DNA from: Fidelibacterota bacterium
Lineage (GTDB): Bacteria > Fidelibacterota > Fidelibacteria > Fidelibacterales > DSDE01
NCBI GenBank assembly: GCA_046735395.1
Contig: JBJKQR010000018.1
Location: 31,088 to 95,087 of the forward strand
Reading direction: 5' to 3'
DNA length: 64,000 bases
Shown here: positions 1-64,000 of the stretch, one piece after another
How the letters are laid out: every line of letters starts with the position of its first letter
Numbering within the stretch: position 1 is the first letter of the stretch
Notes under the pieces: generated by a model
The model's database searches: none
Told to the model about the DNA's origin: nothing
What the model saw: only the letters and a program-made list of their open reading frames with translations
Position numbers and translations under genes: made by a program

Positions 1-119
1 GATAGGACATACTTCCTGTTGAGGCGGGTCCTGTTCTTGGTCGCAGTACCACAATGCGGGCAGGTCTTTTTCTCTGATATCACGCTGTGACTGCATTCTT
101 CACAGGGTTTCAAGGTCAT
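1..119 (-). CDS. zinc-ribbon protein, N-terminal fragment (gene runs off the left edge)
   Basis: Hand translation of the minus strand from the ATG at 119 gives MTLKPCEECSHSVISEKKTCPHCGTATKNRTRLNRKYVL..., open to position 1. It shows a CxxC-x10-CxxC zinc-ribbon pattern. It is too short and partial to appear in the ORF track. Confidence 0.4.
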   Translation of the reverse strand, partial: MTLKPCEECSHSVISEKKTCPHCGTATKNRTRLNRKYVL

Positions 120-320
120 GATTTTTCTTCACTAAATTTTGTTGGTACATCTACGTTTTCCTTAGAAAACTGTCCAACTTGAATATGGGCACATCCGAAA
201 GTAAAAAACTCTCATGCCTCACCAGACCATTTCAAAAATTCTTAACGAAACAACAAGCGCAGTATCATACTATTTAAGCTGAATAATTGCAACGTAAAAG
301 AGAGCATTAGCCCTGGTGCA

Positions 321-348
321 AGAAAGGGAAGCTTTCGCTTCCCTTTCT
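321..348 (-). terminator. hairpin downstream of the tyrosine-kinase gene (possible terminator)
   Basis: Perfect 12-bp stem AGAAAGGGAAGC / GCTTCCCTTTCT with loop TTTC, about 60 nt after the stop at 409. No clean U-tract on the minus strand, so it is only a candidate. Confidence 0.35.
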
Positions 349-408
349 ATCTGTATTTCAGTTACTTAGTATCTTCTGTTCGTTGACCGGAACTTCTTTT
401 TTTACCGT

Positions 409-2724
409 CTAATATTTGTAGTGATAATATTTGTGATAATAGTAATAGGACCCGGTCATATTATTGGGATTCACGTTATTGACGACGGCGCCGAGGAGCG
501 GAGTCTTGGACTGATCCACGAGGCCCTTGGCGTAATTAAGCAGTTCCTTGTAGGTATGTCCGGAGCTGACTACGAAGAGCATGGAATCCACGAAGGTTCC
601 GACGACGGTGGAGTCGGTGACGGCGATGACAGGCGGAGCGTCGTAGAAGATGCGGTCAAAACGTTCGAGCAGGCCTTGATGAAGTTCCCGCATTTTATTG
701 CTGCCGAGCGTTTCGCTGGGATTGGGGGGGATATTGCCGCTGGGAATAATGTAAAGATTATCGAACTCGGTCTTGTAGATGATATCATCAAGGGATACGC
801 GGCCCATGACGGCATCGACCAGCCCCGGAACGCGGTTAATCTTGAAGAGCTTGTGTACCACCGGTTTGCGGAGATCCGTATCGATCAGGACGGTTTTGTA
901 ATCCATCTGGGCATAGGCGAGGGCGAGGTTTGCGATGGTGGTGGATTTTCCTTCGCCGGGACCGCAGGAGGTGACGACGACGGAGCGGATGCGGTCTTCC
1001 ACCCGGCTCAGTTCAATATTGGTTCTCAGTGTACGATAGGCTTCCGAAACGGGTGATTTACTGTCGAGATTGACAATAAGCCGGCTCTGGAAGTTCGTGA
1101 CGAATTCGTCGCCGCTTTTTTCCGCGGCCTTCTTGCGCAGCGATTCTGTATCCATGGACGGCACCATGGCCATGACGGGGAATCCGGCCTTCTGCACATC
1201 TTCCTTGCTCTTGATGGTATTATCGAGAAATTCACGGATGAAAATGATGCCGATGCCGAGGCCGAGGCCGAGAAAACCGCCGAGGAGAATGTTCATCTTT
1301 TTCTTGGGCTTGATGGGGAATTTGGCCGGGACAGCTTCATCGACGACGTACACATTGCCGATCTGGCTGGCTTCCGTGATACGTGATTCCTCGAAGCGCT
1401 GCTTCATCATGAGGTAAAGTTTCTCATTGACCTGCCGGTCCCGTTCGAGGCGGGCATAGGCGATGACCTTGACCGGGAGTTTTTCCAGTTCACCATTATA
1501 AAAGTCCACGAGCCGCTTGTATTCCAGAACCTTGGCATCATTGCTGATCTGTTCGGTCTGCAGCCGGACAATATCCTTGAGCATATCCTGATTGACGCCC
1601 ATGGGGTCATCCGGGCCCGGGACATAGCCGGAGTTGAGCAGACGCTGCGTTTCCGTATTCAGACGCTTCTTGTAAATTTTTATCTGGTCGGAAAATTCCT
1701 TGTACTGGGAGGACTTCTCGTCATATCCCTGCGTTTCGACCTGAACAATTTTTGATTCCAGATCCGCGATTTTGAACTGGAGATTCAGAATGAGGGGATT
1801 GGAGGTCTGGATTACGGATTTGAGGAGTTCCTTTTCCTTGACGGAAAGCTGGTCTTCCAGATATTTCAACTGTTTCAGAATAACCTGTTTTTCCGCTTCC
1901 GCTGTATTGTAGACAGATTCGAAATCAGAGAGTTTGGTGATGAGTTCCTGAGAGGCGACGTCCAGATTGACCACACCCTGTCTCTGCTGATAAGCCTGCA
2001 GCGTATCCTCGCTGGTTTTCAGATTACTTTCAATTGTGGTCAGCTGGGTCTTGAGAAAGTCCTTGACCTCACCCATGGCGCCGCGGCTGCGTTCCAAATC
2101 CAGATCATAATACTGCTCGGCCATGACATTGACGACGAGAGCGGCTTCTGCAGCGCTTTTTGACTGATAGGTAATGCGGATGGCCTGTGTTTCCCGGATC
2201 GTGGAAATATTGATGCTTTCCTGAAGGTCCGTGGCCAGATCCCGGTTGATTTCCGCTTCACTCGGGACGCGTTCAGTTGAATCACCCTGGTTCCCGAGCA
2301 GGAGAAGCCACTGTGTAAATTTTTGCAGCGGGCTTTTATCTTCCTGATCCTTTTTCCGTCCGCCCAGCACAAAAAGGCTGTCCTGTGCATGAGATTTTTT
2401 CAGGGCTGCAATAGTCCGTTCCGCAAGTTTGCGGGATTTGACGATCTCCAGTTCATTATTGACCTTCATCTGATTTGAGCCGAAGGGCGACATGAGATCG
2501 AACATGCCGGCGGCGGCATCCCCGGAATTTTCGATGAGCAGAAGAGTAGAGGATTCATAAATTGGATCGGTGGTGAAGGTGTACCAGGCCGTTGCCGCTA
2601 TGACGAGAATGAAGGAAAGTACGATAATCCATTTTCCCTGAAGAATGATCCGGAATATTTCCTGTATATTGATTTCCTCTTCTTCATCAAAGCGCGTATA
2701 TGGATTCTGAGGGTTTTGGTTCAT
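409..2724 (-). CDS. polysaccharide co-polymerase / tyrosine autokinase (Wzc/GumC/EpsB-like)
   Basis: Two TM segments flank a long coiled-coil Wzz-like region. The C-terminal CpsD/CapB-type P-loop domain has GPGEGKST (Walker A), DTDLRKP and FYDAPP. Tyr-rich tail YYYYHKYYHYKY. ATG preceded by AAGGAA. Confidence 0.85.
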   Translation of the reverse strand: MNQNPQNPYTRFDEEEEINIQEIFRIILQGKWIIVLSFILVIAATAWYTFTTDPIYESSTLLLIENSGDAAAGMFDLMSPFGSNQMKVNNELEIVKSRKLAERTIAALKKSHAQDSLFVLGGRKKDQEDKSPLQKFTQWLLLLGNQGDSTERVPSEAEINRDLATDLQESINISTIRETQAIRITYQSKSAAEAALVVNVMAEQYYDLDLERSRGAMGEVKDFLKTQLTTIESNLKTSEDTLQAYQQRQGVVNLDVASQELITKLSDFESVYNTAEAEKQVILKQLKYLEDQLSVKEKELLKSVIQTSNPLILNLQFKIADLESKIVQVETQGYDEKSSQYKEFSDQIKIYKKRLNTETQRLLNSGYVPGPDDPMGVNQDMLKDIVRLQTEQISNDAKVLEYKRLVDFYNGELEKLPVKVIAYARLERDRQVNEKLYLMMKQRFEESRITEASQIGNVYVVDEAVPAKFPIKPKKKMNILLGGFLGLGLGIGIIFIREFLDNTIKSKEDVQKAGFPVMAMVPSMDTESLRKKAAEKSGDEFVTNFQSRLIVNLDSKSPVSEAYRTLRTNIELSRVEDRIRSVVVTSCGPGEGKSTTIANLALAYAQMDYKTVLIDTDLRKPVVHKLFKINRVPGLVDAVMGRVSLDDIIYKTEFDNLYIIPSGNIPPNPSETLGSNKMRELHQGLLERFDRIFYDAPPVIAVTDSTVVGTFVDSMLFVVSSGHTYKELLNYAKGLVDQSKTPLLGAVVNNVNPNNMTGSYYYYHKYYHYKY

Positions 2725-2787
2725 TTTATTTCCTTGTCAGTTCAAAATTCAGCCACGTAATATAGGAAATTATCCAAAGTGGCGCAT

Positions 2788-3741
2788 TCAATTATTTTTC
2801 ACTTCCCGCAGGGAGATGCCGGAGCGGAAAAAGTATATGGTACCGAGAAAAGTGATGGGGATGAAGCCGGCGAGATGCATCATGACGGCAAAGGCCAGTG
2901 CCTGCGACTTGTCCACGGAGAGAAAGGTGAGGATGGCAATGAGGCCGCTGTGATAGGTGCCCAGGGAACCGGGTGCGGAGGGTATGGACACGGCGAAGGT
3001 CGAGGCCGCCAGCACAAGCGCCGCATCCGCAACGGAAAGATGAAATCCGAAGGCCTGAAAACCGATGAAGTAATGGCATCCGTAGATCAGCCAGAGAAAA
3101 AGGGATGTGGAAATGATTTTCCAGTAATCGTCCATTTTAAACAGCGCGGCCAGTGACAGATGGAATTCCTTGAGCATTTTACTGACGGGACTGGTTTTTT
3201 CCGACAGGTAGAGGGTGATCCGATAACTGTTGCGCCGATAGAAAACGAGAAGAATGATCAGGAGGAGAATTACGATCAACAGGTAGTACCGGGTTTTTCC
3301 GGCCCAATCCGGCAGAGCGGCGCCGAAGGACATGATGAGGAAAACGGCAAAAAAGGCCAGCAGATCCAGAAAACGGTCGGCGACCACGGTGGGAACGAGC
3401 TTTACCGTACCGATACCCGTAAAGCGGGCGGCGACATAGGCGCGAAGCAGTTCACCGAGGCGAAAGGGCAGTACATTGTTTCCGAAATATCCGATCATGA
3501 CGCTTTTGTACAGAGGATACACGCGGGTCTGCCCCAGGGGCTTGATAATGTACTTCCAGCGCAGCGCCCGGACATATATGGACAGAACCATGAGAACCAT
3601 GGTGGAAGAATACCAGGCGAGGTGGATATAACGAATCTGTTCGCTCACCGTGTGCCAGTTGATACCCCAGAAGGCGTATACTACGGCAATTACAGAGACA
3701 GCAAGTCCTGCGTAATTCAAGATGCGGCGGGTATGCTTCAT
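2788..3741 (-). CDS. flippase-like / LPG-synthase-TM (UPF0104) family integral membrane protein
   Basis: Polytopic membrane protein with the family-typical RALRWKYII...GYFGNNVLPFRLGELLRAY signature. Confidence 0.7.
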   Translation of the reverse strand: MKHTRRILNYAGLAVSVIAVVYAFWGINWHTVSEQIRYIHLAWYSSTMVLMVLSIYVRALRWKYIIKPLGQTRVYPLYKSVMIGYFGNNVLPFRLGELLRAYVAARFTGIGTVKLVPTVVADRFLDLLAFFAVFLIMSFGAALPDWAGKTRYYLLIVILLLIILLVFYRRNSYRITLYLSEKTSPVSKMLKEFHLSLAALFKMDDYWKIISTSLFLWLIYGCHYFIGFQAFGFHLSVADAALVLAASTFAVSIPSAPGSLGTYHSGLIAILTFLSVDKSQALAFAVMMHLAGFIPITFLGTIYFFRSGISLREVKNN

Positions 3742-3748
3742 AGGGCGG

Positions 3749-4321
3749 TCAACTGAAGGTTCGTTTGCTGATCATGGCCAGAAATTCACTGCGGGTTTCC
3801 ATGTCATCATGAAATTCTCCGAGCATGGCGGAGGTGGTGGTGAAGGAATTCTTCTTTTCCACACCGCGCATCTGCATGCACATATGCTGGCCTTCCACGA
3901 CCACTCCGATACCGATGGGATTCAGGATGCCCTGCAGTGCGTCGGCAATCTGCTGAGTCATACGCTCCTGTATCTGCAGCCGGCGCGAATACATTTCAAC
4001 AATGCGGGGGATTTTGCTGAGTCCGATCACCTTACCGTTGGGGATATAGCCCACGTGAGCCACACCGAAAAAGGGCAGCATATGATGTTCACAGAGTGAA
4101 AAGAAATCGATGTCCCGGACTACGACCATTCCCTGTGAACTTTCATTGTAAATGGCGTCACCCACCACGTCATTCAGGGTGAGATGATACCCTTTGGCGA
4201 GAAATTCCCAGGATCGGGCGACACGGTCCGGTGTCTTCAGCAACCCTTCCCGCTCGGGATCTTCCCCGATTTCAACCAGAAGCCGGCTGATAATGTGCGA
4301 TATGTTTTCCCTGTTTGTCAT
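3749..4321 (-). CDS. folE: GTP cyclohydrolase I (type 1)
   Basis: 190 aa with [12 protein letters not shown] and [15 protein letters not shown] motifs. 4-nt overlap with the upstream gene. Confidence 0.9.
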
Positions 4322-4743
4322 ACAGGAGTCCTTTCTATGACGAATTTTGAGGATAAATCCTCATTTTCCGCAACCTCCACAGAGATGAGATGAACAGGCT
4401 GAGGAAAACTGTCCTTGAGTTTATTATAGATAAAGAGACACAGATTTTCCGTGGTCGGCAGATGATCGCTGAACCAGGAATGCGCCTCATTAATATAGTT
4501 TGTATCGAATACCTGCAGAACCTGCCGCGTCACCACATCGTCGATTTCATTAAAATCCATCAGCATGCCCGAACCGGGATCAACCTGTCCCTGCAGGCCG
4601 ATGATCAGAGAGAAATTATGTCCGTGAATGCGTGAATAAAGGCCGTATTTCTGAAAATTGGCATCCTCAGACAAGGAGTCGTCCCAATATCGATGGGCAG
4701 CAGAAAAGCAGCATTTGTGGTAGAGGGTATGCATACCGCTCAT
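4318..4743 (-). CDS. 6-pyruvoyl-tetrahydropterin synthase / QueD (COG0720) family paralog lacking the canonical catalytic Cys
   Basis: FSAAH, IHGHNF and PTTENL motifs (Zn-ligand His residues retained). The position of the Cys in Cx3HGH / Cx5HGH reads [11 protein letters not shown] Cys-Cys pair lies just before FSAAH. Confidence 0.75.
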
Positions 4744-5147
4744 TCTCCCCGGTACACGACCCAGTTGTTGTCAGTTTCCCAGAGTCTGATCTCGTGGAGC
4801 ATGCCCTCGGGTAGCAGGGTTTGAAGTTCTTTCCAGATGCCGACAGCCAGGTTTTCGGATGTGGGGACAATGTCCTTCATGAAATCTGTATCATAATTGA
4901 TGAATTTGTGGTCCAGTTTTGAAAGGATCCTGTCTTCCAGCAGTTTTTTCAGATCCTTGAGATCAATGATCATTCCCGTATCTCCGGGGATCTCACCCTT
5001 CACGGTCACTTCCAGCGTATAATTGTGTCCGTGTCCGTTCTCCCAGCTGCACTTTCCGTAGGTTTCGCGGTTTTTTTCATCGCTGAATCCGGGATTTCGC
5101 AGTATATGCGAGGCGCTGAACTGCACCTTTTTAGTAAGATATATCAT
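4740..5147 (-). CDS. 6-pyruvoyl-tetrahydropterin synthase / QueD family (Cx5HGH type)
   Basis: FSASH, GKCSWENGHGHNY (the same spacing as the animal PTPS CNNPNGHGHNY motif), PTSENL. 135 aa. Confidence 0.85.
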   Translation of the reverse strand: MIYLTKKVQFSASHILRNPGFSDEKNRETYGKCSWENGHGHNYTLEVTVKGEIPGDTGMIIDLKDLKKLLEDRILSKLDHKFINYDTDFMKDIVPTSENLAVGIWKELQTLLPEGMLHEIRLWETDNNWVVYRGE

Positions 5148-5149
5148 AA

Positions 5150-5332
5150 TTATTCCAGCTCAGGCTGAATTTCCAGCCCTTCCTGAATCATTTTCTCCTG
5201 AAGTTCAAACCGTTCCCGGCAGTTTTTGCAGTACCAGAAACCTTCGGATAAGGGGAGTTCCTTCAGATCGTCACTGCTGCCGCAGAAATTGCACACTTCT
5301 CCTTCAGGAGCTTTTTTTGTCTCCGTTTTCAT
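5150..5332 (-). CDS. small zinc-ribbon protein (60 aa), first gene of the pterin operon
   Basis: CNFC-x17-CKNC pattern. Only 2 nt upstream of the PTPS gene on the same strand. No family recognised. Confidence 0.55.
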   Translation of the reverse strand: MKTETKKAPEGEVCNFCGSSDDLKELPLSEGFWYCKNCRERFELQEKMIQEGLEIQPELE

Positions 5333-5658
5333 GCTGTGAATTTATCGCCTTCTCTCAGATATTACAACTGCTATTCGGGTTGGCAAAGGGTTCCTGTGAC
5401 CTGATCCGGTATGCGATGCCAGGTGTCTCATTAAAGGAAATATCAGACTTCGGGTCCCTTCTCTGTGACGAAAATGGCATGGGTACTTTGAAGGGATACT
5501 TGCCATGCGGCTGCTATTTGGATAAATTCGCGCATGAATTTCAGCACCGATATGGTCGTCCCGCGTGGATCAGGGAATGCGTTTTCCTATTGTATCCGCA
5601 TTGTGAGGGATGAGCGTCCGGTATTATTGGGAAGTATCCCGGGAAGGAAAGGACACCC

Positions 5659-6864
5659 ATGCGAAAAACTGTCGCTGCCCTGCTGTCAATTGCACTGATG
5701 ATGAGCTGCCAGACTCAGTCCGACAAAGATAAACAGATTATGGAAACAGCAAAAAAGCTGGCTCAGAGCTTTGTTATTGTGGATACGCATATTGATTATC
5801 CCCTGAAACAGGAACGAAAATTTCTCAATCCTGAACTGCTGGATACGACGCGGAATTTCGATATCCCCCGTGCAATGAAGGGAGGGCTGAACCTGCCATT
5901 TTTTGCGCTCTATATTTCCCCTCATCATCAGCTGGACGGAACATCATATCAGGCTGCAGAGGATGTGTTCGCGGTGATTGATAAAATGAAGGACCACTAT
6001 TCGGATTCGCTGCAGCTCGTCACCAGCGCGTCAGATTTCCGGAAAAATTTCGAAACAAATCCCCGGAAAGTATACATGGGTCTTGGAATGGAAAACGGGG
6101 CGCCGATCGAGAAGGATCTGAGCCGTATCAAAATGTATTACGACCGGGGTGTCCGCTATCTCACGCTTTGTCACGGGAAGGACAACCAGATCTGCGACTC
6201 GTCCTACGACAGCACACAGACCTGGCAGGGCCTCTCGCCCTTCGGCCATCAGGTTGTGGCCGAAATGAACCGCGTGGGGATGATGATCGATGTGGCCCAT
6301 GTCTCCGATTCCACTTTTTACCAGGTCGTGCGCGAAAGCCGGGTTCCGGTCATCGCCACACACAGCGCCTGCCGACATTTTACACCGGGTTTTGAACGGA
6401 ATCTGAGCGATGATATGATCCGGAAACTTGCACAGTCCGGCGGGCTGATCATGATCAATTTCGGGTCCACCTTCGTTCGCCCGGAAATCAATGCCCAGGC
6501 CCAGGCCGGTGAACGCTATGCGGAGGAGGAACGGGTCAAGCGCGGCCTTACCGAGGGCGATCCCGAATACCGTGCGCTGGTTAAAGCCTACCGGGAAGCT
6601 CATCCGCTGCCCCTGGCCGATGTGTCCGACGTGGCCAGGAATATCGTCTATGCCGTAAAACTGGCCGGGATCGATCGTGTGGGTATCGGATCTGATTTTG
6701 AAGGCCTCGGCAACACGCTTCCAACCGGTTTGACCGATGTGAGCATGTATCCCAATCTACTTGCGGAACTGCTGAAGGCCGGTCTTTCGGAACAGGATAT
6801 TAAAAAGATTTGCGGTGAGAATTTTCTGAATTATTGGGAAAAAGTGCAGGAAGCCGCGGGCTGA
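5659..6864 (+). CDS. membrane dipeptidase (peptidase M19), secreted or lipoprotein
   Basis: Signal peptide ending LMMSC. M19 motifs VDTHIDYP, LTLCHGKDN, DVAHVSD, IATHS, GIGSDFEG. RBS AAGGAAAGGA. Confidence 0.85.
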   Translation: MRKTVAALLSIALMMSCQTQSDKDKQIMETAKKLAQSFVIVDTHIDYPLKQERKFLNPELLDTTRNFDIPRAMKGGLNLPFFALYISPHHQLDGTSYQAAEDVFAVIDKMKDHYSDSLQLVTSASDFRKNFETNPRKVYMGLGMENGAPIEKDLSRIKMYYDRGVRYLTLCHGKDNQICDSSYDSTQTWQGLSPFGHQVVAEMNRVGMMIDVAHVSDSTFYQVVRESRVPVIATHSACRHFTPGFERNLSDDMIRKLAQSGGLIMINFGSTFVRPEINAQAQAGERYAEEERVKRGLTEGDPEYRALVKAYREAHPLPLADVSDVARNIVYAVKLAGIDRVGIGSDFEGLGNTLPTGLTDVSMYPNLLAELLKAGLSEQDIKKICGENFLNYWEKVQEAAG

Positions 6865-6990
6865 GAAGGCCCTCATCTGCCCGGTATTACCGGCTTCTGA
6901 GTTTTTCCACACAGCAATATTTTACATGGAAATGGGAGAATTTTAGTAGTATCTTCCTCCGCATGATTCGTATTTACGGACCCCTGACAA

Positions 6991-9900
6991 ATGCAGTTTC
7001 AAGATAAAAAATCAACCACATCTCACCATCAACCGGACGCTCATATACTGAATCAGCTGTATCTCTCCAATATACAGCGGGGAAAGCTGTTTTCAGTTTT
7101 TATCATGGTAATTCTCTTTCCTCTGTTGTTTCTGGATTATTTACGCTTTCAACCCCTGACCGGGGAAATGTACCAGGGCGGCCAGCTGGTGTTCATCGGA
7201 CATCTCTTTTCCTTTCTCCTCATCGTGCTGTGCTTTCTGCTGGCGCTTCGCTACAATTCCCTGGAACGGACGGGTGTGACACAGCGCTACCGGGTGGCGG
7301 TGAATACTCTGCTGTATCTGCTCCTGATGAGCACGACACTTGTTTCGGCCGGAGATATCATGATGGGAACGGGTATCGCCAATTATCTCAGTGCCATCAT
7401 GCTGTTCTCGATCCTGGTCTATTTCCCGCGCTGGTTCAGCGTTTTCTTCTTCTTTTCCATGACTCTGGCGCTGAGCGTATTTATCCATTATGTCGGGACG
7501 GATCGGGACCAGATGCTGACCAATCTGTATGTGTATACCTTCATTGCCTTTGCAGCCTCCCGCTACATGTATTACATGAAGAAGAATGATATCCGGCTTC
7601 AGGCGGAACTGGATAATTCCCGAAAGCTGTACAAGGCTATTTTCGACAGTTCGCCGGATCCGATTGTAATCCACGATGGTGAGCGCATCCTCAATGCCAA
7701 TCAGGCCACGGCACGGGCGCTCGGAGTTCCGTCCACAACGGAGATCATCGGCAGAGATCCCTTCCTCTTTGTTCATCCGGAGGATATCACGAAAAGCAGT
7801 TCGCGGGTTATGGAAATGATCCGGACCCACAAGGCGCTTCCGCCGGAGGAATTCAAGTTTCTGGTTCAGGGAAATGAGGAACGGACCGTTATTGCCACAC
7901 CCATGCCCATTATCTATCAGGAAAAACCTGCGATGATGGTCAATTATCATGATATCACGGATCAGAAGAGGGCTGAAAATGTTGCCCGGATCAGTGAAGA
8001 CCGCGCCCATCTCCAGCGCACCGCCATCGCCCGCCTGGCCGTTGATGAAAATCTGGATGAAGGGCCTCTCGAATCCTCCTTTCAGAAACTGACGGAAACC
8101 GTGGCAAGTGTTCTGTCCGTCAACCGCTGCAGTATCTGGCTCTTTGACGAGGATCGCTTTCTTCTTGTCTGCCGCGATCTCTATGATAATATTCAACAAC
8201 AGCACAAACTGGATTCTCCTCTGACCGTTTCGGATTATCCCCGCTATTTCAATACCCTGTATAAGGAAAACCTGCTGGCCACTACCGATGTGGCCAATGA
8301 TCCGCGGCTCATCGATTTTAAGAAGCCCGGAGATGAAAATCAGCCGGCACGCTCCATTATGGATTGTGCCATTAATATGGATGGCCGCCTCATCGGTGTT
8401 CTCTGCATGGAGACGTCCGGGGATGATCATGCCTGGCTGCCCAGTGAGGAAGCATTTGCCAGCAATATTGCCTCCCTCGCCGCTCATATTCTGCTCAACA
8501 AAAAGCGGCGAGCAGCGGAGAAGGCTCTCGAGGACAGCTATAAGGTCTCCGAGATTATCAACGATATCCTCAGGAAAGTCAATTCCACCGGATCCATGGA
8601 TGAATTATTTCTGACGGTCCATCAATCGGTCAGCCGGCTTTTCAACGCACAGAATTTCTATATCGCCCTGCTGAACAAGGAAAAAACCCGAATTCATTTT
8701 CCCTATTACCGTGATGAGATGGACAAGTGGCTGGAAGAAGGCAGCGAAAGCAACGATATTGATGCCGGGGATTCCCGGTCTCTGACGGCGCAGGTTGTCC
8801 GGGAAGGCCAGGGAATGCTTCTCGATGATAAGGCCATCAATGAAAAATTTGCGGACTCGAATGATCAGTTCTACGGCAGCCTGCCTCTACAGTGGCTGGG
8901 TGTGCCCATCCGCATTCGCGAGGATATCATCGGCGGAATCGTAGTTCAGAGCTATAATAACCCGAACCAATATACACCTGCGGATAAAACATTTCTGGAG
9001 ACGGTGGCCGAATCCATTGCTCCGGCCTTTGAACGGATCATCGCGGAAACAGCGCTGCGGGAGAGCCGTAAAAAATATCAGGATCTGTTTGAAAAATCCG
9101 CGGATGCCAATCTCATAATTGAAAACAGTGTTTTCATAGATTTTAACCAGGCCGCACAGGATATGCTGCAATTATCAGCGGCGGACAGGCATAAAAAGAT
9201 ACATCCGGCCGATATTTCACCTGCAGCCCAACCCGATGGAGAAAATTCATTGGAAAAGTCTGAACGGATGATGCAGCTGGCCATTGATAACGGGTCAAAT
9301 CGTTTCGAATGGATACATGTCCGGGGAAACGGCGAAGCCTTTCCGACGGAAATACTCCTGACCGCTATTTATCCCGAAGATGGTAAGCCGCTCATTCATA
9401 CCGTGGTGCGGGATATTACCGAAAAGAAGAAGACCGAAGAGGCCATGCTGAAAAGTCAGCGTCTGGGCGCCATCGGGGAAATGGCCTCAGCCGTCGCCCA
9501 CGATTTCAATAATTCCCTGCAGTCCATTTTCGGAAATCTGGAACTGGCCACCATGTTCCAGAAACTGCCGGAAGAACTGAGGCAGTATCTCCACAGTATG
9601 AAAACGGCTGCGGAAGATGCGGCTACCCGGGTTCAGCTGCTGCAGCGCTTCGGCGGAAAAAAACAGAGCCGGAGTGTATATGGGCTTGTGGATATGAATC
9701 AGGTCGTTCAGGATGTTATCCTCCAGTCCCGGCCGCTCTGGAAGGATCAGGCTGAGAAGAATGGAATCGTTATTACTATTGAAACCACGCCGGGCAGCAT
9801 CCCGCCTGTTACCGGAAATGAGGGTGAACTCAGATCGGTATTGTACAATATTGTCAAAAACAGTACGGAAGCCATGCCCGAGGGCGGAAGCATCCGTATC

Positions 9901-10560
9901 AGTACCGACATGGACGGCGGAATGGTTCAGACCCGGGTCTGTGATAACGGGAGCGGCATGAGCGATGAAGTGGCCAGCCGTATTTTTCAGCCGCTTTTTT
10001 CCACCAAGGGTTTTGAGGCAGGCCGAGGTTTCGGTATGAGCGGAGCCTATTCCATCATTCAGGAACACAAGGGACAGATCACCGTAAAACAGAGTAAACC
10101 CGGAAAGGGAACCTGTATCGAGATATTACTTCCCAAATCCGCGGCCGAAAAAAAATCACTGCCGGAAGAAAAGGCCGAGGACACGGAGGCCCGCCGCTTA
10201 CGGATTTTATGGGTTGAAGATGATGCCTCCATTCGAAATCTGGCCACCAAGTATCTGCAGATTCTGAAACAGGACGGCGATTTTGCCGCGACCGGACAGG
10301 AAGCGCTGGAATATCTGGCCGGAAACAGTTATGATCTGGTCATCTCCGATATCGGGATGCCGGAAATGAACGGCTGGCAGCTTGCGGAGATCATCCGGGA
10401 AAAATTCGACGGCAAGCTCCGGATCACGCTGATCAGCGGCTGGGCTGCGCAAATCGATGATGACGAAAAAGACAAGTACAATATATACAGTATTCTTGGA
10501 AAACCCATTCGCCTTGAACAGCTCAGGGAATTGATCCGGCAGGTTACCTCCGAATCGTGA
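6991..10560 (+). CDS. multi-sensor hybrid histidine kinase / response regulator (polytopic N-terminus, PAS, GAF, PAS, HisKA, HATPase, REC)
   Basis: About six N-terminal hydrophobic segments. H-box SAVAHDFNNSLQ. ATP-lid motifs DNGSGM and GRGFGMSG. C-terminal receiver ILWVEDD...ISDIGMPEMNG. Confidence 0.85.
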   Translation: MQFQDKKSTTSHHQPDAHILNQLYLSNIQRGKLFSVFIMVILFPLLFLDYLRFQPLTGEMYQGGQLVFIGHLFSFLLIVLCFLLALRYNSLERTGVTQRYRVAVNTLLYLLLMSTTLVSAGDIMMGTGIANYLSAIMLFSILVYFPRWFSVFFFFSMTLALSVFIHYVGTDRDQMLTNLYVYTFIAFAASRYMYYMKKNDIRLQAELDNSRKLYKAIFDSSPDPIVIHDGERILNANQATARALGVPSTTEIIGRDPFLFVHPEDITKSSSRVMEMIRTHKALPPEEFKFLVQGNEERTVIATPMPIIYQEKPAMMVNYHDITDQKRAENVARISEDRAHLQRTAIARLAVDENLDEGPLESSFQKLTETVASVLSVNRCSIWLFDEDRFLLVCRDLYDNIQQQHKLDSPLTVSDYPRYFNTLYKENLLATTDVANDPRLIDFKKPGDENQPARSIMDCAINMDGRLIGVLCMETSGDDHAWLPSEEAFASNIASLAAHILLNKKRRAAEKALEDSYKVSEIINDILRKVNSTGSMDELFLTVHQSVSRLFNAQNFYIALLNKEKTRIHFPYYRDEMDKWLEEGSESNDIDAGDSRSLTAQVVREGQGMLLDDKAINEKFADSNDQFYGSLPLQWLGVPIRIREDIIGGIVVQSYNNPNQYTPADKTFLETVAESIAPAFERIIAETALRESRKKYQDLFEKSADANLIIENSVFIDFNQAAQDMLQLSAADRHKKIHPADISPAAQPDGENSLEKSERMMQLAIDNGSNRFEWIHVRGNGEAFPTEILLTAIYPEDGKPLIHTVVRDITEKKKTEEAMLKSQRLGAIGEMASAVAHDFNNSLQSIFGNLELATMFQKLPEELRQYLHSMKTAAEDAATRVQLLQRFGGKKQSRSVYGLVDMNQVVQDVILQSRPLWKDQAEKNGIVITIETTPGSIPPVTGNEGELRSVLYNIVKNSTEAMPEGGSIRISTDMDGGMVQTRVCDNGSGMSDEVASRIFQPLFSTKGFEAGRGFGMSGAYSIIQEHKGQITVKQSKPGKGTCIEILLPKSAAEKKSLPEEKAEDTEARRLRILWVEDDASIRNLATKYLQILKQDGDFAATGQEALEYLAGNSYDLVISDIGMPEMNGWQLAEIIREKFDGKLRITLISGWAAQIDDDEKDKYNIYSILGKPIRLEQLRELIRQVTSES

Positions 10561-11051
10561 GCTGCCAGCGCGAGTAACCCGTCTTCGTTTCACTACGACA
10601 GTATCGAGTAGCGAGTATCGAGTTGCCCGTCTTTGTTTCACTATGACGCGGTTGAAAGAAGCTGGAAGCTGGAAGTTTGAAGCTCGCGTCGCCGGATGAC
10701 CGGCTCCTGAAACAGCCCTTCCAGATTTCAAGTTGATATTCCCGGGATTGCCGGCTTTTAAAGCAGGGCGGAGTTTCGTTTCTTCCTCAACCTTAACCTT
10801 AACCTTGACCTAAACCTTTCTTCGCGAACTTCGCGGTCTCACCGAGAGACTTTTTCCCCATCTACTCTATTACTCATCTACACTTCACCGCATCAACACG
10901 CCAGCCCGCAAACCAGCAAACCATCCAACCCGCCAACCAACAAACCCGCCTAAGTTGTCATTGCGGATCTGATCCGCAATCTGGTTACCAAGTCGCGAAG
11001 ATGCCGATAAAATCAAGATACGAGTGGCATTTTGCCGCCCTTTTAAAACAT

Positions 11052-11079
11052 GTAGAGACGTTGCATGCAACGTCTCTAC
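11052..11079. repeat. perfect 28-bp palindrome GTAGAGACGTTGCATGCAACGTCTCTAC
   Basis: Read directly. The sequence equals its own reverse complement. It lies between the two duplicated units of island A. Confidence 0.9.
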
Positions 11080-11124
11080 CGAAATTCTATGGACGCGATG
11101 AATTTTGTTTCTTCCCCATTTACT

Positions 11125-11180
11125 CATCTACCTATCTACCCATCTACCCATCTACCCGTCTACGCATCTACGCTTTTACG
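11125..11180. repeat. tandem octamer array (CATCTACC-like, 7 units)
   Basis: CATCTACC TATCTACC CATCTACC CATCTACC CGTCTACG CATCTACG CTTTTACG, counted base by base. Confidence 0.85.
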
Positions 11181-11231
11181 CATCAACACGCCAGCCCGCC
11201 AACCACCCAACCAACAAACCCGCCTTAGTAT

Positions 11232-11407
11232 GTCATTGCGGACCTGATCCGCAATCTCTTGCCGTTGAAGGCGAGGTGTGATGTGTACAAGATTCCGGGG
11301 TACAACAGAATTAAGGAGATTCCGGATCGCCCCCGTCTCCGTTTCACTACGACGGGGTTGTCCGGAATGACAGTTTCATAATAATATAAGATTTGGTTTT
11401 TCACGAT
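11232..11407 (+). repeat. 176-nt dispersed structured element, copy A (MITE/sRNA-like)
   Basis: Collinear with 40488..40663 without indels, about 16 mismatches by eye. It starts with hairpin ATTGCGGA-CCTGA-TCCGCAAT (11235..11255). It also contains ATTCCGGA...CCCCGTC-N13-GACGGGG...TCCGGAAT. Confidence 0.8.
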
Positions 11408-11486
11408 TAACCAGCTAACCCGCCGACCCGCAAACAACCTCACGGCTTTATTATTTGAATCCGGTATATATCCGGATCTTCGGAAA

Positions 11487-12797
11487 TCAGTTCAGCTGAT
11501 CAAGGAGCAGGGATTTTACCTTGTCGATGGAAACGCGGTCCTGTGCCAGTGAATCCCGGTGGCGCAGCGTGACGGTGCGGTCCTCCACACTCTGGTGATC
11601 GACGGTGATGCAGAAGGGCGTGCCGGCTTCGTCCTGCCGGCGATAGCGCTTGCCAATGGATCCGCCTGTGTCGAACTGTGCCGGCATGGCTGTTTTCAGA
11701 TCCTTGTACAGGCTTTCCGCCATCTCGGGCATGCCTTCCTTGTTGAACAGCGGAAAAACGGCAACTTTGTAGGGAGCCACCCGGGGTGAAAATTTCATGA
11801 CCACCCGGTCATTGGCTTCATCCTCCCAGTAGGCATCCATCATAATGGTCAGGACGGTTCTGTCCACACCTGCCGAGGTTTCGACCACAGCCGGAAGGAT
11901 CTTGTCACCCTTCACCGTATCATTGAACAGCAGCTTCTTGCGGCTGTGATCCTGATGCTGGCCCAGATCAAAGGTTCCCCGGTCGGCGATTCCTTCCAGT
12001 TCGGAAAACCCGAAGGGCATTTCGTATTCCACATCGTAACAGGCGGAGGAATAATGAGCCAGCTCATCGGCTCCGTGAGGCCTCAGCCTGAGTTTTTCCG
12101 GCGTAATGCCCAATGACTTGAACCAGTTCAGCCGTTCAGCGGCCCAGTATTCCAGATATTCGCGGCTGTCCTCGGGACGAAGGAAAAATTCCATTTCCAT
12201 CTGTTCGAACTCGCGGGTTCGGAAAATGAAATTTCCGGTGGTGATTTCATTCCGGAAACTTTTGCCGATCTGGCCGATGCCGAAGGGGAGTTTGACGCGG
12301 TTCGAGGAGACGACATTATCAAAATTTACAAAAATTCCCTGGGCGGTTTCGGGCCGGAGGTAAATATCCTGGGCCGTGTCGGCGGTGGATCCCAGAGCGG
12401 TCTTGAACATGAGATTGAACTGTTTCGGATCCGCCAGTTCTCCCTTGCATTCGGGGCAGTGCGTCGTGTTTTCAGGAAGATGATCCTGACGGTAGCGGCG
12501 ACGGCATTTGCGGCACTCCACCATGGGATCGTGAAAATTCTGAACATGTCCGCTGGCCACCCAGACTTCCGGATGCATGAGAATGGCCGTATCCATTCCG
12601 AGCACATCATCCCGGCTGGTGATCATGTCATTCCACCACTGATTCTTCACATTCCGTTTCAGCTCCACACCGAGAGGGCCGTAATCCCAGACCGCGTTGA
12701 TTCCGCCATAAATTTCACTGCTCTGAAACAGAAATCCGCGCCGCCTGCTCAGCGCCACGAGTTTTTCCATCAGGGGATAAGACATCGGTTTTGCCAT
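11487..12797 (-). CDS. glyQS: glycine--tRNA ligase (homodimeric class II type)
   Basis: 436 aa with FQSSEIYGGINAVWDYGPLG, YLRPETAQGIFVNF and SAGVDRTVL. Confidence 0.9.
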   Translation of the reverse strand: MAKPMSYPLMEKLVALSRRRGFLFQSSEIYGGINAVWDYGPLGVELKRNVKNQWWNDMITSRDDVLGMDTAILMHPEVWVASGHVQNFHDPMVECRKCRRRYRQDHLPENTTHCPECKGELADPKQFNLMFKTALGSTADTAQDIYLRPETAQGIFVNFDNVVSSNRVKLPFGIGQIGKSFRNEITTGNFIFRTREFEQMEMEFFLRPEDSREYLEYWAAERLNWFKSLGITPEKLRLRPHGADELAHYSSACYDVEYEMPFGFSELEGIADRGTFDLGQHQDHSRKKLLFNDTVKGDKILPAVVETSAGVDRTVLTIMMDAYWEDEANDRVVMKFSPRVAPYKVAVFPLFNKEGMPEMAESLYKDLKTAMPAQFDTGGSIGKRYRRQDEAGTPFCITVDHQSVEDRTVTLRHRDSLAQDRVSIDKVKSLLLDQLN

Positions 12798-12811
12798 AAT
12801 AACCTCTAAAT

Positions 12812-15133
12812 TTATTTTTTCTTGCGCGTCCGGCCACCACGGGTCTTAGCCGGGGCCTCCGCAATCAGTTTTTTGCAGTCTTCGAGCGTCAGTGCTGACG
12901 GATCACTGCCTTTCGGGATTTTGAAATTTTTCTTTTTATGAGAAATATAGGGGCCGAAGCGGCCTTTCAGAATAGTGATATCCTCATTCTCCCAGGTTTT
13001 GATCGTATTTTCCCGGTCCCGAGCCCGCTTGGCTTCGATCAGTTCGATGCCCTCGGCCTCGCTGATCATGCCCGGATCCTGTTCCTTCTTCAGGGAGAAG
13101 AATTCGTTTTTATGGCGCACATAGGGGCCGAAGCGTCCGATGGCCACGGTCATTTCCGCGTCTTCGTAGCTGCCGAGTACCCGTGGAAAGCGAAACAGTT
13201 CCAGGGCTTCCTCCAGACTGATGCTTTCGATGCTCTGGCCGGTTCTCAGGCTGGCAAAGCGCGGCTTGGTTTCAGATTCAGCAGAACCGATCTGAACCAT
13301 GGGGCCGAAGCGTCCGATCTTGACCAGCACCGGTTCGCCGCTTCCCGGTTCAAGGCCCAGCTGCCGTTCACCACGGAAACGGGCGGCTTTTTCTATGGTT
13401 TCGCTGATCTGATGATGGAAGGGGCCGTAAAATTCACGGATCATTTCGTGCCATTCCATCTTTCCTTCAGCAATGTCATCGAATTCCCGTTCGACTTCAG
13501 CTGTAAAATTGAAGTCCACAATATTGGGAAAATATTCAGTCAAAAATTTATTAACCAGGTTACCGATATCGGTGGGAAAGAGTTTCTGTTTTTCCGCGCC
13601 GGCATTTTCAGTCTTATGGGTGTCCTGTATGTGTTCCGAACCCTGTTTGAGACGGAGCAGGGTGTAGGACACTTTTTCACCCTCACGGCTTTCCTTCACC
13701 ACATAGCCGCGTTTCTGAATCGTGGATATGGTGGGGGCGTAGGTGGAGGGGCGGCCGATGCCCAGTTCTTCCAGATTCCGGACGAGGGATGCTTCCGTAT
13801 ATCGGGCAGGAGCCTTGGTCTTTCGTTCCAGCGCCTCAATGAGATTGTAATGGAGTGCGTCGCCGGGGCTCATGCGCGGCAGCAGTTCCTGTCCGTCCCG
13901 TTCCTGATTCTCGTCATCACTGGATTCGGTATAGACTTTCATGAAGCCGTCAAAGAGCACCACTTCGCCTTTAGCCACAAATTTTTCCGTGATATCCGAA
14001 TGTCCCAGAAGGACGGTGGTTTTTTCCAGGCTGGCCGGAGACATCTGGGAAGCGATGGTCCGTTTCCAGATCATGTCGTAGAGCTTTTTCATCTGCGCGT
14101 CACCGCTGCAGTCCGGAGTATGCAGGTCAGTGGGACGGATGGCCTCGTGAGCTTCCTGGGCGCCCTTGCTCTTCGTCTTGAAATTCCGGGGTTTGCTGTA
14201 ATCGGCTCCATAGCGTCCGGTGATTTCATCCTTCGCGGCGGCGATGGCCAGAGTGGACAGGTTGAGCGAATCCGTTCGCATATAGGTAATGATACCCGCT
14301 TCATAGAGCTTCTGGGCGATCCGCATGGTCTGCGTCACCGAGTAACCCAGCTTGCGGCTGGCTTCCTGCTGCAGCGTGGAGGTGGTAAAGGGCGGGGCAG
14401 GATTGCGGCTGCCCGGCTTCCGGTCAATATTTTCCACCTGAAATGATTTTCCGGCCGTCCGCTGCAGAAAATCCGTGGCGCGGTCCTTATCCGCAAATTT
14501 TGTATTCAGTTCTGCCTTGAAATTCTGTTTTTCGGTGGATTCGAATTCTGCCGTAACCTTGAAAAAGCGTTCCGGGACAAATTTACCGATTTCCGCTTCA
14601 CGGTCGGAAATGAGGCGTACGGCCACAGACTGAACGCGGCCGGCGGACAGGGACGGCTGAACCTTCCGCCACAGAACGGGTGACAGTTCGAAACCCACCA
14701 GCCGGTCCAGAACACGCCGGGCCTGCTGGGCGTCCACGAGCTGCAGATCAATATTCCGCGGCGATTTGAGCGCTTCTTCTATGGCAGGTTTGGTGATTTC
14801 GTGAAAGACGATACGCCGGGTGCGGGCTGCATCGAGCGACAGCGTCTCCGCCAGGTGCCAGGCAATGGCCTCCCCCTCGCGGTCGTGGTCGGAGGCCAGG
14901 TAAATGATGTCGGCTTTGCCGGCCAGCGTCTTTAGCTCTCCCACGATTTTCTTCTTGTCCGAACTGACGATATATTTCGGTTCGAAATTCTTTTCAATAT
15001 TTACGCCAAGGTCTTTTTCAGGCAGATCCCGGATATGCCCCATGCTGGCCTTGATGGTATAGCCATTTCCCAGAAACCGGGAAATGGTTTTCGCTTTTGA
15101 TGGCGATTCCACTATGATGAGATGATCGGTCAT
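12812..15133 (-). CDS. topA: DNA topoisomerase I
   Basis: Toprim LIIVESPSKAKTI. Active-site GIITYMRTDS. Three C-terminal GRFGPY/M repeats instead of Cys4 fingers. Start moved to the ATG at 15133 (GAGGAG RBS); the track start at 15163 is a TTG. Confidence 0.9.
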   Translation of the reverse strand: MTDHLIIVESPSKAKTISRFLGNGYTIKASMGHIRDLPEKDLGVNIEKNFEPKYIVSSDKKKIVGELKTLAGKADIIYLASDHDREGEAIAWHLAETLSLDAARTRRIVFHEITKPAIEEALKSPRNIDLQLVDAQQARRVLDRLVGFELSPVLWRKVQPSLSAGRVQSVAVRLISDREAEIGKFVPERFFKVTAEFESTEKQNFKAELNTKFADKDRATDFLQRTAGKSFQVENIDRKPGSRNPAPPFTTSTLQQEASRKLGYSVTQTMRIAQKLYEAGIITYMRTDSLNLSTLAIAAAKDEITGRYGADYSKPRNFKTKSKGAQEAHEAIRPTDLHTPDCSGDAQMKKLYDMIWKRTIASQMSPASLEKTTVLLGHSDITEKFVAKGEVVLFDGFMKVYTESSDDENQERDGQELLPRMSPGDALHYNLIEALERKTKAPARYTEASLVRNLEELGIGRPSTYAPTISTIQKRGYVVKESREGEKVSYTLLRLKQGSEHIQDTHKTENAGAEKQKLFPTDIGNLVNKFLTEYFPNIVDFNFTAEVEREFDDIAEGKMEWHEMIREFYGPFHHQISETIEKAARFRGERQLGLEPGSGEPVLVKIGRFGPMVQIGSAESETKPRFASLRTGQSIESISLEEALELFRFPRVLGSYEDAEMTVAIGRFGPYVRHKNEFFSLKKEQDPGMISEAEGIELIEAKRARDRENTIKTWENEDITILKGRFGPYISHKKKNFKIPKGSDPSALTLEDCKKLIAEAPAKTRGGRTRKKK

Positions 15134-15330
15134 CGGCTCCTCACTTTCGCCGCTAATATACAAAAAGTGCCGCTTATGTAACCACAGATCTCAGAGCACT
15201 TCCGTATTTTATTCCACGTTTCCACAAGGCAGGTAGTTTAAAATGAACTGAGCTAAATTGCCAGTCCAATTATAGGCGGGTCGGAATATAATCCCCGCCG
15301 AAGAGGAGTTCTGCCTGCGGAATTATGATA

Positions 15331-16938
15331 TCAGGATGCCCCGTTTCCATTCCGATTGGTGAGATGGAGCCGGTAAATCTTATAATTGATGGAATCACTG
15401 ATGGCCTGCAGACTGGCTTCGATGATATCATGGGAGGTTCCGACTGTAGCCCAGGTATTCTGCCCGTCGCTGCTTTCCACCAGCACGCGGACTTTTGCGC
15501 CGGTTCCGTTATTGTCACCGAGAACACGTACCTTGTAGTCCACCAGCTGCATAGTCCGGATTTCGGGGTAGAACCGCTGTATGGCTTTGCGAAGGGCCTT
15601 GTCCAGCGCATTGACCGGGCCGTTTCCATCGGCTGCCGTGTGCTCGATCTCTTCCCCGACCTGTACCTTCAGGACAGCTTCCGCATAGCGGTTTCCCTTT
15701 TCGTCCACCAGCACATTTGCCTTGGTATACACCACTTCAAAGAAGGGGGCATACATTCCCAGTTCAGCCTGCATCAGCAGTTCAAAGGATGCTTCAGCTC
15801 CGTCGAACTGCAGGCCTTCGTATTCCATGGCTTTCAGCTTCTGAACGAAGTTGCGTGAAAATTCCCGGCCTTCCGGCAGGGTGATCCCCAGTTCTCCGGC
15901 CTTGTAACGGATGTTGCTCTGTCCGCTCAGGTCCGAGACGAGGACATGCTGCTTGTTGCCGACCAGTTCAGGCCGGATGTGTTCGTACATGGCGCTGTTT
16001 TTGAGAACGGACGAGACATGAATTCCCCCTTTGTGAGAGAAGGCGGCCTTTCCGACGAAGGCAGCCCTGGGATTGGGGCTCAGATTCATGGTTTCCCAGA
16101 CGAAATTGGACAGATGGGTCAGCGTATTCAGCTGTGGAACGGCATTGAAATCCCGATGCATTTTCAGGTGGAGATTGGGCAGGATGGCGCAGAGGTTGGC
16201 ATTTCCGCAGCGTTCTCCCACGCCATTGATGGTGCCCTGTACCTGCGTGACTCCCGCTACGACGGCTGCGAGTGAATTCGCCACGGCCAGTTCGGAATCA
16301 TTGTGGGCATGGATGCCGAGGGGAATGGCCAGATGTTCTGCCGACCGTAGGGTAATATCCGAAACTTCCTGAGTCAGAGCGCCGCCATTGGTTTCACAGA
16401 GTACGACACGTTCCGCACCGCCGTCCTCAGCTGCCCGGATCATTCGCAGTGCGAAATCCGGATTGTCCCGGTAACCATCGAAATAATGTTCGGCATCAAA
16501 AATGACCCGACGGCCATGATCACGCAGAAAGGCCACCGACCGGCGGATCAGGTCTTCATTTTCCTCATCACTCAGTCCGAGCGACGTCTGGGAGTGAAAA
16601 CGCCAGGTCTTGCCGAAAATGCTCACGATGGGCGTTTCCGCGGCAAGCAGCGCCTGGATGTTGGCATCATTTTCCACCTTGTCCGGGAAGCGTGCCGTGG
16701 ATCCGAAGGCGCAGATTTTTGCGTGAGCGAGATTCAGGCTCCGGACTTCACGAAAAAATTCTTCATCCCGCGGATTGGATCCGGGCCATCCGCCCTCGAT
16801 GATGTCGATCCCGAATTCATCCAGCCGCTCGCTGATCATCAGCTTGTCACGGATGGACAGGTTGACCGACATGCCCTGCGTCCCGTCACGCAGGGTCGTA
16901 TCGAAGATTTCTATCTTGTCTTGTTGTTTCATCGTCAT
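15331..16938 (-). CDS. cimA: (R)-citramalate synthase (LeuA-related, with C-terminal LeuA-dimer regulatory domain)
   Basis: FDTTLRDGTQG, IIEGGWPGSNPRD and HAHNDSELAVAN motifs. 535 aa. It is a second LeuA-family member at the end of the ilv-leu operon, and the family resembles the Geobacter-type CimA. Confidence 0.75.
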   Translation of the reverse strand: MTMKQQDKIEIFDTTLRDGTQGMSVNLSIRDKLMISERLDEFGIDIIEGGWPGSNPRDEEFFREVRSLNLAHAKICAFGSTARFPDKVENDANIQALLAAETPIVSIFGKTWRFHSQTSLGLSDEENEDLIRRSVAFLRDHGRRVIFDAEHYFDGYRDNPDFALRMIRAAEDGGAERVVLCETNGGALTQEVSDITLRSAEHLAIPLGIHAHNDSELAVANSLAAVVAGVTQVQGTINGVGERCGNANLCAILPNLHLKMHRDFNAVPQLNTLTHLSNFVWETMNLSPNPRAAFVGKAAFSHKGGIHVSSVLKNSAMYEHIRPELVGNKQHVLVSDLSGQSNIRYKAGELGITLPEGREFSRNFVQKLKAMEYEGLQFDGAEASFELLMQAELGMYAPFFEVVYTKANVLVDEKGNRYAEAVLKVQVGEEIEHTAADGNGPVNALDKALRKAIQRFYPEIRTMQLVDYKVRVLGDNNGTGAKVRVLVESSDGQNTWATVGTSHDIIEASLQAISDSINYKIYRLHLTNRNGNGAS

Positions 16939-16972
16939 ATCCTGATTTGCATTGTGTGGATATGTTCCGAAA

Positions 16973-17548
16973 TCAGGCGATTTCGGCCGAGGGGATCATG
17001 CCGGTTTTTCTGGCATATTCAAAAACACCGCCCGCCTCCACGATGGGAAGGACGGATCCCAGTCCCTGGAGTTTATAGGATTTTCCGGTGGTCAGATTCC
17101 GGCAGACATTTTCTGCGAAATTGATTTCCAGGCTATCGCCGGTTCGGACGACCGACTGAAGCGCATCCTGCGATTCATAGGGAACGACGAAGCCGCCGTC
17201 CACCGCATTCCGGTAAAAAATGCGGGCATAGGACTGGGCGATGATGGCCTCCACGCCGGCTTTCATCAGGGCATAGGGCGCATGTTCGCGGGAAGATCCG
17301 CAGCCGAAATTCGAGCCGCCGACCAGAATGCTGTATTCGGATTGTGTGTTTTCACCGTCGATGAAGGGAATATTTCCCTCCGGTAATCCCGATTCAGCTG
17401 CCGGGACACCCGACAGGGCGAAATGGCCGTACTTGCTCGATTCTTCCTCATTTTCCATGCTGTATACCAGGTGTTCGGCCGGAATGATCTGATCCGTATC
17501 GATATTGTCACCGAGAACGAAGGCCTTACCCTTTATAACTCTATTCAT
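16973..17548 (-). CDS. leuD: 3-isopropylmalate dehydratase small subunit
   Basis: GSNFGCGSSREHAP motif, 191 aa, adjacent to leuC. Confidence 0.85.
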   Translation of the reverse strand: MNRVIKGKAFVLGDNIDTDQIIPAEHLVYSMENEEESSKYGHFALSGVPAAESGLPEGNIPFIDGENTQSEYSILVGGSNFGCGSSREHAPYALMKAGVEAIIAQSYARIFYRNAVDGGFVVPYESQDALQSVVRTGDSLEINFAENVCRNLTTGKSYKLQGLGSVLPIVEAGGVFEYARKTGMIPSAEIA

Positions 17549-17602
17549 GGTGTTTCCTTTAACTTTGATGAATGAAATTCATGATAATTCAAATCCCCGG
17601 TT

Positions 17603-18898
17603 TCAGAGTACATCCCGCGGATCTGTAATGCTTCCGCCCAGAGCCGACGCGGCGACAGTCAGGGGTGAGGCCAGATAGACTTCGGCGTTTTTGCTTCCCA
17701 TCCGTCCCGGGAAATTCCGGTTCGTCGTGGAAATGACCACATCCCGGTCCTGAGAACGGCCGAAGGTGTCGGAAGGTCCGCCCAGGCAGGCCGCGCAGGA
17801 CGGAGGAGCGATCTGGCAGCCGGCATCCAGCAGAATGTCGCGGATACTCTTGCCGTCAATCATCGTTTCCCCGAGCTGCCGGTTTACGGTGGTGGTCGCC
17901 GGAACGATAAAGGTGGGAATACGGACTTCCCGGCCTTTGAGCAGTTCGGCTGCCACCTGAAAATCATGGAGTTTTCCGCCGGTGCAGGATCCGATATAGC
18001 ATTTTGTAAGTGCGGTCCCGGCCACTTCACGGACCGTCGCGCAGTTGTCCGGGCTGTGGGGCTTGGCCACGACCGGTTCCAGCTTCGTGGCATCATAATG
18101 ATGAACCGAGGCGTAGACGGCATCTTCGTCGCTGCGGAATACGTCGTAATCCTTGTCGGTCCGATCCTTCAGGTATTCCAGAGTTACTGCATCTGCCTCA
18201 ATGATCCCGTTCATCCCACCGGCTTCAATGGCCATATTGCAGAGGGTCATGCGCTCTTCCATATTGAGGGATGAGATGGTGGAACCCGCAAATTCCATGG
18301 CCCGGTAGGTGGCGCCGTTGGTTCCGATGTCCCCCAGAATCCGAAGGATGAGATCCTTGGCCGTCAGATAGGACGGCAGCTCACCCTCGAAGATGAATTT
18401 CATGGATTCGGGAACCTTTTCCCAGATTTTTCCTGTACCGAGAATGAAGGCCGCATCCGTATTTCCCACGCCGGTGGAGAACAGGCCGAAGGCGCCGGAT
18501 GTACAGGTGTGGGAGTCGGTTCCGATGAGAACGGTGCCGGGCAGATTGTAGCCTTCCTGAGCCAATGCCACGTGACAGACGCCCTTGTAGCGGTCGCTGC
18601 CGACATCATAATAATTAGGAAGATCGTGTTTTGCTGCGAATTCCCGGAGTATGTCCACATTGCGCCGGGCATGGACATTTTCGGTATAAATATAATGATC
18701 CGGAAAAATGACCAGTTTCTTCTTATCCCAGATGCGGGCCTGTTTCCCGAATTCCGCGGCCCAGATCTGAACTGTAGGCGGGCCGCAGACATCGTGAGTC
18801 ATGAGCGTATCCACATTGAGCCAGATATTTTCGCCCGGGGTGACACCGTCGCGCCCGGCCGCTCTGGCCAGAATTTTCTCGGTGATCGTCATCGGCAT
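17603..18898 (-). CDS. leuC: 3-isopropylmalate dehydratase large subunit (short, archaeal-type)
   Basis: Aconitase-family motifs GTDSHTCTSGAFG, IGSCTGGK and PSCAACLGG. 431 aa. Confidence 0.85.
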   Translation of the reverse strand: MPMTITEKILARAAGRDGVTPGENIWLNVDTLMTHDVCGPPTVQIWAAEFGKQARIWDKKKLVIFPDHYIYTENVHARRNVDILREFAAKHDLPNYYDVGSDRYKGVCHVALAQEGYNLPGTVLIGTDSHTCTSGAFGLFSTGVGNTDAAFILGTGKIWEKVPESMKFIFEGELPSYLTAKDLILRILGDIGTNGATYRAMEFAGSTISSLNMEERMTLCNMAIEAGGMNGIIEADAVTLEYLKDRTDKDYDVFRSDEDAVYASVHHYDATKLEPVVAKPHSPDNCATVREVAGTALTKCYIGSCTGGKLHDFQVAAELLKGREVRIPTFIVPATTTVNRQLGETMIDGKSIRDILLDAGCQIAPPSCAACLGGPSDTFGRSQDRDVVISTTNRNFPGRMGSKNAEVYLASPLTVAASALGGSITDPRDVL

Positions 18899-18943
18899 AG
18901 TTTTTCCTTTTCTGTAATCGTGTTTTGTATGATTCCTCTTGGA

Positions 18944-20500
18944 TCAGACCTTGATCTCGTCTTCTCTGTCGAGGGCTTCCCGGACGGCATTGACCGCATT
19001 GAGATAGGCTTTTGCCGAGGCCTCAATAATATCGGTGCTCACACCGTGTCCGGAATAACTTTTATGTTCATCGCGGATACGGACGAATACTTCACCCATG
19101 GCTTCGCGTCCGGCTGTCACCGAGCGAACCTGGTAGGATTCGAGCTTGAATTCCGTTCCCAGAGCCCGGTCCAGGGCATTGAAGATCGCATCGACCGGGC
19201 CGTCTCCCGTGGCGGACTCGATTAATTCATCGCCATTGCTGGCAATATGTACGGTCGCCGTGGGAATAATGCGGGTCCCGGAATTGATCTGGAGATTCAG
19301 GAGATGCACCTTGCTCTGATCCAGTTCAGCCTTTTCTCCGATCAGGGCCAGCAGGTCGTCATCGAAGACTTCCTTCTTCTTGTCGGCCAGCTCGGTGAAA
19401 CGGCCATACAATGTATCCAGCTCGTCCTTGCCGATTTTGTAACCCAGTTCCTTCAGACGGGCTTTCAGGCCGTGACGGCCGCTGTGCCGTCCCAGGACCA
19501 GCCGGGTCTTTTTCACGCCCACCAGTTCCGGTGTCATGATTTCGTAGGTTTCACGGTTTTTCAGCATGCCGTCCTGATGAATGCCGCTTTCATGAGAGAA
19601 GGCGTTTTCACCGACGATGGCCTTGTTGGGCTGGACAATGATTCCCGAATATCCGCTGACCATCCGGGAGGTATTGAAGATCTCGGTGGTCCGGATGCCG
19701 GTCTGGTAATTCAGCAGATCCTTCCGGACCTTCAGGGCCATGACAATTTCCTCGAGTGAGGCATTCCCGGCCCGTTCGCCCAGTCCGTTTATCGTACATT
19801 CGACCTGACGGACACCGGCATCAATGGCTGCCAGACTGTTGGCCACAGCCAGTCCGAGGTCATTGTGACAATGAACGGACAATACGGCTTTGCTGATATT
19901 CGGAACCTTTTCACGAAGAGTGCGGATTTTGGACGCGAATTCTTCGGGAAGGGTATAGCCGGTCGTATCGGGAATATTGATGATGGTGGCGCCGGCTTCT
20001 ATCGCCGCTTCCACCACTTCCGCCAGATAAGCCGGATCCGTCCGGCCCGCGTCCTCGGCCGAAAATTCCACCACATCACAGAGAGTCCGGGCATAGGCCA
20101 CCGAATCCTGCGACATCCGGATCACGGTTTCCCGTTTTTCAGCCAGGCTCTGCCCGTATTTCGCATCACTGAATTTCCCGAGAATATGGTAATCCGAGGT
20201 GGAGCTGAAGGTGTGAATGCAGGCTTTTTTCGCATCCCGCAGCGCATCCCAGGCAACCTTGATATCCTGTTCACGGGCCCGGGCAAGAGCTGCCACAGTG
20301 ATACCGACTTCGGAACTGATGCGCTTGACGGCCTCAAACTGGTGGGGCGACGAGACGGGAAATCCGGCCTCAATCGTATCCACACCCAGTTTCTCGAGCT
20401 GTCTGGCGATTTCCACCTTTTCAAATACGGACAGGGAAGCTCCGGGACTTTGTTCTCCGTCCCTCAGTGTCGTATCGAAAATGATAATTCGCTCGCTCAT
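18944..20500 (-). CDS. leuA: 2-isopropylmalate synthase
   Basis: FDTTLRDGEQSPG and HCHNDLGLAVAN motifs, C-terminal LeuA-dimer domain, 518 aa. Confidence 0.85.
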   Translation of the reverse strand: MSERIIIFDTTLRDGEQSPGASLSVFEKVEIARQLEKLGVDTIEAGFPVSSPHQFEAVKRISSEVGITVAALARAREQDIKVAWDALRDAKKACIHTFSSTSDYHILGKFSDAKYGQSLAEKRETVIRMSQDSVAYARTLCDVVEFSAEDAGRTDPAYLAEVVEAAIEAGATIINIPDTTGYTLPEEFASKIRTLREKVPNISKAVLSVHCHNDLGLAVANSLAAIDAGVRQVECTINGLGERAGNASLEEIVMALKVRKDLLNYQTGIRTTEIFNTSRMVSGYSGIIVQPNKAIVGENAFSHESGIHQDGMLKNRETYEIMTPELVGVKKTRLVLGRHSGRHGLKARLKELGYKIGKDELDTLYGRFTELADKKKEVFDDDLLALIGEKAELDQSKVHLLNLQINSGTRIIPTATVHIASNGDELIESATGDGPVDAIFNALDRALGTEFKLESYQVRSVTAGREAMGEVFVRIRDEHKSYSGHGVSTDIIEASAKAYLNAVNAVREALDREDEIKV

Positions 20501-20514
20501 GATTCTCTCTCTTT

Positions 20515-21570
20515 TTATAATTCCTCAAGTATCCGTTCGGTCATGGCTGTCGTCGTGACGGTCTGTTTTCCTTCCGACCAGATATCCCGTGTCCGGTAAC
20601 CCTTCTTCAGGGCCGCGGCAATGGCATCGTCAATATTTTTACCCAGATCCGGCCGGCCGAAGCTGTGAGTGAACATCATGGCAACGGAAGCGATCATGGC
20701 GATGGGATTGGCCATATTCTGTCCGGCGATGTCCGGTGCGGATCCGTGAACCGGTTCATACAGGGCATGTTCATCACCGAGGGAAGCGGAGGGAAGCATT
20801 CCCAGCGACCCGGTAATCTGACCGGCAATATCGGAAATAATGTCCCCGAAGAGATTTGAGGTGACGACCACATCAAACTGCCGCGGATCGCGGACGATCT
20901 GCATGGCACAGTTGTCCACGTAGAGATGACGCAGTTCCACGTCCGGATATTCCGCGGCGATTTCCGTCACGATGCCGCGCCAGAATTGCGAAACGTCCAG
21001 GACATTGGCTTTGTCCACGGAGATCAGGACCTTTTTCCGTTCCATGGCGCTTTCGAAGGCCAGGCGGACAATCCGTTCCACTTCGTGGCGTTCATAGACC
21101 ATGGTATTCCAGCCACGGTCCGCATCATAACCCCGGGGTGTGCCGAAGTATATGCCGCCGGTGAGCTCGCGGAAGACAATGAAATCCGTTCCCTCGAGAA
21201 CGTTTCGCTTCAGCGAGGAGCCGTCCAGAAAATCGTTATAGACCCGCGCCGGACGGATATTCGCAAAGAGTCCCAGCTCCTTGCGAATCCGCAGAAGGCC
21301 GGCTTCGGGTTTCTGATGATGGGGAAGATCTTCCCATTTATAGCCTCCCACCGCTCCGAGCAGGACTGCCTGGGATGCGCGGCAGGCCGCAACCGTTTCA
21401 TCACTCAGAGGGGCGCCTTCCGCATCAATGGCGCAGCCGCCGATGAGACGCGTTTCCATGTCAATGGCCAGGCCTTCGCGATTAGCCACCTTGGACAGAA
21501 CCCGGACTGCAGCTTCCATCACCTCCGGCCCGATGCCGTCGCCGGGAAGCAGAACCACTTTGTGGGTCAT
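20515..21570 (-). CDS. leuB: 3-isopropylmalate dehydrogenase
   Basis: [11 protein letters not shown] and [12 protein letters not shown] motifs. 4-nt overlap with ilvC. Confidence 0.9.
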
Positions 21571-22580
21571 ACATCCACCTCTTTATGTTTGGGCTTGAGC
21601 AGCCAGCTCATCATGCCACGCAGGGCCGAACCGGTTTTTTCGATGGGGTGGGCAGCGGTCTTTTTTCTCAGAACATCCAGATTCGGCTGTCCTTCCTCAT
21701 TTTCCTTAATCCATTCCTTTGCAAAGGATCCTGTCTGAATTTCGGTGAGAACCGCTTTCATGGCTTTTTTGCTTTCTTCGGTGATAATGCGCGGGCCGCG
21801 GGTGAGTCCGCCGTATTCGGCCGTATCGCTCACGCTGTGGTTCATGCGGGCCAGTCCGCCTTCATAATACAGATCAACGATGAGTTTCAGTTCATGCATA
21901 CATTCGAAATAAGCAAGTTCGGGAGGATATCCGCCTTCGACCAGCGTTTCGAAACCGGCTTTGACCAGTTCGGCAGATCCGCCGCAGAGTACGGCCTGTT
22001 CACCGAAAAGATCGGTTTCCGTTTCGTCCTTGAAATTTGTTTCAATGACGCCGGCGCGGGTTCCGCCGATGCCTTTTGCCCAGGCCAGAGCCATGTCCAG
22101 CGTATTGCCGCTGAAATCCTGATGAATTGCGATGAGGCAGGGAACGCCATTTCCTTCCACGAAGGTACGGCGAACCAGGTGTCCCGGGCTCTTGGGGGCA
22201 ATCATCATCACATTCACGTCTTCCGGAGGCACGATCTGGCCATAGTGAATATTGAAACCGTGAGCAAAGACGAGCGTGTCTCCCTTTTTCAGCCAGGGCG
22301 CAACCTGGGCGTCATACACGGATTTCTGAGTCTGGTCCGGAAGCAGCATCATGATGGTATCTGCCCATTTGACCGCCGATTCCACATCCATGACTTCCAG
22401 ACCGGCGTCTTCCGCCTTCTTCCAGGATGCGCTGCTGCTGCGCAGGCCTACCCGCACGTTCAGTCCGCTTTCCTTCAGGTTCAGTGAATGGGCATGGCCC
22501 TGGGATCCGAAACCCAGTACGGCGATTTTTTTGTTTTTCAGGCTGTCCAGAGACGCCTCGGAATCATAAAATACTTTCAT
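21567..22580 (-). CDS. ilvC: ketol-acid reductoisomerase (class I)
   Basis: [17 protein letters not shown] Rossmann motif, 337 aa. Confidence 0.9.
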
Positions 22581-22588
22581 CTCAACTC

Positions 22589-23110
22589 CTATAAGGTTAA
22601 TGTGTCCAAATCATCTTTCAACTGTTTCATCTGTTCTCCGCGACGCAGAGCGACCACGCCGGAGCGGGCCATTTCCACGATGCCGTAGGGCATGAGAACA
22701 TTCACGGCTGCATTGATCTTGTCGGGCGGGCCGGTCATCTCAATCATCATGCTGCGGTTATTGATGTCCACAATAATACCCCTGAATATATCACAGATAT
22801 TTTTGATGACATCCAGCGTATGTTTCTGATAATTCACCTTGATCAGCGCCATTTCCCGCTCTACCGAATCCACGTCCGTCAGATCACGGACCTTTACCGT
22901 ATCCACGAGCCGGTTGAGCTGCTTGACCACCTGATCCACGACCTGTTCGTCGCCGGTGGTGACGATGGTCATTCGGGCCAGATCCCGTACTTCCGTTTCA
23001 CCGATGGTAATGCTTCGGAGTCGGAATCCCTTGGCGGAAAACATGGTGGCCACCCGGTCAAAGGCGCCGAACTTGTTTTCCACGAGAAGACTGATAGTGT
23101 GTTTTTTCAT
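22589..23110 (-). CDS. ilvN: acetolactate synthase small (regulatory, ACT-domain) subunit
   Basis: [20 protein letters not shown] motif, 173 aa, directly after ilvB. Confidence 0.85.
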
Positions 23111-23123
23111 GGTTGGCTCCTTT

Positions 23124-24830
23124 CTATTTCTGAACCCGGGTCAACATGTCGGAAATGGAGGCTCCTGCCGGGACCATAGGGTAGACCATGTCCTCCTTTA
23201 CCACCTTGAATTCCATGAGCACAGGCCCGTCATTCATGGCAAGTCCCTTGTCCAGGAGTGAATCCGCCGCGTCCGGCGTGTCCGCGGAAAAAGCCGGAAT
23301 ACCCAGTGCTTCCGCCACTTTTACAAAATCCGGGTTGCTGGGGCCCAGATCGGTAAAACTGTATTTTTCGGCATGGAAGAGTTCCTGCCACTGTCGGACC
23401 ATTCCCAGAAAACTGTTGTTCAGGATGACGAATTTCACCGGAAGTTTATAGTACACGGCCGTGATCAGTTCCTGAATGTTCATCTGAAAACCTCCGTCGC
23501 CGCTGATGGAAATGACCGTGGAACCCGGTTTGCCGAAGGCTGCGCCGATGGATGCGGGAACCGAGAATCCCATGGTCCCCAGGCCGCCGCTGGACAGCAG
23601 AGAGCGGGGATGGACGAATTTATAGTACTGGGCCGTCCACATCTGGTTCTGACCCACATCCGACACGATGATGGCTTCGCCCTTTGTCTTTTCGGACAGC
23701 TTCTCAATAATGTATTCACTGCGCAGGCTGCCGTCCTCTTCATAATTCAGAGGGCAGGCTTCCCGCCATTTCTGAATCTGTTCCAGCCATTCAGTGCGTG
23801 GCCGGTTTTCCTGAAGAAAGGGCAGCATATCCGCCATGATTCCCCTCACATCCCCCACGATGGGCAGATCAATAATCACATTCTTATTGATGGCGGCCGG
23901 GTCTATATCCACATGAATTTTATAGGCGTCCCGGGCAAAGGTATCCACTTTTCCGGTCACCCGGTCATCAAAGCGGGCGCCGAGCGCAACCAGCACATCA
24001 CAGCTGTTGACAGCCTGATTTGCCCAGTACATGCCGTGCATGCCCAGCATGCCCATGGAGAGCGGATGTGTACCCGGAAAGGCACCCAGCCCCTGAAGGG
24101 TCATGGTTACCGGGATATTCGCCTTGATGGCCAGATCCCGCAGCTCCTGGGCTCCATTGCTGCCGATAACGCCGCCGCCCACGTAGAGCAGGGGCCGTTT
24201 GGCTTCATTGATAATTTTCGCTGCTTTCCTGATCTGGTTGATGTGGCCGGTCATGCTCGGTTTATAGCCGCGAATATCTATCACTTCATTATCGGAGGGA
24301 TCGTAGGCTGTTTCCGCGGCGATCATATCCTTGGGCAGATCCACGACGACAGGTCCCGGCCTCCCGGTGGAGGCGATGTAGAAGGCCTTGCGGATAATCC
24401 GGGCAAAATCTTCCACGTTCCGGACCAGAAAGCTGTGTTTGGTAATGGGCCGGGTGATGCCGACAATATCGGCCTCCTGAAAGGCGTCATTACCGATCAG
24501 CTGGCTCGACACCTGCCCGGTAAAGACGACCAGGGGTGAGGAATCCATGAAGGCATTGGCGATGCCGGTTACCGTATTAGTGGCGCCGGGGCCGGACGTA
24601 ACCAGCACGACGCCGGTCTTTCCGGTCGCTTTCGCGTAGCCTTCCGCCATATGCACTGCTCCCTGCTCGTGCCGGGAAAGGACGTGGCGTATTCCTGTAA
24701 TGTCGTAGAGCTTTTCGTATATCTTCAGGGTTGCCCCGCCGGGATAGCCGAAGATAAACTCCACATTTTCGCGCTTCAAACCTTCAAAGAAGATGTCCGC
24801 GCCGCTGAGTTTCCGCTTTTCTCTGCTCAT
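23124..24830 (-). CDS. ilvB: acetolactate synthase large subunit
   Basis: ThDP motif ISGDGGFQMNIQEL. The start is trimmed to the ATG at 24830 (MSREKRKLSGADIFF, RBS AAGGAT), because the longer track ORF would overlap the ilvD stop at 24841. Confidence 0.9.
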   Translation of the reverse strand: MSREKRKLSGADIFFEGLKRENVEFIFGYPGGATLKIYEKLYDITGIRHVLSRHEQGAVHMAEGYAKATGKTGVVLVTSGPGATNTVTGIANAFMDSSPLVVFTGQVSSQLIGNDAFQEADIVGITRPITKHSFLVRNVEDFARIIRKAFYIASTGRPGPVVVDLPKDMIAAETAYDPSDNEVIDIRGYKPSMTGHINQIRKAAKIINEAKRPLLYVGGGVIGSNGAQELRDLAIKANIPVTMTLQGLGAFPGTHPLSMGMLGMHGMYWANQAVNSCDVLVALGARFDDRVTGKVDTFARDAYKIHVDIDPAAINKNVIIDLPIVGDVRGIMADMLPFLQENRPRTEWLEQIQKWREACPLNYEEDGSLRSEYIIEKLSEKTKGEAIIVSDVGQNQMWTAQYYKFVHPRSLLSSGGLGTMGFSVPASIGAAFGKPGSTVISISGDGGFQMNIQELITAVYYKLPVKFVILNNSFLGMVRQWQELFHAEKYSFTDLGPSNPDFVKVAEALGIPAFSADTPDAADSLLDKGLAMNDGPVLMEFKVVKEDMVYPMVPAGASISDMLTRVQK

Positions 24831-24840
24831 GGCTCTATCC

Positions 24841-26553
24841 TTATCTGTTCGTTTTCGGGTCTGAATTATCAAAGGCCCCGTCATTCAGGACCGCTCCCGT
24901 ATTTGCCGAGGTCACCATGCGGGCATAGCGGCTCAGATAGCCTCTGCGAATCTTGGGGACAAAGGGAGGAACGGAGGCCAACCGGCTCTGCAGTTCCTCA
25001 TCGGACAGGCGCACATTCAGCGTCTTTTCCGGAATATTCAACGCAATGATATCGCCGTTTCGAAGGGCTGCCAGCGGACCTCTGTCCGCTGCTTCCGGGG
25101 AAACATGGCCGATGCAGGCGCCGCGCGTTCCACCGGAGAAGCGACCGTCGGTAATCAGCGCAACGCTGTCTCCCAGCCCCATGCCCATGATGGCTGAAGT
25201 GGGTGACAGCATCTCCGGCATACCAGGGCCGCCCTTCGGTCCCTCATAGCGGATGACCACTACGTCACCGGCTCTGACTTCTCCCCCCATGATTCCTTCC
25301 AGCGCTTCATCCTGGCTGTCATAGATACGGGCCGGACCTTCATGCGCCATCATCTTCGGATCCACGGCTCCCGTCTTGACCACTGCTCCCAGAGGTGCCA
25401 GATTGCCGAAAAGAACGGCCAGGCCGCCGGTCTGTGAATAGGGATTGTCCAGCCGGCGGATGATCTTATCATCGCGGATTTCGGAGTTCATATAATTTTC
25501 AGCCAGTGTCCTGCCGGTAACAGTCGGCAGATCCGGGACCAGAATGCCCGGTTTACGGGACAGTTCCATCAGAATGGCCGACACGCCTCCCGCCCGATCC
25601 ACGTCCTCCATATGGACGAAGGGAGTGGAAGGGCTCACCTTACATAGATAGGGAACCCGGGAGGCCAGGTCGTTCAACTCGTGGAGATCTATCGATATGC
25701 CGGCTTCGTGGGCAATGGCCAGCCCGTGGAGAATGGTATTTGTGCTGCCTCCCATGGCCATATCGAGGGCAAAGGCGTTCATGAATGCTTCCCGGTTCAG
25801 AATATCTGCCGGACGAACATTTCTTTCAATCAGGTCCATAATCTGGCGTCCGGCCGCTTCTCCCAGGGTAAGACGGCGTCCGTCAGCCGCCGGAACCGTA
25901 CCGTTTCCGGGAAAGGCAAGCCCCAGGGCTTCCATCAGGCAGTTCATGCTGTTCGCCGTGAACATGCCGGAACAGGAACCGCAGCCCGGACAGGCCCGGG
26001 TTTCCAGTTCGAATAATTCATCTTCCGTGATATGGTTTGTCTGAAACTGCCCCACGCCTTCGAAGACGGAGATCAGGTCTATTTTTCTGCCGTCGGCGGC
26101 CGTTCCGGCCAGCATGGGGCCTCCCGAAACAAATACAGTGGGAATATTGAGACGAACCGCAGCCATGATCATGCCCGGAGTGATCTTGTCGCAATTGGGA
26201 ATGCAGACCAGGCCGTCCAGGCGATGGGCTTCGGCCACGGTTTCCACCGAGTCGGCAATCAGTTCACGGCTGGCCAGGGAGTAGCGCATACCCGGATGTC
26301 CCATGGCGATGCCGTCATCCACGCCGATAGTGTTGAACTCAAAGGGTACACCGCCGGCTTCCCGAATGGACTGCTTCACGGTCCTGGCAAAGTCCTGCAG
26401 ATGAACATGTCCGGGAATGAGTTCAACAAAGGAATTTACGACACCGATGAAAGGCTTGTCAAAATCCGCCTCGTCCCGGATGATTCCCGTTGCCCTAAGC
26501 AGACTCCGGTGCGGTGCCTTCTCGTATCCCTTTTTGACCAGATCTGAACGCAT
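24841..26553 (-). CDS. ilvD: dihydroxy-acid dehydratase
   Basis: [15 protein letters not shown] and DGRFSGGT motifs, 570 aa. Confidence 0.92.
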
Positions 26554-26838
26554 TTTGTCTCCTTTTCAGGTTAATTCAGACATGTAACATCCGCTTTCCG
26601 GTCAACCCCGATTTCTTATTTATGTTTGTTTTGAAATGTTTTCTGGGATTGACCGACTGTATCAGCTGATAATTAGAATCAGGCCGATAATAATCAGGGT
26701 AATCTCCAGATGCTCTATAATATCTGAATGGAAATGTGTGCTGAACGCAGGAGCATGTGCCCATTCCGAACAGCCTCTGTGCTGTCTTGCGGAATATGTC
26801 GTGAAGGTCGATTTCACATTTTCTCCTGTGTATGCATA

Positions 26839-26867
26839 AACATACGAGAAAGTGAAATTCATGTCAA
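26839..26867 (-). promoter_or_regulatory. candidate sigma70-like promoter of the ilv-leu-cimA operon
   Basis: On the minus strand: TTGACA (26867..26862), a 17-nt spacer, then TATGTT (26844..26839). It is unknown whether this lineage uses this consensus. Confidence 0.3.
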
Positions 26868-27103
26868 GCTTTAATTAGTTCACACAGTGAATTTTCTACA
26901 AATAGAAACACAACCTGAAGGAAAAATCGGCCGATTGCCGTGAAATCCGGCCGGATTTTATTTAGTAGCAGTTTGAAAATCTCTGTATTAACTTTAAGTG
27001 AAAGGTGTAAGTATGCTGATAATAAGGAGAAAATTGGTCTTGATAATGGCGAAATCGGAATTATATCAGATCAATAGGTATTCCGGAATTTTGCAGAGAC
27101 ACA

Positions 27104-29467
27104 ATGCCCTATCAATTTGACAATCTGAAGCGCGGACTCATTAATAAGAGAACACTGCGGTCCATTGTTGTTATTTTCATCGTGATGGTCGTCGCAGCTA
27201 CCGCCTTTTCCTGGATGTTCGAACGCTATGTTCTGTCCAAGGCGGAAGAAAACATCACCAGTCTGCTGCTGTCTCAGATGGGTGTGCATGATTATATTCA
27301 GGAAATACTGATTCCGGCAACGACGAAATTTCAGGAGGAGGGCCGGATTGATTCGGATTTTTATGCGCCGGAACTTATGTCCTCATCCTATTTTGTCAGG
27401 AATCAGCATGCCTTCTACAATCTGGAGCGCAAGAAAGCCGGGTATCCGGAATTATACTACAAAATGGCGGCAAACAATCCGCGGAATCCGATTAATAAGG
27501 CTGATTCTCTGGAAGCGAAACTGATTGAAATGTTCAATACGCATCGGGATATCAAATCCTACAAGCATATTACGACCATCGACGGGCAGAGGGTTCTCTA
27601 TGTCGCGCTCCCCTTTCTGCAGAATACAAAGGAATGCCTGAAATGTCATGGCAATCGGGAAGATGCACCGCTGGAACTGCAGCGACGCTATCCCGGTGAA
27701 GGCGGTTTCAATGAACGGATCGGCGAAATCCGTGCTATCACTTCGATCCGCGCGCCTCTGGAACATGAATTTTCCAGTATCTATACCATCGCCATTGCCA
27801 TTTTTGCGGGCAGTCTGGCTTTTGCAGGCCTGGTGTTTTTCAATACACGGCTGAGAACACGGGTTCAGAGGGATACAAAAAATCTGGAAAAGGAAATCGC
27901 GGAACGCATCAATGCGGAAGCTACTCTCAAGGAAAATCGCAACACCCTTAAGCAGATTCTGGATACAACCCTCCAGTCCATATTCTGGAAGGATATGGAA
28001 GGACGGTATCTGGGCTGTAACAAAGTCTTCGCCCGGGCCATCGGTTATGATGATCCGGAAGAAATTATCGGAAAAACTGATTTTGAATTGCCCTGGCCGC
28101 GCCAGGAGGCAGAGGCGTATCGAGCTGACGACCATGAAGTCATGCGCAGCAACAAACCCAAAGTTCACATCATCGAACCGCTTCAGCAGGCAGATGGAAC
28201 ACGCCTCTGGGTGGATACGACCAAAGTGCCCCTCCATACGGACAGCGGAGACGTGTATGGAGTACTCGGTGTCCTGGAGGATATTACGGAAAGGAAGCAG
28301 GCAGAGGAAGACCGGAAGGATCTGGAAAAACGGCTGCAGCAGGCCCAGAAAATGGAAGCTATCGGCACACTGGCCGGTGGAATCGCTCACGATTTCAATA
28401 ATATTCTGTCCGTTATCTTCGGATATACGGAGTATGCCATCGATGAAACGGATATGGACAAGCGTACCAAGCAGCTGAAGCAGATTAAAAAAGGCGCTGA
28501 ACGGGCCCGGGATCTGGTAAAACAGATACTGACCTTCAGCCGGCGCGTGGACCAGTCCAAGCATCCCGTGGAAATTTCGCTCATTATCAAGGAATCCCTG
28601 AAAATGCTGCGCAGCTCCATCCCCACGACCATTGACATTGTGGAGGATATTGCCCATACCGGAGCTGTTATGGCTGATCCGACCCAGATCAATCAGGTCA
28701 TCATGAACCTCTGTATCAATGCCTACCACGCCATGCGTGAGAGGGGCGGGACTCTCAGTGTCATGGTGTGCGAACGGGAAATCCATGATGGCGACGGGGA
28801 AAGCAGCCACATTGCCCCGGGCCGCTATGCCAGGCTCATCGTAGCCGATACGGGGACAGGGATCCCGGCTGATATCCGGGACCGGATTTTCGAACCCTAT
28901 TTCACAACCAAGTCCGACGGCGAAGGAACAGGCCTCGGACTGGCAGTCGTGCATGGAATTGTTTCCAGTCACGGAGGATATATATCCATTGACAGCGAAG
29001 CCAACAAAGGTACACAGGTTACTGTCCATTTACCCGTTCACGGTGACAGGGCGGAAACCGCGGGAAGTGAAGAATTTCCTGATGCACCGGCCGGGTCCGG
29101 TGAACGGGTTCTCATCATTGATGATGAAGTCCTCGTCACCGAGATTATCAGTCTGCACCTGTCAAAAAATGGCTACCAGGTGACAGTATACAATAACGCG
29201 GTTCAGGCGCTGGAAGATTTCAGGCTGCATCCTGAACGCTTCGATCTCATCATCACCGATATGACGATGCCCTATATGACCGGTGCCGAATTTTCACAGA
29301 AAGCCCTGGGAATCCGTCCCGATATCCCTATCATACTCTGTACCGGCCAGAGTGATATCATCAACCGCCGGAAGGCCATGGCCATGGGGGTTGCCGTGTA
29401 TCTCACCAAGCCCATTCTGAAGTACGATCTGCTCATTGCAACCCAGAAGGCGCTGCAAAAGACATAA
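27104..29467 (+). CDS. hybrid histidine kinase / response regulator with N-terminal CxxCH (DUF3365/Tll0287-like haem-c) sensor, PAS, HisKA, HATPase, REC
   Basis: One N-terminal TM segment. Periplasmic region with ECLKCH (27635..27649), then a second TM segment and a PAS domain. H-box GIAHDFNNILS, DTGTGI, GTGLGLAV. Receiver VLIIDDE...ITDMTMPYMTG. Confidence 0.85.
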   Translation: MPYQFDNLKRGLINKRTLRSIVVIFIVMVVAATAFSWMFERYVLSKAEENITSLLLSQMGVHDYIQEILIPATTKFQEEGRIDSDFYAPELMSSSYFVRNQHAFYNLERKKAGYPELYYKMAANNPRNPINKADSLEAKLIEMFNTHRDIKSYKHITTIDGQRVLYVALPFLQNTKECLKCHGNREDAPLELQRRYPGEGGFNERIGEIRAITSIRAPLEHEFSSIYTIAIAIFAGSLAFAGLVFFNTRLRTRVQRDTKNLEKEIAERINAEATLKENRNTLKQILDTTLQSIFWKDMEGRYLGCNKVFARAIGYDDPEEIIGKTDFELPWPRQEAEAYRADDHEVMRSNKPKVHIIEPLQQADGTRLWVDTTKVPLHTDSGDVYGVLGVLEDITERKQAEEDRKDLEKRLQQAQKMEAIGTLAGGIAHDFNNILSVIFGYTEYAIDETDMDKRTKQLKQIKKGAERARDLVKQILTFSRRVDQSKHPVEISLIIKESLKMLRSSIPTTIDIVEDIAHTGAVMADPTQINQVIMNLCINAYHAMRERGGTLSVMVCEREIHDGDGESSHIAPGRYARLIVADTGTGIPADIRDRIFEPYFTTKSDGEGTGLGLAVVHGIVSSHGGYISIDSEANKGTQVTVHLPVHGDRAETAGSEEFPDAPAGSGERVLIIDDEVLVTEIISLHLSKNGYQVTVYNNAVQALEDFRLHPERFDLIITDMTMPYMTGAEFSQKALGIRPDIPIILCTGQSDIINRRKAMAMGVAVYLTKPILKYDLLIATQKALQKT

Positions 29468-29671
29468 GTTCCGCAATTTTCGCGTTTTTTATACAGATAT
29501 AAGATTAAAACTGCCAGGTTTAAAAAAAACAGGTGGCGCAATGCATCTACTTCCTTATATTTCATTGAGTTAAATTATCAGGATTCTGGAATGCGTTGGA
29601 AAAGATGAAAATATCAGTGTTTTGCTGCGGATACGTGGCTTTTGATAAGCTGAAGGCTAAGGGAGGACAGG

Positions 29672-30073
29672 ATGAAAAAGTCAGGATATATCATGGTTGC
29701 CGTGCTGTCTGCAATCGTATTGATTACATGTTCAACGCCCGAATCTCCGTCACTTGACAGTCTGAACGGGACGTTTGAGGGACATCTTACATTATTCGAT
29801 ACATCCGGAGTCCGCCTGATGAGCGGAAAGATTTTTCTGTCCCGAAATGACACGACCATATTGGGCGGATCGTGGCGTCTGAATCGTGACGGCGGAACCC
29901 TGATTGGTTCAATGGACGGAACCAGTCTCCGGATCTCCCTTAATCCGAATATGATTGATGATAATACCTGGCTGTATGGTGAGCGGTCCGGTGAAAAAAT
30001 CAGCGGAAGCTGGCAGCATGCCGGTATTATGGGCGTGGACCGCAGCGGAAGCTTTACGGCGGTGAGGTATTAA
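29672..30073 (+). CDS. small lipoprotein, unknown function
   Basis: Signal peptide with lipobox LITC. RBS AAGGGAGG. 133 aa. No family recognised. Confidence 0.55.
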   Translation: MKKSGYIMVAVLSAIVLITCSTPESPSLDSLNGTFEGHLTLFDTSGVRLMSGKIFLSRNDTTILGGSWRLNRDGGTLIGSMDGTSLRISLNPNMIDDNTWLYGERSGEKISGSWQHAGIMGVDRSGSFTAVRY

Positions 30074-30096
30074 TGATTCCCAAATCATTTTTTTTA
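30072..30096 (+). terminator. candidate intrinsic terminator after the lipoprotein gene
   Basis: AATGATT-CCCA-AATCATT hairpin overlapping the stop codon and running into a T-run (T8). The stem is AT-rich, hence weak. Confidence 0.4.
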
Positions 30097-30344
30097 TAAT
30101 CCCGCGTAATTCCGTCGGGAGATACAGAATCTGAAACTGAACACCAATTCAGTTCGGACCATTTCCATAGGAAATAAACGCGGATTAATCCTGAAAATCT
30201 GTGATGATTGCAAATGATTGTCGGCCGCTGACAGGCAAGAATGCATGCACAATAGTTGTTTATATGATTGTTGTGAATACAACAATTGTAATTAAACATG
30301 GTATTTATTAAAGTACATTTAAGAATTGTCGAAGGAGCAGGGAA

Positions 30345-31058
30345 ATGAAACGGATCCGAACCATACTGGTGTTCTGGACATTCAGCGCCCTGGCGCTGGG
30401 CCAGGCAAAGGTTGATATTAACAGCTATACGAATTTTGACAAATACCGGGATGCGAATGCCGCCCTTCAGTCCCAGGCTGCGGATCCGGACCGGGTTGTA
30501 TTCATGGGCAATTCCATCACCGAGTCCTGGATAGTGAAAAGTCCTGAATTTTTTGAGACGAACGGCTATATCGACCGCGGCATCAGCGGCCAGGTTACGG
30601 CACAGATGCTGCTTCGCTTCCGGGCGGATGTCATCGGCCTGAAACCGGCGGTTGTGGTTATTCTGGCCGGAATCAATGACATCGCACAGAACAGTGGAGC
30701 AGAAACTATTCAGGAGATGGCGGACAACATCTTTTCCATGGTGGATATGGCAACGGCACATGATATACGGGTGATTCTCTGCTCCGTGCTGCCGGCCATT
30801 GATTTTCCCTGGCATCACGGGCTGGAACCGGCGCCCAAGGTCATTGAGCTGAATAAGCTTATCAAAGCCTATGCGGAGATGAATCACATTCCCTATGTGG
30901 ATTATTATTCTGACATGGCTGATGATCAGGGCGGGCTGAAAGTGCCGGAATATACCTCTGAACGGAATCTGGTGCATCCGAACCGGGACGGATATAAGGT
31001 CATGGAAAATCTGGTTAAACCTGTCATAGACCGGATGCTGTCGGACACCCTGCGCTGA
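30345..31058 (+). CDS. secreted SGNH/GDSL-family hydrolase (esterase / acetylhydrolase-like)
   Basis: Signal peptide. Block I FMGNSIT, block II DRGISGQ, block III LAGINDI, block V RDGYK preceded by LVHPN. Confidence 0.8.
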   Translation: MKRIRTILVFWTFSALALGQAKVDINSYTNFDKYRDANAALQSQAADPDRVVFMGNSITESWIVKSPEFFETNGYIDRGISGQVTAQMLLRFRADVIGLKPAVVVILAGINDIAQNSGAETIQEMADNIFSMVDMATAHDIRVILCSVLPAIDFPWHHGLEPAPKVIELNKLIKAYAEMNHIPYVDYYSDMADDQGGLKVPEYTSERNLVHPNRDGYKVMENLVKPVIDRMLSDTLR

Positions 31059-31223
31059 GGTTTAATCCGGCTGATGAAAATCAGCAATTTCCATCATTTC
31101 AATACATAAGTTTCTGTTCTGAATCCACATCCGGATTCTGCCGCTTCGGGCCTTCCAGGTTTTTCCTGTTGAAATCGTGAGTTTAAACAGTTAAAATCCT
31201 TCAAACAACTAAGTGGGGCCAGC

Positions 31224-31610
31224 ATGCCAATCCTGTTTGAATGGAGCGATGAGTATTCCGTGGGACATTCGGTTATTGATGAGCAGCACCGGCGTCTTTT
31301 TGAGCTGGGGAACGCCATCTTTCACGCCACTCTGGATGAAGCCGTCTATTTTATTGATAAGATCTTCGAGCATGCAAAACTGCATTTCGATTTTGAGGAA
31401 AAACATATGAAATCCATCAATTTTCCGGATCTGTACCGGCATATTGAAATTCATAATGATTTGATCGTGCAGCTTCATGAGATCACCCGCAACCCCATGG
31501 AAACGGAAGAGGATTTCCGTAAATTCAAGAAGTTTCTCTATGACTGGATACTTGATCATATCATGATGGAAGATAAAAAGTACGCAACCTACGCTCAATC
31601 TCTGAGCTGA
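31224..31610 (+). CDS. bacteriohaemerythrin (single-domain)
   Basis: FEWSDEYSVGHSVIDEQHRRLF, then the H...H...E and H...H...H....D metal ligand pattern (HAKLHFDFEEKH, HIEIHNDL, LDHIMMEDKKY). Confidence 0.85.
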   Translation: MPILFEWSDEYSVGHSVIDEQHRRLFELGNAIFHATLDEAVYFIDKIFEHAKLHFDFEEKHMKSINFPDLYRHIEIHNDLIVQLHEITRNPMETEEDFRKFKKFLYDWILDHIMMEDKKYATYAQSLS

Positions 31611-31786
31611 ATCCTTCATAAAGGTTCCCTTTTCGACAAGATCGGCTGATAATTCGACAATTTGGTCGTTTGTAAAGCGGTTACATATCTCGGGTATTTC
31701 CTATAAGTCATTTATTATCAATATATAATTGATTTGGCATGTTCTTTGTCCCATCTGTTTCAAAACAAAGCAAAAGGAGACTTGAA

Positions 31787-32197
31787 ATGAGAAGAACAAC
31801 CATGACCCTGCTGATGAGCATCCTGGTACTGGGACTGGGAACATTGAATGCGCAGACCTGCGGAAGCGGCGCCGGATTTATTGACGAGAATGGCGATGGC
31901 TATTACGATCTGGCTCCCGACAGTGACGGGGACGGAATTCCGAACGGACTGGATCCGGACTATGTTTCTGCCGGAAATGGCAACAGCGGTTCCCGCTTTG
32001 TGGATGAAAACGGGGACGGAATCAATGATAATGCCGGTGACGCCGATGGAGACGGAATTATCAATTGTGAAGATGACGATTTCACGGGTACGCCGATGAA
32101 TCATGCCGGCCGCCGGCTGGGTCTCTCTCCGGAATTGCGCGGAACGGCCGTTTCGGGTGAAGCGTCAGCCTTTCGCCACGGACTCCCCAATAAATAG
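31787..32197 (+). CDS. small secreted protein with duplicated Asp-rich Ca-binding (TSP3 / EF-hand / dockerin-like) loops
   Basis: Start reassigned to the ATG at 31787 behind AAGGAGA. Signal peptide MRRTTMTLLMSILVLGLGTLNA. Two copies of DENGDG...D.DGDGI.N..D. Confidence 0.6.
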   Translation: MRRTTMTLLMSILVLGLGTLNAQTCGSGAGFIDENGDGYYDLAPDSDGDGIPNGLDPDYVSAGNGNSGSRFVDENGDGINDNAGDADGDGIINCEDDDFTGTPMNHAGRRLGLSPELRGTAVSGEASAFRHGLPNK

Positions 32198-32218
32198 ACA
32201 TTCCCTCCCGGATAAGCT

Positions 32219-32253
32219 GAAAAAGGCGGTTTCTTTGGAAGCCGCCTTTTTTT
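32219..32253. terminator. bidirectional intrinsic terminator between convergent genes
   Basis: AAAAAGGCGG-N12-CCGCCTTTTTTT: a GC stem flanked by an A-run and a T-run. It sits between the stops at 32197 (+) and 32284 (-). Confidence 0.65.
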
Positions 32254-32283
32254 ATGCAGATAAATTAGTACAGAATATTCGAA

Positions 32284-33408
32284 CTACAGTTGCGGGTCCA
32301 TTTCAGACAGGTCGGATCTGAGCCGGGATCTGCGAAGTTTCCCATTGGAAGTAAAAGGGAAGGAGTGGACGGTGATCAGAGCTTTGGGCAGGAGATTTCT
32401 GTTGAGTTGTTTCTGTTGTCTGAGCCGAAGTATCCAGTCCTTGAAATCGTGCTGCGTAAATGAAGATGAGGTGGTTACGAGGACGCATTTTTCGCCGAGG
32501 GCCGCATCCGGAAGGGATGACAGACAGAAGTTCTGAGGATTGTGAGTCCCGGGCAGAAAGGAAAACAGTTCGGCTTCGAGAGACTCGGGATGAATTTTCA
32601 GTCCGCCGCTGTTGATGGCGTCATCGGCCCGCCCCAGAATGCGGAAGGTTCCGGTGGGAAGAATCTCGGCAATGTCATTGGTTATCAGGTCCTGATCCCC
32701 GGTCACAATCAGCCGCTGATCCTCCGACAGACGGAGGCGAATCCCGGGCAGAGGACTGTAATCATCGGATTTTTCGTCACCATTCACACGGCGGAGCGCA
32801 ATATGGGAGGCGCTTTCGGTCATGCCGTAGCCGTGCCATACCTGTGATTTCAGAGTCCGGGCTGCAGCGCTGAGTTCATGGGAAATGGGTCCTCCGCCCA
32901 GTAGGATTATGGGGAAGGCCTTTTCGATCCGAGCCGCTTCAGTTTCTTCCAGAAGCGCATGAAGCTGCAGGGGCAGCATGGCTGCAAAATCGGCCCGGTA
33001 TCCGTCCGGAATGTCCGCGCCGATCCGGGTGGAGGGTTTCAGCAACGTACAGACCAGGCCGCCGACCATGGCGCGAACCATCATCATTTTACCGGCGATA
33101 CTGTGAGAACCGAGAGGATTGAATACGGTCATGCCCGGCTGCAGATGGAAATGATCCAACGTTCTGCGGGCGGACTCTTCCATTATTTTCCTGGGCAGTG
33201 AAATGGTCCGGGGTTCACCTGTACTGCCGCTGCTCTGCACCGGAAATGAGTGCCGGCCGGCGAGCCAGTCCCGGCAAAAATCAAGCGCCGGCACGAATTC
33301 CTCTCCGATTTTGTGATGACGCAGCTGCCCGTCCCACTTTCCCGGATGGGCAAAATCAAAAAATATCTGTTCAGGCAGTTTTACCAGACCGCCTGCATCG
33401 GCCGCCAT
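32284..33408 (-). CDS. menE: o-succinylbenzoate--CoA ligase (short AMP-binding enzyme)
   Basis: SSGSTGEPRTI P-loop and HGYGMTES motifs. 374 aa. Starts 9 nt after the menB stop. Confidence 0.7.
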   Translation of the reverse strand: MAADAGGLVKLPEQIFFDFAHPGKWDGQLRHHKIGEEFVPALDFCRDWLAGRHSFPVQSSGSTGEPRTISLPRKIMEESARRTLDHFHLQPGMTVFNPLGSHSIAGKMMMVRAMVGGLVCTLLKPSTRIGADIPDGYRADFAAMLPLQLHALLEETEAARIEKAFPIILLGGGPISHELSAAARTLKSQVWHGYGMTESASHIALRRVNGDEKSDDYSPLPGIRLRLSEDQRLIVTGDQDLITNDIAEILPTGTFRILGRADDAINSGGLKIHPESLEAELFSFLPGTHNPQNFCLSSLPDAALGEKCVLVTTSSSFTQHDFKDWILRLRQQKQLNRNLLPKALITVHSFPFTSNGKLRRSRLRSDLSEMDPQL

Positions 33409-33417
33409 GAAAGGGCC

Positions 33418-34242
33418 TCAGGGAAATTTCGGAAATTTTGAGAAGTCCGGTTTCCGCTTTTCCAGAAAGGCGTCCCGGCCTTCCTTGGCCTCTTCACTGA
33501 GATAGTAGAGAAGGGTCGCGTTTCCGGCAAGTTCCTGAATACCGGCCTGTCCGTCCAGTTCGGCATTGAAGGCGCTTTTCAGCATACGAATGGCGAGGGG
33601 GCTTTTGTCCATGATCTTCTGCGCCCACTCTATCCCTGTTTTTTCCAGATCCGCGAGAGGAACCACTTTATTGACCAGGCCCATGTTCAGGGCATCCTGG
33701 GCGTCATACTGATCGCAGAGAAACCAGATTTCCCGCGCTTTTTTCTGGCCGACGACACGGGCGAGGTAGGAAGCGCCGAAGCCGCCGTCGAAGCTGCCGA
33801 CTTTCGGGCCGGTCTGGCCGAAACGGGCATTGTCAGCGGCAATGCTGAGATCGCAGACGACGTGGAGCACATGGCCTCCGCCGATGGCCCAGCCGGCCAC
33901 CAGAGCAATGACAACCTTGGGAATACTGCGGATCATTTTCTGGAGGTCCAGCACATTGAGCCGGGGAACATCGCCCTCGCTCACATAGCCGCCATGTCCG
34001 CGGACGCTCTGGTCTCCGCCGCTGCAGAAGGCCTTACCGCCTTCTCCCGTGAGCAGAATGACACGGATCCGTTCATCATCGCGGCAGATGTTCATGGCAT
34101 CGATCATTTCGCTGACCGTGACCGGTGTAAAGGCATTATGAACCTGCGGCCGGTTGATGCTGATGCGCGCCATGCCATCATGATATCCGAAGAGGATATC
34201 CTTATAATTCTTTATGGTTTCCCATTTGACCTGTGTTGCCAT
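33418..34242 (-). CDS. menB: 1,4-dihydroxy-2-naphthoyl-CoA synthase
   Basis: Crotonase fold, [11 protein letters not shown] and [14 protein letters not shown] motifs, 274 aa. Confidence 0.9.
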
Positions 34243-34250
34243 GGATTCTC

Positions 34251-34526
34251 CTATTTCTGGCCGGTTTTACGGATAATATGAAAGCCGAACTGGGTCCGCA
34301 CCGGCTGACTGATGCGCCCGTTTCCCAGTTTGATGACAGCTGCTTCAAATTCCTTCACCATCTGTCCGGGGCCGAACCAACCCAGGTCTCCGCCTTTGGA
34401 TTTGCTGGGGCAGGTGCTGAATTCCCGGGCAATGGCGGCGAAATTCGCGCCATTTTTAATTTTTTTTGACAGGGCATCGGCCAGCGCCTTGTCCTTTACC
34501 AATATGTGGCTTGCTCGCCATTCCAT
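34251..34526 (-). CDS. parvulin-type peptidyl-prolyl isomerase (PpiC-like, about 91 aa)
   Basis: ASHILV...[26 protein letters not shown] motif. Start trimmed to the ATG at 34526 behind AGGAGA. Confidence 0.8.
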
Positions 34527-34710
34527 ACTTGTCTCCTCATATACTGGCAGGAAATTACTCAACTCCGGCCAGAAGGTCAAGAAGCGCCTTCCCTGCAAAA
34601 GGAGAGATGAGGACGGAGATTTTCATCACATTAACGTAAAACCGGCTCTTTTCCGTTTGATTTCATTTGATCATTCCGAGTAAATTGATTCATAAACGGG
34701 GAAATGAACG

Positions 34711-35118
34711 ATGGCTCAATTAGAATGGAATGATGATTATTCAGTAGGCATTGACCTGATCGACGCGCAGCACAGAGGACTCATGAATCTGCTGAATGAG
34801 CTGAATGCGTATCAGGAGGATGAACCGGAAAGCCGTGATTTCGAGCAGATTATTGATGACCTGATCAATTATGTGTCCGAGCATTTTGCCACCGAGGAAG
34901 CATTCTTTGAGGAAACGGCGTATCCGCAGATGGACCAGCATATTATCGAACATCAGTTTTTCGTGGAAAAAGTGAATGACATCGCATCGGATTATTATTC
35001 AATGGATGTGAAGGATATCCGGCAGATGATAGAATTTCTAAGCAACTGGTACAGCAAACATATTATGAAAACAGACCGTAAATATATCGCTCATCTTCGT
35101 GAGCATCTGAAACATTAG
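34711..35118 (+). CDS. bacteriohaemerythrin (single-domain), second copy
   Basis: LEWNDDYSVGIDLIDAQHRGLM, SEHFATEEAFF, HIIEHQFF and SKHIMKTDRKY ligand pattern. Confidence 0.85.
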   Translation: MAQLEWNDDYSVGIDLIDAQHRGLMNLLNELNAYQEDEPESRDFEQIIDDLINYVSEHFATEEAFFEETAYPQMDQHIIEHQFFVEKVNDIASDYYSMDVKDIRQMIEFLSNWYSKHIMKTDRKYIAHLREHLKH

Positions 35119-35151
35119 ACGGCTATAGCCGATTATTCCGAATAAATATTA

Positions 35152-36417
35152 TTAACCCGGTTTTCCCAGAAGCCGGAACATATTGCTTTTATAGGCTTCC
35201 ACACCCGGCTGGTCAAAGGGATTGATCTTCTGCATGTATCCCGAAATCGCCACGGCAATTTCGAACATAACGAAAAGATGGAAAAGATGTTCTTCCTCCA
35301 GGTGATCCAGAAATAAGCTTGATACGGGCACGCCGCCGTCCTGATGGGCGGACAGGGTTCCCAGGTAGGCTTTTTCATTCACCTCGCTCAGCGTGCGCCC
35401 GGCCAGGTAATTGAGCTTGTCCAGATTCTGTGCATCAGAGGGAATATTCAGGTCCACGGGATATTTGCGGATCATGACAAAGGTTTCGAGAATATTCCGG
35501 ACTCCGTCCTGAATCCATTGTCCCATGGAGTGAAGATCGGTGGTGAAATCCACGGAAGCCGGAAAGAGTCCCAGTCCGTTCTTCCCTTCACTTTCGCCGT
35601 AGAGCTGTTTCCACCATTCGGACATGAAATGCAGACGGGGCTCAAAATTAGCGAGAATTTCAATGGCCTTACCGGATTGACGAAGGGCCTGCCGGTTGAC
35701 AGCATAGCGCAGGGAAATATTCGCTTCATCCGGCTGTGTGTACCGGTGCAGCGCGTCGGAGGCGCCACGGAGAATTTTTTTCAGATCCGCTCCGGCGGCC
35801 AGGATGGGCAGAAGCCCGACCGGTGTGAGGACGGAAAAGCGTCCGCCCACGTCATCGGGAATGACATAACTCCGGTAACCGCTGGACTCCGCCAGGGTTT
35901 TCAGAGCTCCCCGGGATCCATCCGTCGTGGCTATGATGCGCCGAGACGTTTTTGGGCCATATTTCTTTTCAGCGAGGTTTTTCAGGATGCGGAAGACGAC
36001 GCCCGGTTCGGTGGTTGTGCCCGATTTGGAAATGACATTGATATAGAAATCCCGGTTTTCCAGTTCATTGAGCAGGGACGACAGTTCGTAGGGGCTCAGA
36101 TGATGGCCGGCAAAGCGGATGCGGTCGGAGTGGGGCCAGAGGGCTGAGATGACGGCCTTCGCGCCCAGATAGGACCCTCCGATACCGATACAGACGAGAA
36201 GGTCACCGCTGTCGTGGATTTCCCGTGCCGTTTCACTGAGTTCCGACAGGGATTCGGGAGACTGTTCGGGCAGGGAGAGCCAGCCTGTAAATTCTGATCC
36301 CGCGCCGCTTTTCCCGAGAAGGGTTGATAAGGCTTCCAGCCCGTCCTTGTGCAACCGGGGAAGAAGCTCAGCATTTAAATTTTCACGTAATACCCTGTCT
36401 TCGTAAGACAGTGACAT
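35152..36417 (-). CDS. pgi: glucose-6-phosphate isomerase (short form)
   Basis: IGIGGSYLGAKAV and FDQPGVEAYK motifs, 421 aa. Confidence 0.85.
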   Translation of the reverse strand: MSLSYEDRVLRENLNAELLPRLHKDGLEALSTLLGKSGAGSEFTGWLSLPEQSPESLSELSETAREIHDSGDLLVCIGIGGSYLGAKAVISALWPHSDRIRFAGHHLSPYELSSLLNELENRDFYINVISKSGTTTEPGVVFRILKNLAEKKYGPKTSRRIIATTDGSRGALKTLAESSGYRSYVIPDDVGGRFSVLTPVGLLPILAAGADLKKILRGASDALHRYTQPDEANISLRYAVNRQALRQSGKAIEILANFEPRLHFMSEWWKQLYGESEGKNGLGLFPASVDFTTDLHSMGQWIQDGVRNILETFVMIRKYPVDLNIPSDAQNLDKLNYLAGRTLSEVNEKAYLGTLSAHQDGGVPVSSLFLDHLEEEHLFHLFVMFEIAVAISGYMQKINPFDQPGVEAYKSNMFRLLGKPG

Positions 36418-36435
36418 AAGGCCTCCGTTCTTGAA

Positions 36436-37347
36436 TTAAAATGTTTTAAGACCGAAATGCTGACAGACACCATCCGCAGTGATTTCGGGAGAAAAGACAC
36501 CGGTGAAGCAGGTGGACCAGGCAGCAGCAGCGGCAGCAAATTCCAGGCTTTCCCGGTAGCCCTGATTTTTCGCCAGGGCGTAGAGACAGGCTCCGTGCAG
36601 GATGTCGCCGGCACCGGTGCTATCGATGGTTTCCACTTTGCGGGCCGGAATGAAATCGGAATTTTCACCCGTGCTCCAGAGCAGGCCTCCGGGGCCAAGT
36701 GTGATGGCAGCGAGGGAAATTTTTCCGGCGGCGAGATTGCGAACGGCCGTGAAGAGATCGATTTCTCCATAATTCCGCAGGATGAAATCCTTGGAAACAA
36801 TGAGAATGTCAATCAGGCTTTCCCAGTAGCAGAGATCAAGAGTTCGGGCCCCCGGATCCACCATAATACGGACGCCTCTTTCCCGGGCGGCTGCGGCGAG
36901 CCGGCGGGAAGTGTCACCGTCGCGGGCATCGAGCAGCAGATAGTCTCCGGGCTGCATCTCATCGGCAAAGGATTCGGGCAGAGCTTGGAGGGGGTGGCCG
37001 GAGGGCGGTTCCGGGCTGAGAATGACCGATCGCCTGCCATGCCGCGTCTCGGTGAGAATGGTCGCCCGCGCTGTCGGCATCTCCGCTTCTCTGATCAGAT
37101 AGCGGCAGTCCAGCCCTTCCGCCGTAAGCCGTTCGGCCAGGGCCTTACCCCAGAGATCGTCCCCGATGCGGGCCGCCAGTACAGCATTTAGGCCGGAGCG
37201 GGCGCAGAATCCAAGCGCTGCGGGTACTGGTCCGCCCGGCGCTTCGACCAGTCCTGTTGCCCGGGTTTTTTCGTCCGGACCCGGAAAGTGAGACAGGGAC
37301 AGAAAATGGTCCCAGGTGAGCAGTCCGTATCCGAATATGCGGGTCAT
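36436..37347 (-). CDS. PfkB-family carbohydrate kinase
   Basis: Ribokinase-like fold with C-terminal IDSTGAGDILHGA motif. Substrate not assignable. Confidence 0.75.
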   Translation of the reverse strand: MTRIFGYGLLTWDHFLSLSHFPGPDEKTRATGLVEAPGGPVPAALGFCARSGLNAVLAARIGDDLWGKALAERLTAEGLDCRYLIREAEMPTARATILTETRHGRRSVILSPEPPSGHPLQALPESFADEMQPGDYLLLDARDGDTSRRLAAAARERGVRIMVDPGARTLDLCYWESLIDILIVSKDFILRNYGEIDLFTAVRNLAAGKISLAAITLGPGGLLWSTGENSDFIPARKVETIDSTGAGDILHGACLYALAKNQGYRESLEFAAAAAAWSTCFTGVFSPEITADGVCQHFGLKTF

Positions 37348-37351
37348 GGCT

Positions 37352-38098
37352 TCAGAATCCCCGTTCTCTGCGGATGGATGAATAGGCCTCGTTGATGATT
37401 TTGAATTTTTCCTCGGCGGCCTTGACGAGATCCGGGCCGAGATGGGATACCTTGTCCGGGTGATAGAGCAGGGCGAGTTTCTTGTAGGCGTGTTTGATTT
37501 CTTCGTCCGTGGCCTCGGGCGTCACTTCGAGGATTTTATAAAAGGCGCCGGCGTCATTTTTATGATAGGCGCTGTAAATGCTCTCATAATCGCGTTCGTT
37601 CAGTCCCAGAAGCAGAGTGATCTCGTGAATCGCCCGTTTTTCGTCTTCGTGCAGCTCGCCGTCGGACAGGCTCAGGTTGAAGAGCAGATGAATCAGCTGT
37701 ATCCGGGACGGAAAATCCATGTAGGATGCAATCTGCTGCGCAACCTCCTGAATGATGATGGGCCGCTGCAGCAGCTGTTCCAGCAGCATCATGAGTTCCT
37801 GAACCATGGCGGGTTGGCTGATGCCGGAGGAGAGGTAACGGCGCACATAGTCCATTTCCACTTTGCGGATCTTTTTGTCCGATTTGATGACATAGGCAAA
37901 AATAATCATCAGGGAGGCATAAAAATCTCCGGGGTGGGTGCGATGGCCGCTTCGCTGCCGTCCGGATTCTGAATATGGCCCGGGAGTCAGTTCATCATCA
38001 AGCCTTGCTCCGATAAATCCGCCGATCAGCGCGCCGATGGGTCCGAGAAGGACCCAGCCCAGACCGGCACCGATGAGTGTTTTCATACTGAAATTCAT
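37352..38098 (-). CDS. DjlA-like membrane co-chaperone (TM + TerB-like + C-terminal J domain)
   Basis: N-terminal Gly-rich TM segment. J domain [31 protein letters not shown]. 4-nt overlap with the upstream BCCP gene. Confidence 0.75.
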
Positions 38099-38610
38099 GC
38101 GTGGGTGATCTCCATAAGTTTCACGTTCTTTTCCAGTGTATCCCCCTCCTTTACAAATATTTCCCTGATGCTGCCCGTGACCGGCGCAACGATCTCGTTT
38201 TCCATTTTCATGGCTTCCAGAATCATCAGGCCCTGGCCTTTTTCGACCGTGTCGCCGGCGGCAACTTCGATTTTTTTCACCAGGCCCGGGATGCTGGCCT
38301 TGAGCAGAGTTTCCGTCTTTTCCCCGACCTGCACCATGCCCAGCTTTTCCAGCAGCAGGTCCATGTCGTCTTTCAGCTCAACCGTCAATGCGGACGAATT
38401 GGAGGTGATCCGGTAATGGGGATGTTCGTCCTGAACGTGAATGAGCAGGGATCGGTTTTCGAAAATGAGGCTGTAGCAGTTATCGGCGAGTTTCCGGCAG
38501 TCCGGTTCCACTGCCCGTCCGTCTATGACAGGCCGGGAACAGAGGTCTTCCGGATTGATCTCGATGGTGTAGGTTTTATCGCCGCTTTGAATCTGATAGC
38601 TTTTCATCAT
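38095..38610 (-). CDS. biotin carboxyl carrier protein (biotinyl-domain protein)
   Basis: C-terminal biotinyl domain with [10 protein letters not shown]. 171 aa. Directly after accC. Confidence 0.8.
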
Positions 38611-38619
38611 GGTTTCGCC

Positions 38620-40113
38620 TCAGGAAGGGTATTTCCGGTTTTTCCAGCCGGAATTCCGTTCTTTAATGTCACGTTGGGGCTCAGGTTTCCGTTTTTTCTG
38701 CGTATCAATAAAATGATGCAGGGCTGCAAGTCCGGCGGCCTGACTGAGGCCGGTATCGACCCCGTTCCCGGAGAGCGCCGCCCTGTTCTCATCTATAAAA
38801 TGGGTGCTGTAATGTCCGTTCTGAAAATCAGGGTGGCTGATCACGGACGAACAGAAGGGGATGGAGGTCTGAACGCCGAAAATCACGAATTCATCCAGCG
38901 CCCTCTGCATGCGGGCCAGGACTTCCGGCCGGTCATTTCCCCAGCAGATGAGTTTTCCGATCATGGGGTCATAATAGGGCGAGACCACAAGGCCGGGCTG
39001 CAGGGCTCCGTCGAAGCGAATGCCCGGGCCGTCCGGAATCCGGCACCAGGAGACAGTTCCCGTACTCGGCATAAAATTATTCCCGCTGTCTTCCGCATAG
39101 ATCCGGCATTCCATGGCATGTCCCAGCTGCCGTATCCCGTCCTGGCTGTGGGCGAGCGGGTGGCCGTCCGCGATGCGGATCTGTTCCCGAACCAGATCTA
39201 TTCCCGTGAGCATCTCAGTGACCGGATGCTCGACCTGAAGTCGGGTATTCATCTCCAGGAAATAAAAATGTCCCGATTCATCAGCCAGGAATTCCACCGT
39301 TCCGGCGCCGGTATAATGACAGCTTCGCGCCACTTCCACCGCGGCGTCCCCCATACTTTTCCGCAGCTCGGGAGTCAGGAGAGGAGAGGGGCTTTCTTCG
39401 ATGACCTTCTGAAAACGCCGCTGTATGCTGCATTCTCTTTCATTCAGGTGGATAATAGTGCCCCGGGTGTCAGCCAGGATCTGAAACTCGATATGATGAG
39501 GATTCTCAATATATTTTTCCAGATAGATCCGTCCGTCTCCGAAGGCTGCGGCCGCTTCACGCCCGGCCTTTTCCACCGCGGCCTGAAGCTGTTCGGGTGA
39601 ATCCACGCGATGCATGCCTTTACCGCCGCCGCCACCGGCTGCCTTGACGAGGACGGGGTAGCCGATGCGCTCCGCTTCCGGAACCGCGTCCCCGGATGAG
39701 GACAGAACAGCGGATCCGGGTACCAGTGGAACGTTACGGGCCGAAACCGCCTGACGTGCGGCTGTCTTGTCGCCCATGATGCCAATGGCTTCCGCATCCG
39801 GGCCGATGAAGCATTTTCCGGCCTTCTCAACCTCTGCGGCGAAACGGGTGTTTTCGGACAGGAATCCGTAGCCGGGATGGACGGCATCCGCGCCGGAGCG
39901 GATCAATATATCCATGACCTGGTGTATGTCCAGATAGCTTTCGCTGCTGAGATTTCCTTTCAGGGGCCAGGCTTCATCTGCGTAGAGAACGTGGGGCGAC
40001 ATGCGGTCCGCTTCGCTGAACAGCGCAACCGTCCTGATGCCCATTTCCCGACAGCTGCGCATGACGCGAATGGCAATTTCTCCCCGATTGGCGATGAGAA
40101 TTTTACGGATCAT
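38620..40113 (-). CDS. accC: biotin carboxylase subunit of an acyl-CoA carboxylase
   Basis: ILIANRGEIA and KAAGGGGGKGM motifs, ATP-grasp, 497 aa. Confidence 0.9.
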   Translation of the reverse strand: MIRKILIANRGEIAIRVMRSCREMGIRTVALFSEADRMSPHVLYADEAWPLKGNLSSESYLDIHQVMDILIRSGADAVHPGYGFLSENTRFAAEVEKAGKCFIGPDAEAIGIMGDKTAARQAVSARNVPLVPGSAVLSSSGDAVPEAERIGYPVLVKAAGGGGGKGMHRVDSPEQLQAAVEKAGREAAAAFGDGRIYLEKYIENPHHIEFQILADTRGTIIHLNERECSIQRRFQKVIEESPSPLLTPELRKSMGDAAVEVARSCHYTGAGTVEFLADESGHFYFLEMNTRLQVEHPVTEMLTGIDLVREQIRIADGHPLAHSQDGIRQLGHAMECRIYAEDSGNNFMPSTGTVSWCRIPDGPGIRFDGALQPGLVVSPYYDPMIGKLICWGNDRPEVLARMQRALDEFVIFGVQTSIPFCSSVISHPDFQNGHYSTHFIDENRAALSGNGVDTGLSQAAGLAALHHFIDTQKKRKPEPQRDIKERNSGWKNRKYPS

Positions 40114-40195
40114 CCGATTCTCCGTGGCTTTGGCAGAATATAAGAAAATCGCCGGCGAAAAGGCATTTTTGATTTGGGAGGGCTGTATCCAGTAT

Positions 40196-40247
40196 CCAGT
40201 ATCGAGTATCGAGTAGCGAGTATCGAGTATCGAGTAGGCAAATTTCG
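40196..40247. repeat. tandem heptamer array (TATCCAG x2, TATCGAG/TAGCGAG x5)
   Basis: Counted base by base. The same TATCGAG-TAGCGAG-TATCGAG unit occurs at 10602..10622. Confidence 0.85.
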
Positions 40248-40487
40248 TTTCTTCCGCATGAACCCGTCAACCCGCCTTAGTACGTCACTGCGGACCTGAT
40301 CCGCCCGTCTATGTTTCGCTTCGCTCCACTTCGACGCGGCAGGCGAGTTGAAAGGCATAAGGAGCCAGGAGCTTGGAGGCAGGAGGCAGGAAGAAAGAGG
40401 AAGGGTGAAAGGTGAAATTTTGACTGGAACGAAACCGACAGTGGCTGAGTGGTATCACTCGGTGGCTGAGCGGAGCCGAAGCCTTTT

Positions 40488-40663
40488 GTCATTGCGGGCT
40501 TGACCCGCAATCTCTTGCCATTGAAGGCGAGGTGTGATGTGTACAAGAATCTGGTGTACAACAGAATTAAGGAGATTCCGGATCGCCCCCGTCTCCGTTT
40601 CACTCCGATGGAGTTGTCCGGAATGACAGTTTCATAATATTGTAGGATTGAGTTTTTTACGAT
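40488..40663 (+). repeat. 176-nt dispersed structured element, copy B
   Basis: Collinear with 11232..11407. Its leading hairpin is ATTGCGGG-CTTGA-CCCGCAAT (40491..40511), which is an A:T to G:C compensatory pair relative to copy A. Confidence 0.8.
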
Positions 40664-40745
40664 AAACCCGCCAACCCGCCAACGAATTCTTCCCCGTCTG
40701 CGCATCAACGCATTAACTATTTATTATACAAAATCGGTGAAAAAA

Positions 40746-42071
40746 TTAGAGCTGTTCCCAGCCTTTGCCGAGGCGGTTGAGCAGGGCGGAATACAGATAA
40801 AAGCGGACAGAGCCCACGATGACAGAATCGATAATATCGGAGGCGAAGGCATAGGTCAGCATGGAGCGGGCCACATCCTCGCCGATGCCCCGGCTGCGCA
40901 GGTAGAACAGCGCATCCTCGTCCAGCTGTCCCACGGTCGCGCCGTGGCTGCATTTCACGTCATCGGCAAATATTTTCAGCTGAGGCTTGGAATCCGCTTT
41001 GGCGTCGGGAGAAAGAAGGAGATTCTTGTTCAGCTGCCGGGCATTGATTTTCTGTGCATCCCGTTCGACAAGGATCTGTCCGTTGAAGACGCCCCGGGAA
41101 TGTTCATCCAGAATTCCTTTATAGATCTGATTGCTTTCCGAGCGGGGAGCGACGTGGTGGATGAGTGTGCGGTTGTCGAAGTGCTGGCTGTCCTTGCCCA
41201 TGTAGAGGCCGTAGAGGTCGCAGCGGGCGCCGCTGCCGTTCAGGACAGCGTCAATATTGTTGCGGTTCAGGACCCCGCCGAAATTGATACTGGTGGAGAG
41301 AAAGCGGGCATCCTGCTCGAGAATGGCGGTGGTGCTGGACAGATGGGTGCTGTTCATGGATTCGAGCTGAACCTTGTGGTAGCGCAGGGAGGCGTTGTCG
41401 TCGACATATACTTCAGCCCCGCTGTTCGTCAGATAGGGGTTTGTGTCCAGTCCGTTGTAGGTTTCCACCACGGTGGCGCTGCTGTTTTTTCCCAGCACGA
41501 TAAGGTTCCGGGGCTGGGTATAAAAGGGACGATTCAGACCGGTGGACAGGTACATGATGTGCACCGCTTCCTTCAGCTCCGTATTGTCGGGAATATAAAC
41601 AAAGGCGCCGTCGGGGCTGAGAGCCGTATTCATGAGCGAAAATTTATCATTCCCGTTCCGGCAGTGGGTGTTGAAATGTTTTTTCACGATGTCCGGATAG
41701 GTATTCAGAGCCTCCCGGAGACTGCTGATCACGGCCGGGCAGTCCGATCTTTTTTCCAGCTGGGAATGGGCGGCGGAAAAATGCCCGTTCACGAAGACCA
41801 GAATGATGCGTTTCATATCCGTGAAGGAATATTTATAGACAAGCTGTGAGGGCAGGGTTTCGGGCCTGGCATCCGGAACGGGGGAATAGGCCGTGTTCAT
41901 GAGATCGTCTAAATGAGTGTATTTCCATTCCTCCATTCCGCTATGGGGAAAGGGTGTGTCGCGGAAGGCTTCAAATGCCGTCTGCTGCCGTTCGAGAAAA
42001 AAGGGCGCGAGGCCGTCGCTGCGACGTTCGTGAAACTGTCGGTTCCAGTCGGTTTTACTGTTTGAATTCAT
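40746..42071 (-). CDS. sufD: Fe-S cluster assembly protein SufD
   Basis: 441 aa, beta-helix SufB/SufD family, last gene of the sufB-sufC-sufD series. Confidence 0.85.
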   Translation of the reverse strand: MNSNSKTDWNRQFHERRSDGLAPFFLERQQTAFEAFRDTPFPHSGMEEWKYTHLDDLMNTAYSPVPDARPETLPSQLVYKYSFTDMKRIILVFVNGHFSAAHSQLEKRSDCPAVISSLREALNTYPDIVKKHFNTHCRNGNDKFSLMNTALSPDGAFVYIPDNTELKEAVHIMYLSTGLNRPFYTQPRNLIVLGKNSSATVVETYNGLDTNPYLTNSGAEVYVDDNASLRYHKVQLESMNSTHLSSTTAILEQDARFLSTSINFGGVLNRNNIDAVLNGSGARCDLYGLYMGKDSQHFDNRTLIHHVAPRSESNQIYKGILDEHSRGVFNGQILVERDAQKINARQLNKNLLLSPDAKADSKPQLKIFADDVKCSHGATVGQLDEDALFYLRSRGIGEDVARSMLTYAFASDIIDSVIVGSVRFYLYSALLNRLGKGWEQL

Positions 42072-42073
42072 GC

Positions 42074-42829
42074 TCAGTCCCTGTCAGCTTCTTCCTTGAT
42101 CCAGTCATATCCGCGTTTTTCCAGCTCGAGAGCCAGATCCTTGTCGCCGGATTTCACGATGCGTCCCTTGTAGAGAACATGGACGAAATCGGGGACGATA
42201 TAGTCGAGGAGCCGTTGATAATGCGTCACCATGATGACAGCGTTGTTCTTGTTCTTGAAACGGTTCACACCATGGGCCACAATTTTCAGCGCATCAATAT
42301 CCAGGCCCGAATCCGTTTCGTCCAGAATGGCCAGCCGCGGGTCCAGAACCGCCAGCTGAAGAATTTCATTGCGTTTTTTCTCGCCACCGGAAAATCCTTC
42401 GTTCACAGGCCGGTTCAGAAGCTTCTGGTCAATATCCACCAGTTCCATCTTCTGCTTGATCATGGCCAGAAAATCCATGGCATCCAGTTCGTCCAGATTG
42501 CGGTGTTTGCGGATCTCATTCAGCGCTGTCTTCAGAAAGGAGGTATTATTGACGCCCGGAATTTCGATAGGATACTGAAAGGCCAGAAAGACGCCTTCCC
42601 TGGCGCGGACTTCCGGAGTCATATCCATCAGATTCTGCCCCATATAGTCAACCTGTCCGCCGGTGACCTCATAGCCGGGACGGCCGGCGAGGACGTGAGC
42701 CAGTGTGCTTTTTCCACTTCCGTTCGGCCCCATGATGGCATGAACTTCTCCGGCATGAACTTCCAGATTAATCCCTTTCAGGATGGCATTGCCGCCCACA
42801 TTGGCCTGTAAATTTTTAATATTCAGCAT
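42074..42829 (-). CDS. sufC: Fe-S cluster assembly ATPase SufC
   Basis: GPNGSGKST Walker A, FSGGEKKRNEILQ signature, LDETDSGLD Walker B. Confidence 0.92.
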   Translation of the reverse strand: MLNIKNLQANVGGNAILKGINLEVHAGEVHAIMGPNGSGKSTLAHVLAGRPGYEVTGGQVDYMGQNLMDMTPEVRAREGVFLAFQYPIEIPGVNNTSFLKTALNEIRKHRNLDELDAMDFLAMIKQKMELVDIDQKLLNRPVNEGFSGGEKKRNEILQLAVLDPRLAILDETDSGLDIDALKIVAHGVNRFKNKNNAVIMVTHYQRLLDYIVPDFVHVLYKGRIVKSGDKDLALELEKRGYDWIKEEADRD

Positions 42830-42897
42830 TGCGGTTTCCTGTACATATCTTTCATTTTAATATTTTGATGCATGGTCGGAATCATTATCTCCCCCTG

Positions 42898-44337
42898 TCA
42901 GCCCACACTGCCTTCCAGGCTGACCGCGAGGAGCTTCTGCGCTTCGACGGCAAATTCCATGGGCAGTTTTTTAAAGACTTCCCGGGCATAGCCATTGACA
43001 ATAATGCCGATGGCGTCTTCCGTGCTGATGCCCCGCTGGTTGCAGTAGAAGATCTGGTCTTCGGAAATTTTTGAGGTGGTGGCTTCGTGCTCGATACGGG
43101 CTCCCGGGTTGTCCACTTCCAGATAGGGAAAGGTGTGGGCGCCGCATTTGTCACCGATGAGCAGGGAGTCGCACTGGCTGTAATTCCGGGCACCGTCGGC
43201 GTTTTTCGCCACCCGGACCAGTCCCCGGTAACTGTTATTGGATCTGCCGGCGCTGATTCCTTTTGAGATAATAGTGGACCGGGTATTTTTTCCCAGGTGA
43301 ATCATCTTTGTGCCCGTGTCGGCCTGCTGATGATTGTTGGTGACGGCCACCGAGTAGAATTCACCCACGCTGTTGTCGCCTTTCAATATGACGCTGGGGT
43401 ATTTCCAGGTGATGGCGGAACCGGTTTCCACCTGAGTCCAGGATATTTTCGCATCCCGGTGAGCCAGGCCGCGCTTGGTGACGAAATTGTATATCCCGCC
43501 TTTTCCGTCCTTATCACCGGCATACCAGTTCTGCACGGTGGAATATTTGACTTCGGCCCGGTCGTGAGCAATGATTTCCACCACGGCGGCGTGAAGCTGG
43601 TTTTCGTCCCGGGCCGGTGCCGTGCAGCCTTCCAGATAGGAGACGTAGGCATCTTCATCGGCAATGATGAGGGTTCGCTCGAACTGGCCCGTCTTGGACG
43701 CGTTGATACGAAAATAGGTGGAGAGCTCCATGGGGCAGCGGACCCCCTTGGGCACGTAGACGAAGGTTCCGTCGCTGAATACGGCGGAATTCAGAGCCGC
43801 AAAGAAATTGTCACTGACGGGAACAACGGAACCCAGGTATGTGCGGACCAGGTCCGGATATTTTTTCAGCGCTTCGGAAATGGGCAGAAAAATGACGCCC
43901 AGCTCCTCCAGTTTGTCCTTGTAGGTCGTAGCCACTGAGACCGAATCAAAGACGGCGTCAACGGCAACCCCGGCCAGCGCTTCCCGCTCTTCCAGCGGAA
44001 TGCCCAGTTTGTCAAAGGTGGCCAGAAGTTCCGGATCCACTTCGTCCAGTGATTTGGGGCCGTCCTTTTTCGGTGCGGCATAATAATAGGCGTCCTGGTA
44101 GTCGATGGGCGGATAGCTGATGAAGGCCCAGTCCGGTTCCTTCATGTCCTGCCAGCGGCGATATGCCTTCAGGCGCCATTCCAGCATGAATTCCGGCTCC
44201 TGCTTCTTGGCCGAAATGAAGCGGACAATGGATTCATCCAGGCCTTTCGGCGCCATCTCCGTCTCTATATCCGTCACAAATCCGTACTCGTAGTCCCGGT
44301 TGGCCAGGTCACGGATTTCTTTGTCTTTTTCTCTCAT
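42898..44337 (-). CDS. sufB: Fe-S cluster assembly scaffold SufB
   Basis: 479 aa, with the typical SufB N-terminus ([14 protein letters not shown]) and C-terminal beta-helix. RBS GAGGAG. Confidence 0.92.
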
Positions 44338-44388
44338 GGTCTCCTCAACGCTTCGGGCAGTTCTCTGCCGGGGTCGAAGTTTACGCGA

Positions 44389-44410
44389 ATCTTGACAAAA
44401 ATGTCAAGAT
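44389..44410. promoter_or_regulatory. 22-bp palindrome ATCTTGACA-AAAA-TGTCAAGAT upstream of sufB (operator and/or -35 box)
   Basis: Perfect 9-bp arms, 52 nt upstream of the sufB ATG. It contains TTGACA on both strands. On the minus strand TAAACT follows 18 nt later. Confidence 0.45.
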
Positions 44411-44489
44411 TAAATTTAAGGTATGGAATAATTTAAAGAAGGATAAAGATTTTAGGTCCTAACCTGTTCGGATGAATAGGAAAAATATT

Positions 44490-44518
44490 CCCCGGCCGGG
44501 CAGAGAGCTCAGCCGGGG
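44490..44518 (-). terminator. intrinsic terminator of the ROK-MFS-SIS operon (bidirectional hairpin)
   Basis: CCCCGGC-N15-GCCGGGG with T-runs on both strands (minus strand: ...GCCGGGGAATATTTTT). It begins 11 nt after the SIS gene stop. Confidence 0.6.
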
Positions 44519-44528
44519 ATTTTTACAT

Positions 44529-45287
44529 TTATAGGACTTTGACGCGGCGTTTATATTCGTCGAGAGCTTCGGTGAGGCGTTCCCGTGACTTGGGATCACC
44601 CAGGTTGTGGCTGGGATGGATATGCAGTTTTTCGCCGCGGTCCGCCAGAATCTCCGCGACAGTGGTCACGGTCATCCACACGGCTGTGACAAAGGCCATG
44701 GTGGACAGCGGTCCGATCTTGTCCACGTGATTCTTCAGATCCACAGAGGCGTCTCCGATGGGAGTGCAGTTATCCACGACGATATCCGCGAGCTGAAAGA
44801 GATTCTTTCCTCCGCTGTGGGCGGTGCTGCGGGAATAACCTTCCCCGGCAGACCCGAAGACGATCAGTTTCATTCCCAGTTCCTTGGCCCGGATGGCCAC
44901 ATCGATATTGACGGCATTGACGCCGGTATGGGAAAAGATCCACATGCAGTCTCGGCTGTCAAAATCATAGCCGCGCATGATTTCCTTGCCGTAACCTTCC
45001 ATCCGTTCGAGAAAAATAAACTGATGAACCCCCATTTCCCCGGTGATGCGGGTAAAAAAGGTGAGCGGCAGTTCGATCATGGGATGAAAACCGACGAAAC
45101 CGCCGATGCGGGGATACATTTCTTCGATGGGAAGGGTGGCGTGGCCGCAGCCGAAGGTGTGGACCCAGCGGCCGGCGCTGATACTGTCAGCCATGACTTC
45201 CGCCGCTTTGCGGATATTATCCATCTGAGTAGTTTCGATTTTGTTCATGACGTCGTGGGCATTTTTCAGCCATTGTTGTGCAAGCAT
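44529..45287 (-). CDS. single-SIS-domain sugar-phosphate isomerase-fold protein (UPF0309-like)
   Basis: FGCGHATLPIEEMYPRIGG, IFSHTGVNAVNIDVA, AHSGGKNLFQLADIVVDNCTPIGDA. The pattern is as I remember it for the UPF0309 SIS family. Confidence 0.75.
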   Translation of the reverse strand: MLAQQWLKNAHDVMNKIETTQMDNIRKAAEVMADSISAGRWVHTFGCGHATLPIEEMYPRIGGFVGFHPMIELPLTFFTRITGEMGVHQFIFLERMEGYGKEIMRGYDFDSRDCMWIFSHTGVNAVNIDVAIRAKELGMKLIVFGSAGEGYSRSTAHSGGKNLFQLADIVVDNCTPIGDASVDLKNHVDKIGPLSTMAFVTAVWMTVTTVAEILADRGEKLHIHPSHNLGDPKSRERLTEALDEYKRRVKVL

Positions 45288-45299
45288 TTCGTTACCTTT

Positions 45300-46466
45300 T
45301 CATTTTTGTTGTGCCGTCGAGGACGCAACCGTGTTTGCGATGATGATTAAGAGGCCGGACATGATGATCGCAGAGATGCTGATCAGGCCGGGAAAGAGTG
45401 ATAGTTTATCCATGCTGGACAAAAGTCCCACCAGAAAATTCAGGCCGGAATTCCCGATGAGAGCGATGACCAGAGCTACGGAAAAGGCTGTTCCTGATAA
45501 ATCGGAGAACAGGTCGCCCACATAACCGAGAATGACGGGGAAACCGGCGGCGCTGCCGATACCGAGCAGGATCAGTCCGAGGACGGCCGTATTGAGCCCG
45601 GAGGCAAAATTGAGAAGAAGGCTTCCGCAGAAAATAATGAGCAGGGACAGAGCCAGCACGGCAATTGATGAATATTTTTTCAGGAGGGAGCCGAGGACGA
45701 GGCGGGTGAGAGTCAGGGCCAGAATCATGATGGACAGGGCGTAGAGACTGTGTTCGGTGGAAATTCCTGCGCTGTCGCGAAGGTAGGCCGCGGTCCAGGT
45801 GTTGCTGATGCCCTCGATGCCGCTTTCAAAGAAGAGAAAAAATCCCATGAGCAGCAGAACCGGCTGTTTCAGAAGTTTCAGACCCTGGGCAATGGGAAAA
45901 CCCTGATTCTGCTTGGGTTCGGGAAATGTGGCAAACAGAAAGCGGATAAAGGTGAGGAAAACCAGGAAAGCAAAAAACTGAAGCAGGGTCTGATTGGATA
46001 TATAGCGGTTGAAAAGGCCGATGAGCAGGGGCATACCCAGGGCGCCGATTCCGTAAAAGACACCCAGCAGGCTCAGGCCGGCGCCTTTGTCACTTTCACT
46101 GATGTCGGCCACCAGCGCGTTGGTTCCGCCATTGACAGCGCCGCCGCCGAAGCCGATGAGAAAAAAGGACAGCTGCAGCAGCAGGAGGGAGCCGGTCATG
46201 GAAATGAGCAGAAATCCGACAGCAATCCCCAGAGTACTGTAAGCCAGCAGAAAGCGGTAACCGAAACGGTCCACGATGGGGCCGAAGATCATGGATCCGA
46301 CCAGGATTCCGGCCGGCAGCAGCGCCGACAGCGAGGCGAGAGTGAGCTGACTGAGCTGTCGATCTCCGGTGAGATAGGCGCTGGCTGATCCGAGGGATAG
46401 CATGGCCATGCCGAAAATGAGCATGCCTATGTAGGCTGAATACCGTGCCATGTTCTGTGTGGACAT
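45300..46466 (-). CDS. MFS transporter (sugar permease candidate)
   Basis: 388 aa, about 12 hydrophobic segments. Its start codon overlaps the ROK stop (TAATG). Confidence 0.8.
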   Translation of the reverse strand: MSTQNMARYSAYIGMLIFGMAMLSLGSASAYLTGDRQLSQLTLASLSALLPAGILVGSMIFGPIVDRFGYRFLLAYSTLGIAVGFLLISMTGSLLLLQLSFFLIGFGGGAVNGGTNALVADISESDKGAGLSLLGVFYGIGALGMPLLIGLFNRYISNQTLLQFFAFLVFLTFIRFLFATFPEPKQNQGFPIAQGLKLLKQPVLLLMGFFLFFESGIEGISNTWTAAYLRDSAGISTEHSLYALSIMILALTLTRLVLGSLLKKYSSIAVLALSLLIIFCGSLLLNFASGLNTAVLGLILLGIGSAAGFPVILGYVGDLFSDLSGTAFSVALVIALIGNSGLNFLVGLLSSMDKLSLFPGLISISAIIMSGLLIIIANTVASSTAQQK

Positions 46467-47428
46467 TATATTTCTCCTTCACAGCCCTGCATGAGGGCCA
46501 GTTTTCCCGCTCCGAACAGGCCGGCGTCCGCGCCGATGTCCGAGGCTTCGATAAGTGTTTCCCTGAAGGCGATGGGCTGGGCCCAGCGTCCCGCCTCCTG
46601 ACGAATCTGGGGAATGAATTTTCGCGCCGGGCCGAAGACGCCGCCGCCGAAAATGATGATTTCCGGATTGAAGATGCTGATATAATTGGCTGCGGCCATG
46701 CCCCAGTATTCGATGGCCTGATTGATCACCGTGATGGCCAGGGTATCGCTCGCGTCGAAGGCTTCAAATACATCGTAGGAGGTAATATGTTCGGGAAGGG
46801 GCCGGCGCAGCAGTCCGTAATAGTCCGGGGCGCTGTTCAGCAGATCCATGGCAACCCGGGCCAGTCCGTCACCACTTGCGTTATATTCGAAGCAGCCGAA
46901 TTTTTCATAGCCTTCCCGGAAGGGTTTATTCAGGGCCATCCAGCCGGTGGCACCGGCGATGTTACTCTGTCCGTGGAGAATCTTTCCATCCACCAGGATG
47001 CCCGCCCCGATACCGGTGCCGACGGCAAGAAATACGGCATTCCGGCAGTTTTTCGCATGTCCCTGCCACACTTCGCCGAGAATATAGCAGCTCCGGTCGC
47101 TCTCGATGAAGATGGGAATCCCATCGCTGATCGCTTCCAGATCCTTTTTCAGGGGGTAATCTGTCCAGCCCGGAATATTGGGGGCCCAGACTTCACCCCG
47201 GTCCACATGATAGATGCCCGGGACGGACACACCGATGCCTTCAGGCTTGTCTCCCGTGTCATGGGCGGCCTGTATCAGTTTCTTTACCTGCTTCTGAATG
47301 ATTTCACTGACCTGCACACCGGATTTCCCGGCTATCTCCGTCTTCTGACGGTTCAGGATTTCACCGTTTTCCGCCATCAGGGCAGAGGAGGATTTTGTAC
47401 CGCCCAGATCAACCGCTATAATGGTCAT
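46466..47428 (-). CDS. ROK-family sugar kinase
   Basis: IIAVDLGGTK ATP-binding motif, AVGTGIGAGI. Start trimmed to the ATG at 47428 behind AAGGAG. Confidence 0.8.
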   Translation of the reverse strand: MTIIAVDLGGTKSSSALMAENGEILNRQKTEIAGKSGVQVSEIIQKQVKKLIQAAHDTGDKPEGIGVSVPGIYHVDRGEVWAPNIPGWTDYPLKKDLEAISDGIPIFIESDRSCYILGEVWQGHAKNCRNAVFLAVGTGIGAGILVDGKILHGQSNIAGATGWMALNKPFREGYEKFGCFEYNASGDGLARVAMDLLNSAPDYYGLLRRPLPEHITSYDVFEAFDASDTLAITVINQAIEYWGMAAANYISIFNPEIIIFGGGVFGPARKFIPQIRQEAGRWAQPIAFRETLIEASDIGADAGLFGAGKLALMQGCEGEI

Positions 47429-47495
47429 GTCCGCTCCTTGATGTTGTGTCTCCCGCCTCAAAAGCTGCTGTCCGCAGGAAAACGCATTTCTAATA

Positions 47496-47509
47496 TTTTA
47501 TCGTTAACA
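47496..47509. promoter_or_regulatory. candidate LacI-family operator 1 (TTTTATCGTTAACA)
   Basis: Lies in the divergent ROK/LacI intergenic region. It has a central CG and is cre-like (reverse complement TGTTAACGATAAAA). It is a near-repeat of the site at 47544. Confidence 0.45.
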
Positions 47510-47543
47510 GTTTATGACCTTTGATGCTTGAATGCAATATTAT

Positions 47544-47557
47544 TTTTATCGATAACA
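47544..47557. promoter_or_regulatory. candidate LacI-family operator 2 (TTTTATCGATAACA, core TTATCGATAA palindrome)
   Basis: Perfect 10-bp palindrome TTATCGATAA. 13 of 14 positions are identical to site 1, which lies 48 nt away. Confidence 0.45.
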
Positions 47558-47652
47558 TTTTTTATAATAATCTCTGTTTTTTCCAGCGAGTTTTCACTAT
47601 ACTTGCATAAAGTTACTAAGGAATGGCCCGGTGAAATCCGGGCAGGGAAGCG

Positions 47653-48669
47653 ATGAGAAACGGGAAGTCGGGTAAAATAACGCTCAAGGATATTGCCGAA
47701 ATTGCCGGCGTCACATCCATGACGGTATCCCGTGTCGTCAGCGGCAAGGGTTATGTGAAGGAAAGCACGCGCGAACGCATTCTCCGGATTGTGAAAATGC
47801 TGGATTACACGCCGAACCTACTGGCCCGAAGCCTGTCCAGCATGCGGTCCAGAACCATCGGCATCATTATTCCGAAGACCGAGCAGATATTTTTAGACAA
47901 TTATCTGTCCCAGATATTGGCCGGGGTCATGGCGGAACTGAAGGAAAAGGATTACCGGCTCATGATTTATCCGGTGGATGACGAGGATATCGCACAGAAC
48001 GGCTATCTGGGTATTGCCAACAGCAAGCTGGTTGACGGAATCATCATGCTGAAACCCCGCATCGACGATCCGCATCTTCAGAATCTGGCTGAATCGGGAT
48101 TTCCCTATATTCTCATCAATCACCGTCCGGAAAACGGGCAGTATAATTTTATCGATACGGACATGAGGGCCGCAAATATCAACGTAGTGCGGTATCTGTA
48201 TGAAAAAGGCTGCAGACGGATTGCCTTCGTCGCCGGCAGCCAGCTGGAACAGAACGGCATCGATCAGCTGCAGGGCTATCGGGATGGACTTCAACAGACG
48301 GGGCTTCCCTTTGATGAGCGTCTGCTTATTTATTCCGGGGCAGGACGGGCCAACGCGGATATTGATCTCTGGACCGGCGGATCTTCCCGGCCCGATGCCA
48401 TTATCTGTACCAATGATTACACGGCCATTGCTGTTATTGATAAGCTGAAAACTCGAAATATTTCCGTTCCGGATGAGATCGCCGTCATCGGATTCAATGA
48501 TATTGAACTGGCTAAATTTTCCAGCCCGACTCTGACAACGGTAAAACTGCCCATGCTGCGAATCGGCAAAAATGCGGCGGAACAGCTGATTGCCCTGATT
48601 GAAGGCGAAGTGGCCGAACCGATAAAAATTTCTCTCGAACTTCAGCTGATCATCAGAGAATCTGCATGA
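47653..48669 (+). CDS. LacI-family transcriptional regulator
   Basis: N-terminal HTH ITLKDIAEIAGVTSMTVSRVVSG, followed by a periplasmic-binding-protein-like sugar-binding fold. 338 aa. Confidence 0.9.
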   Translation: MRNGKSGKITLKDIAEIAGVTSMTVSRVVSGKGYVKESTRERILRIVKMLDYTPNLLARSLSSMRSRTIGIIIPKTEQIFLDNYLSQILAGVMAELKEKDYRLMIYPVDDEDIAQNGYLGIANSKLVDGIIMLKPRIDDPHLQNLAESGFPYILINHRPENGQYNFIDTDMRAANINVVRYLYEKGCRRIAFVAGSQLEQNGIDQLQGYRDGLQQTGLPFDERLLIYSGAGRANADIDLWTGGSSRPDAIICTNDYTAIAVIDKLKTRNISVPDEIAVIGFNDIELAKFSSPTLTTVKLPMLRIGKNAAEQLIALIEGEVAEPIKISLELQLIIRESA

Positions 48670-48681
48670 AGGGAGTATCAT

Positions 48682-51600
48682 ATGAACAGGGAATGGTCTG
48701 ATTTTTGGACGTCCTTTCAAGTTAATGGGGGATTTATGAGGAGTGGAACAGGAAAACTGACTGTCGTGCTGTTTCTGATCATGACACTGCTGCCGGTCCG
48801 GGCACTTTTTGCAGGAAACGGCAAAATCATGGGACGGGTTACCGACAGGAAGACCGGTGACGGGATTCCCGGAGCCAATGTTATGATCACCGGTGTCTGG
48901 AAAGACGGACGCATGGAGAATCTGGAAATGGTTCAGGGTGCTGCTGCAGATGCCGATGGATACTATTTCATTCTCAATATCGTGCCCGGTACATACACCG
49001 TCAAAACGACGATGATGGGCTACAAGGGCCTGGAGATCAATCAGATTCAGGTCAACATGGACAGAACGGTCAATGTGGATTTTGTTCTGGATGAGACGGT
49101 TCTGAAAATGGAGGCGGTGCAGGTTACGGCGGCAGGTGAAATTATCAAGCCGGACGTATCCGGTACCCAGGAAATCATCACCACAGACCGGCTGGTGGAA
49201 AGTCCCCAGATCCGTCTGGATGAATTTGTCAATAACATCAAGGGTGTGGAAGTGGTTGCGGACAATGACGGAAACGGTATTTCCATCCGCGGTGGTGCCG
49301 TGCAGGAGACAGATGTGCGTCTCGATGGAATCTCCGCCCGGGATCCGCGTTCGGGAAATTCCTATCTTTCCTTCAATTCCACATCCGTATCGGAAATGCA
49401 GGTGCTGACCGGTGGTTTCGAAGCCAAATACGGCGGTTTCCGTTCGGGTATGGTCAATGCCGTGACCAAGGAAGGCTCCCGGGACCGCTATGATTTTTCC
49501 ATGAAATTCGATTATGCCCCGGCAGGTCAGAAGAAATATTTCGGTGAAGATCCCTATTCAAAAAATTCCTGGCTTTACAAGGTGTATGCCGATACGAGCT
49601 TCAAGTGGTATGACCCGTCCGATGAGACCTGGAAAAGCTACGCCATGGATGGTGTTCCGAAAGAGGATTCTCTGCTTGCCCCCGGATTTCCGGAAGAACT
49701 GCGAACTTTCAAAGGCTGGAACGACAAGAATACGGGAACCAAGAATCAGACCATCATCGGATTTCCCAAAAAGCAGAAGCTGACGGCAGAACAGAAGCGG
49801 CAGCTGTGGCTCATTCAGCATCCCGAATACAGTTATTTCAATGATCCGGATATCTACGCGGAGGGAACACTGACCGGCCCCATGCCCTTTACGAAAAATT
49901 CGACTTTTCTGCTCGGCGGGAAGCTGGAAAAAACGCAGTTTGCCTATCCCATCGGGCCGCGGGACTATTACCTCGACTACAACGGCCAGTTCAAAATGAC
50001 GACGAAGATGAGTGACAAGATGAAGGTGTCTGTCAATGCGCTGTACGGAAAGGTGAGCACGAATACCTCCAACAGGCCGTCATCCATGGGCGGTGCGCTT
50101 GTGGATTATTCAAGTCGTTTCAGTTTTCTCAATAACAACCAGTCATCCGTCCGCCAGCAGGCCAGTATTCTTGGCAGCCAGAACGGATTCATTGACATGT
50201 ACAACAAGAGCCAGCTCCAGGAACTCACCCAGCGCTGGTTCATGTCCGGCCTGAAACTGAATCATACTCTGTCGCCGCGGGTGTATTACACACTGAATCT
50301 GGAAGTGACATACAATGACAACATGATAGATCCCATGGTGGCCGACAGCAGTCAGGATGCTGCCTGGACCATGCTCGACAGTTTTCCGGTTCTGAATTAT
50401 CCGCGTATCGGCACACCCAACGGCTCAACCAACATGGGCAAGGATCTGGATGACATGTTTCTCATCTACGGCGGCCTGCAGCAGGTGGATTCCTCCTACT
50501 CCTGGTCCGCGTCCCTGCGCTGGGATCTCACCGCGCAGCTCAACCGCTTCAATCAGTTTGAAACCGGACTGGAGCTGAAATACGATCAGTCCCATGTGTA
50601 TTCGGGAACCTGGCTGCAGTCGGAGAAGATGTGGACGCTGGATACCTGGCAGTATTATGACGCCAAACCGCTGGAACTGGGTGCCTATATGCAGGATAAA
50701 CTGGAATTCGAGGGAATGATCGCGAATATCGGCATGAGGGCGGACTATTTCAATGCCAACCGCAGCGCCTACGACCTCAGGCTGCCCCTCGATGAGGATT
50801 TTTCCAATTTCTACAATCTTAACTATAATTACCTACCGGGACAGTTCGGATCCTTTGAACGCTGGCTGGCCATCCGCGATCAGCTCGGTGATCCGCCGGG
50901 CTGGCCCTCTCTCGGCAGCAAGGGGCAGCTCAAACTGTCGCCGCGTCTCGGTGTGTCCTTTCCGGTCACGACCCGCAGCAAGATGTATTTCAATTTCGGA
51001 CATGCCTATCAGCGACCGAATATGACCTTTCTGTACAACATGGTGATATCCGGAAACCAGGCGGCCATTCCCTCTCCCGATCTGGAAATGGGAAAAACCG
51101 TCCTCTACGAATTCGGATACGAACAGCAGTTTCTCAAATCCTTTCTCTTCTCGACCACCCTGTACTACAAGGATGTGAGCAATGATCCACTGTCCAGAAC
51201 CTTTGTGAATTACTGGCAGGAATTTTCTGTGATCAAATATTTTCCCGATGCCTACTCGGACATCCGTGGTGTGGAAATGCGGCTGGAAAAGAATATGGGC
51301 CGTTTCCTCACTTTCTGGGGAAATTACGAATATATTCTGAAAAGCTATGGCCGCACCGGACTCTCCACCGTGTATGAAAACAAGGTCCAGAATGCCGACG
51401 TTCAGCGAAGCGCAAATATTTCCACCACGGAGCCGGCTCCCGAAGCCCATTTCAATGTCAATCTGCATACTCCCCCGAAATGGGGACTTCTGGGCGGATT
51501 TAAAGCCGATTTTCAGTCCGAATGGCGGGATGGCGGCAAGATTGTCATGAAATATGACCCCATTACCGGAAAACAGTTCAAGGTGGATGTGGTGGACTAT

Positions 51601-51939
51601 TTCAATGTGGACCTGAGAGCATCGAAGAGTTTCCGGGTGGGCCGCCTCAATGCGGAATTTGTCATTACCGTGAACAACCTGCTCAACCAGAAACGTCTGA
51701 ATATCGGCGGCATGAGCACGGCACAATATTCCCGCTACAAGGAATCACTGCGCTTCTGGTACGAGGAGGATGAACAGGTGGTGGACAAGACGACGGGTGA
51801 AGTCGTGGACGTGATCAAAAACCACGGAAACGACAAATGGGGAGAATTTAACAAGGACTATATCGATACAGGCTGGTACACGGCGCCGATCTTTCTCAAT
51901 CCTCGCCGCATCCTTGTCGGATTCCGTTACTCATTCTGA
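48682..51939 (+). CDS. TonB-dependent outer-membrane receptor with carboxypeptidase-regulatory-like N-domain (SusC-sized, no SusD partner)
   Basis: GKIMGRVTD...DADGYYFILNIVPGTYTV (CarboxypepD_reg-like). Plug domain (ISIRGG...VRLDGISARDP...QVLTGGFEAKYGG). Long barrel ending VGFRYSF. An alternative start at 48736 (MRSGTGKLTVVLFLIM..., a cleaner signal peptide) is possible. Confidence 0.85.
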   Translation: MNREWSDFWTSFQVNGGFMRSGTGKLTVVLFLIMTLLPVRALFAGNGKIMGRVTDRKTGDGIPGANVMITGVWKDGRMENLEMVQGAAADADGYYFILNIVPGTYTVKTTMMGYKGLEINQIQVNMDRTVNVDFVLDETVLKMEAVQVTAAGEIIKPDVSGTQEIITTDRLVESPQIRLDEFVNNIKGVEVVADNDGNGISIRGGAVQETDVRLDGISARDPRSGNSYLSFNSTSVSEMQVLTGGFEAKYGGFRSGMVNAVTKEGSRDRYDFSMKFDYAPAGQKKYFGEDPYSKNSWLYKVYADTSFKWYDPSDETWKSYAMDGVPKEDSLLAPGFPEELRTFKGWNDKNTGTKNQTIIGFPKKQKLTAEQKRQLWLIQHPEYSYFNDPDIYAEGTLTGPMPFTKNSTFLLGGKLEKTQFAYPIGPRDYYLDYNGQFKMTTKMSDKMKVSVNALYGKVSTNTSNRPSSMGGALVDYSSRFSFLNNNQSSVRQQASILGSQNGFIDMYNKSQLQELTQRWFMSGLKLNHTLSPRVYYTLNLEVTYNDNMIDPMVADSSQDAAWTMLDSFPVLNYPRIGTPNGSTNMGKDLDDMFLIYGGLQQVDSSYSWSASLRWDLTAQLNRFNQFETGLELKYDQSHVYSGTWLQSEKMWTLDTWQYYDAKPLELGAYMQDKLEFEGMIANIGMRADYFNANRSAYDLRLPLDEDFSNFYNLNYNYLPGQFGSFERWLAIRDQLGDPPGWPSLGSKGQLKLSPRLGVSFPVTTRSKMYFNFGHAYQRPNMTFLYNMVISGNQAAIPSPDLEMGKTVLYEFGYEQQFLKSFLFSTTLYYKDVSNDPLSRTFVNYWQEFSVIKYFPDAYSDIRGVEMRLEKNMGRFLTFWGNYEYILKSYGRTGLSTVYENKVQNADVQRSANISTTEPAPEAHFNVNLHTPPKWGLLGGFKADFQSEWRDGGKIVMKYDPITGKQFKVDVVDYFNVDLRASKSFRVGRLNAEFVITVNNLLNQKRLNIGGMSTAQYSRYKESLRFWYEEDEQVVDKTTGEVVDVIKNHGNDKWGEFNKDYIDTGWYTAPIFLNPRRILVGFRYSF

Positions 51940-51978
51940 GTGAGACTCTGAAAGAATATTAATAAGCGAGAGGAAATC

Positions 51979-54081
51979 ATGATACATAAACATAGAAAAA
52001 TAGTGCTGGTTCTTGCCATTGTGCTGTTGCCCTTCATGGCTTCAGGCCAGAAAAAGCAGTCCGGGCCGCCCATGTTCATGGATGTGAACGCGATCAAAAT
52101 GGATCTGAAAAAGGTCAACGGTGAGGGCCAGTTCACGACTCAGTACAGCTGGATGCTGACAGGTTCTACGTCCACCATTGAGGAAATTTTCAATTATCCC
52201 CAGGATCAGTGGTACAGCAATATGCTCTACCAGATCTTCAATCCGGTCGCTCCGGATGACAATGGCTTTGTCAATCAGCATGGGCAGACGCAGAAACTTC
52301 CCACACCCTACACCAGTCCCGGAAAGAATGTCTATTCCTGGGAACGGCGACGGACCGCGCCCCCGGCTATTTACGTGGATGGGATCCGGCAGAATCAGGA
52401 ATATCCCTGGGAGGTGTATCCCGATCTGAAGTCGGATATGGAAGCCGTCTGGGAAGATATCATTCCCTTCTGGGGTATCCGCGTCAAAGTCGAACTTTAT
52501 GGCTTTTCCAATCCTAATCATGAAAATTATCTGATCTGGAAAGCGACCTATAAGTTTACAGGAGAGACCAAGCCGCCCATTGAAAATCCGGATACGAGTG
52601 ATGTTTTTCCGGATCAGACCCTGCGGCTCTGGTGGCCCCTGTCCTTCAGTTTCGGCCCTTCGAAGGCCGGCGAATATGCCACGCGCGGCGGATTTGCCTA
52701 CGAAGGCGAGGATGATCTGGATTCCTGGTTTGAGGCGACCCTGTCTCTGCCCCATTCAGGGCCCCGGAATTCTCTGAAGATTGCCTACTATTACGATTAT
52801 AAGACGCCGGGTATCAAACCTTATGCGAATGGATCGTCCGATGACAGCGGAGATCCGGATCAGGTGACTGGCCATCTGACCTCGCCTCAGATTCCCGGAT
52901 TCGCATTGCTGCATTCCGCAAAAAATTCCTTCAGTCCTGCGGATGACAACACCGATCAGCCCTATTCCATGCCCCATGCCACCATTGCGGACGATCTGTG
53001 GGGACGGCGTGATCCTGGCCTGCGTGATACCTATATCGGAGACGATGACCGGGGGAAATTTCCTCTGGATCCCATCACGGAGGGATTTATTGCCGATGGA
53101 ACCTCCCAGAAAGGGCCCATGCGTTTCATCACGGTCGGCCCCTACGAATTGCAGAAACAGGGAAACACCTGTGATTCCATCTGTGCTGTGTACGCGCTGG
53201 GTGTGGGATCCATGGACTGGAATGCCGCCGACAGTATCGGCAGGGCCTGGTTCAATGGTGATATCGACGATGCGGAAAAGGATTCTCTGGTCCTTACCGG
53301 AAAGGATTCGCTGCAGAAGGCCTTTGACCGGGCCAACTGGGCCTGGAACCGCGGGCTGGACATTCCCGATCCGCTTCCGTCTCCCTATATTGATGTGAAA
53401 AGCGATGCGGACCGCGTTCTGGTCAACTGGTCCTATCCCAATTCCGATTATTTCAGGGATCCGGATACAAAAGTCGATGACTGGGCCGCCTGGCGCGTAT
53501 ACCGTAAAAAAGGCGCATCCATGGTGGGTGCACCCGATGATAAGTACAGCGGCGAAAAATGGGAACTGATTTTCGAAACCACGGACAGAGCGGTGACGGA
53601 ATACATCGATACGGACGTGATCCGGGGAACGGCCTACTATTATGCGGTGACGGCACTGGATGACGGAAGTCAGAATACAGACGGCCTCCATCCCGGGCAG
53701 AAGCTGGAAAGTTCCCGCTATGCAAACCGCACGGCTCTCCCGGCCATTCCCTTCAAAAAGGGCCTGGACAGCAGCAGTGATGTGGTCGTCGTGCCGAACC
53801 CGGCCACCGTTGTTGCCGGTGCCCTGGGCTTTCCCGGTGAGGAAAATCAGATCATGTTCGCCAATCTTCCCTATAAATGTGATCTGCGGATCTACACGGA
53901 AACGGGTGATTTCATTTACAAAACCAGTCACATCGGCACAGACCAGGAACTCTGGTTTCAGAAAACAGACAATAATCAGTATGTCAGCCCCGGAATCTAT
54001 ATCCTGGCTGTCATCAATGCCGAAACCCTGGACGGGACAAAACTGCCGGACAAATTCACAAAATTTGTCCTGGTCAGATAG
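51979..54081 (+). CDS. secreted 700-aa protein: unknown N-terminal region + FN3-like module + T9SS C-terminal sorting domain
   Basis: Signal peptide without lipobox. FN3-like VLVNWSYPN...WRVYRKK...TEYIDTDVIRGTAYYYAVTALD (about 53410..53670). CTD-like tail VVVVPNPATV...MFANLPYKCDLRIYTETGDFIYK...VSPGIYILAVINAE...KFTKFVLVR (about 53779..54078). Confidence 0.7.
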   Translation: MIHKHRKIVLVLAIVLLPFMASGQKKQSGPPMFMDVNAIKMDLKKVNGEGQFTTQYSWMLTGSTSTIEEIFNYPQDQWYSNMLYQIFNPVAPDDNGFVNQHGQTQKLPTPYTSPGKNVYSWERRRTAPPAIYVDGIRQNQEYPWEVYPDLKSDMEAVWEDIIPFWGIRVKVELYGFSNPNHENYLIWKATYKFTGETKPPIENPDTSDVFPDQTLRLWWPLSFSFGPSKAGEYATRGGFAYEGEDDLDSWFEATLSLPHSGPRNSLKIAYYYDYKTPGIKPYANGSSDDSGDPDQVTGHLTSPQIPGFALLHSAKNSFSPADDNTDQPYSMPHATIADDLWGRRDPGLRDTYIGDDDRGKFPLDPITEGFIADGTSQKGPMRFITVGPYELQKQGNTCDSICAVYALGVGSMDWNAADSIGRAWFNGDIDDAEKDSLVLTGKDSLQKAFDRANWAWNRGLDIPDPLPSPYIDVKSDADRVLVNWSYPNSDYFRDPDTKVDDWAAWRVYRKKGASMVGAPDDKYSGEKWELIFETTDRAVTEYIDTDVIRGTAYYYAVTALDDGSQNTDGLHPGQKLESSRYANRTALPAIPFKKGLDSSSDVVVVPNPATVVAGALGFPGEENQIMFANLPYKCDLRIYTETGDFIYKTSHIGTDQELWFQKTDNNQYVSPGIYILAVINAETLDGTKLPDKFTKFVLVR

Positions 54082-54094
54082 AAAGGACTGAATC

Positions 54095-55123
54095 ATGAGA
54101 TATCATTATAAATTTTTCACTCCGGTCTGCCTTGTCCTGCTGGTTTCCAGCCTGGCTTTTGCCGATATAGAAAAAAAGGCTCAGACCGGATTTCGTTTTC
54201 TGGATAACGCCATTTCCGCCGAAGCCATCGGCCGGGGTGGCCTGGGGCTGGTTTCCAGCCGGGACGCAAACGCCTCATTCTGGAATCCTTCGGGCCTGGC
54301 CTGGATGGAAACAGGTTTCGATTTCGCCGCGAATTATACGAACGGCATCGCCGATATCAATCACAGCTCCTTTACCGTAGCGACCAAACTCGGCCGTTTG
54401 GGCGTGCTGGGCGTGGATCTGCTTTCCATGGATTACGGAGAGCTGACGGGAACTCGCCGGGCTGCCAATGAACTGGGTTTTGAAACGACCGGACCCTTTT
54501 CACCCATGGCCATGGCGACGGGTGTCACCTATGCCCGGAAGGTCAGTGACCGCTTTTCCTGGGGACTGAAGGCAAAATATGCCATCCAGGATCTGGGCTC
54601 GGCCTGGATTGCCCTCGAAGGAAAGGACGTGGACGACACGACGCTGGTGATCGGCAAGCAGAAATACCGGCTCGGTGAACCGGCCCTCGATATCGGAACC
54701 ACCTATGATTTCAACAGTCATGGTATCCGCTTCGGGGCTGTGATGACAAATATTTCCAGGGAAATCAAATATGAACGGGAATCGGCTAAATTTCCCTTTC
54801 CCTTTGCCGTGAGTTTCAGTCTGGGGTTTGCCCCTCTGACTTACCTCGATGTGAATTCCTCCGTCCATTCTCTGTTTGTGGGCTTTGAATCCGTTCATCC
54901 CCGGGACTTCAAGGAAAAGCTGAAAATAGGTGCGGAATACTGTTACGCCGGAACTTTGATACTTCGGAGCGGCTACATGATGAATTATGATGAACGGGGG
55001 CTGACCTTCGGATTCGGTATCCGGCACGAGATGGCCGGGACTCATGTGCGGCTGGATTATGCCTATCAGGATTTTGGAATTTTTTCCGGAGTTCATACCA
55101 TTTCCCTCGGTCTCGCCCACTGA
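54095..55123 (+). CDS. PorV/PorQ-like outer-membrane beta-barrel
   Basis: Signal peptide. N-terminal GFRFLDNAISAEAIGRGGLGLVSSRDANASFWNPSGLA, typical of PorV (LptO)/UPF0164-type barrels. Alternating beta-strand pattern, with the C-terminus ending in aromatic-rich strands. Confidence 0.7.
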   Translation: MRYHYKFFTPVCLVLLVSSLAFADIEKKAQTGFRFLDNAISAEAIGRGGLGLVSSRDANASFWNPSGLAWMETGFDFAANYTNGIADINHSSFTVATKLGRLGVLGVDLLSMDYGELTGTRRAANELGFETTGPFSPMAMATGVTYARKVSDRFSWGLKAKYAIQDLGSAWIALEGKDVDDTTLVIGKQKYRLGEPALDIGTTYDFNSHGIRFGAVMTNISREIKYERESAKFPFPFAVSFSLGFAPLTYLDVNSSVHSLFVGFESVHPRDFKEKLKIGAEYCYAGTLILRSGYMMNYDERGLTFGFGIRHEMAGTHVRLDYAYQDFGIFSGVHTISLGLAH

Positions 55124-55162
55124 CACCCCTTTAAAATCTGAAAATACGTTCAGGAGAGTTTT

Positions 55163-56950
55163 ATGAAAAATAGCATTTTCGCTGCCATGGTGGCGGTTCT
55201 GGTTCTGGCCCTGTCCGGGACGGCGGCTGAGGCCATTCATATCCGGGTTAATCAGGTCGGATATCTGCCTGATGAGAGCAAGCAGGCTCTGGCCTTTTCC
55301 ACTTCCGATTTTTCCTCATCCACCTTTGAAATCATTGATGCGGCCAGCGGGAAACGGGTTTACGGCCCCGATGCCGTGGGCAGAATGACCGGAAGCTGGG
55401 GAGATTTCAATTATAATTACATTCTCGACTTTTCCGCCTTCCACAGGCCGGGACAGTACCGCCTGAAAATGAGCGGAAGCGATAGCAGCTCAGCGGAATT
55501 CAGAATCGGAAAGGATGTTTATCAGACATATTTCGAATCGGTCATTACCTACATGCAGGAACAGCGCTGCGGTTACAATCCCTTCTTCGATGAAGTCTGT
55601 CATGCAAAGGACGGCCGGACCATGTACGGCCCCATGCCTGACTCCACGTACATTGATGTGAGCGGCGGCTGGCACGATGCGGGCGACCATCTGCGCTATC
55701 TCATGACCTCGGGAAATTCCGTCTGTCGCCTCCTTTTTGCCTATTCGGAAAATAAGGGAAAGTACGGCGACCGCGTCAATGCCCTGGGACAGCCCGGAGC
55801 CAACGGGATTCCGGATATTCTGGATGAAGCGAAATGGGGTCTGGACTGGATGCTGAAGATGCATCCTCAGCCGGATCAGCTTTTTCATCAGGTGGCCGAT
55901 GACCGGGACCATATCGGGTTCAAGCTGCCCTATCTCGACACGGCCAATTACGAATGGGGCAAAGGGCAGTACCGCACCGCCTATTATGCCTCGGGAAAAC
56001 CTCAGGGCCTGAAGAAGTGGAAAAACACGTCTACCGGAATTGCAAATCTGGCCGGGCGCTATGCGGCGGCCATGGCCATGGCCTGGGACATCTGGAAAAA
56101 CGATCTGAATGACCCGCTCTATGCCGAAATCTGTAAAAAAGCCGGGATTGAAGTGTATGAAATGGGCCTGAAACAGCCCGGATGTCAGGAAGGCACGCCC
56201 TGCCTGTCTCCCTACCGCTACACGGAAATCACCTGGGCCGATGATATGGAATGGGGCGCGGCCGAACTGTTTCGCATTACCGGCGAGAAAAAATATCTCA
56301 AGGATGCGACCCGTTTTGCCGAAAAGGCCGGAACCGAGTCCTGGATGGGTGCCGATACGGCCCGCCATTATGAATATTATCCCTTCATGAACATGGGACA
56401 TTATGCGCTGTTTCGCGTTGCGGGAGAGAAAGTGCAGCAGCAGCTGGCGGACTATTACCGGCAGAATATCGAAGCCGTGAAAAAACGGGCGGATCAGTCT
56501 CCCTATGACATCGGCATTCCTTTCATCTGGTGCTCGAATAATCTGGCTGCGGCTTTCGTCACCGAATGCCTTCTCTATGAAAAGATGACCGGAGACACGC
56601 AGTACCACCAGCTCATGGAGGCACACCGTGACTGGCTGCTGGGACGGAATCCCTGGGGCTGCACGCAGATCGTGGGCATTCCCGCATACGGTGAATATCC
56701 CCATTATCCCCACTCGCCCACAACCCTGTTTACCGATTCTCTCATCGTGGGTGCGCTCAATGACGGGCCTGTCTACGCTACCATTTATCACAGCCTGAAG
56801 GGTGTCAAGCTGCTTCGGCCCGATAAATACGCCGCTTTTCAGTCCGGGCCTGCCGTCTTTCATGATGATATCTGGGATTATTCAACGAATGAACCGACCC
56901 TGGACGGTAGCGCCGAGACCATTTATTTTCTGAGCGTCTTCGCCGAATAA
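55163..56950 (+). CDS. glycoside hydrolase family 9 with N-terminal Ig-like (CelD_N-type) domain, signal peptide, no T9SS tail
   Basis: [14 protein letters not shown] (Ig-like module). [12 protein letters not shown] (catalytic Asp pair). [19 protein letters not shown] (GH9 signature 2 with the catalytic Glu). Confidence 0.85.
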
Positions 56951-57167
56951 TTTTATACTCATCCGGCGGATGTATATGCATTCGCCCGGTATGATCATTT
57001 GTCATCGTAACGGGATTGTTTTTAGAGAACAGTCCCGTTTTTGTAATAATTCAGAATCCTTCGTCACGGGGACGGGCCGAGTCCGGAAAGGAGAGCTGCA
57101 AAATCCAATTACTCCTTTCCCGTTGCGGCTGAATTTTGTACCTTCGTGGTTAAATGATCGAGGAAAA

Positions 57168-59999
57168 ATGCTTCACGATAAAATAATTATAAAGGGTGCG
57201 CGGGAGCACAATCTCAAGAATGTTGATCTGGAAATTCCCCGGGACAAACTGGTGGTCATCACCGGATTGAGCGGTTCGGGAAAGAGTTCCCTGGCTTTTG
57301 ACACACTGTATGCGGAAGGGCAGAGGCGCTATGTGGAGAGCCTGTCCAGCTATGCCCGTCAGTTTCTCGGTCTCATGGAAAAACCGGATGTGGACAATAT
57401 TGAAGGGCTGTCGCCGGCCATTTCCATCGAGCAGAAGAGTACGCACCGGAATCCGCGTTCCACCGTCGGGACTGTAACGGAAATTCACGATTATCTGCGC
57501 CTGCTCTATGCGCGCATCGGCGTGCCGCACTGCTATATCTGCGGAACCCGCGTGTCGAAGATGACCGTTCAGCAGATCGTCGATACGGTTCTCACCTTTC
57601 CGGTGGGTGCAAAACTTCAGATCATGGCGCCTCTGGTCACCGAGCGGAAGGGGGAATTCCGGGAACTCTTCGCGGAAATGCGCAAGGAAGGCTTTCTCCG
57701 TCTGCGGGTGGACGGGAAAATTCTGGCGCTGACTACTCAGATCGTCCTCGATAAAAACAAAAAACACAGTATCGATCTCATTGTCGACAGGCTGGTCGTC
57801 AATGACAATATAAAATCACGTCTCACCGAAAGCGTGGAGCTAGCCCTGAAAATGGGGAACGGCAATATACTGGTGGATGAGCAGGGCGTGAAGGAACACA
57901 AATATTCGGAAAATTATGCCTGTCCCAATCATGAGGACATCAATTTTGAGGAATTGTCTCCCCGGCTTTTTTCCTTCAATAATCCCCTGGGCGCCTGCCC
58001 GGCCTGCGGAGGCCTGGGTACGCAGCGGGAGATTTCTCCGGATCTTGTAGTGCCCGACAAACGGAAAAGCCTGCTGCAGGGCGCTATCCTTCCCCTGGGT
58101 GAACAGCCCCGCGGCTCCTATTACAGTTCCTTTCTGAAGAGCCTGTCCAAGGAATATAATTTCAAATTCACCACTCCCTGGAGCAAACTGGATCCGAAGG
58201 TTCAGCACGTTCTGCTCTACGGGACCGGCGAAGGCGAGGATCTGCTGATTCAGTACGAGAGCAGCAAATGGTCCGGAGCTTACCGGGGGCATTACGAAGG
58301 TGTGATCAATAATCTGACCCGCCGCTATCACCAGACCCGCTCCGGAAGTATCCGGGACTGGATCGAACGCTTCATGAGCATTCAGGACTGCCGGGTCTGC
58401 GGCGGCAGCCGTCTGAAACGGTCCGCAAATGCGGTCCTGATTCAGGGCAGGAGCATTACCGATGTGTCCTCCATGAGTATTGAAACCTCTCACGAATTTT
58501 TCCGGACCCTGACCCTGAATGAAACGGATTCACAGATTGCCCGGCAGATTCTGCAGGAAATTCAGGCGCGCCTCGGTTTTTTAAACGATGTGGGCCTGGG
58601 CTATCTCACCCTCAACCGGCACGCCGGGTCGCTGTCCGGCGGCGAAGCTCAGCGGATCCGCCTGGCCACTCAGATCGGTTCACGGCTGATGGGTGTACTC
58701 TATATTCTGGACGAACCGAGTATCGGACTGCATCAGCGTGATAATGACCGGCTGCTCGCCACGCTCAAGCATCTGCGGGACCTGGGAAATTCCGTGATCG
58801 TCATCGAACATGATCAGGAAACAATGGAGGCCGCGGACTGGATTGTGGACGTGGGCCCCGGTGCCGGAATTCACGGCGGCCATGTGGTCTGCTCCGGGCC
58901 TCTCGATGTAGTAAAAAACTGCACGCAGTCCGAAACGGGCCTGTACCTGAGCAAACAGAAGTCCATTCCGGTGCCGAAGAGACGGAATAAGGGCAACGGA
59001 AAAAAACTTGTTCTCTCCGGCGCGACCGGGAATAATTTAAAGAAGGTGACCCTGAACCTGCCTCTGGGCAAACTGGTCTGTGTCACCGGTGTGAGCGGAT
59101 CGGGAAAAAGTTCTCTCGTGAACGAGACCCTGGTGCCGCTGCTGAACCGGAAACTCATGCATGCCACGAAAGATAATCCCCTGCCCTCTGAAAATCTGAC
59201 AGGTGTTGAATTTCTCGACAAAATTATTTCCATCGATCAGTCACCCATCGGAAGGACGCCGCGCAGCAATCCGGCAACCTATACCGGTGTCTTTACCCAT
59301 ATTCGCGAACTCTTTTCCAATGTGCCCGAATCAAAGATCCGCGGATATCAGCCGGGGCGTTTTTCCTTCAATGTGAAGGGCGGGCGCTGTGAGGCCTGCG
59401 AAGGTGACGGAATCCGGAAAATTGAAATGCATTTTCTGCCGGATGTCTACGTGCGCTGCGAGGAATGCAAGGGAATGCGCTATAACCGCGAAACCCTCGA
59501 GATCCGCTACCGTGGCCGTACCATCTCCGATGTGCTGGAAATGACCGTGGAGGAGGCGCTGGACTTCTTCAGCCGGCATCCGGCGGTGAAACGAAAGCTG
59601 CAGACGCTCGTGGATGTGGGACTGGGATATATCAAGCTCGGCCAGCAGGCCACCACACTGTCCGGCGGCGAGGCTCAGCGTATCAAGCTGGCTACCGAAT
59701 TGTCCCGCATCGGGACGGGCCGGACTCTCTACGTGCTGGATGAGCCGACTACCGGTCTTCACTTCGCGGATGTGGCTCTGCTCATCACGGTTCTGACGCG
59801 TCTTGTTGAAAAGGGCAACACCGTGCTGGTCATCGAACATAATCTGGATGTGATCAAGACGGCGGATCATATCATCGATATCGGTTATGAGGGCGGAGAC
59901 AAGGGCGGTGAGATCATTGCTGAAGGCAGCCCCGAGCAGATCGCTGTCGCGTCCCGATCCTATACAGGACAATATCTGAAGACGGTTCTGGCTGAATAA
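57168..59999 (+). CDS. uvrA: excinuclease ABC subunit A
   Basis: Start set to [21 protein letters not shown] (ATG at 57168, RBS GAGGAA). [23 protein letters not shown]. Zn modules CPNH...CPACGG and CEACEGDG...CEEC. Two ABC cassettes. Confidence 0.95.
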
Positions 60000-60125
60000 T
60001 TCTTTCTTTGCGAAAATTTCATATTGTATAGCTGTTGACAGGCCTTTGTTCCGCTCGTAAATTCTTTCAGGATTTCCGGTTTCGATCCGGATCACCGAAT
60101 AAAATATAAGTATCAGGGGTGAACA

Positions 60126-60779
60126 ATGAAGCGATTTGCATGGATTTGGGTTTTCTGGGCGGGTTTGCTCGGAGCACAGGATCTTCAGCTGCATTACGAT
60201 TTCGGCACGGATCGGCATTATTTTACGACTACACTGGCGATGTTCAAGCCGGATGAATACGGCGCGACGTTTCTGTTTATTGACATGAATTACGATCAGC
60301 CGCAGGGGCATCGGTCGGCCAGTCAGGCCTATATGGAAATATCACGCTACGTGAATCTGCCGCTGAAAAACTGCCAGGCGACGCTTCAATACAATGACGG
60401 GACCGCCCCCTGGGGGCCCATGGGCCCCATCTGGCTCGCCGGTACGCGGATCCTGTTTCCCGGGCTTCCCTTCAGTTTCAGTGCAGATTTTCTGTACCGC
60501 TTCGATCCCAGGGCCTCCGATGGCCGGGACGGACAGCTCACGCTGGTGTGGAATGCACCCTGTCTGAACCATCATCTGATGCTGAGCGGCTTTATGGATC
60601 TGTGGTCGTCAAAATCATCGGCGGATACCGGTAGAAAAGCGGTGCTCCTCAGCGAACCTCAGTTCTGGTTTCCTCTCGGAAGCCACCTCAACCTGGGTTC
60701 GGAAGTGGAAGTCTCTCATAATCTGATCTCCTCGGACTGGACTATCAATCCCACACTTGCCGTGAAGTGGAATTTTTAA
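60126..60779 (+). CDS. small outer-membrane beta-barrel, DUF5020 / Tsx-like
   Basis: Signal peptide. LQLHYDFGTDRHYFTTTLAMFKPDEYGATFLFIDMNYD resembles the DUF5020 family as I remember it. Ends KWNF. Confidence 0.55.
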   Translation: MKRFAWIWVFWAGLLGAQDLQLHYDFGTDRHYFTTTLAMFKPDEYGATFLFIDMNYDQPQGHRSASQAYMEISRYVNLPLKNCQATLQYNDGTAPWGPMGPIWLAGTRILFPGLPFSFSADFLYRFDPRASDGRDGQLTLVWNAPCLNHHLMLSGFMDLWSSKSSADTGRKAVLLSEPQFWFPLGSHLNLGSEVEVSHNLISSDWTINPTLAVKWNF

Positions 60780-60930
60780 ACAATTTTCGCGATTTATTTA
60801 AAATCTGAATAAATAGAGCCTATGTTGTTGTAATTGCGGAAGTAAGCTGTGATGTGAAACAGGGTTCCCGGACTTCGGCTTTCGCTTTGCTTGAAGATTG
60901 TTCCGGCAATTTGTTTAATTAATCAACAAA

Positions 60931-60947
60931 TGTAGAATTATTCTACA
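60931..60947. promoter_or_regulatory. palindrome TGTAGAAT-T-ATTCTACA in the AT-rich region upstream of the GcvH-like gene
   Basis: 8-bp perfect arms. The adjacent ATTTGTT-N9-AACAAAT (60909..60931) shares one base with it. Confidence 0.3.
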
Positions 60948-61000
60948 AACTATTTATCTTTATAAAAATTAATGATTAACCCGGCGAATTGCCGAAGCGT

Positions 61001-61019
61001 ATGTTGATATATTCAACAT
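61001..61019. promoter_or_regulatory. palindrome ATGTTGA-TATAT-TCAACAT upstream of the GcvH-like gene
   Basis: 7-bp perfect arms, about 125 nt upstream of the ATG at 61145. The half-sites resemble CRP/FNR but the spacing is one nt short. Confidence 0.3.
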
Positions 61020-61144
61020 CTTAATCATGTCATATGAATCTTGATTTCTGTAAAGTGTTGATATTGTGGCAATTAACGGCTGTTGAAAATATTGGCACTG
61101 CCTTTGATAGGGTAGAAAGTGGAAGCAAATGAAAGGAGCATAAA

Positions 61145-61858
61145 ATGGTAGTAGCAGCAATCATCGTTTTCTTCATGGTCTGCATCGGCATCGATGCGAT
61201 GCTCATGATGAGACGCAAGCGGGAAGCGGCAGCCCTTGGCGCCGCTTCTCTTTTTCAGGGTTTTTTCGATGAAAAGACGGTGGTGTTGCCTCGCGGACTG
61301 AAGTACGATGCGGGCCATACCTGGACACATATGGACGAATACGGCCGCATACGCATCGGAATTGACGATTTTCTGCAGCACCTGGTTGGGCCGGTTTCGG
61401 ATATTATCATGAAAAATTCCGGAGAACGGGTTAAAAAGGGCGAAGTCTTTCTGAGTCTCATCCAGAACGGGAAACGGCTTGAACTTCGTTCACCGGTGAC
61501 GGGGAGCATAAAGATTTCCAACGAGACCCTGCACCGGGATGCAACCCAGCTCAATCATTCACCTTACGAAAAAGGGTGGATTTACCTCGTGGAAGCGGAC
61601 GATTATAAACGTGACAGCCGCATTCTGTTTCAGTCCGAATCGGCCGCACGGTGGATCAATGCTGAATTCACACGGGTGAAGGATTTCTTCGCCTCTCTGT
61701 CTGCGGCGACGCTCCCCGGTATGCCGGTGGCCGTCATGCAGGATGGCGGTATCCTGAAGGATCAGGTTCTGAAGGATTTCGGCCCGGAAATCTGGGAAGA
61801 ATTTCAGACCCGCTTCCTGGAGTCTTCCGGTCAGCTTGATACAATTCCTGAAAAATGA
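61145..61858 (+). CDS. membrane-anchored glycine-cleavage-H-like (lipoyl/biotinyl-fold) protein
   Basis: N-terminal TM segment MVVAAIIVFFMVCIGIDAMLMM. LKYDAGHTWTH...RIGIDDF...SPVTGSI...SPYEKGWIYLVE aligns with GcvH landmarks (LKYSKEHEW...VGIT...APVSGEI...EPYAGGWIFKI). RBS AAAGGAG. Confidence 0.6.
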   Translation: MVVAAIIVFFMVCIGIDAMLMMRRKREAAALGAASLFQGFFDEKTVVLPRGLKYDAGHTWTHMDEYGRIRIGIDDFLQHLVGPVSDIIMKNSGERVKKGEVFLSLIQNGKRLELRSPVTGSIKISNETLHRDATQLNHSPYEKGWIYLVEADDYKRDSRILFQSESAARWINAEFTRVKDFFASLSAATLPGMPVAVMQDGGILKDQVLKDFGPEIWEEFQTRFLESSGQLDTIPEK

Positions 61859-61893
61859 ATGTGAAGCAACCACTCAAACGAAGAGGATAAATC

Positions 61894-62754
61894 ATGACAT
61901 TGAACAGACGAAATTTTCTGAAAACCCTGGGTGTGGCCGGGGCCGGCCTGACGCTGGGAAAAAGCAGCCTGAAGGCCCGTCATCAGCCGCAGTCATCGAC
62001 GGAATTCAAGGCGATTCTCTATGATTCCACCCGATGTGTAGGCTGTCAGACCTGCGAATGGTCCTGCAGCGAAGCTCACGGGCTTCCGGATCCGGTGGGG
62101 GAACCGATGGCCGGTGAGGTGAGAAAGACGGATGAGAACCACCGAACCGTCGTGAATTGCTATGATACGAGTCAGGGCGAAGTATATGTCAAGACGCAGT
62201 GCATGCACTGCAATCAGCCGGCCTGTGACGCCGCCTGTCTGACCCAGGCCATGCACAAGACGGAGGAAGGCCCGGTGATCTGGCGGGGAGATAAATGCAT
62301 GGGCTGCCGCTTCTGCATGATTTCCTGTCCCTTTGACATGCCCAAGTTCGAATTTCTCTCAGCCAACCCTAAAATCGAAAAATGCACCATGTGCTACGAA
62401 CGTCTGGCGGAGGGTGAGCTGCCGGCCTGCGTGGAAAACTGTCCCAATGAGGCGCTCCTGTTCGGAACCCGCCGTGAGATGATGGATGAGGCCCGGCGGC
62501 GCATTGTGGAGAATCCCGGCATGTACGTGGATCATATATACGGGGAGCTGGAAGCCGGCGGAACCGGATTTCTCTATCTCAGCCCCGTTCCCTTCGAAGA
62601 AATCGGATTCAGGACGGATATTCAGAATAAAGCCTATCCGGAGCTGACCAAAGGATTCATATCCAGCATTGCTCCTGTGGATATTCTGTTACCGGCCGCA
62701 CTGCTCGGTATCTATGAAGCCAGCAAATCAAAAGATGAGGAGGATAAATTATGA
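61894..62754 (+). CDS. Tat-exported 4x[4Fe-4S] ferredoxin subunit (NrfC/HybA/DsrO/HmcB-like) with C-terminal anchor
   Basis: Twin-arginine signal MTLNRRNFLKTLGVAGAG. Four Cys clusters: CVGCQTCEWSC, CMHCNQPACDAAC, CMGCRFCMISCP, CTMC...CVENCP. Hydrophobic C-terminal stretch APVDILLPAALLGIY. Confidence 0.85.
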   Translation: MTLNRRNFLKTLGVAGAGLTLGKSSLKARHQPQSSTEFKAILYDSTRCVGCQTCEWSCSEAHGLPDPVGEPMAGEVRKTDENHRTVVNCYDTSQGEVYVKTQCMHCNQPACDAACLTQAMHKTEEGPVIWRGDKCMGCRFCMISCPFDMPKFEFLSANPKIEKCTMCYERLAEGELPACVENCPNEALLFGTRREMMDEARRRIVENPGMYVDHIYGELEAGGTGFLYLSPVPFEEIGFRTDIQNKAYPELTKGFISSIAPVDILLPAALLGIYEASKSKDEEDKL

Positions 62755-63983
62755 GCCAGATCAATATGCCGATGGAATCTTCCGGGCCGGATAAAAACAG
62801 CCGCTGGGAATTTTTTCTCAATGAACTGAAACCCAAGGGAAAGGTTCTGACTCCGTTTAACCTCATCACGGTGCCGATCATGATTCTGGGGTTTATCCTC
62901 ATTGTTTACCGCTTCATGTACGGAATCGGAAGCATCACCAATCTGAACCAGGAATTTCCCTGGGGGCTGTGGATCGGTTTTGACGTGGTGACCGGCGTGG
63001 CCTTTGCCGGCGGCGCCTACGTGCTGGTCTTCATGGTTTACATCCTGAACATGAAGAAATATTACCCCATCGCGCGGGCTACGGTTCTAACGGGGTTTCT
63101 CGCCTATGTCTTCTATTCCGGCGCGCTGCTGCTGGATCTGGGGCGGCCCTGGCATGTGGTGAATCCGGTCATCGGGAATAATTTCGGCGTGTCCTCCGTG
63201 CTCTTCCTCGTCGCCTGGCATTTTCTCCTCTATATGCTGGCGCTGTTCATCGAATTTTCACCGGCCATCGCAGAATGGATGAATGCGCCAAGCCTGCGCC
63301 GGTTTCTGTCGCGCCTGACTCTGGGCGCCGTGATTTTCGGAATTACCCTGTCCAGTCTGCATCAGAGCGGCCTGGGTGCCCTATTCCTGATGGCAAGGGA
63401 CAAAATTCATCCTCTCTGGTACAACAGCCTCATTCCGGTACTGTTTGTGGTGACCTCCGTCTTCGGCGGGCTTTCCATGGTGATCTTCGAAGGATCCATC
63501 AGCCACAAGGTTTTCTCGGACCAGCTTGAGGAAGGCAGTCATGAAAAGCATTATGCCATCCTGCACGGCCTGTCCAAGGTTTGTGCCGGGACCATGTTCG
63601 TCTATTTTTTCCTGCAGATCCTCATCCTCATTCACCAGCAGAATCAGGTGTATCTGATGACGCGGATGGGAGCCTGGTATCTGCTGGAAATGATCGGCCT
63701 GACTCTGCTGCCCATGATTCTCTACTTCTACAGCTACCGGACACGCAAAATCACGCTGATCAAGACGGCGGCCATCCTCACCATTCTGGGTATCGCCCTC
63801 AACCGTCTGAATATCAGCATTATCGGGTTTAAATGGGACGCCCCCTTTCACTATTATCCCTCCTGGCAGGAAATCGTTGTCACTCTGGCTGTGATTTCAG
63901 CCGAGATCTGGGTCTTCCGCTGGATCGTTCTCCGCATGCCCGTGCTCCGCAAGGCCCCGGACTGGGTGGAGGAACATCATTGA
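62751..63983 (+). CDS. NrfD/PsrC/DsrP/HmcC-like polytopic quinone-interacting membrane subunit
   Basis: 410 aa, about 10 TM helices. 4-nt ATGA overlap with the Fe-S subunit gene. RBS GAGGAGG. Confidence 0.85.
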   Translation: MSQINMPMESSGPDKNSRWEFFLNELKPKGKVLTPFNLITVPIMILGFILIVYRFMYGIGSITNLNQEFPWGLWIGFDVVTGVAFAGGAYVLVFMVYILNMKKYYPIARATVLTGFLAYVFYSGALLLDLGRPWHVVNPVIGNNFGVSSVLFLVAWHFLLYMLALFIEFSPAIAEWMNAPSLRRFLSRLTLGAVIFGITLSSLHQSGLGALFLMARDKIHPLWYNSLIPVLFVVTSVFGGLSMVIFEGSISHKVFSDQLEEGSHEKHYAILHGLSKVCAGTMFVYFFLQILILIHQQNQVYLMTRMGAWYLLEMIGLTLLPMILYFYSYRTRKITLIKTAAILTILGIALNRLNISIIGFKWDAPFHYYPSWQEIVVTLAVISAEIWVFRWIVLRMPVLRKAPDWVEEHH

Positions 63984-64000
63984 TGATATGCTTGTCCGAA

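Follow-up and report, generated by a model that had tools for sequence, protein, structure and literature searches.

How does a sugar-utilization locus that encodes a TonB-dependent transporter (TBDT) and no SusD-type lipoprotein capture its substrate at the cell surface? In the window analyzed here, a 64,000-nucleotide stretch of DNA from a Fidelibacterota bacterium, a preliminary description recognized a five-gene cassette and proposed that a secreted protein takes the place of SusD. The five same-strand genes, separated by 12, 39, 13, and 39 nt, are exactly where it put them, and its LacI-family repressor and signal-peptide GH9 are both borne out by profile matches (Table 1). The unit is nevertheless larger than a five-gene cassette: it also takes in a divergent operon, in the order ROK, MFS, and SIS as the final gene, and it ends at a hairpin before uvrA, whose true start (57169) lies 218 nt beyond the GH9 gene. 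We read 44529-57039 as an eight-gene, LacI-controlled sugar-utilization locus with a three-protein outer-membrane core (TBDT, the 700-residue protein X700, and a PorV/PorQ-family barrel), an amino-sugar substrate, and a tethered-capture mechanism, a composite reading whose chances we consider about even. The divergent intergenic region holds one sigma-70-like match (47514-47543), while a search of it for a palindromic operator returned nothing convincing. Comparison of the neighborhoods of orthologous loci confines the LacI gene to the closest relatives (L001-L007); the MFS, SIS, and ROK genes are syntenic in relatives, SIS in ~35 related loci.

Table 1. Features of the locus and domains of X700, with positions in the window unless given as residues.
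Feature	Position	Strand	Evidence or remark
SIS_2 sugar-phosphate isomerase/dehydratase-like enzyme (NF002805 family)	44529-45287	-	PF13580 3.3e-41
MFS inner-membrane transporter	45300-46466	-	PF07690 1.2e-32
ROK-family sugar kinase	46466-47461	-	PF00480 8.9e-50
AT-rich divergent intergenic region, 191 nt	47462-47652	.	Presumed promoters and operator
LacI-family repressor	47653-48669	+	PF00356 6.4e-18; Peripla_BP_3 1.3e-36
TBDT, 1085 aa	48682-51939	+	CarboxypepD_reg, Plug, and large divergent barrel
X700, secreted protein, 700 aa	51979-54081	+	Without Pfam family
X700 signal peptide	residues 1-23	+	Cleavage ..ASG|Q
X700 N-terminal beta-supersandwich domain, residues 28-465	52060-53373	+	AF2 pLDDT 87.8, pTM 0.91
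X700 FN3-like domain, residues 466-565	53374-53673	+	Family profile vs 3mpc 3.3e-4; AF2
X700 linker, conserved, low-confidence in model	residues 566-602	+	AF2
X700 CTD-like 7-strand beta-sandwich, residues 603-700	53785-54078	+	AF2; PorZ C-terminus E=1.1e-3
PorV/PorQ-family barrel, 342 aa, 14-strand-type	54095-55123	+	NF033709
Ig-like + GH9 glycosidase with signal peptide	55163-56950	+	PF00759 3.7e-72; CelD_N 1e-18
Terminator-like hairpin, 14-bp stem then T-run	57009-57039	+	Closes the operon, ahead of uvrA

The transporter had been called SusC-like, a label that survives for its general architecture (Pfam CarboxypepD_reg, 7e-15; Plug, 2.4e-8) but not for its family. SusC/RagA membership is ruled out, with TIGR04056 giving no match even at E<=10, and the barrel found no sequence match among PDB entries. 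By sequence, the TBDT is thus placed in a non-SusC subfamily of CarboxypepD_reg/Plug transporters; its C-terminus (...GFRYSF) is a typical outer-membrane beta-signal, and its real start is probably Met19. No gene between 42.9 and 60 kb of the window matched SusD/RagB, in agreement with the earlier account, although the premise that SusD is obligatory does not apply here because the TBDT stands outside the SusC/RagA family. Sugar loci with a TBDT and without SusD are already known in the CUT loci of Proteobacteria.

The proposed grouping of receptor, X, and PorV-like barrel as a recurrent SusD-less unit is upheld by gene neighborhoods across FCB genomes. Counting only orthologous loci whose contig leaves room for the neighboring gene, X is preceded by a TBDT in 68/68 and followed by a PorV-like gene in 74/74; this arrangement, which occurs in every such locus, is far beyond chance. 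The triad is syntenic in at least six phylum-level FCB lineages, the MAGs being labeled Neomarinimicrobiota (Marinimicrobia), KSB1, Delongbacteria, Calditrichia, Ignavibacteria (including Melioribacter roseus), and Kryptoniota. The X superfamily extends to ~667 clusters at E<=1e-3, and all nine distant paralogs inspected follow a homologous TBDT, eight of them with a PorV-like barrel in the locus, even as their contexts differ (GH28/GH88 pectin-type, RbsD_FucU, DUF4874/DUF4832) and the barrel gene moves upstream of the TBDT or between the TBDT and X. The three proteins also co-vary far more with one another (pairwise-distance correlations of 0.90 for TBDT-X, 0.84 for TBDT-PorV-like, and 0.77 for X-PorV-like; partial correlations, 0.72-0.89) than with the cytoplasmic enzymes SIS and ROK (0.23-0.60), though mirror-tree correlations of this kind can stem from co-transfer instead of physical contact.

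X700 itself belongs to no well-characterized unrelated family: a Pfam search matched nothing, and all 308 close homologs are annotated as hypothetical. The FN3 module ascribed to it is confirmed, with Foldseek returning FN3 tandem matches for that region. Foldseek comparison of the N-domain yielded no more than weak similarity, at TMq 0.25-0.34, with N-domains of the beta-supersandwich type in GH94, GH65, GH36, and GH161 enzymes, and the modeled fold appears to be of the kind seen as carbohydrate-associated N-domains in GH94/GH65/GH36 enzymes. Alternatively, X may represent a new enzyme family anchored at the surface (e.g., a chitin/chitosan-active hydrolase, lyase, or deacetylase) and displayed by the barrel, with the TBDT merely importing its products and X serving as no binding or lid partner. 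X is unusually conserved (50-77% identity between phyla, 21% invariant columns in the N-domain, and many invariant Asp, Arg, and His residues), a level seen more often in enzymes than in proteins that bind glycans and one that counts against capture; the window locus encodes no other extracellular depolymerase, relatives add a GH18 at exactly that point, and the supersandwich fold is common to glycoside phosphorylase/hydrolase N-domains and PL17. Yet no catalytic domain was found in X700 by Pfam, NCBIfam, PDB sequence, or Foldseek comparison, the structural matches (all TMq <=0.34) being to non-catalytic N-domains. Paralogs with a homologous N-domain (e.g., P0158, residues 146-678) occur in unrelated sugar contexts and always with a TBDT, which better fits a transport accessory, so that we regard a new enzyme as unlikely. 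The same homology weakens the idea that the N-domain alone sets substrate specificity.

Could X be held at the surface by the barrel encoded beside it? The sorting domain claimed for X700 is the part of its description that did not hold for the window protein: TIGR04183 scored 14.9 bits (E=0.02; cutoff 23), Pfam Por_Secre_tail (PF18962) gave no match, and a lineage-specific profile, whose sole input was 61 genuine type-A CTDs encoded at the same loci, reached only E=3.1. At the family level, however, that profile matched 20 of 87 C-termini from X-family members at E<=1e-3 and 56 of 87 at E<=1e-2, with nothing below E=0.7 among shuffled controls, and hhalign paired the domain with the CTDs of neighboring GH18 proteins (P=9e-4). 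CTD ancestry of this domain is therefore shown for the family only and not for the window protein. The best match of the X700 C-terminus is the retained CTD of PorZ, to whose structure (5m11) a family profile search aligned the domain at E=0.084. Conservation in the CTD-like domain, with 23.5% invariant columns, equals that of the remainder of X, whereas the cleavable CTDs of neighboring GH18 have 0%; this fits a retained binding domain. These lineages evidently use the T9SS, since GH18, S8 peptidase, and other neighboring proteins carry Por_Secre_tail above threshold; the 64-kb window contains no T9SS core genes, a point against T9SS-dependent tethering. The literature describes cognate PorV-like barrels that retain CTDs without cleavage, and also carrier proteins by which type-B substrates are anchored (PMC10202324; PMC10994853).

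The assignment of the barrel to the PorV/PorQ group stands. It matches the family model NF033709 over its full length (174 bits; cutoff 90) and Pfam PorV (32 bits; cutoff 27), and its best PDB sequence match is PorV of F. johnsoniae (6h3i_F, 3e-9). It is a generic member, having been rejected as a PorV (86 bits; equivalog cutoff 250), PorQ (74 bits; cutoff 220), or PorP/SprF equivalog. The barrel also matches Toluene_X weakly, and PorV-family barrels are FadL homologs. Such homology, together with the subthreshold CTD of X700 and the variable position of the barrel among paralogs, leaves room for a different account, in which X and the barrel are no T9SS cargo/anchor pair: the CTD-like fold would be a degenerate relic, with X periplasmic or an accessory in TBDT assembly or gating, or the barrel would be a diffusion channel for small sugars. 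BamG, a FadL-like barrel, binds a surface protein and has no PorV-like shuttle role (PMC12578637), and the BamG-BamH pair of the Bacteroidota BAM complex offers a comparison for X and its barrel as TBDT accessories. We think this account quite improbable given the family-level homology to genuine type-A CTDs, the PorZ match (the partner of PorZ being PorQ), and the full-length match to the PorV/PorQ family model; in addition, a barrel that accompanies X whatever the sugar context argues against a substrate-specific channel.

Beta-glucan was the first substrate option of the preliminary description, a choice that the wider comparison does not favor. The presence in relatives of a GH18-CTD gene between the TBDT and X or adjoining the triad (21 loci), a CE4 fused to the GH9 ortholog of M. 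roseus, and downstream PIG-L deacetylase, GNAT, and HGSNAT-like genes (11-15 loci), together with the NagS-like SIS enzyme, suggests that the orthologous group most likely handles chitin- or chitosan-derived amino-sugar oligosaccharides rather than beta-glucan. The SIS enzyme, whose gene is conserved more than any other in the locus, matches NF002805 (215 bits; cutoff 135) and is homologous to SCO4393, the GlcNAc-6-P dehydratase NagS (9eol, 1.6e-21). It is improbable, in our view, that the same architecture instead serves a beta-1,4-glucan (cellodextrin, mixed-linkage glucan, or xyloglucan), although several features of the window lean that way. The GH9, with its CelD_N Ig domain, most resembles endoglucanases and the xyloglucanase BoGH9A; among solved structures, Ig-GH9 endoglucanases come closest (3x17, 9e-34), and it is nearer in sequence to these than to characterized GH9 glucosaminidases (exo-glucosaminidase 5dgq, 2.7e-9), which counts against an amino-sugar substrate. 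The genome paper for M. roseus calls its GH9 ortholog an endoglucanase (PMC3534657), glucokinases are the subfamily closest to the ROK kinase (its glucokinase- and GlcNAc-kinase-like NCBIfam matches all fall under equivalog cutoffs), and the window locus encodes neither a GH18 nor a deacetylase. By Pfam annotation, however, it also has no beta-glucosidase or cellobiose phosphorylase, and GH9 "chitobiases" acting on (GlcN)2 have been proposed in chitinolytic Fibrobacteres (PMC4814513).

Tethered capture would then proceed as follows. X, a Sec-exported protein, would cross the outer membrane via the T9SS with the co-encoded barrel as its cognate carrier, and its CTD-like domain, left uncleaved and bound to the barrel, would anchor it beside the TBDT. 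There, the supersandwich domain may capture oligosaccharides and hand them over to the TBDT, doing for it what SusD does for SusC. Imported oligomers would be trimmed by the GH9, presumably periplasmic since it has a signal peptide but no CTD, before MFS uptake, phosphorylation by the ROK kinase, and processing by the NagS-like SIS enzyme. We infer that X lies at the surface, depends on the T9SS, is tethered, binds ligand, and contacts the TBDT, and the substrate of the locus likewise; what the data show is the gene content and the family memberships, the strictness of the synteny, the existence of the superfamily, and the co-variation of the three proteins.

We found no earlier description of a TBDT/X/PorV-like barrel unit in the literature, and its recurrence in many poorly studied phyla looks like an undescribed route of polysaccharide-fragment capture. 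Whereas classical SusC is paired with SusD, a lipoprotein, the TBDT here is paired with the non-lipoprotein X and a PorV-type barrel. There are precedents for surface retention of an uncleaved CTD protein by a dedicated PorV-type barrel, namely PorZ/PorQ, PorU/PorV, and type-B CTD proteins with their PorP/SprF carriers.

The locus is built around five plus-strand genes encoding a LacI-family repressor, a TonB-dependent transporter (TBDT), a 700-aa secreted protein (X700; X for its family), a PorV-like barrel and a GH9 glycosidase. They lie exactly where the preliminary description placed them, with the spacers of 12, 39, 13 and 39 nt that it reported, and profile searches bore out its LacI call. 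Its delimitation of the unit as these five genes alone was too narrow, as the divergent operon of ROK kinase, MFS transporter and SIS_2 enzyme (NF002805 family) genes also belongs; about 35 relatives share its synteny with the cassette. Since a 218-nt gap with a terminator-like hairpin (56950-57169) precedes uvrA, the operon closes after GH9: the raw uvrA ORF (56970-59999) begins too early, and the hairpin together with the true start at 57169, where the canonical UvrA N-terminus (11 residues) is found, rules out uvrA as an operon member.

Coordinates and assignments of the locus features and of the parts of X700
Feature	Window position (nt)	Strand	Residues	Assignment or description
SIS_2 enzyme	44529-45287	-		divergent operon
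MFS transporter	45300-46466	-		divergent operon
ROK kinase	46466-47461	-		divergent operon
LacI-family repressor	47653-48669	+		PF00356 and Peripla_BP_3
TBDT, 1085 aa	48682-51939	+		CarboxypepD_reg and Plug
X700, 700 aa	51979-54081	+		without any Pfam family
X700 N-domain			about 28-465	large, mostly beta, three terminal helices (AF2)
X700 FN3 module			466-565	AF2; family profile vs Fn3-like 3mpc, 3.3e-4
X700 linker	53674-53784		566-602	conserved; low model confidence
X700 C-terminal sandwich			603-700	7-strand (AF2)
PorV/PorQ-family barrel	54095-55123	+		NF033709
GH9 with CelD_N Ig domain	55163-56950	+		PF00759
Hairpin, 14-bp stem and T-run	57009-57039			after GH9

The LacI, TBDT, MFS and GH9 genes all fall within 12.5 kb, the combination of regulator, transporters and glycosidase that defines a CUT-type locus, and housekeeping genes make up the remainder of the 64-kb window (ilv/leu, topA, suf, hisS-like and histidine kinases). 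Elsewhere in the window, two large hybrid histidine kinases (6991-10560 and 27104-29467; PAS/GAF/HisKA/HATPase/receiver), one with a Tll0287-like sensor domain, have no relation to the receptor-X-barrel triad. The divergent intergenic region contains no convincing LacI operator palindrome, and a promoter scan was noisy (30 matches vs 14 expected). Long antisense ORFs of 275-457 aa at 46445-47524 (+), 47893-48720 (-), 52756-54096 (-) and 55490-56863 (-) overlap the ROK, LacI, X700 and GH9 genes; they lack support and are most likely composition artefacts.

No gene between 42.9 and 60 kb matches a SusD/RagB model of Pfam or NCBIfam, in agreement with the claim that the cassette is SusD-less: where a classical PUL would have an adjacent SusD/RagB lipoprotein, the gene downstream encodes an all-beta protein that lacks a lipobox Cys. 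The receptor has the SusC-type layout of a CarboxypepD_reg-like N-domain (PF13620, 7e-15; PF13715, 3.4e-12), a Plug (2.4e-8) and a barrel in about 1000 aa. Its description as SusC-like therefore stands for the N-terminal architecture but not for family membership, which was rejected because the SusC/RagA model TIGR04056 gave no match in an NCBIfam scan at E<=10. The barrel region has no Pfam match (E<=10) and no PDB sequence match, and the receptor ends in LVGFRYSF, a canonical aromatic outer-membrane beta-signal; Plug, C-terminal beta-barrel and terminal beta-signal mark it as a TonB-dependent transporter. Homologous TBDTs of paralog loci match OMP_b-brl_3 or TonB_dep_Rec_b-barrel.

X700 has a Sec-type signal peptide without a lipobox (...FMASG followed by QKKQ), and Pfam and NCBIfam searches at E<=10 returned nothing for its N-domain. 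Predicted cleavage between ASG and QKK (window 51979-52060) leaves an N-terminal Gln that is the consensus among aligned orthologs and recalls the Bacteroidetes 'Q-rule', which is reported not to hold FCB-wide. The full-length AF2 model (pLDDT 74) and the family profile both recover the FN3-like module named in the preliminary description. The linker, with its motif LESSRYANR and several invariant residues, is modelled at a pLDDT of about 42 and may fold only upon partner binding. Because whole-protein Foldseek results were swamped by eukaryotic FN3 tandems and were uninformative for the N-domain, that domain was re-modelled alone (pLDDT 87.8, pTM 0.91). Against the PDB it showed weak similarity (TMq 0.25-0.34) to the beta-supersandwich N-domains of GH94/GH65/GH36/GH161 enzymes, with no catalytic-domain match and nothing SusD-like.

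The downstream barrel is, as originally proposed, a PorV/PorQ-like protein: it matches NF033709 over its full length (174.2 bits, cutoff 90; residues 30-340 on model positions 1-324 of 326) and the Pfam PorV model (32 bits, cutoff 27). Its scores lie far below the cutoffs of the equivalog models for PorV (NF033710; 86 bits, cutoff 250), PorQ (NF033711; 74, cutoff 220) and PorV2 (53, cutoff 325), and Pfam and NCBIfam gave no PorP/SprF match. The nearest solved relative is Flavobacterium johnsoniae PorV (6h3i_F, 3e-9).

The preliminary description also assigned X700 a type IX secretion (T9SS) C-terminal sorting domain (CTD), which holds as a family-level relationship but not as a match of the window protein above model cutoff. 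X700 scores 14.9 bits against the type A model TIGR04183 (cutoff 23, E=0.02), has no match to Por_Secre_tail (PF18962), and stays below the type B model CHU_C (PF13585; 14.5 bits, cutoff 27, E=0.04), with no NCBIfam type B (TIGR04131) match. The best match of its C-terminus is the PorZ C-terminal domain (NCBIfam E=1.1e-3; 5m11, E=0.084 with the family profile), and hhalign against genuine CTDs gave a probability of 22.6% (P=9e-4). The AF2 model places strands at 624-627, 633-640, 645-652, 657-660, 672-682 and 692-698 (pLDDT about 65-84) within a 7-stranded sandwich at the extreme C-terminus, the fold of a type A CTD; the 5m11 match of the family profile falls in the CTD region of PorZ. Because an inclusive iterative profile drifted (one X member in brought in all X), a CTD profile was built without any X member, from 61 genuine CTDs encoded in the retrieved loci. 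It matched 20 of 87 X-family C-termini at E<=1e-3 and 56 at E<=1e-2 (best 8e-7), while shuffled controls yielded nothing below 0.7; window X700 itself matched weakly (E=3.1). Since an X-excluded profile finds X C-termini and the controls were negative, this domain can be regarded as CTD-derived at family level and diverged in the chitin-type orthologous group.

The T9SS is clearly used by these lineages, since neighbouring GH18, S8 peptidase and NHL proteins of relatives carry Por_Secre_tail above threshold. Within X, the CTD-like domain is conserved like the rest of the protein (23.5% invariant columns), whereas the cleavable CTD of GH18 orthologs has no invariant column; such a pattern is expected of a domain that is retained for binding to one particular partner, and not of a signal that is discarded. 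Uncleaved CTDs are held by cognate PorV-like barrels in the PorZ/PorQ, PorU/PorV and type B CTD/PorP-SprF pairs (PMC10202324), and T9SS carriers pull their substrate from the translocon, with type B cargo then anchored at the surface by its carrier (PMC10994853). Alternatively, X and its barrel could be an accessory or channel outside the T9SS, a reading that would suit the sub-cutoff scores of X700, would have to accommodate the family-level CTD relationship, and seems to us quite improbable.

X700 has 308 close homologs (at least 50% identity, full length), all annotated as 'hypothetical', from sources labelled Marinimicrobia/Fidelibacterota, KSB1, Delongbacteria and Ignavibacteriales, and the window thus most likely belongs to a Marinimicrobia genome. 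One genome per species gave 117 loci; 80 of them were retained and searched by tblastn with the window proteins. X is preceded by a TBDT ortholog in all 68 loci with enough upstream sequence and followed by a PorV-like ortholog in all 74 with enough downstream sequence, as expected if the triad is a unit, and this synteny across orthologous loci rejects chance adjacency. GH9 is present in about 22 loci. LacI is confined to the closest relatives (loci L001-L007), and most others have at that position a second ROK paralog, which may be a NagC-type regulator (upstream of the TBDT in L011, L014, L024-L026, L038, L041, L045, L057, L069, L072 and L074); this suggests an exchange of the regulator.

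The three outer-membrane proteins also vary together. Distance-matrix correlations are 0.90 for TBDT and X, 0.84 for TBDT and barrel and 0.77 for X and barrel, compared with 0.23-0.60 for any of the three with SIS_2 or ROK, and partial correlations among the three are 0.72-0.89 when SIS_2 and ROK are controlled for. This co-variation is consistent with a co-evolving or co-inherited module and is no proof of physical contact.

When 1.84 billion representative proteins were searched exhaustively with phmmer, the X superfamily grew to 667 clusters at E<=1e-3 (312 at E<=1e-10), mostly of 650-750 aa, many of which share only residues about 430-700 (helices, FN3, linker and CTD-like domain). All nine distant members examined are encoded directly behind a CarboxypepD_reg/Plug TBDT homologous to the window receptor (jackhmmer E 1e-136 to 0). 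A PorV-family barrel accompanies eight of them, usually immediately downstream and in some loci upstream; the sole locus without one (L083) is cut off close to a contig edge. In L088 (3983-10733) the order is TBDT (two ORFs), PorV/UPF0164-like barrel and a 910-aa X, so that the barrel gene lies between receptor and partner. Because the distant triads sit among differing neighbours (a pectin-type set of GH28, GH88, MFS and GntR genes at L090, RbsD_FucU and Laminin_G_3 at L081, and DUF4874/DUF4832 proteins with Por_Secre_tail at L085), the triad behaves as a portable uptake module, much like SusC/SusD of Bacteroidota. Linkage to a TBDT independent of substrate also argues against X being a new surface enzyme, as does the lack of a catalytic-fold match; such an enzyme would be in keeping with the extreme conservation of X and its many invariant acidic and basic residues, yet we regard it as unlikely. 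Just upstream of some TBDT-X pairs lies a second recurrent trio (L037:873-4770, L086:2524-4836, L089:234-4149), a PorV-like barrel followed by an IPT/TIG-domain protein and an NHL/FlgD_ig protein with Por_Secre_tail; these loci may thus contain a further module of cargo and barrel.

The whole locus is best explained, with about even confidence on these comparative grounds, by a T9SS-delivered, barrel-tethered X that feeds the TBDT, with enzymes completing the pathway under LacI control. X would be exported by Sec and would then pass through the T9SS with the co-encoded PorV-family barrel as its carrier, to which it would stay tethered by the retained CTD-like domain. Positioned beside the TBDT, its supersandwich domain would catch an oligosaccharide for TonB-powered import, and the GH9 enzyme, MFS transporter, ROK kinase and NagS-like SIS_2 enzyme would complete the pathway.

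The GH9 call was confirmed by a full-profile match to PF00759 (244.5 bits, E=3.7e-72) together with CelD_N. The enzyme is nearer to an Ig-GH9 endoglucanase (3x17, 9e-34) than to the characterised GH9 exo-glucosaminidase (5dgq, 2.7e-9), so its sequence alone does not decide the substrate. A GH18 chitinase that bears a genuine T9SS CTD is encoded in 21 related loci, mostly between TBDT and X; insertions with Por_Secre_tail (L004:7701-9071, L035:4115-5461, L049:8641-9984 and about 15 more) occur in many relatives labelled Ignavibacteria or Kryptoniota and in some labelled Marinimicrobia. The 832-aa GH9 ortholog of Melioribacter roseus (L066:8094-10592) is a fusion with a CE4 polysaccharide deacetylase domain, which suggests action on deacetylated chitooligosaccharides rather than cellulose; it is probably Mros2837, listed as a 96-kDa endoglucanase in the M. 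roseus genome paper (PMC3534657). PIG-L deacetylase, GNAT and HGSNAT-like genes lie downstream in 11-15 loci. SIS_2, whose gene shows the highest conservation in the locus (75% mean identity, 29 loci), is homologous to Streptomyces NagS (SCO4393; 9eol, 1.6e-21), a recently described GlcNAc-6-phosphate dehydratase (PMC12680351). For chitinolytic Fibrobacteres, GH9 'chitobiases' with deacetylated chitobiose as their substrate have been put forward (PMC4814513).

This gene context (GH18, CE4 fusion, PIG-L, NagS-like SIS_2) points to amino sugars, and the substrate of the orthologous group is probably chitin- or chitosan-derived oligosaccharides, with a suggested route from GH18 through deacetylase, GH9 and kinase to the NagS-like enzyme. 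A beta-glucan substrate, a question separate from how X is held at the surface, would agree with the endoglucanase-like GH9 and less readily with these neighbours, and has in our judgement only a small chance of being correct. The window locus has neither GH18 nor deacetylase, and its copy may therefore serve to scavenge oligomers that other organisms have processed.

We found no description of the triad or the X family in the open-access literature or bioRxiv, an absence that is no proof of novelty. A broader reading, which we hold tentatively and at somewhat less than even confidence, is that the triad is a previously unrecognized general glycan-capture machine of non-Bacteroidia FCB outer membranes (Marinimicrobia, Ignavibacteria, KSB1, Calditrichia, Kryptoniota and others), with a non-lipoprotein lid or binder that the T9SS installs beside the TBDT and the private carrier barrel as its permanent anchor. 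It would then be a functional analogue of SusCD made from different parts, and would for the first time couple T9SS carrier/anchor logic directly to nutrient import. Oceans, sediments and subsurface habitats harbour abundant Marinimicrobia, Ignavibacteria, KSB1 and relatives of these groups, most of them uncultured; views on how they take up polysaccharides are modelled on Bacteroides SusCD, a system that is largely missing from them. In these ecologically important, understudied phyla the triad is widespread, strictly conserved and entirely unannotated. A conserved modular unit would supply a genomic marker of 'PUL-like' loci in the X family (about 667 clusters, 'hypothetical', not in Pfam), would take T9SS carrier-anchor biology past gliding adhesins and the attachment complex, and would be a second evolutionary solution for placing a ligand-capturing protein atop a TonB-dependent transporter. 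The putative chitin/chitosan-oligosaccharide route of this orthologous group bears on marine chitin turnover, and the cultured host M. roseus makes it testable.

Like SusC/SusD (RagA/RagB), the module pairs a large TBDT bearing a CarboxypepD_reg N-domain and Plug with a secreted, presumably surface-located partner encoded directly downstream, within a locus of regulator, CAZyme and inner-membrane transporter, and the pair has duplicated and diversified across glycans. However, it lacks both defining parts of that system: the window TBDT falls outside the SusC/RagA model, and SusD is an alpha-helical TPR lipoprotein whereas X is an all-beta supersandwich-FN3-CTD protein without a lipobox Cys. 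A third component, the PorV-family barrel, is furthermore needed here or at least co-encoded. M. roseus also carries a classical SusCDE (PMC3534657), and the two designs therefore coexist in one organism.

With SprB/SprF, PorZ-PorQ and PorU-PorV the module shares a C-terminal CTD-type sandwich on a large, presumably surface-located protein and an adjacently encoded, dedicated PorV-like barrel; the known barrels export their cargo and then anchor its uncleaved CTD (PMC10202324, PMC10994853). Here the barrel is instead a generic PorV/PorQ-family member, neither PorP/SprF nor a PorV or PorQ equivalog, and the CTD-like domain of X resembles type A and PorZ more closely than type B. The pair is also tied to a TBDT and a catabolic locus, not to gliding or an attachment complex, in hosts from non-Bacteroidia FCB phyla. 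In BamG-BamH, a 14-strand FadL/PorV-like barrel grips a surface-exposed protein via extracellular loops within a larger outer-membrane complex (PMC12578637). That complex functions in OMP assembly and its partner has another fold.

In BtuB-BtuG of Bacteroides and TbpA-TbpB and HpuAB of Neisseria, a TBDT is aided by a surface-exposed ligand-capturing protein. Those partners are lipoproteins that reach the outer face of the cell through lipoprotein-export or Slam systems, whereas X is not a lipoprotein. The CUT loci of Xanthomonas and Caulobacter combine a TBDT with a LacI-type regulator, MFS transporter and glycosidases and have no SusD; they also have no dedicated partner or anchor barrel, in contrast to the window locus with its private barrel and a partner that has a CTD-like domain. 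To our knowledge, none of the CUT, BtuBG or TbpAB systems includes a CTD-bearing partner with its private barrel. The chitin locus ChiUL of F. johnsoniae joins TBDT-based uptake to a T9SS-secreted GH18 chitinase, and relatives of the window locus similarly put a Por_Secre_tail GH18 between TBDT and X. ChiUL has two SusC/SusD pairs, GH20 and NagA/B-type catabolism, whereas the type of locus described here has no SusD and combines GH9, CE4 or PIG-L, ROK and a NagS-like enzyme, a set suggestive of a route by deacetylation.
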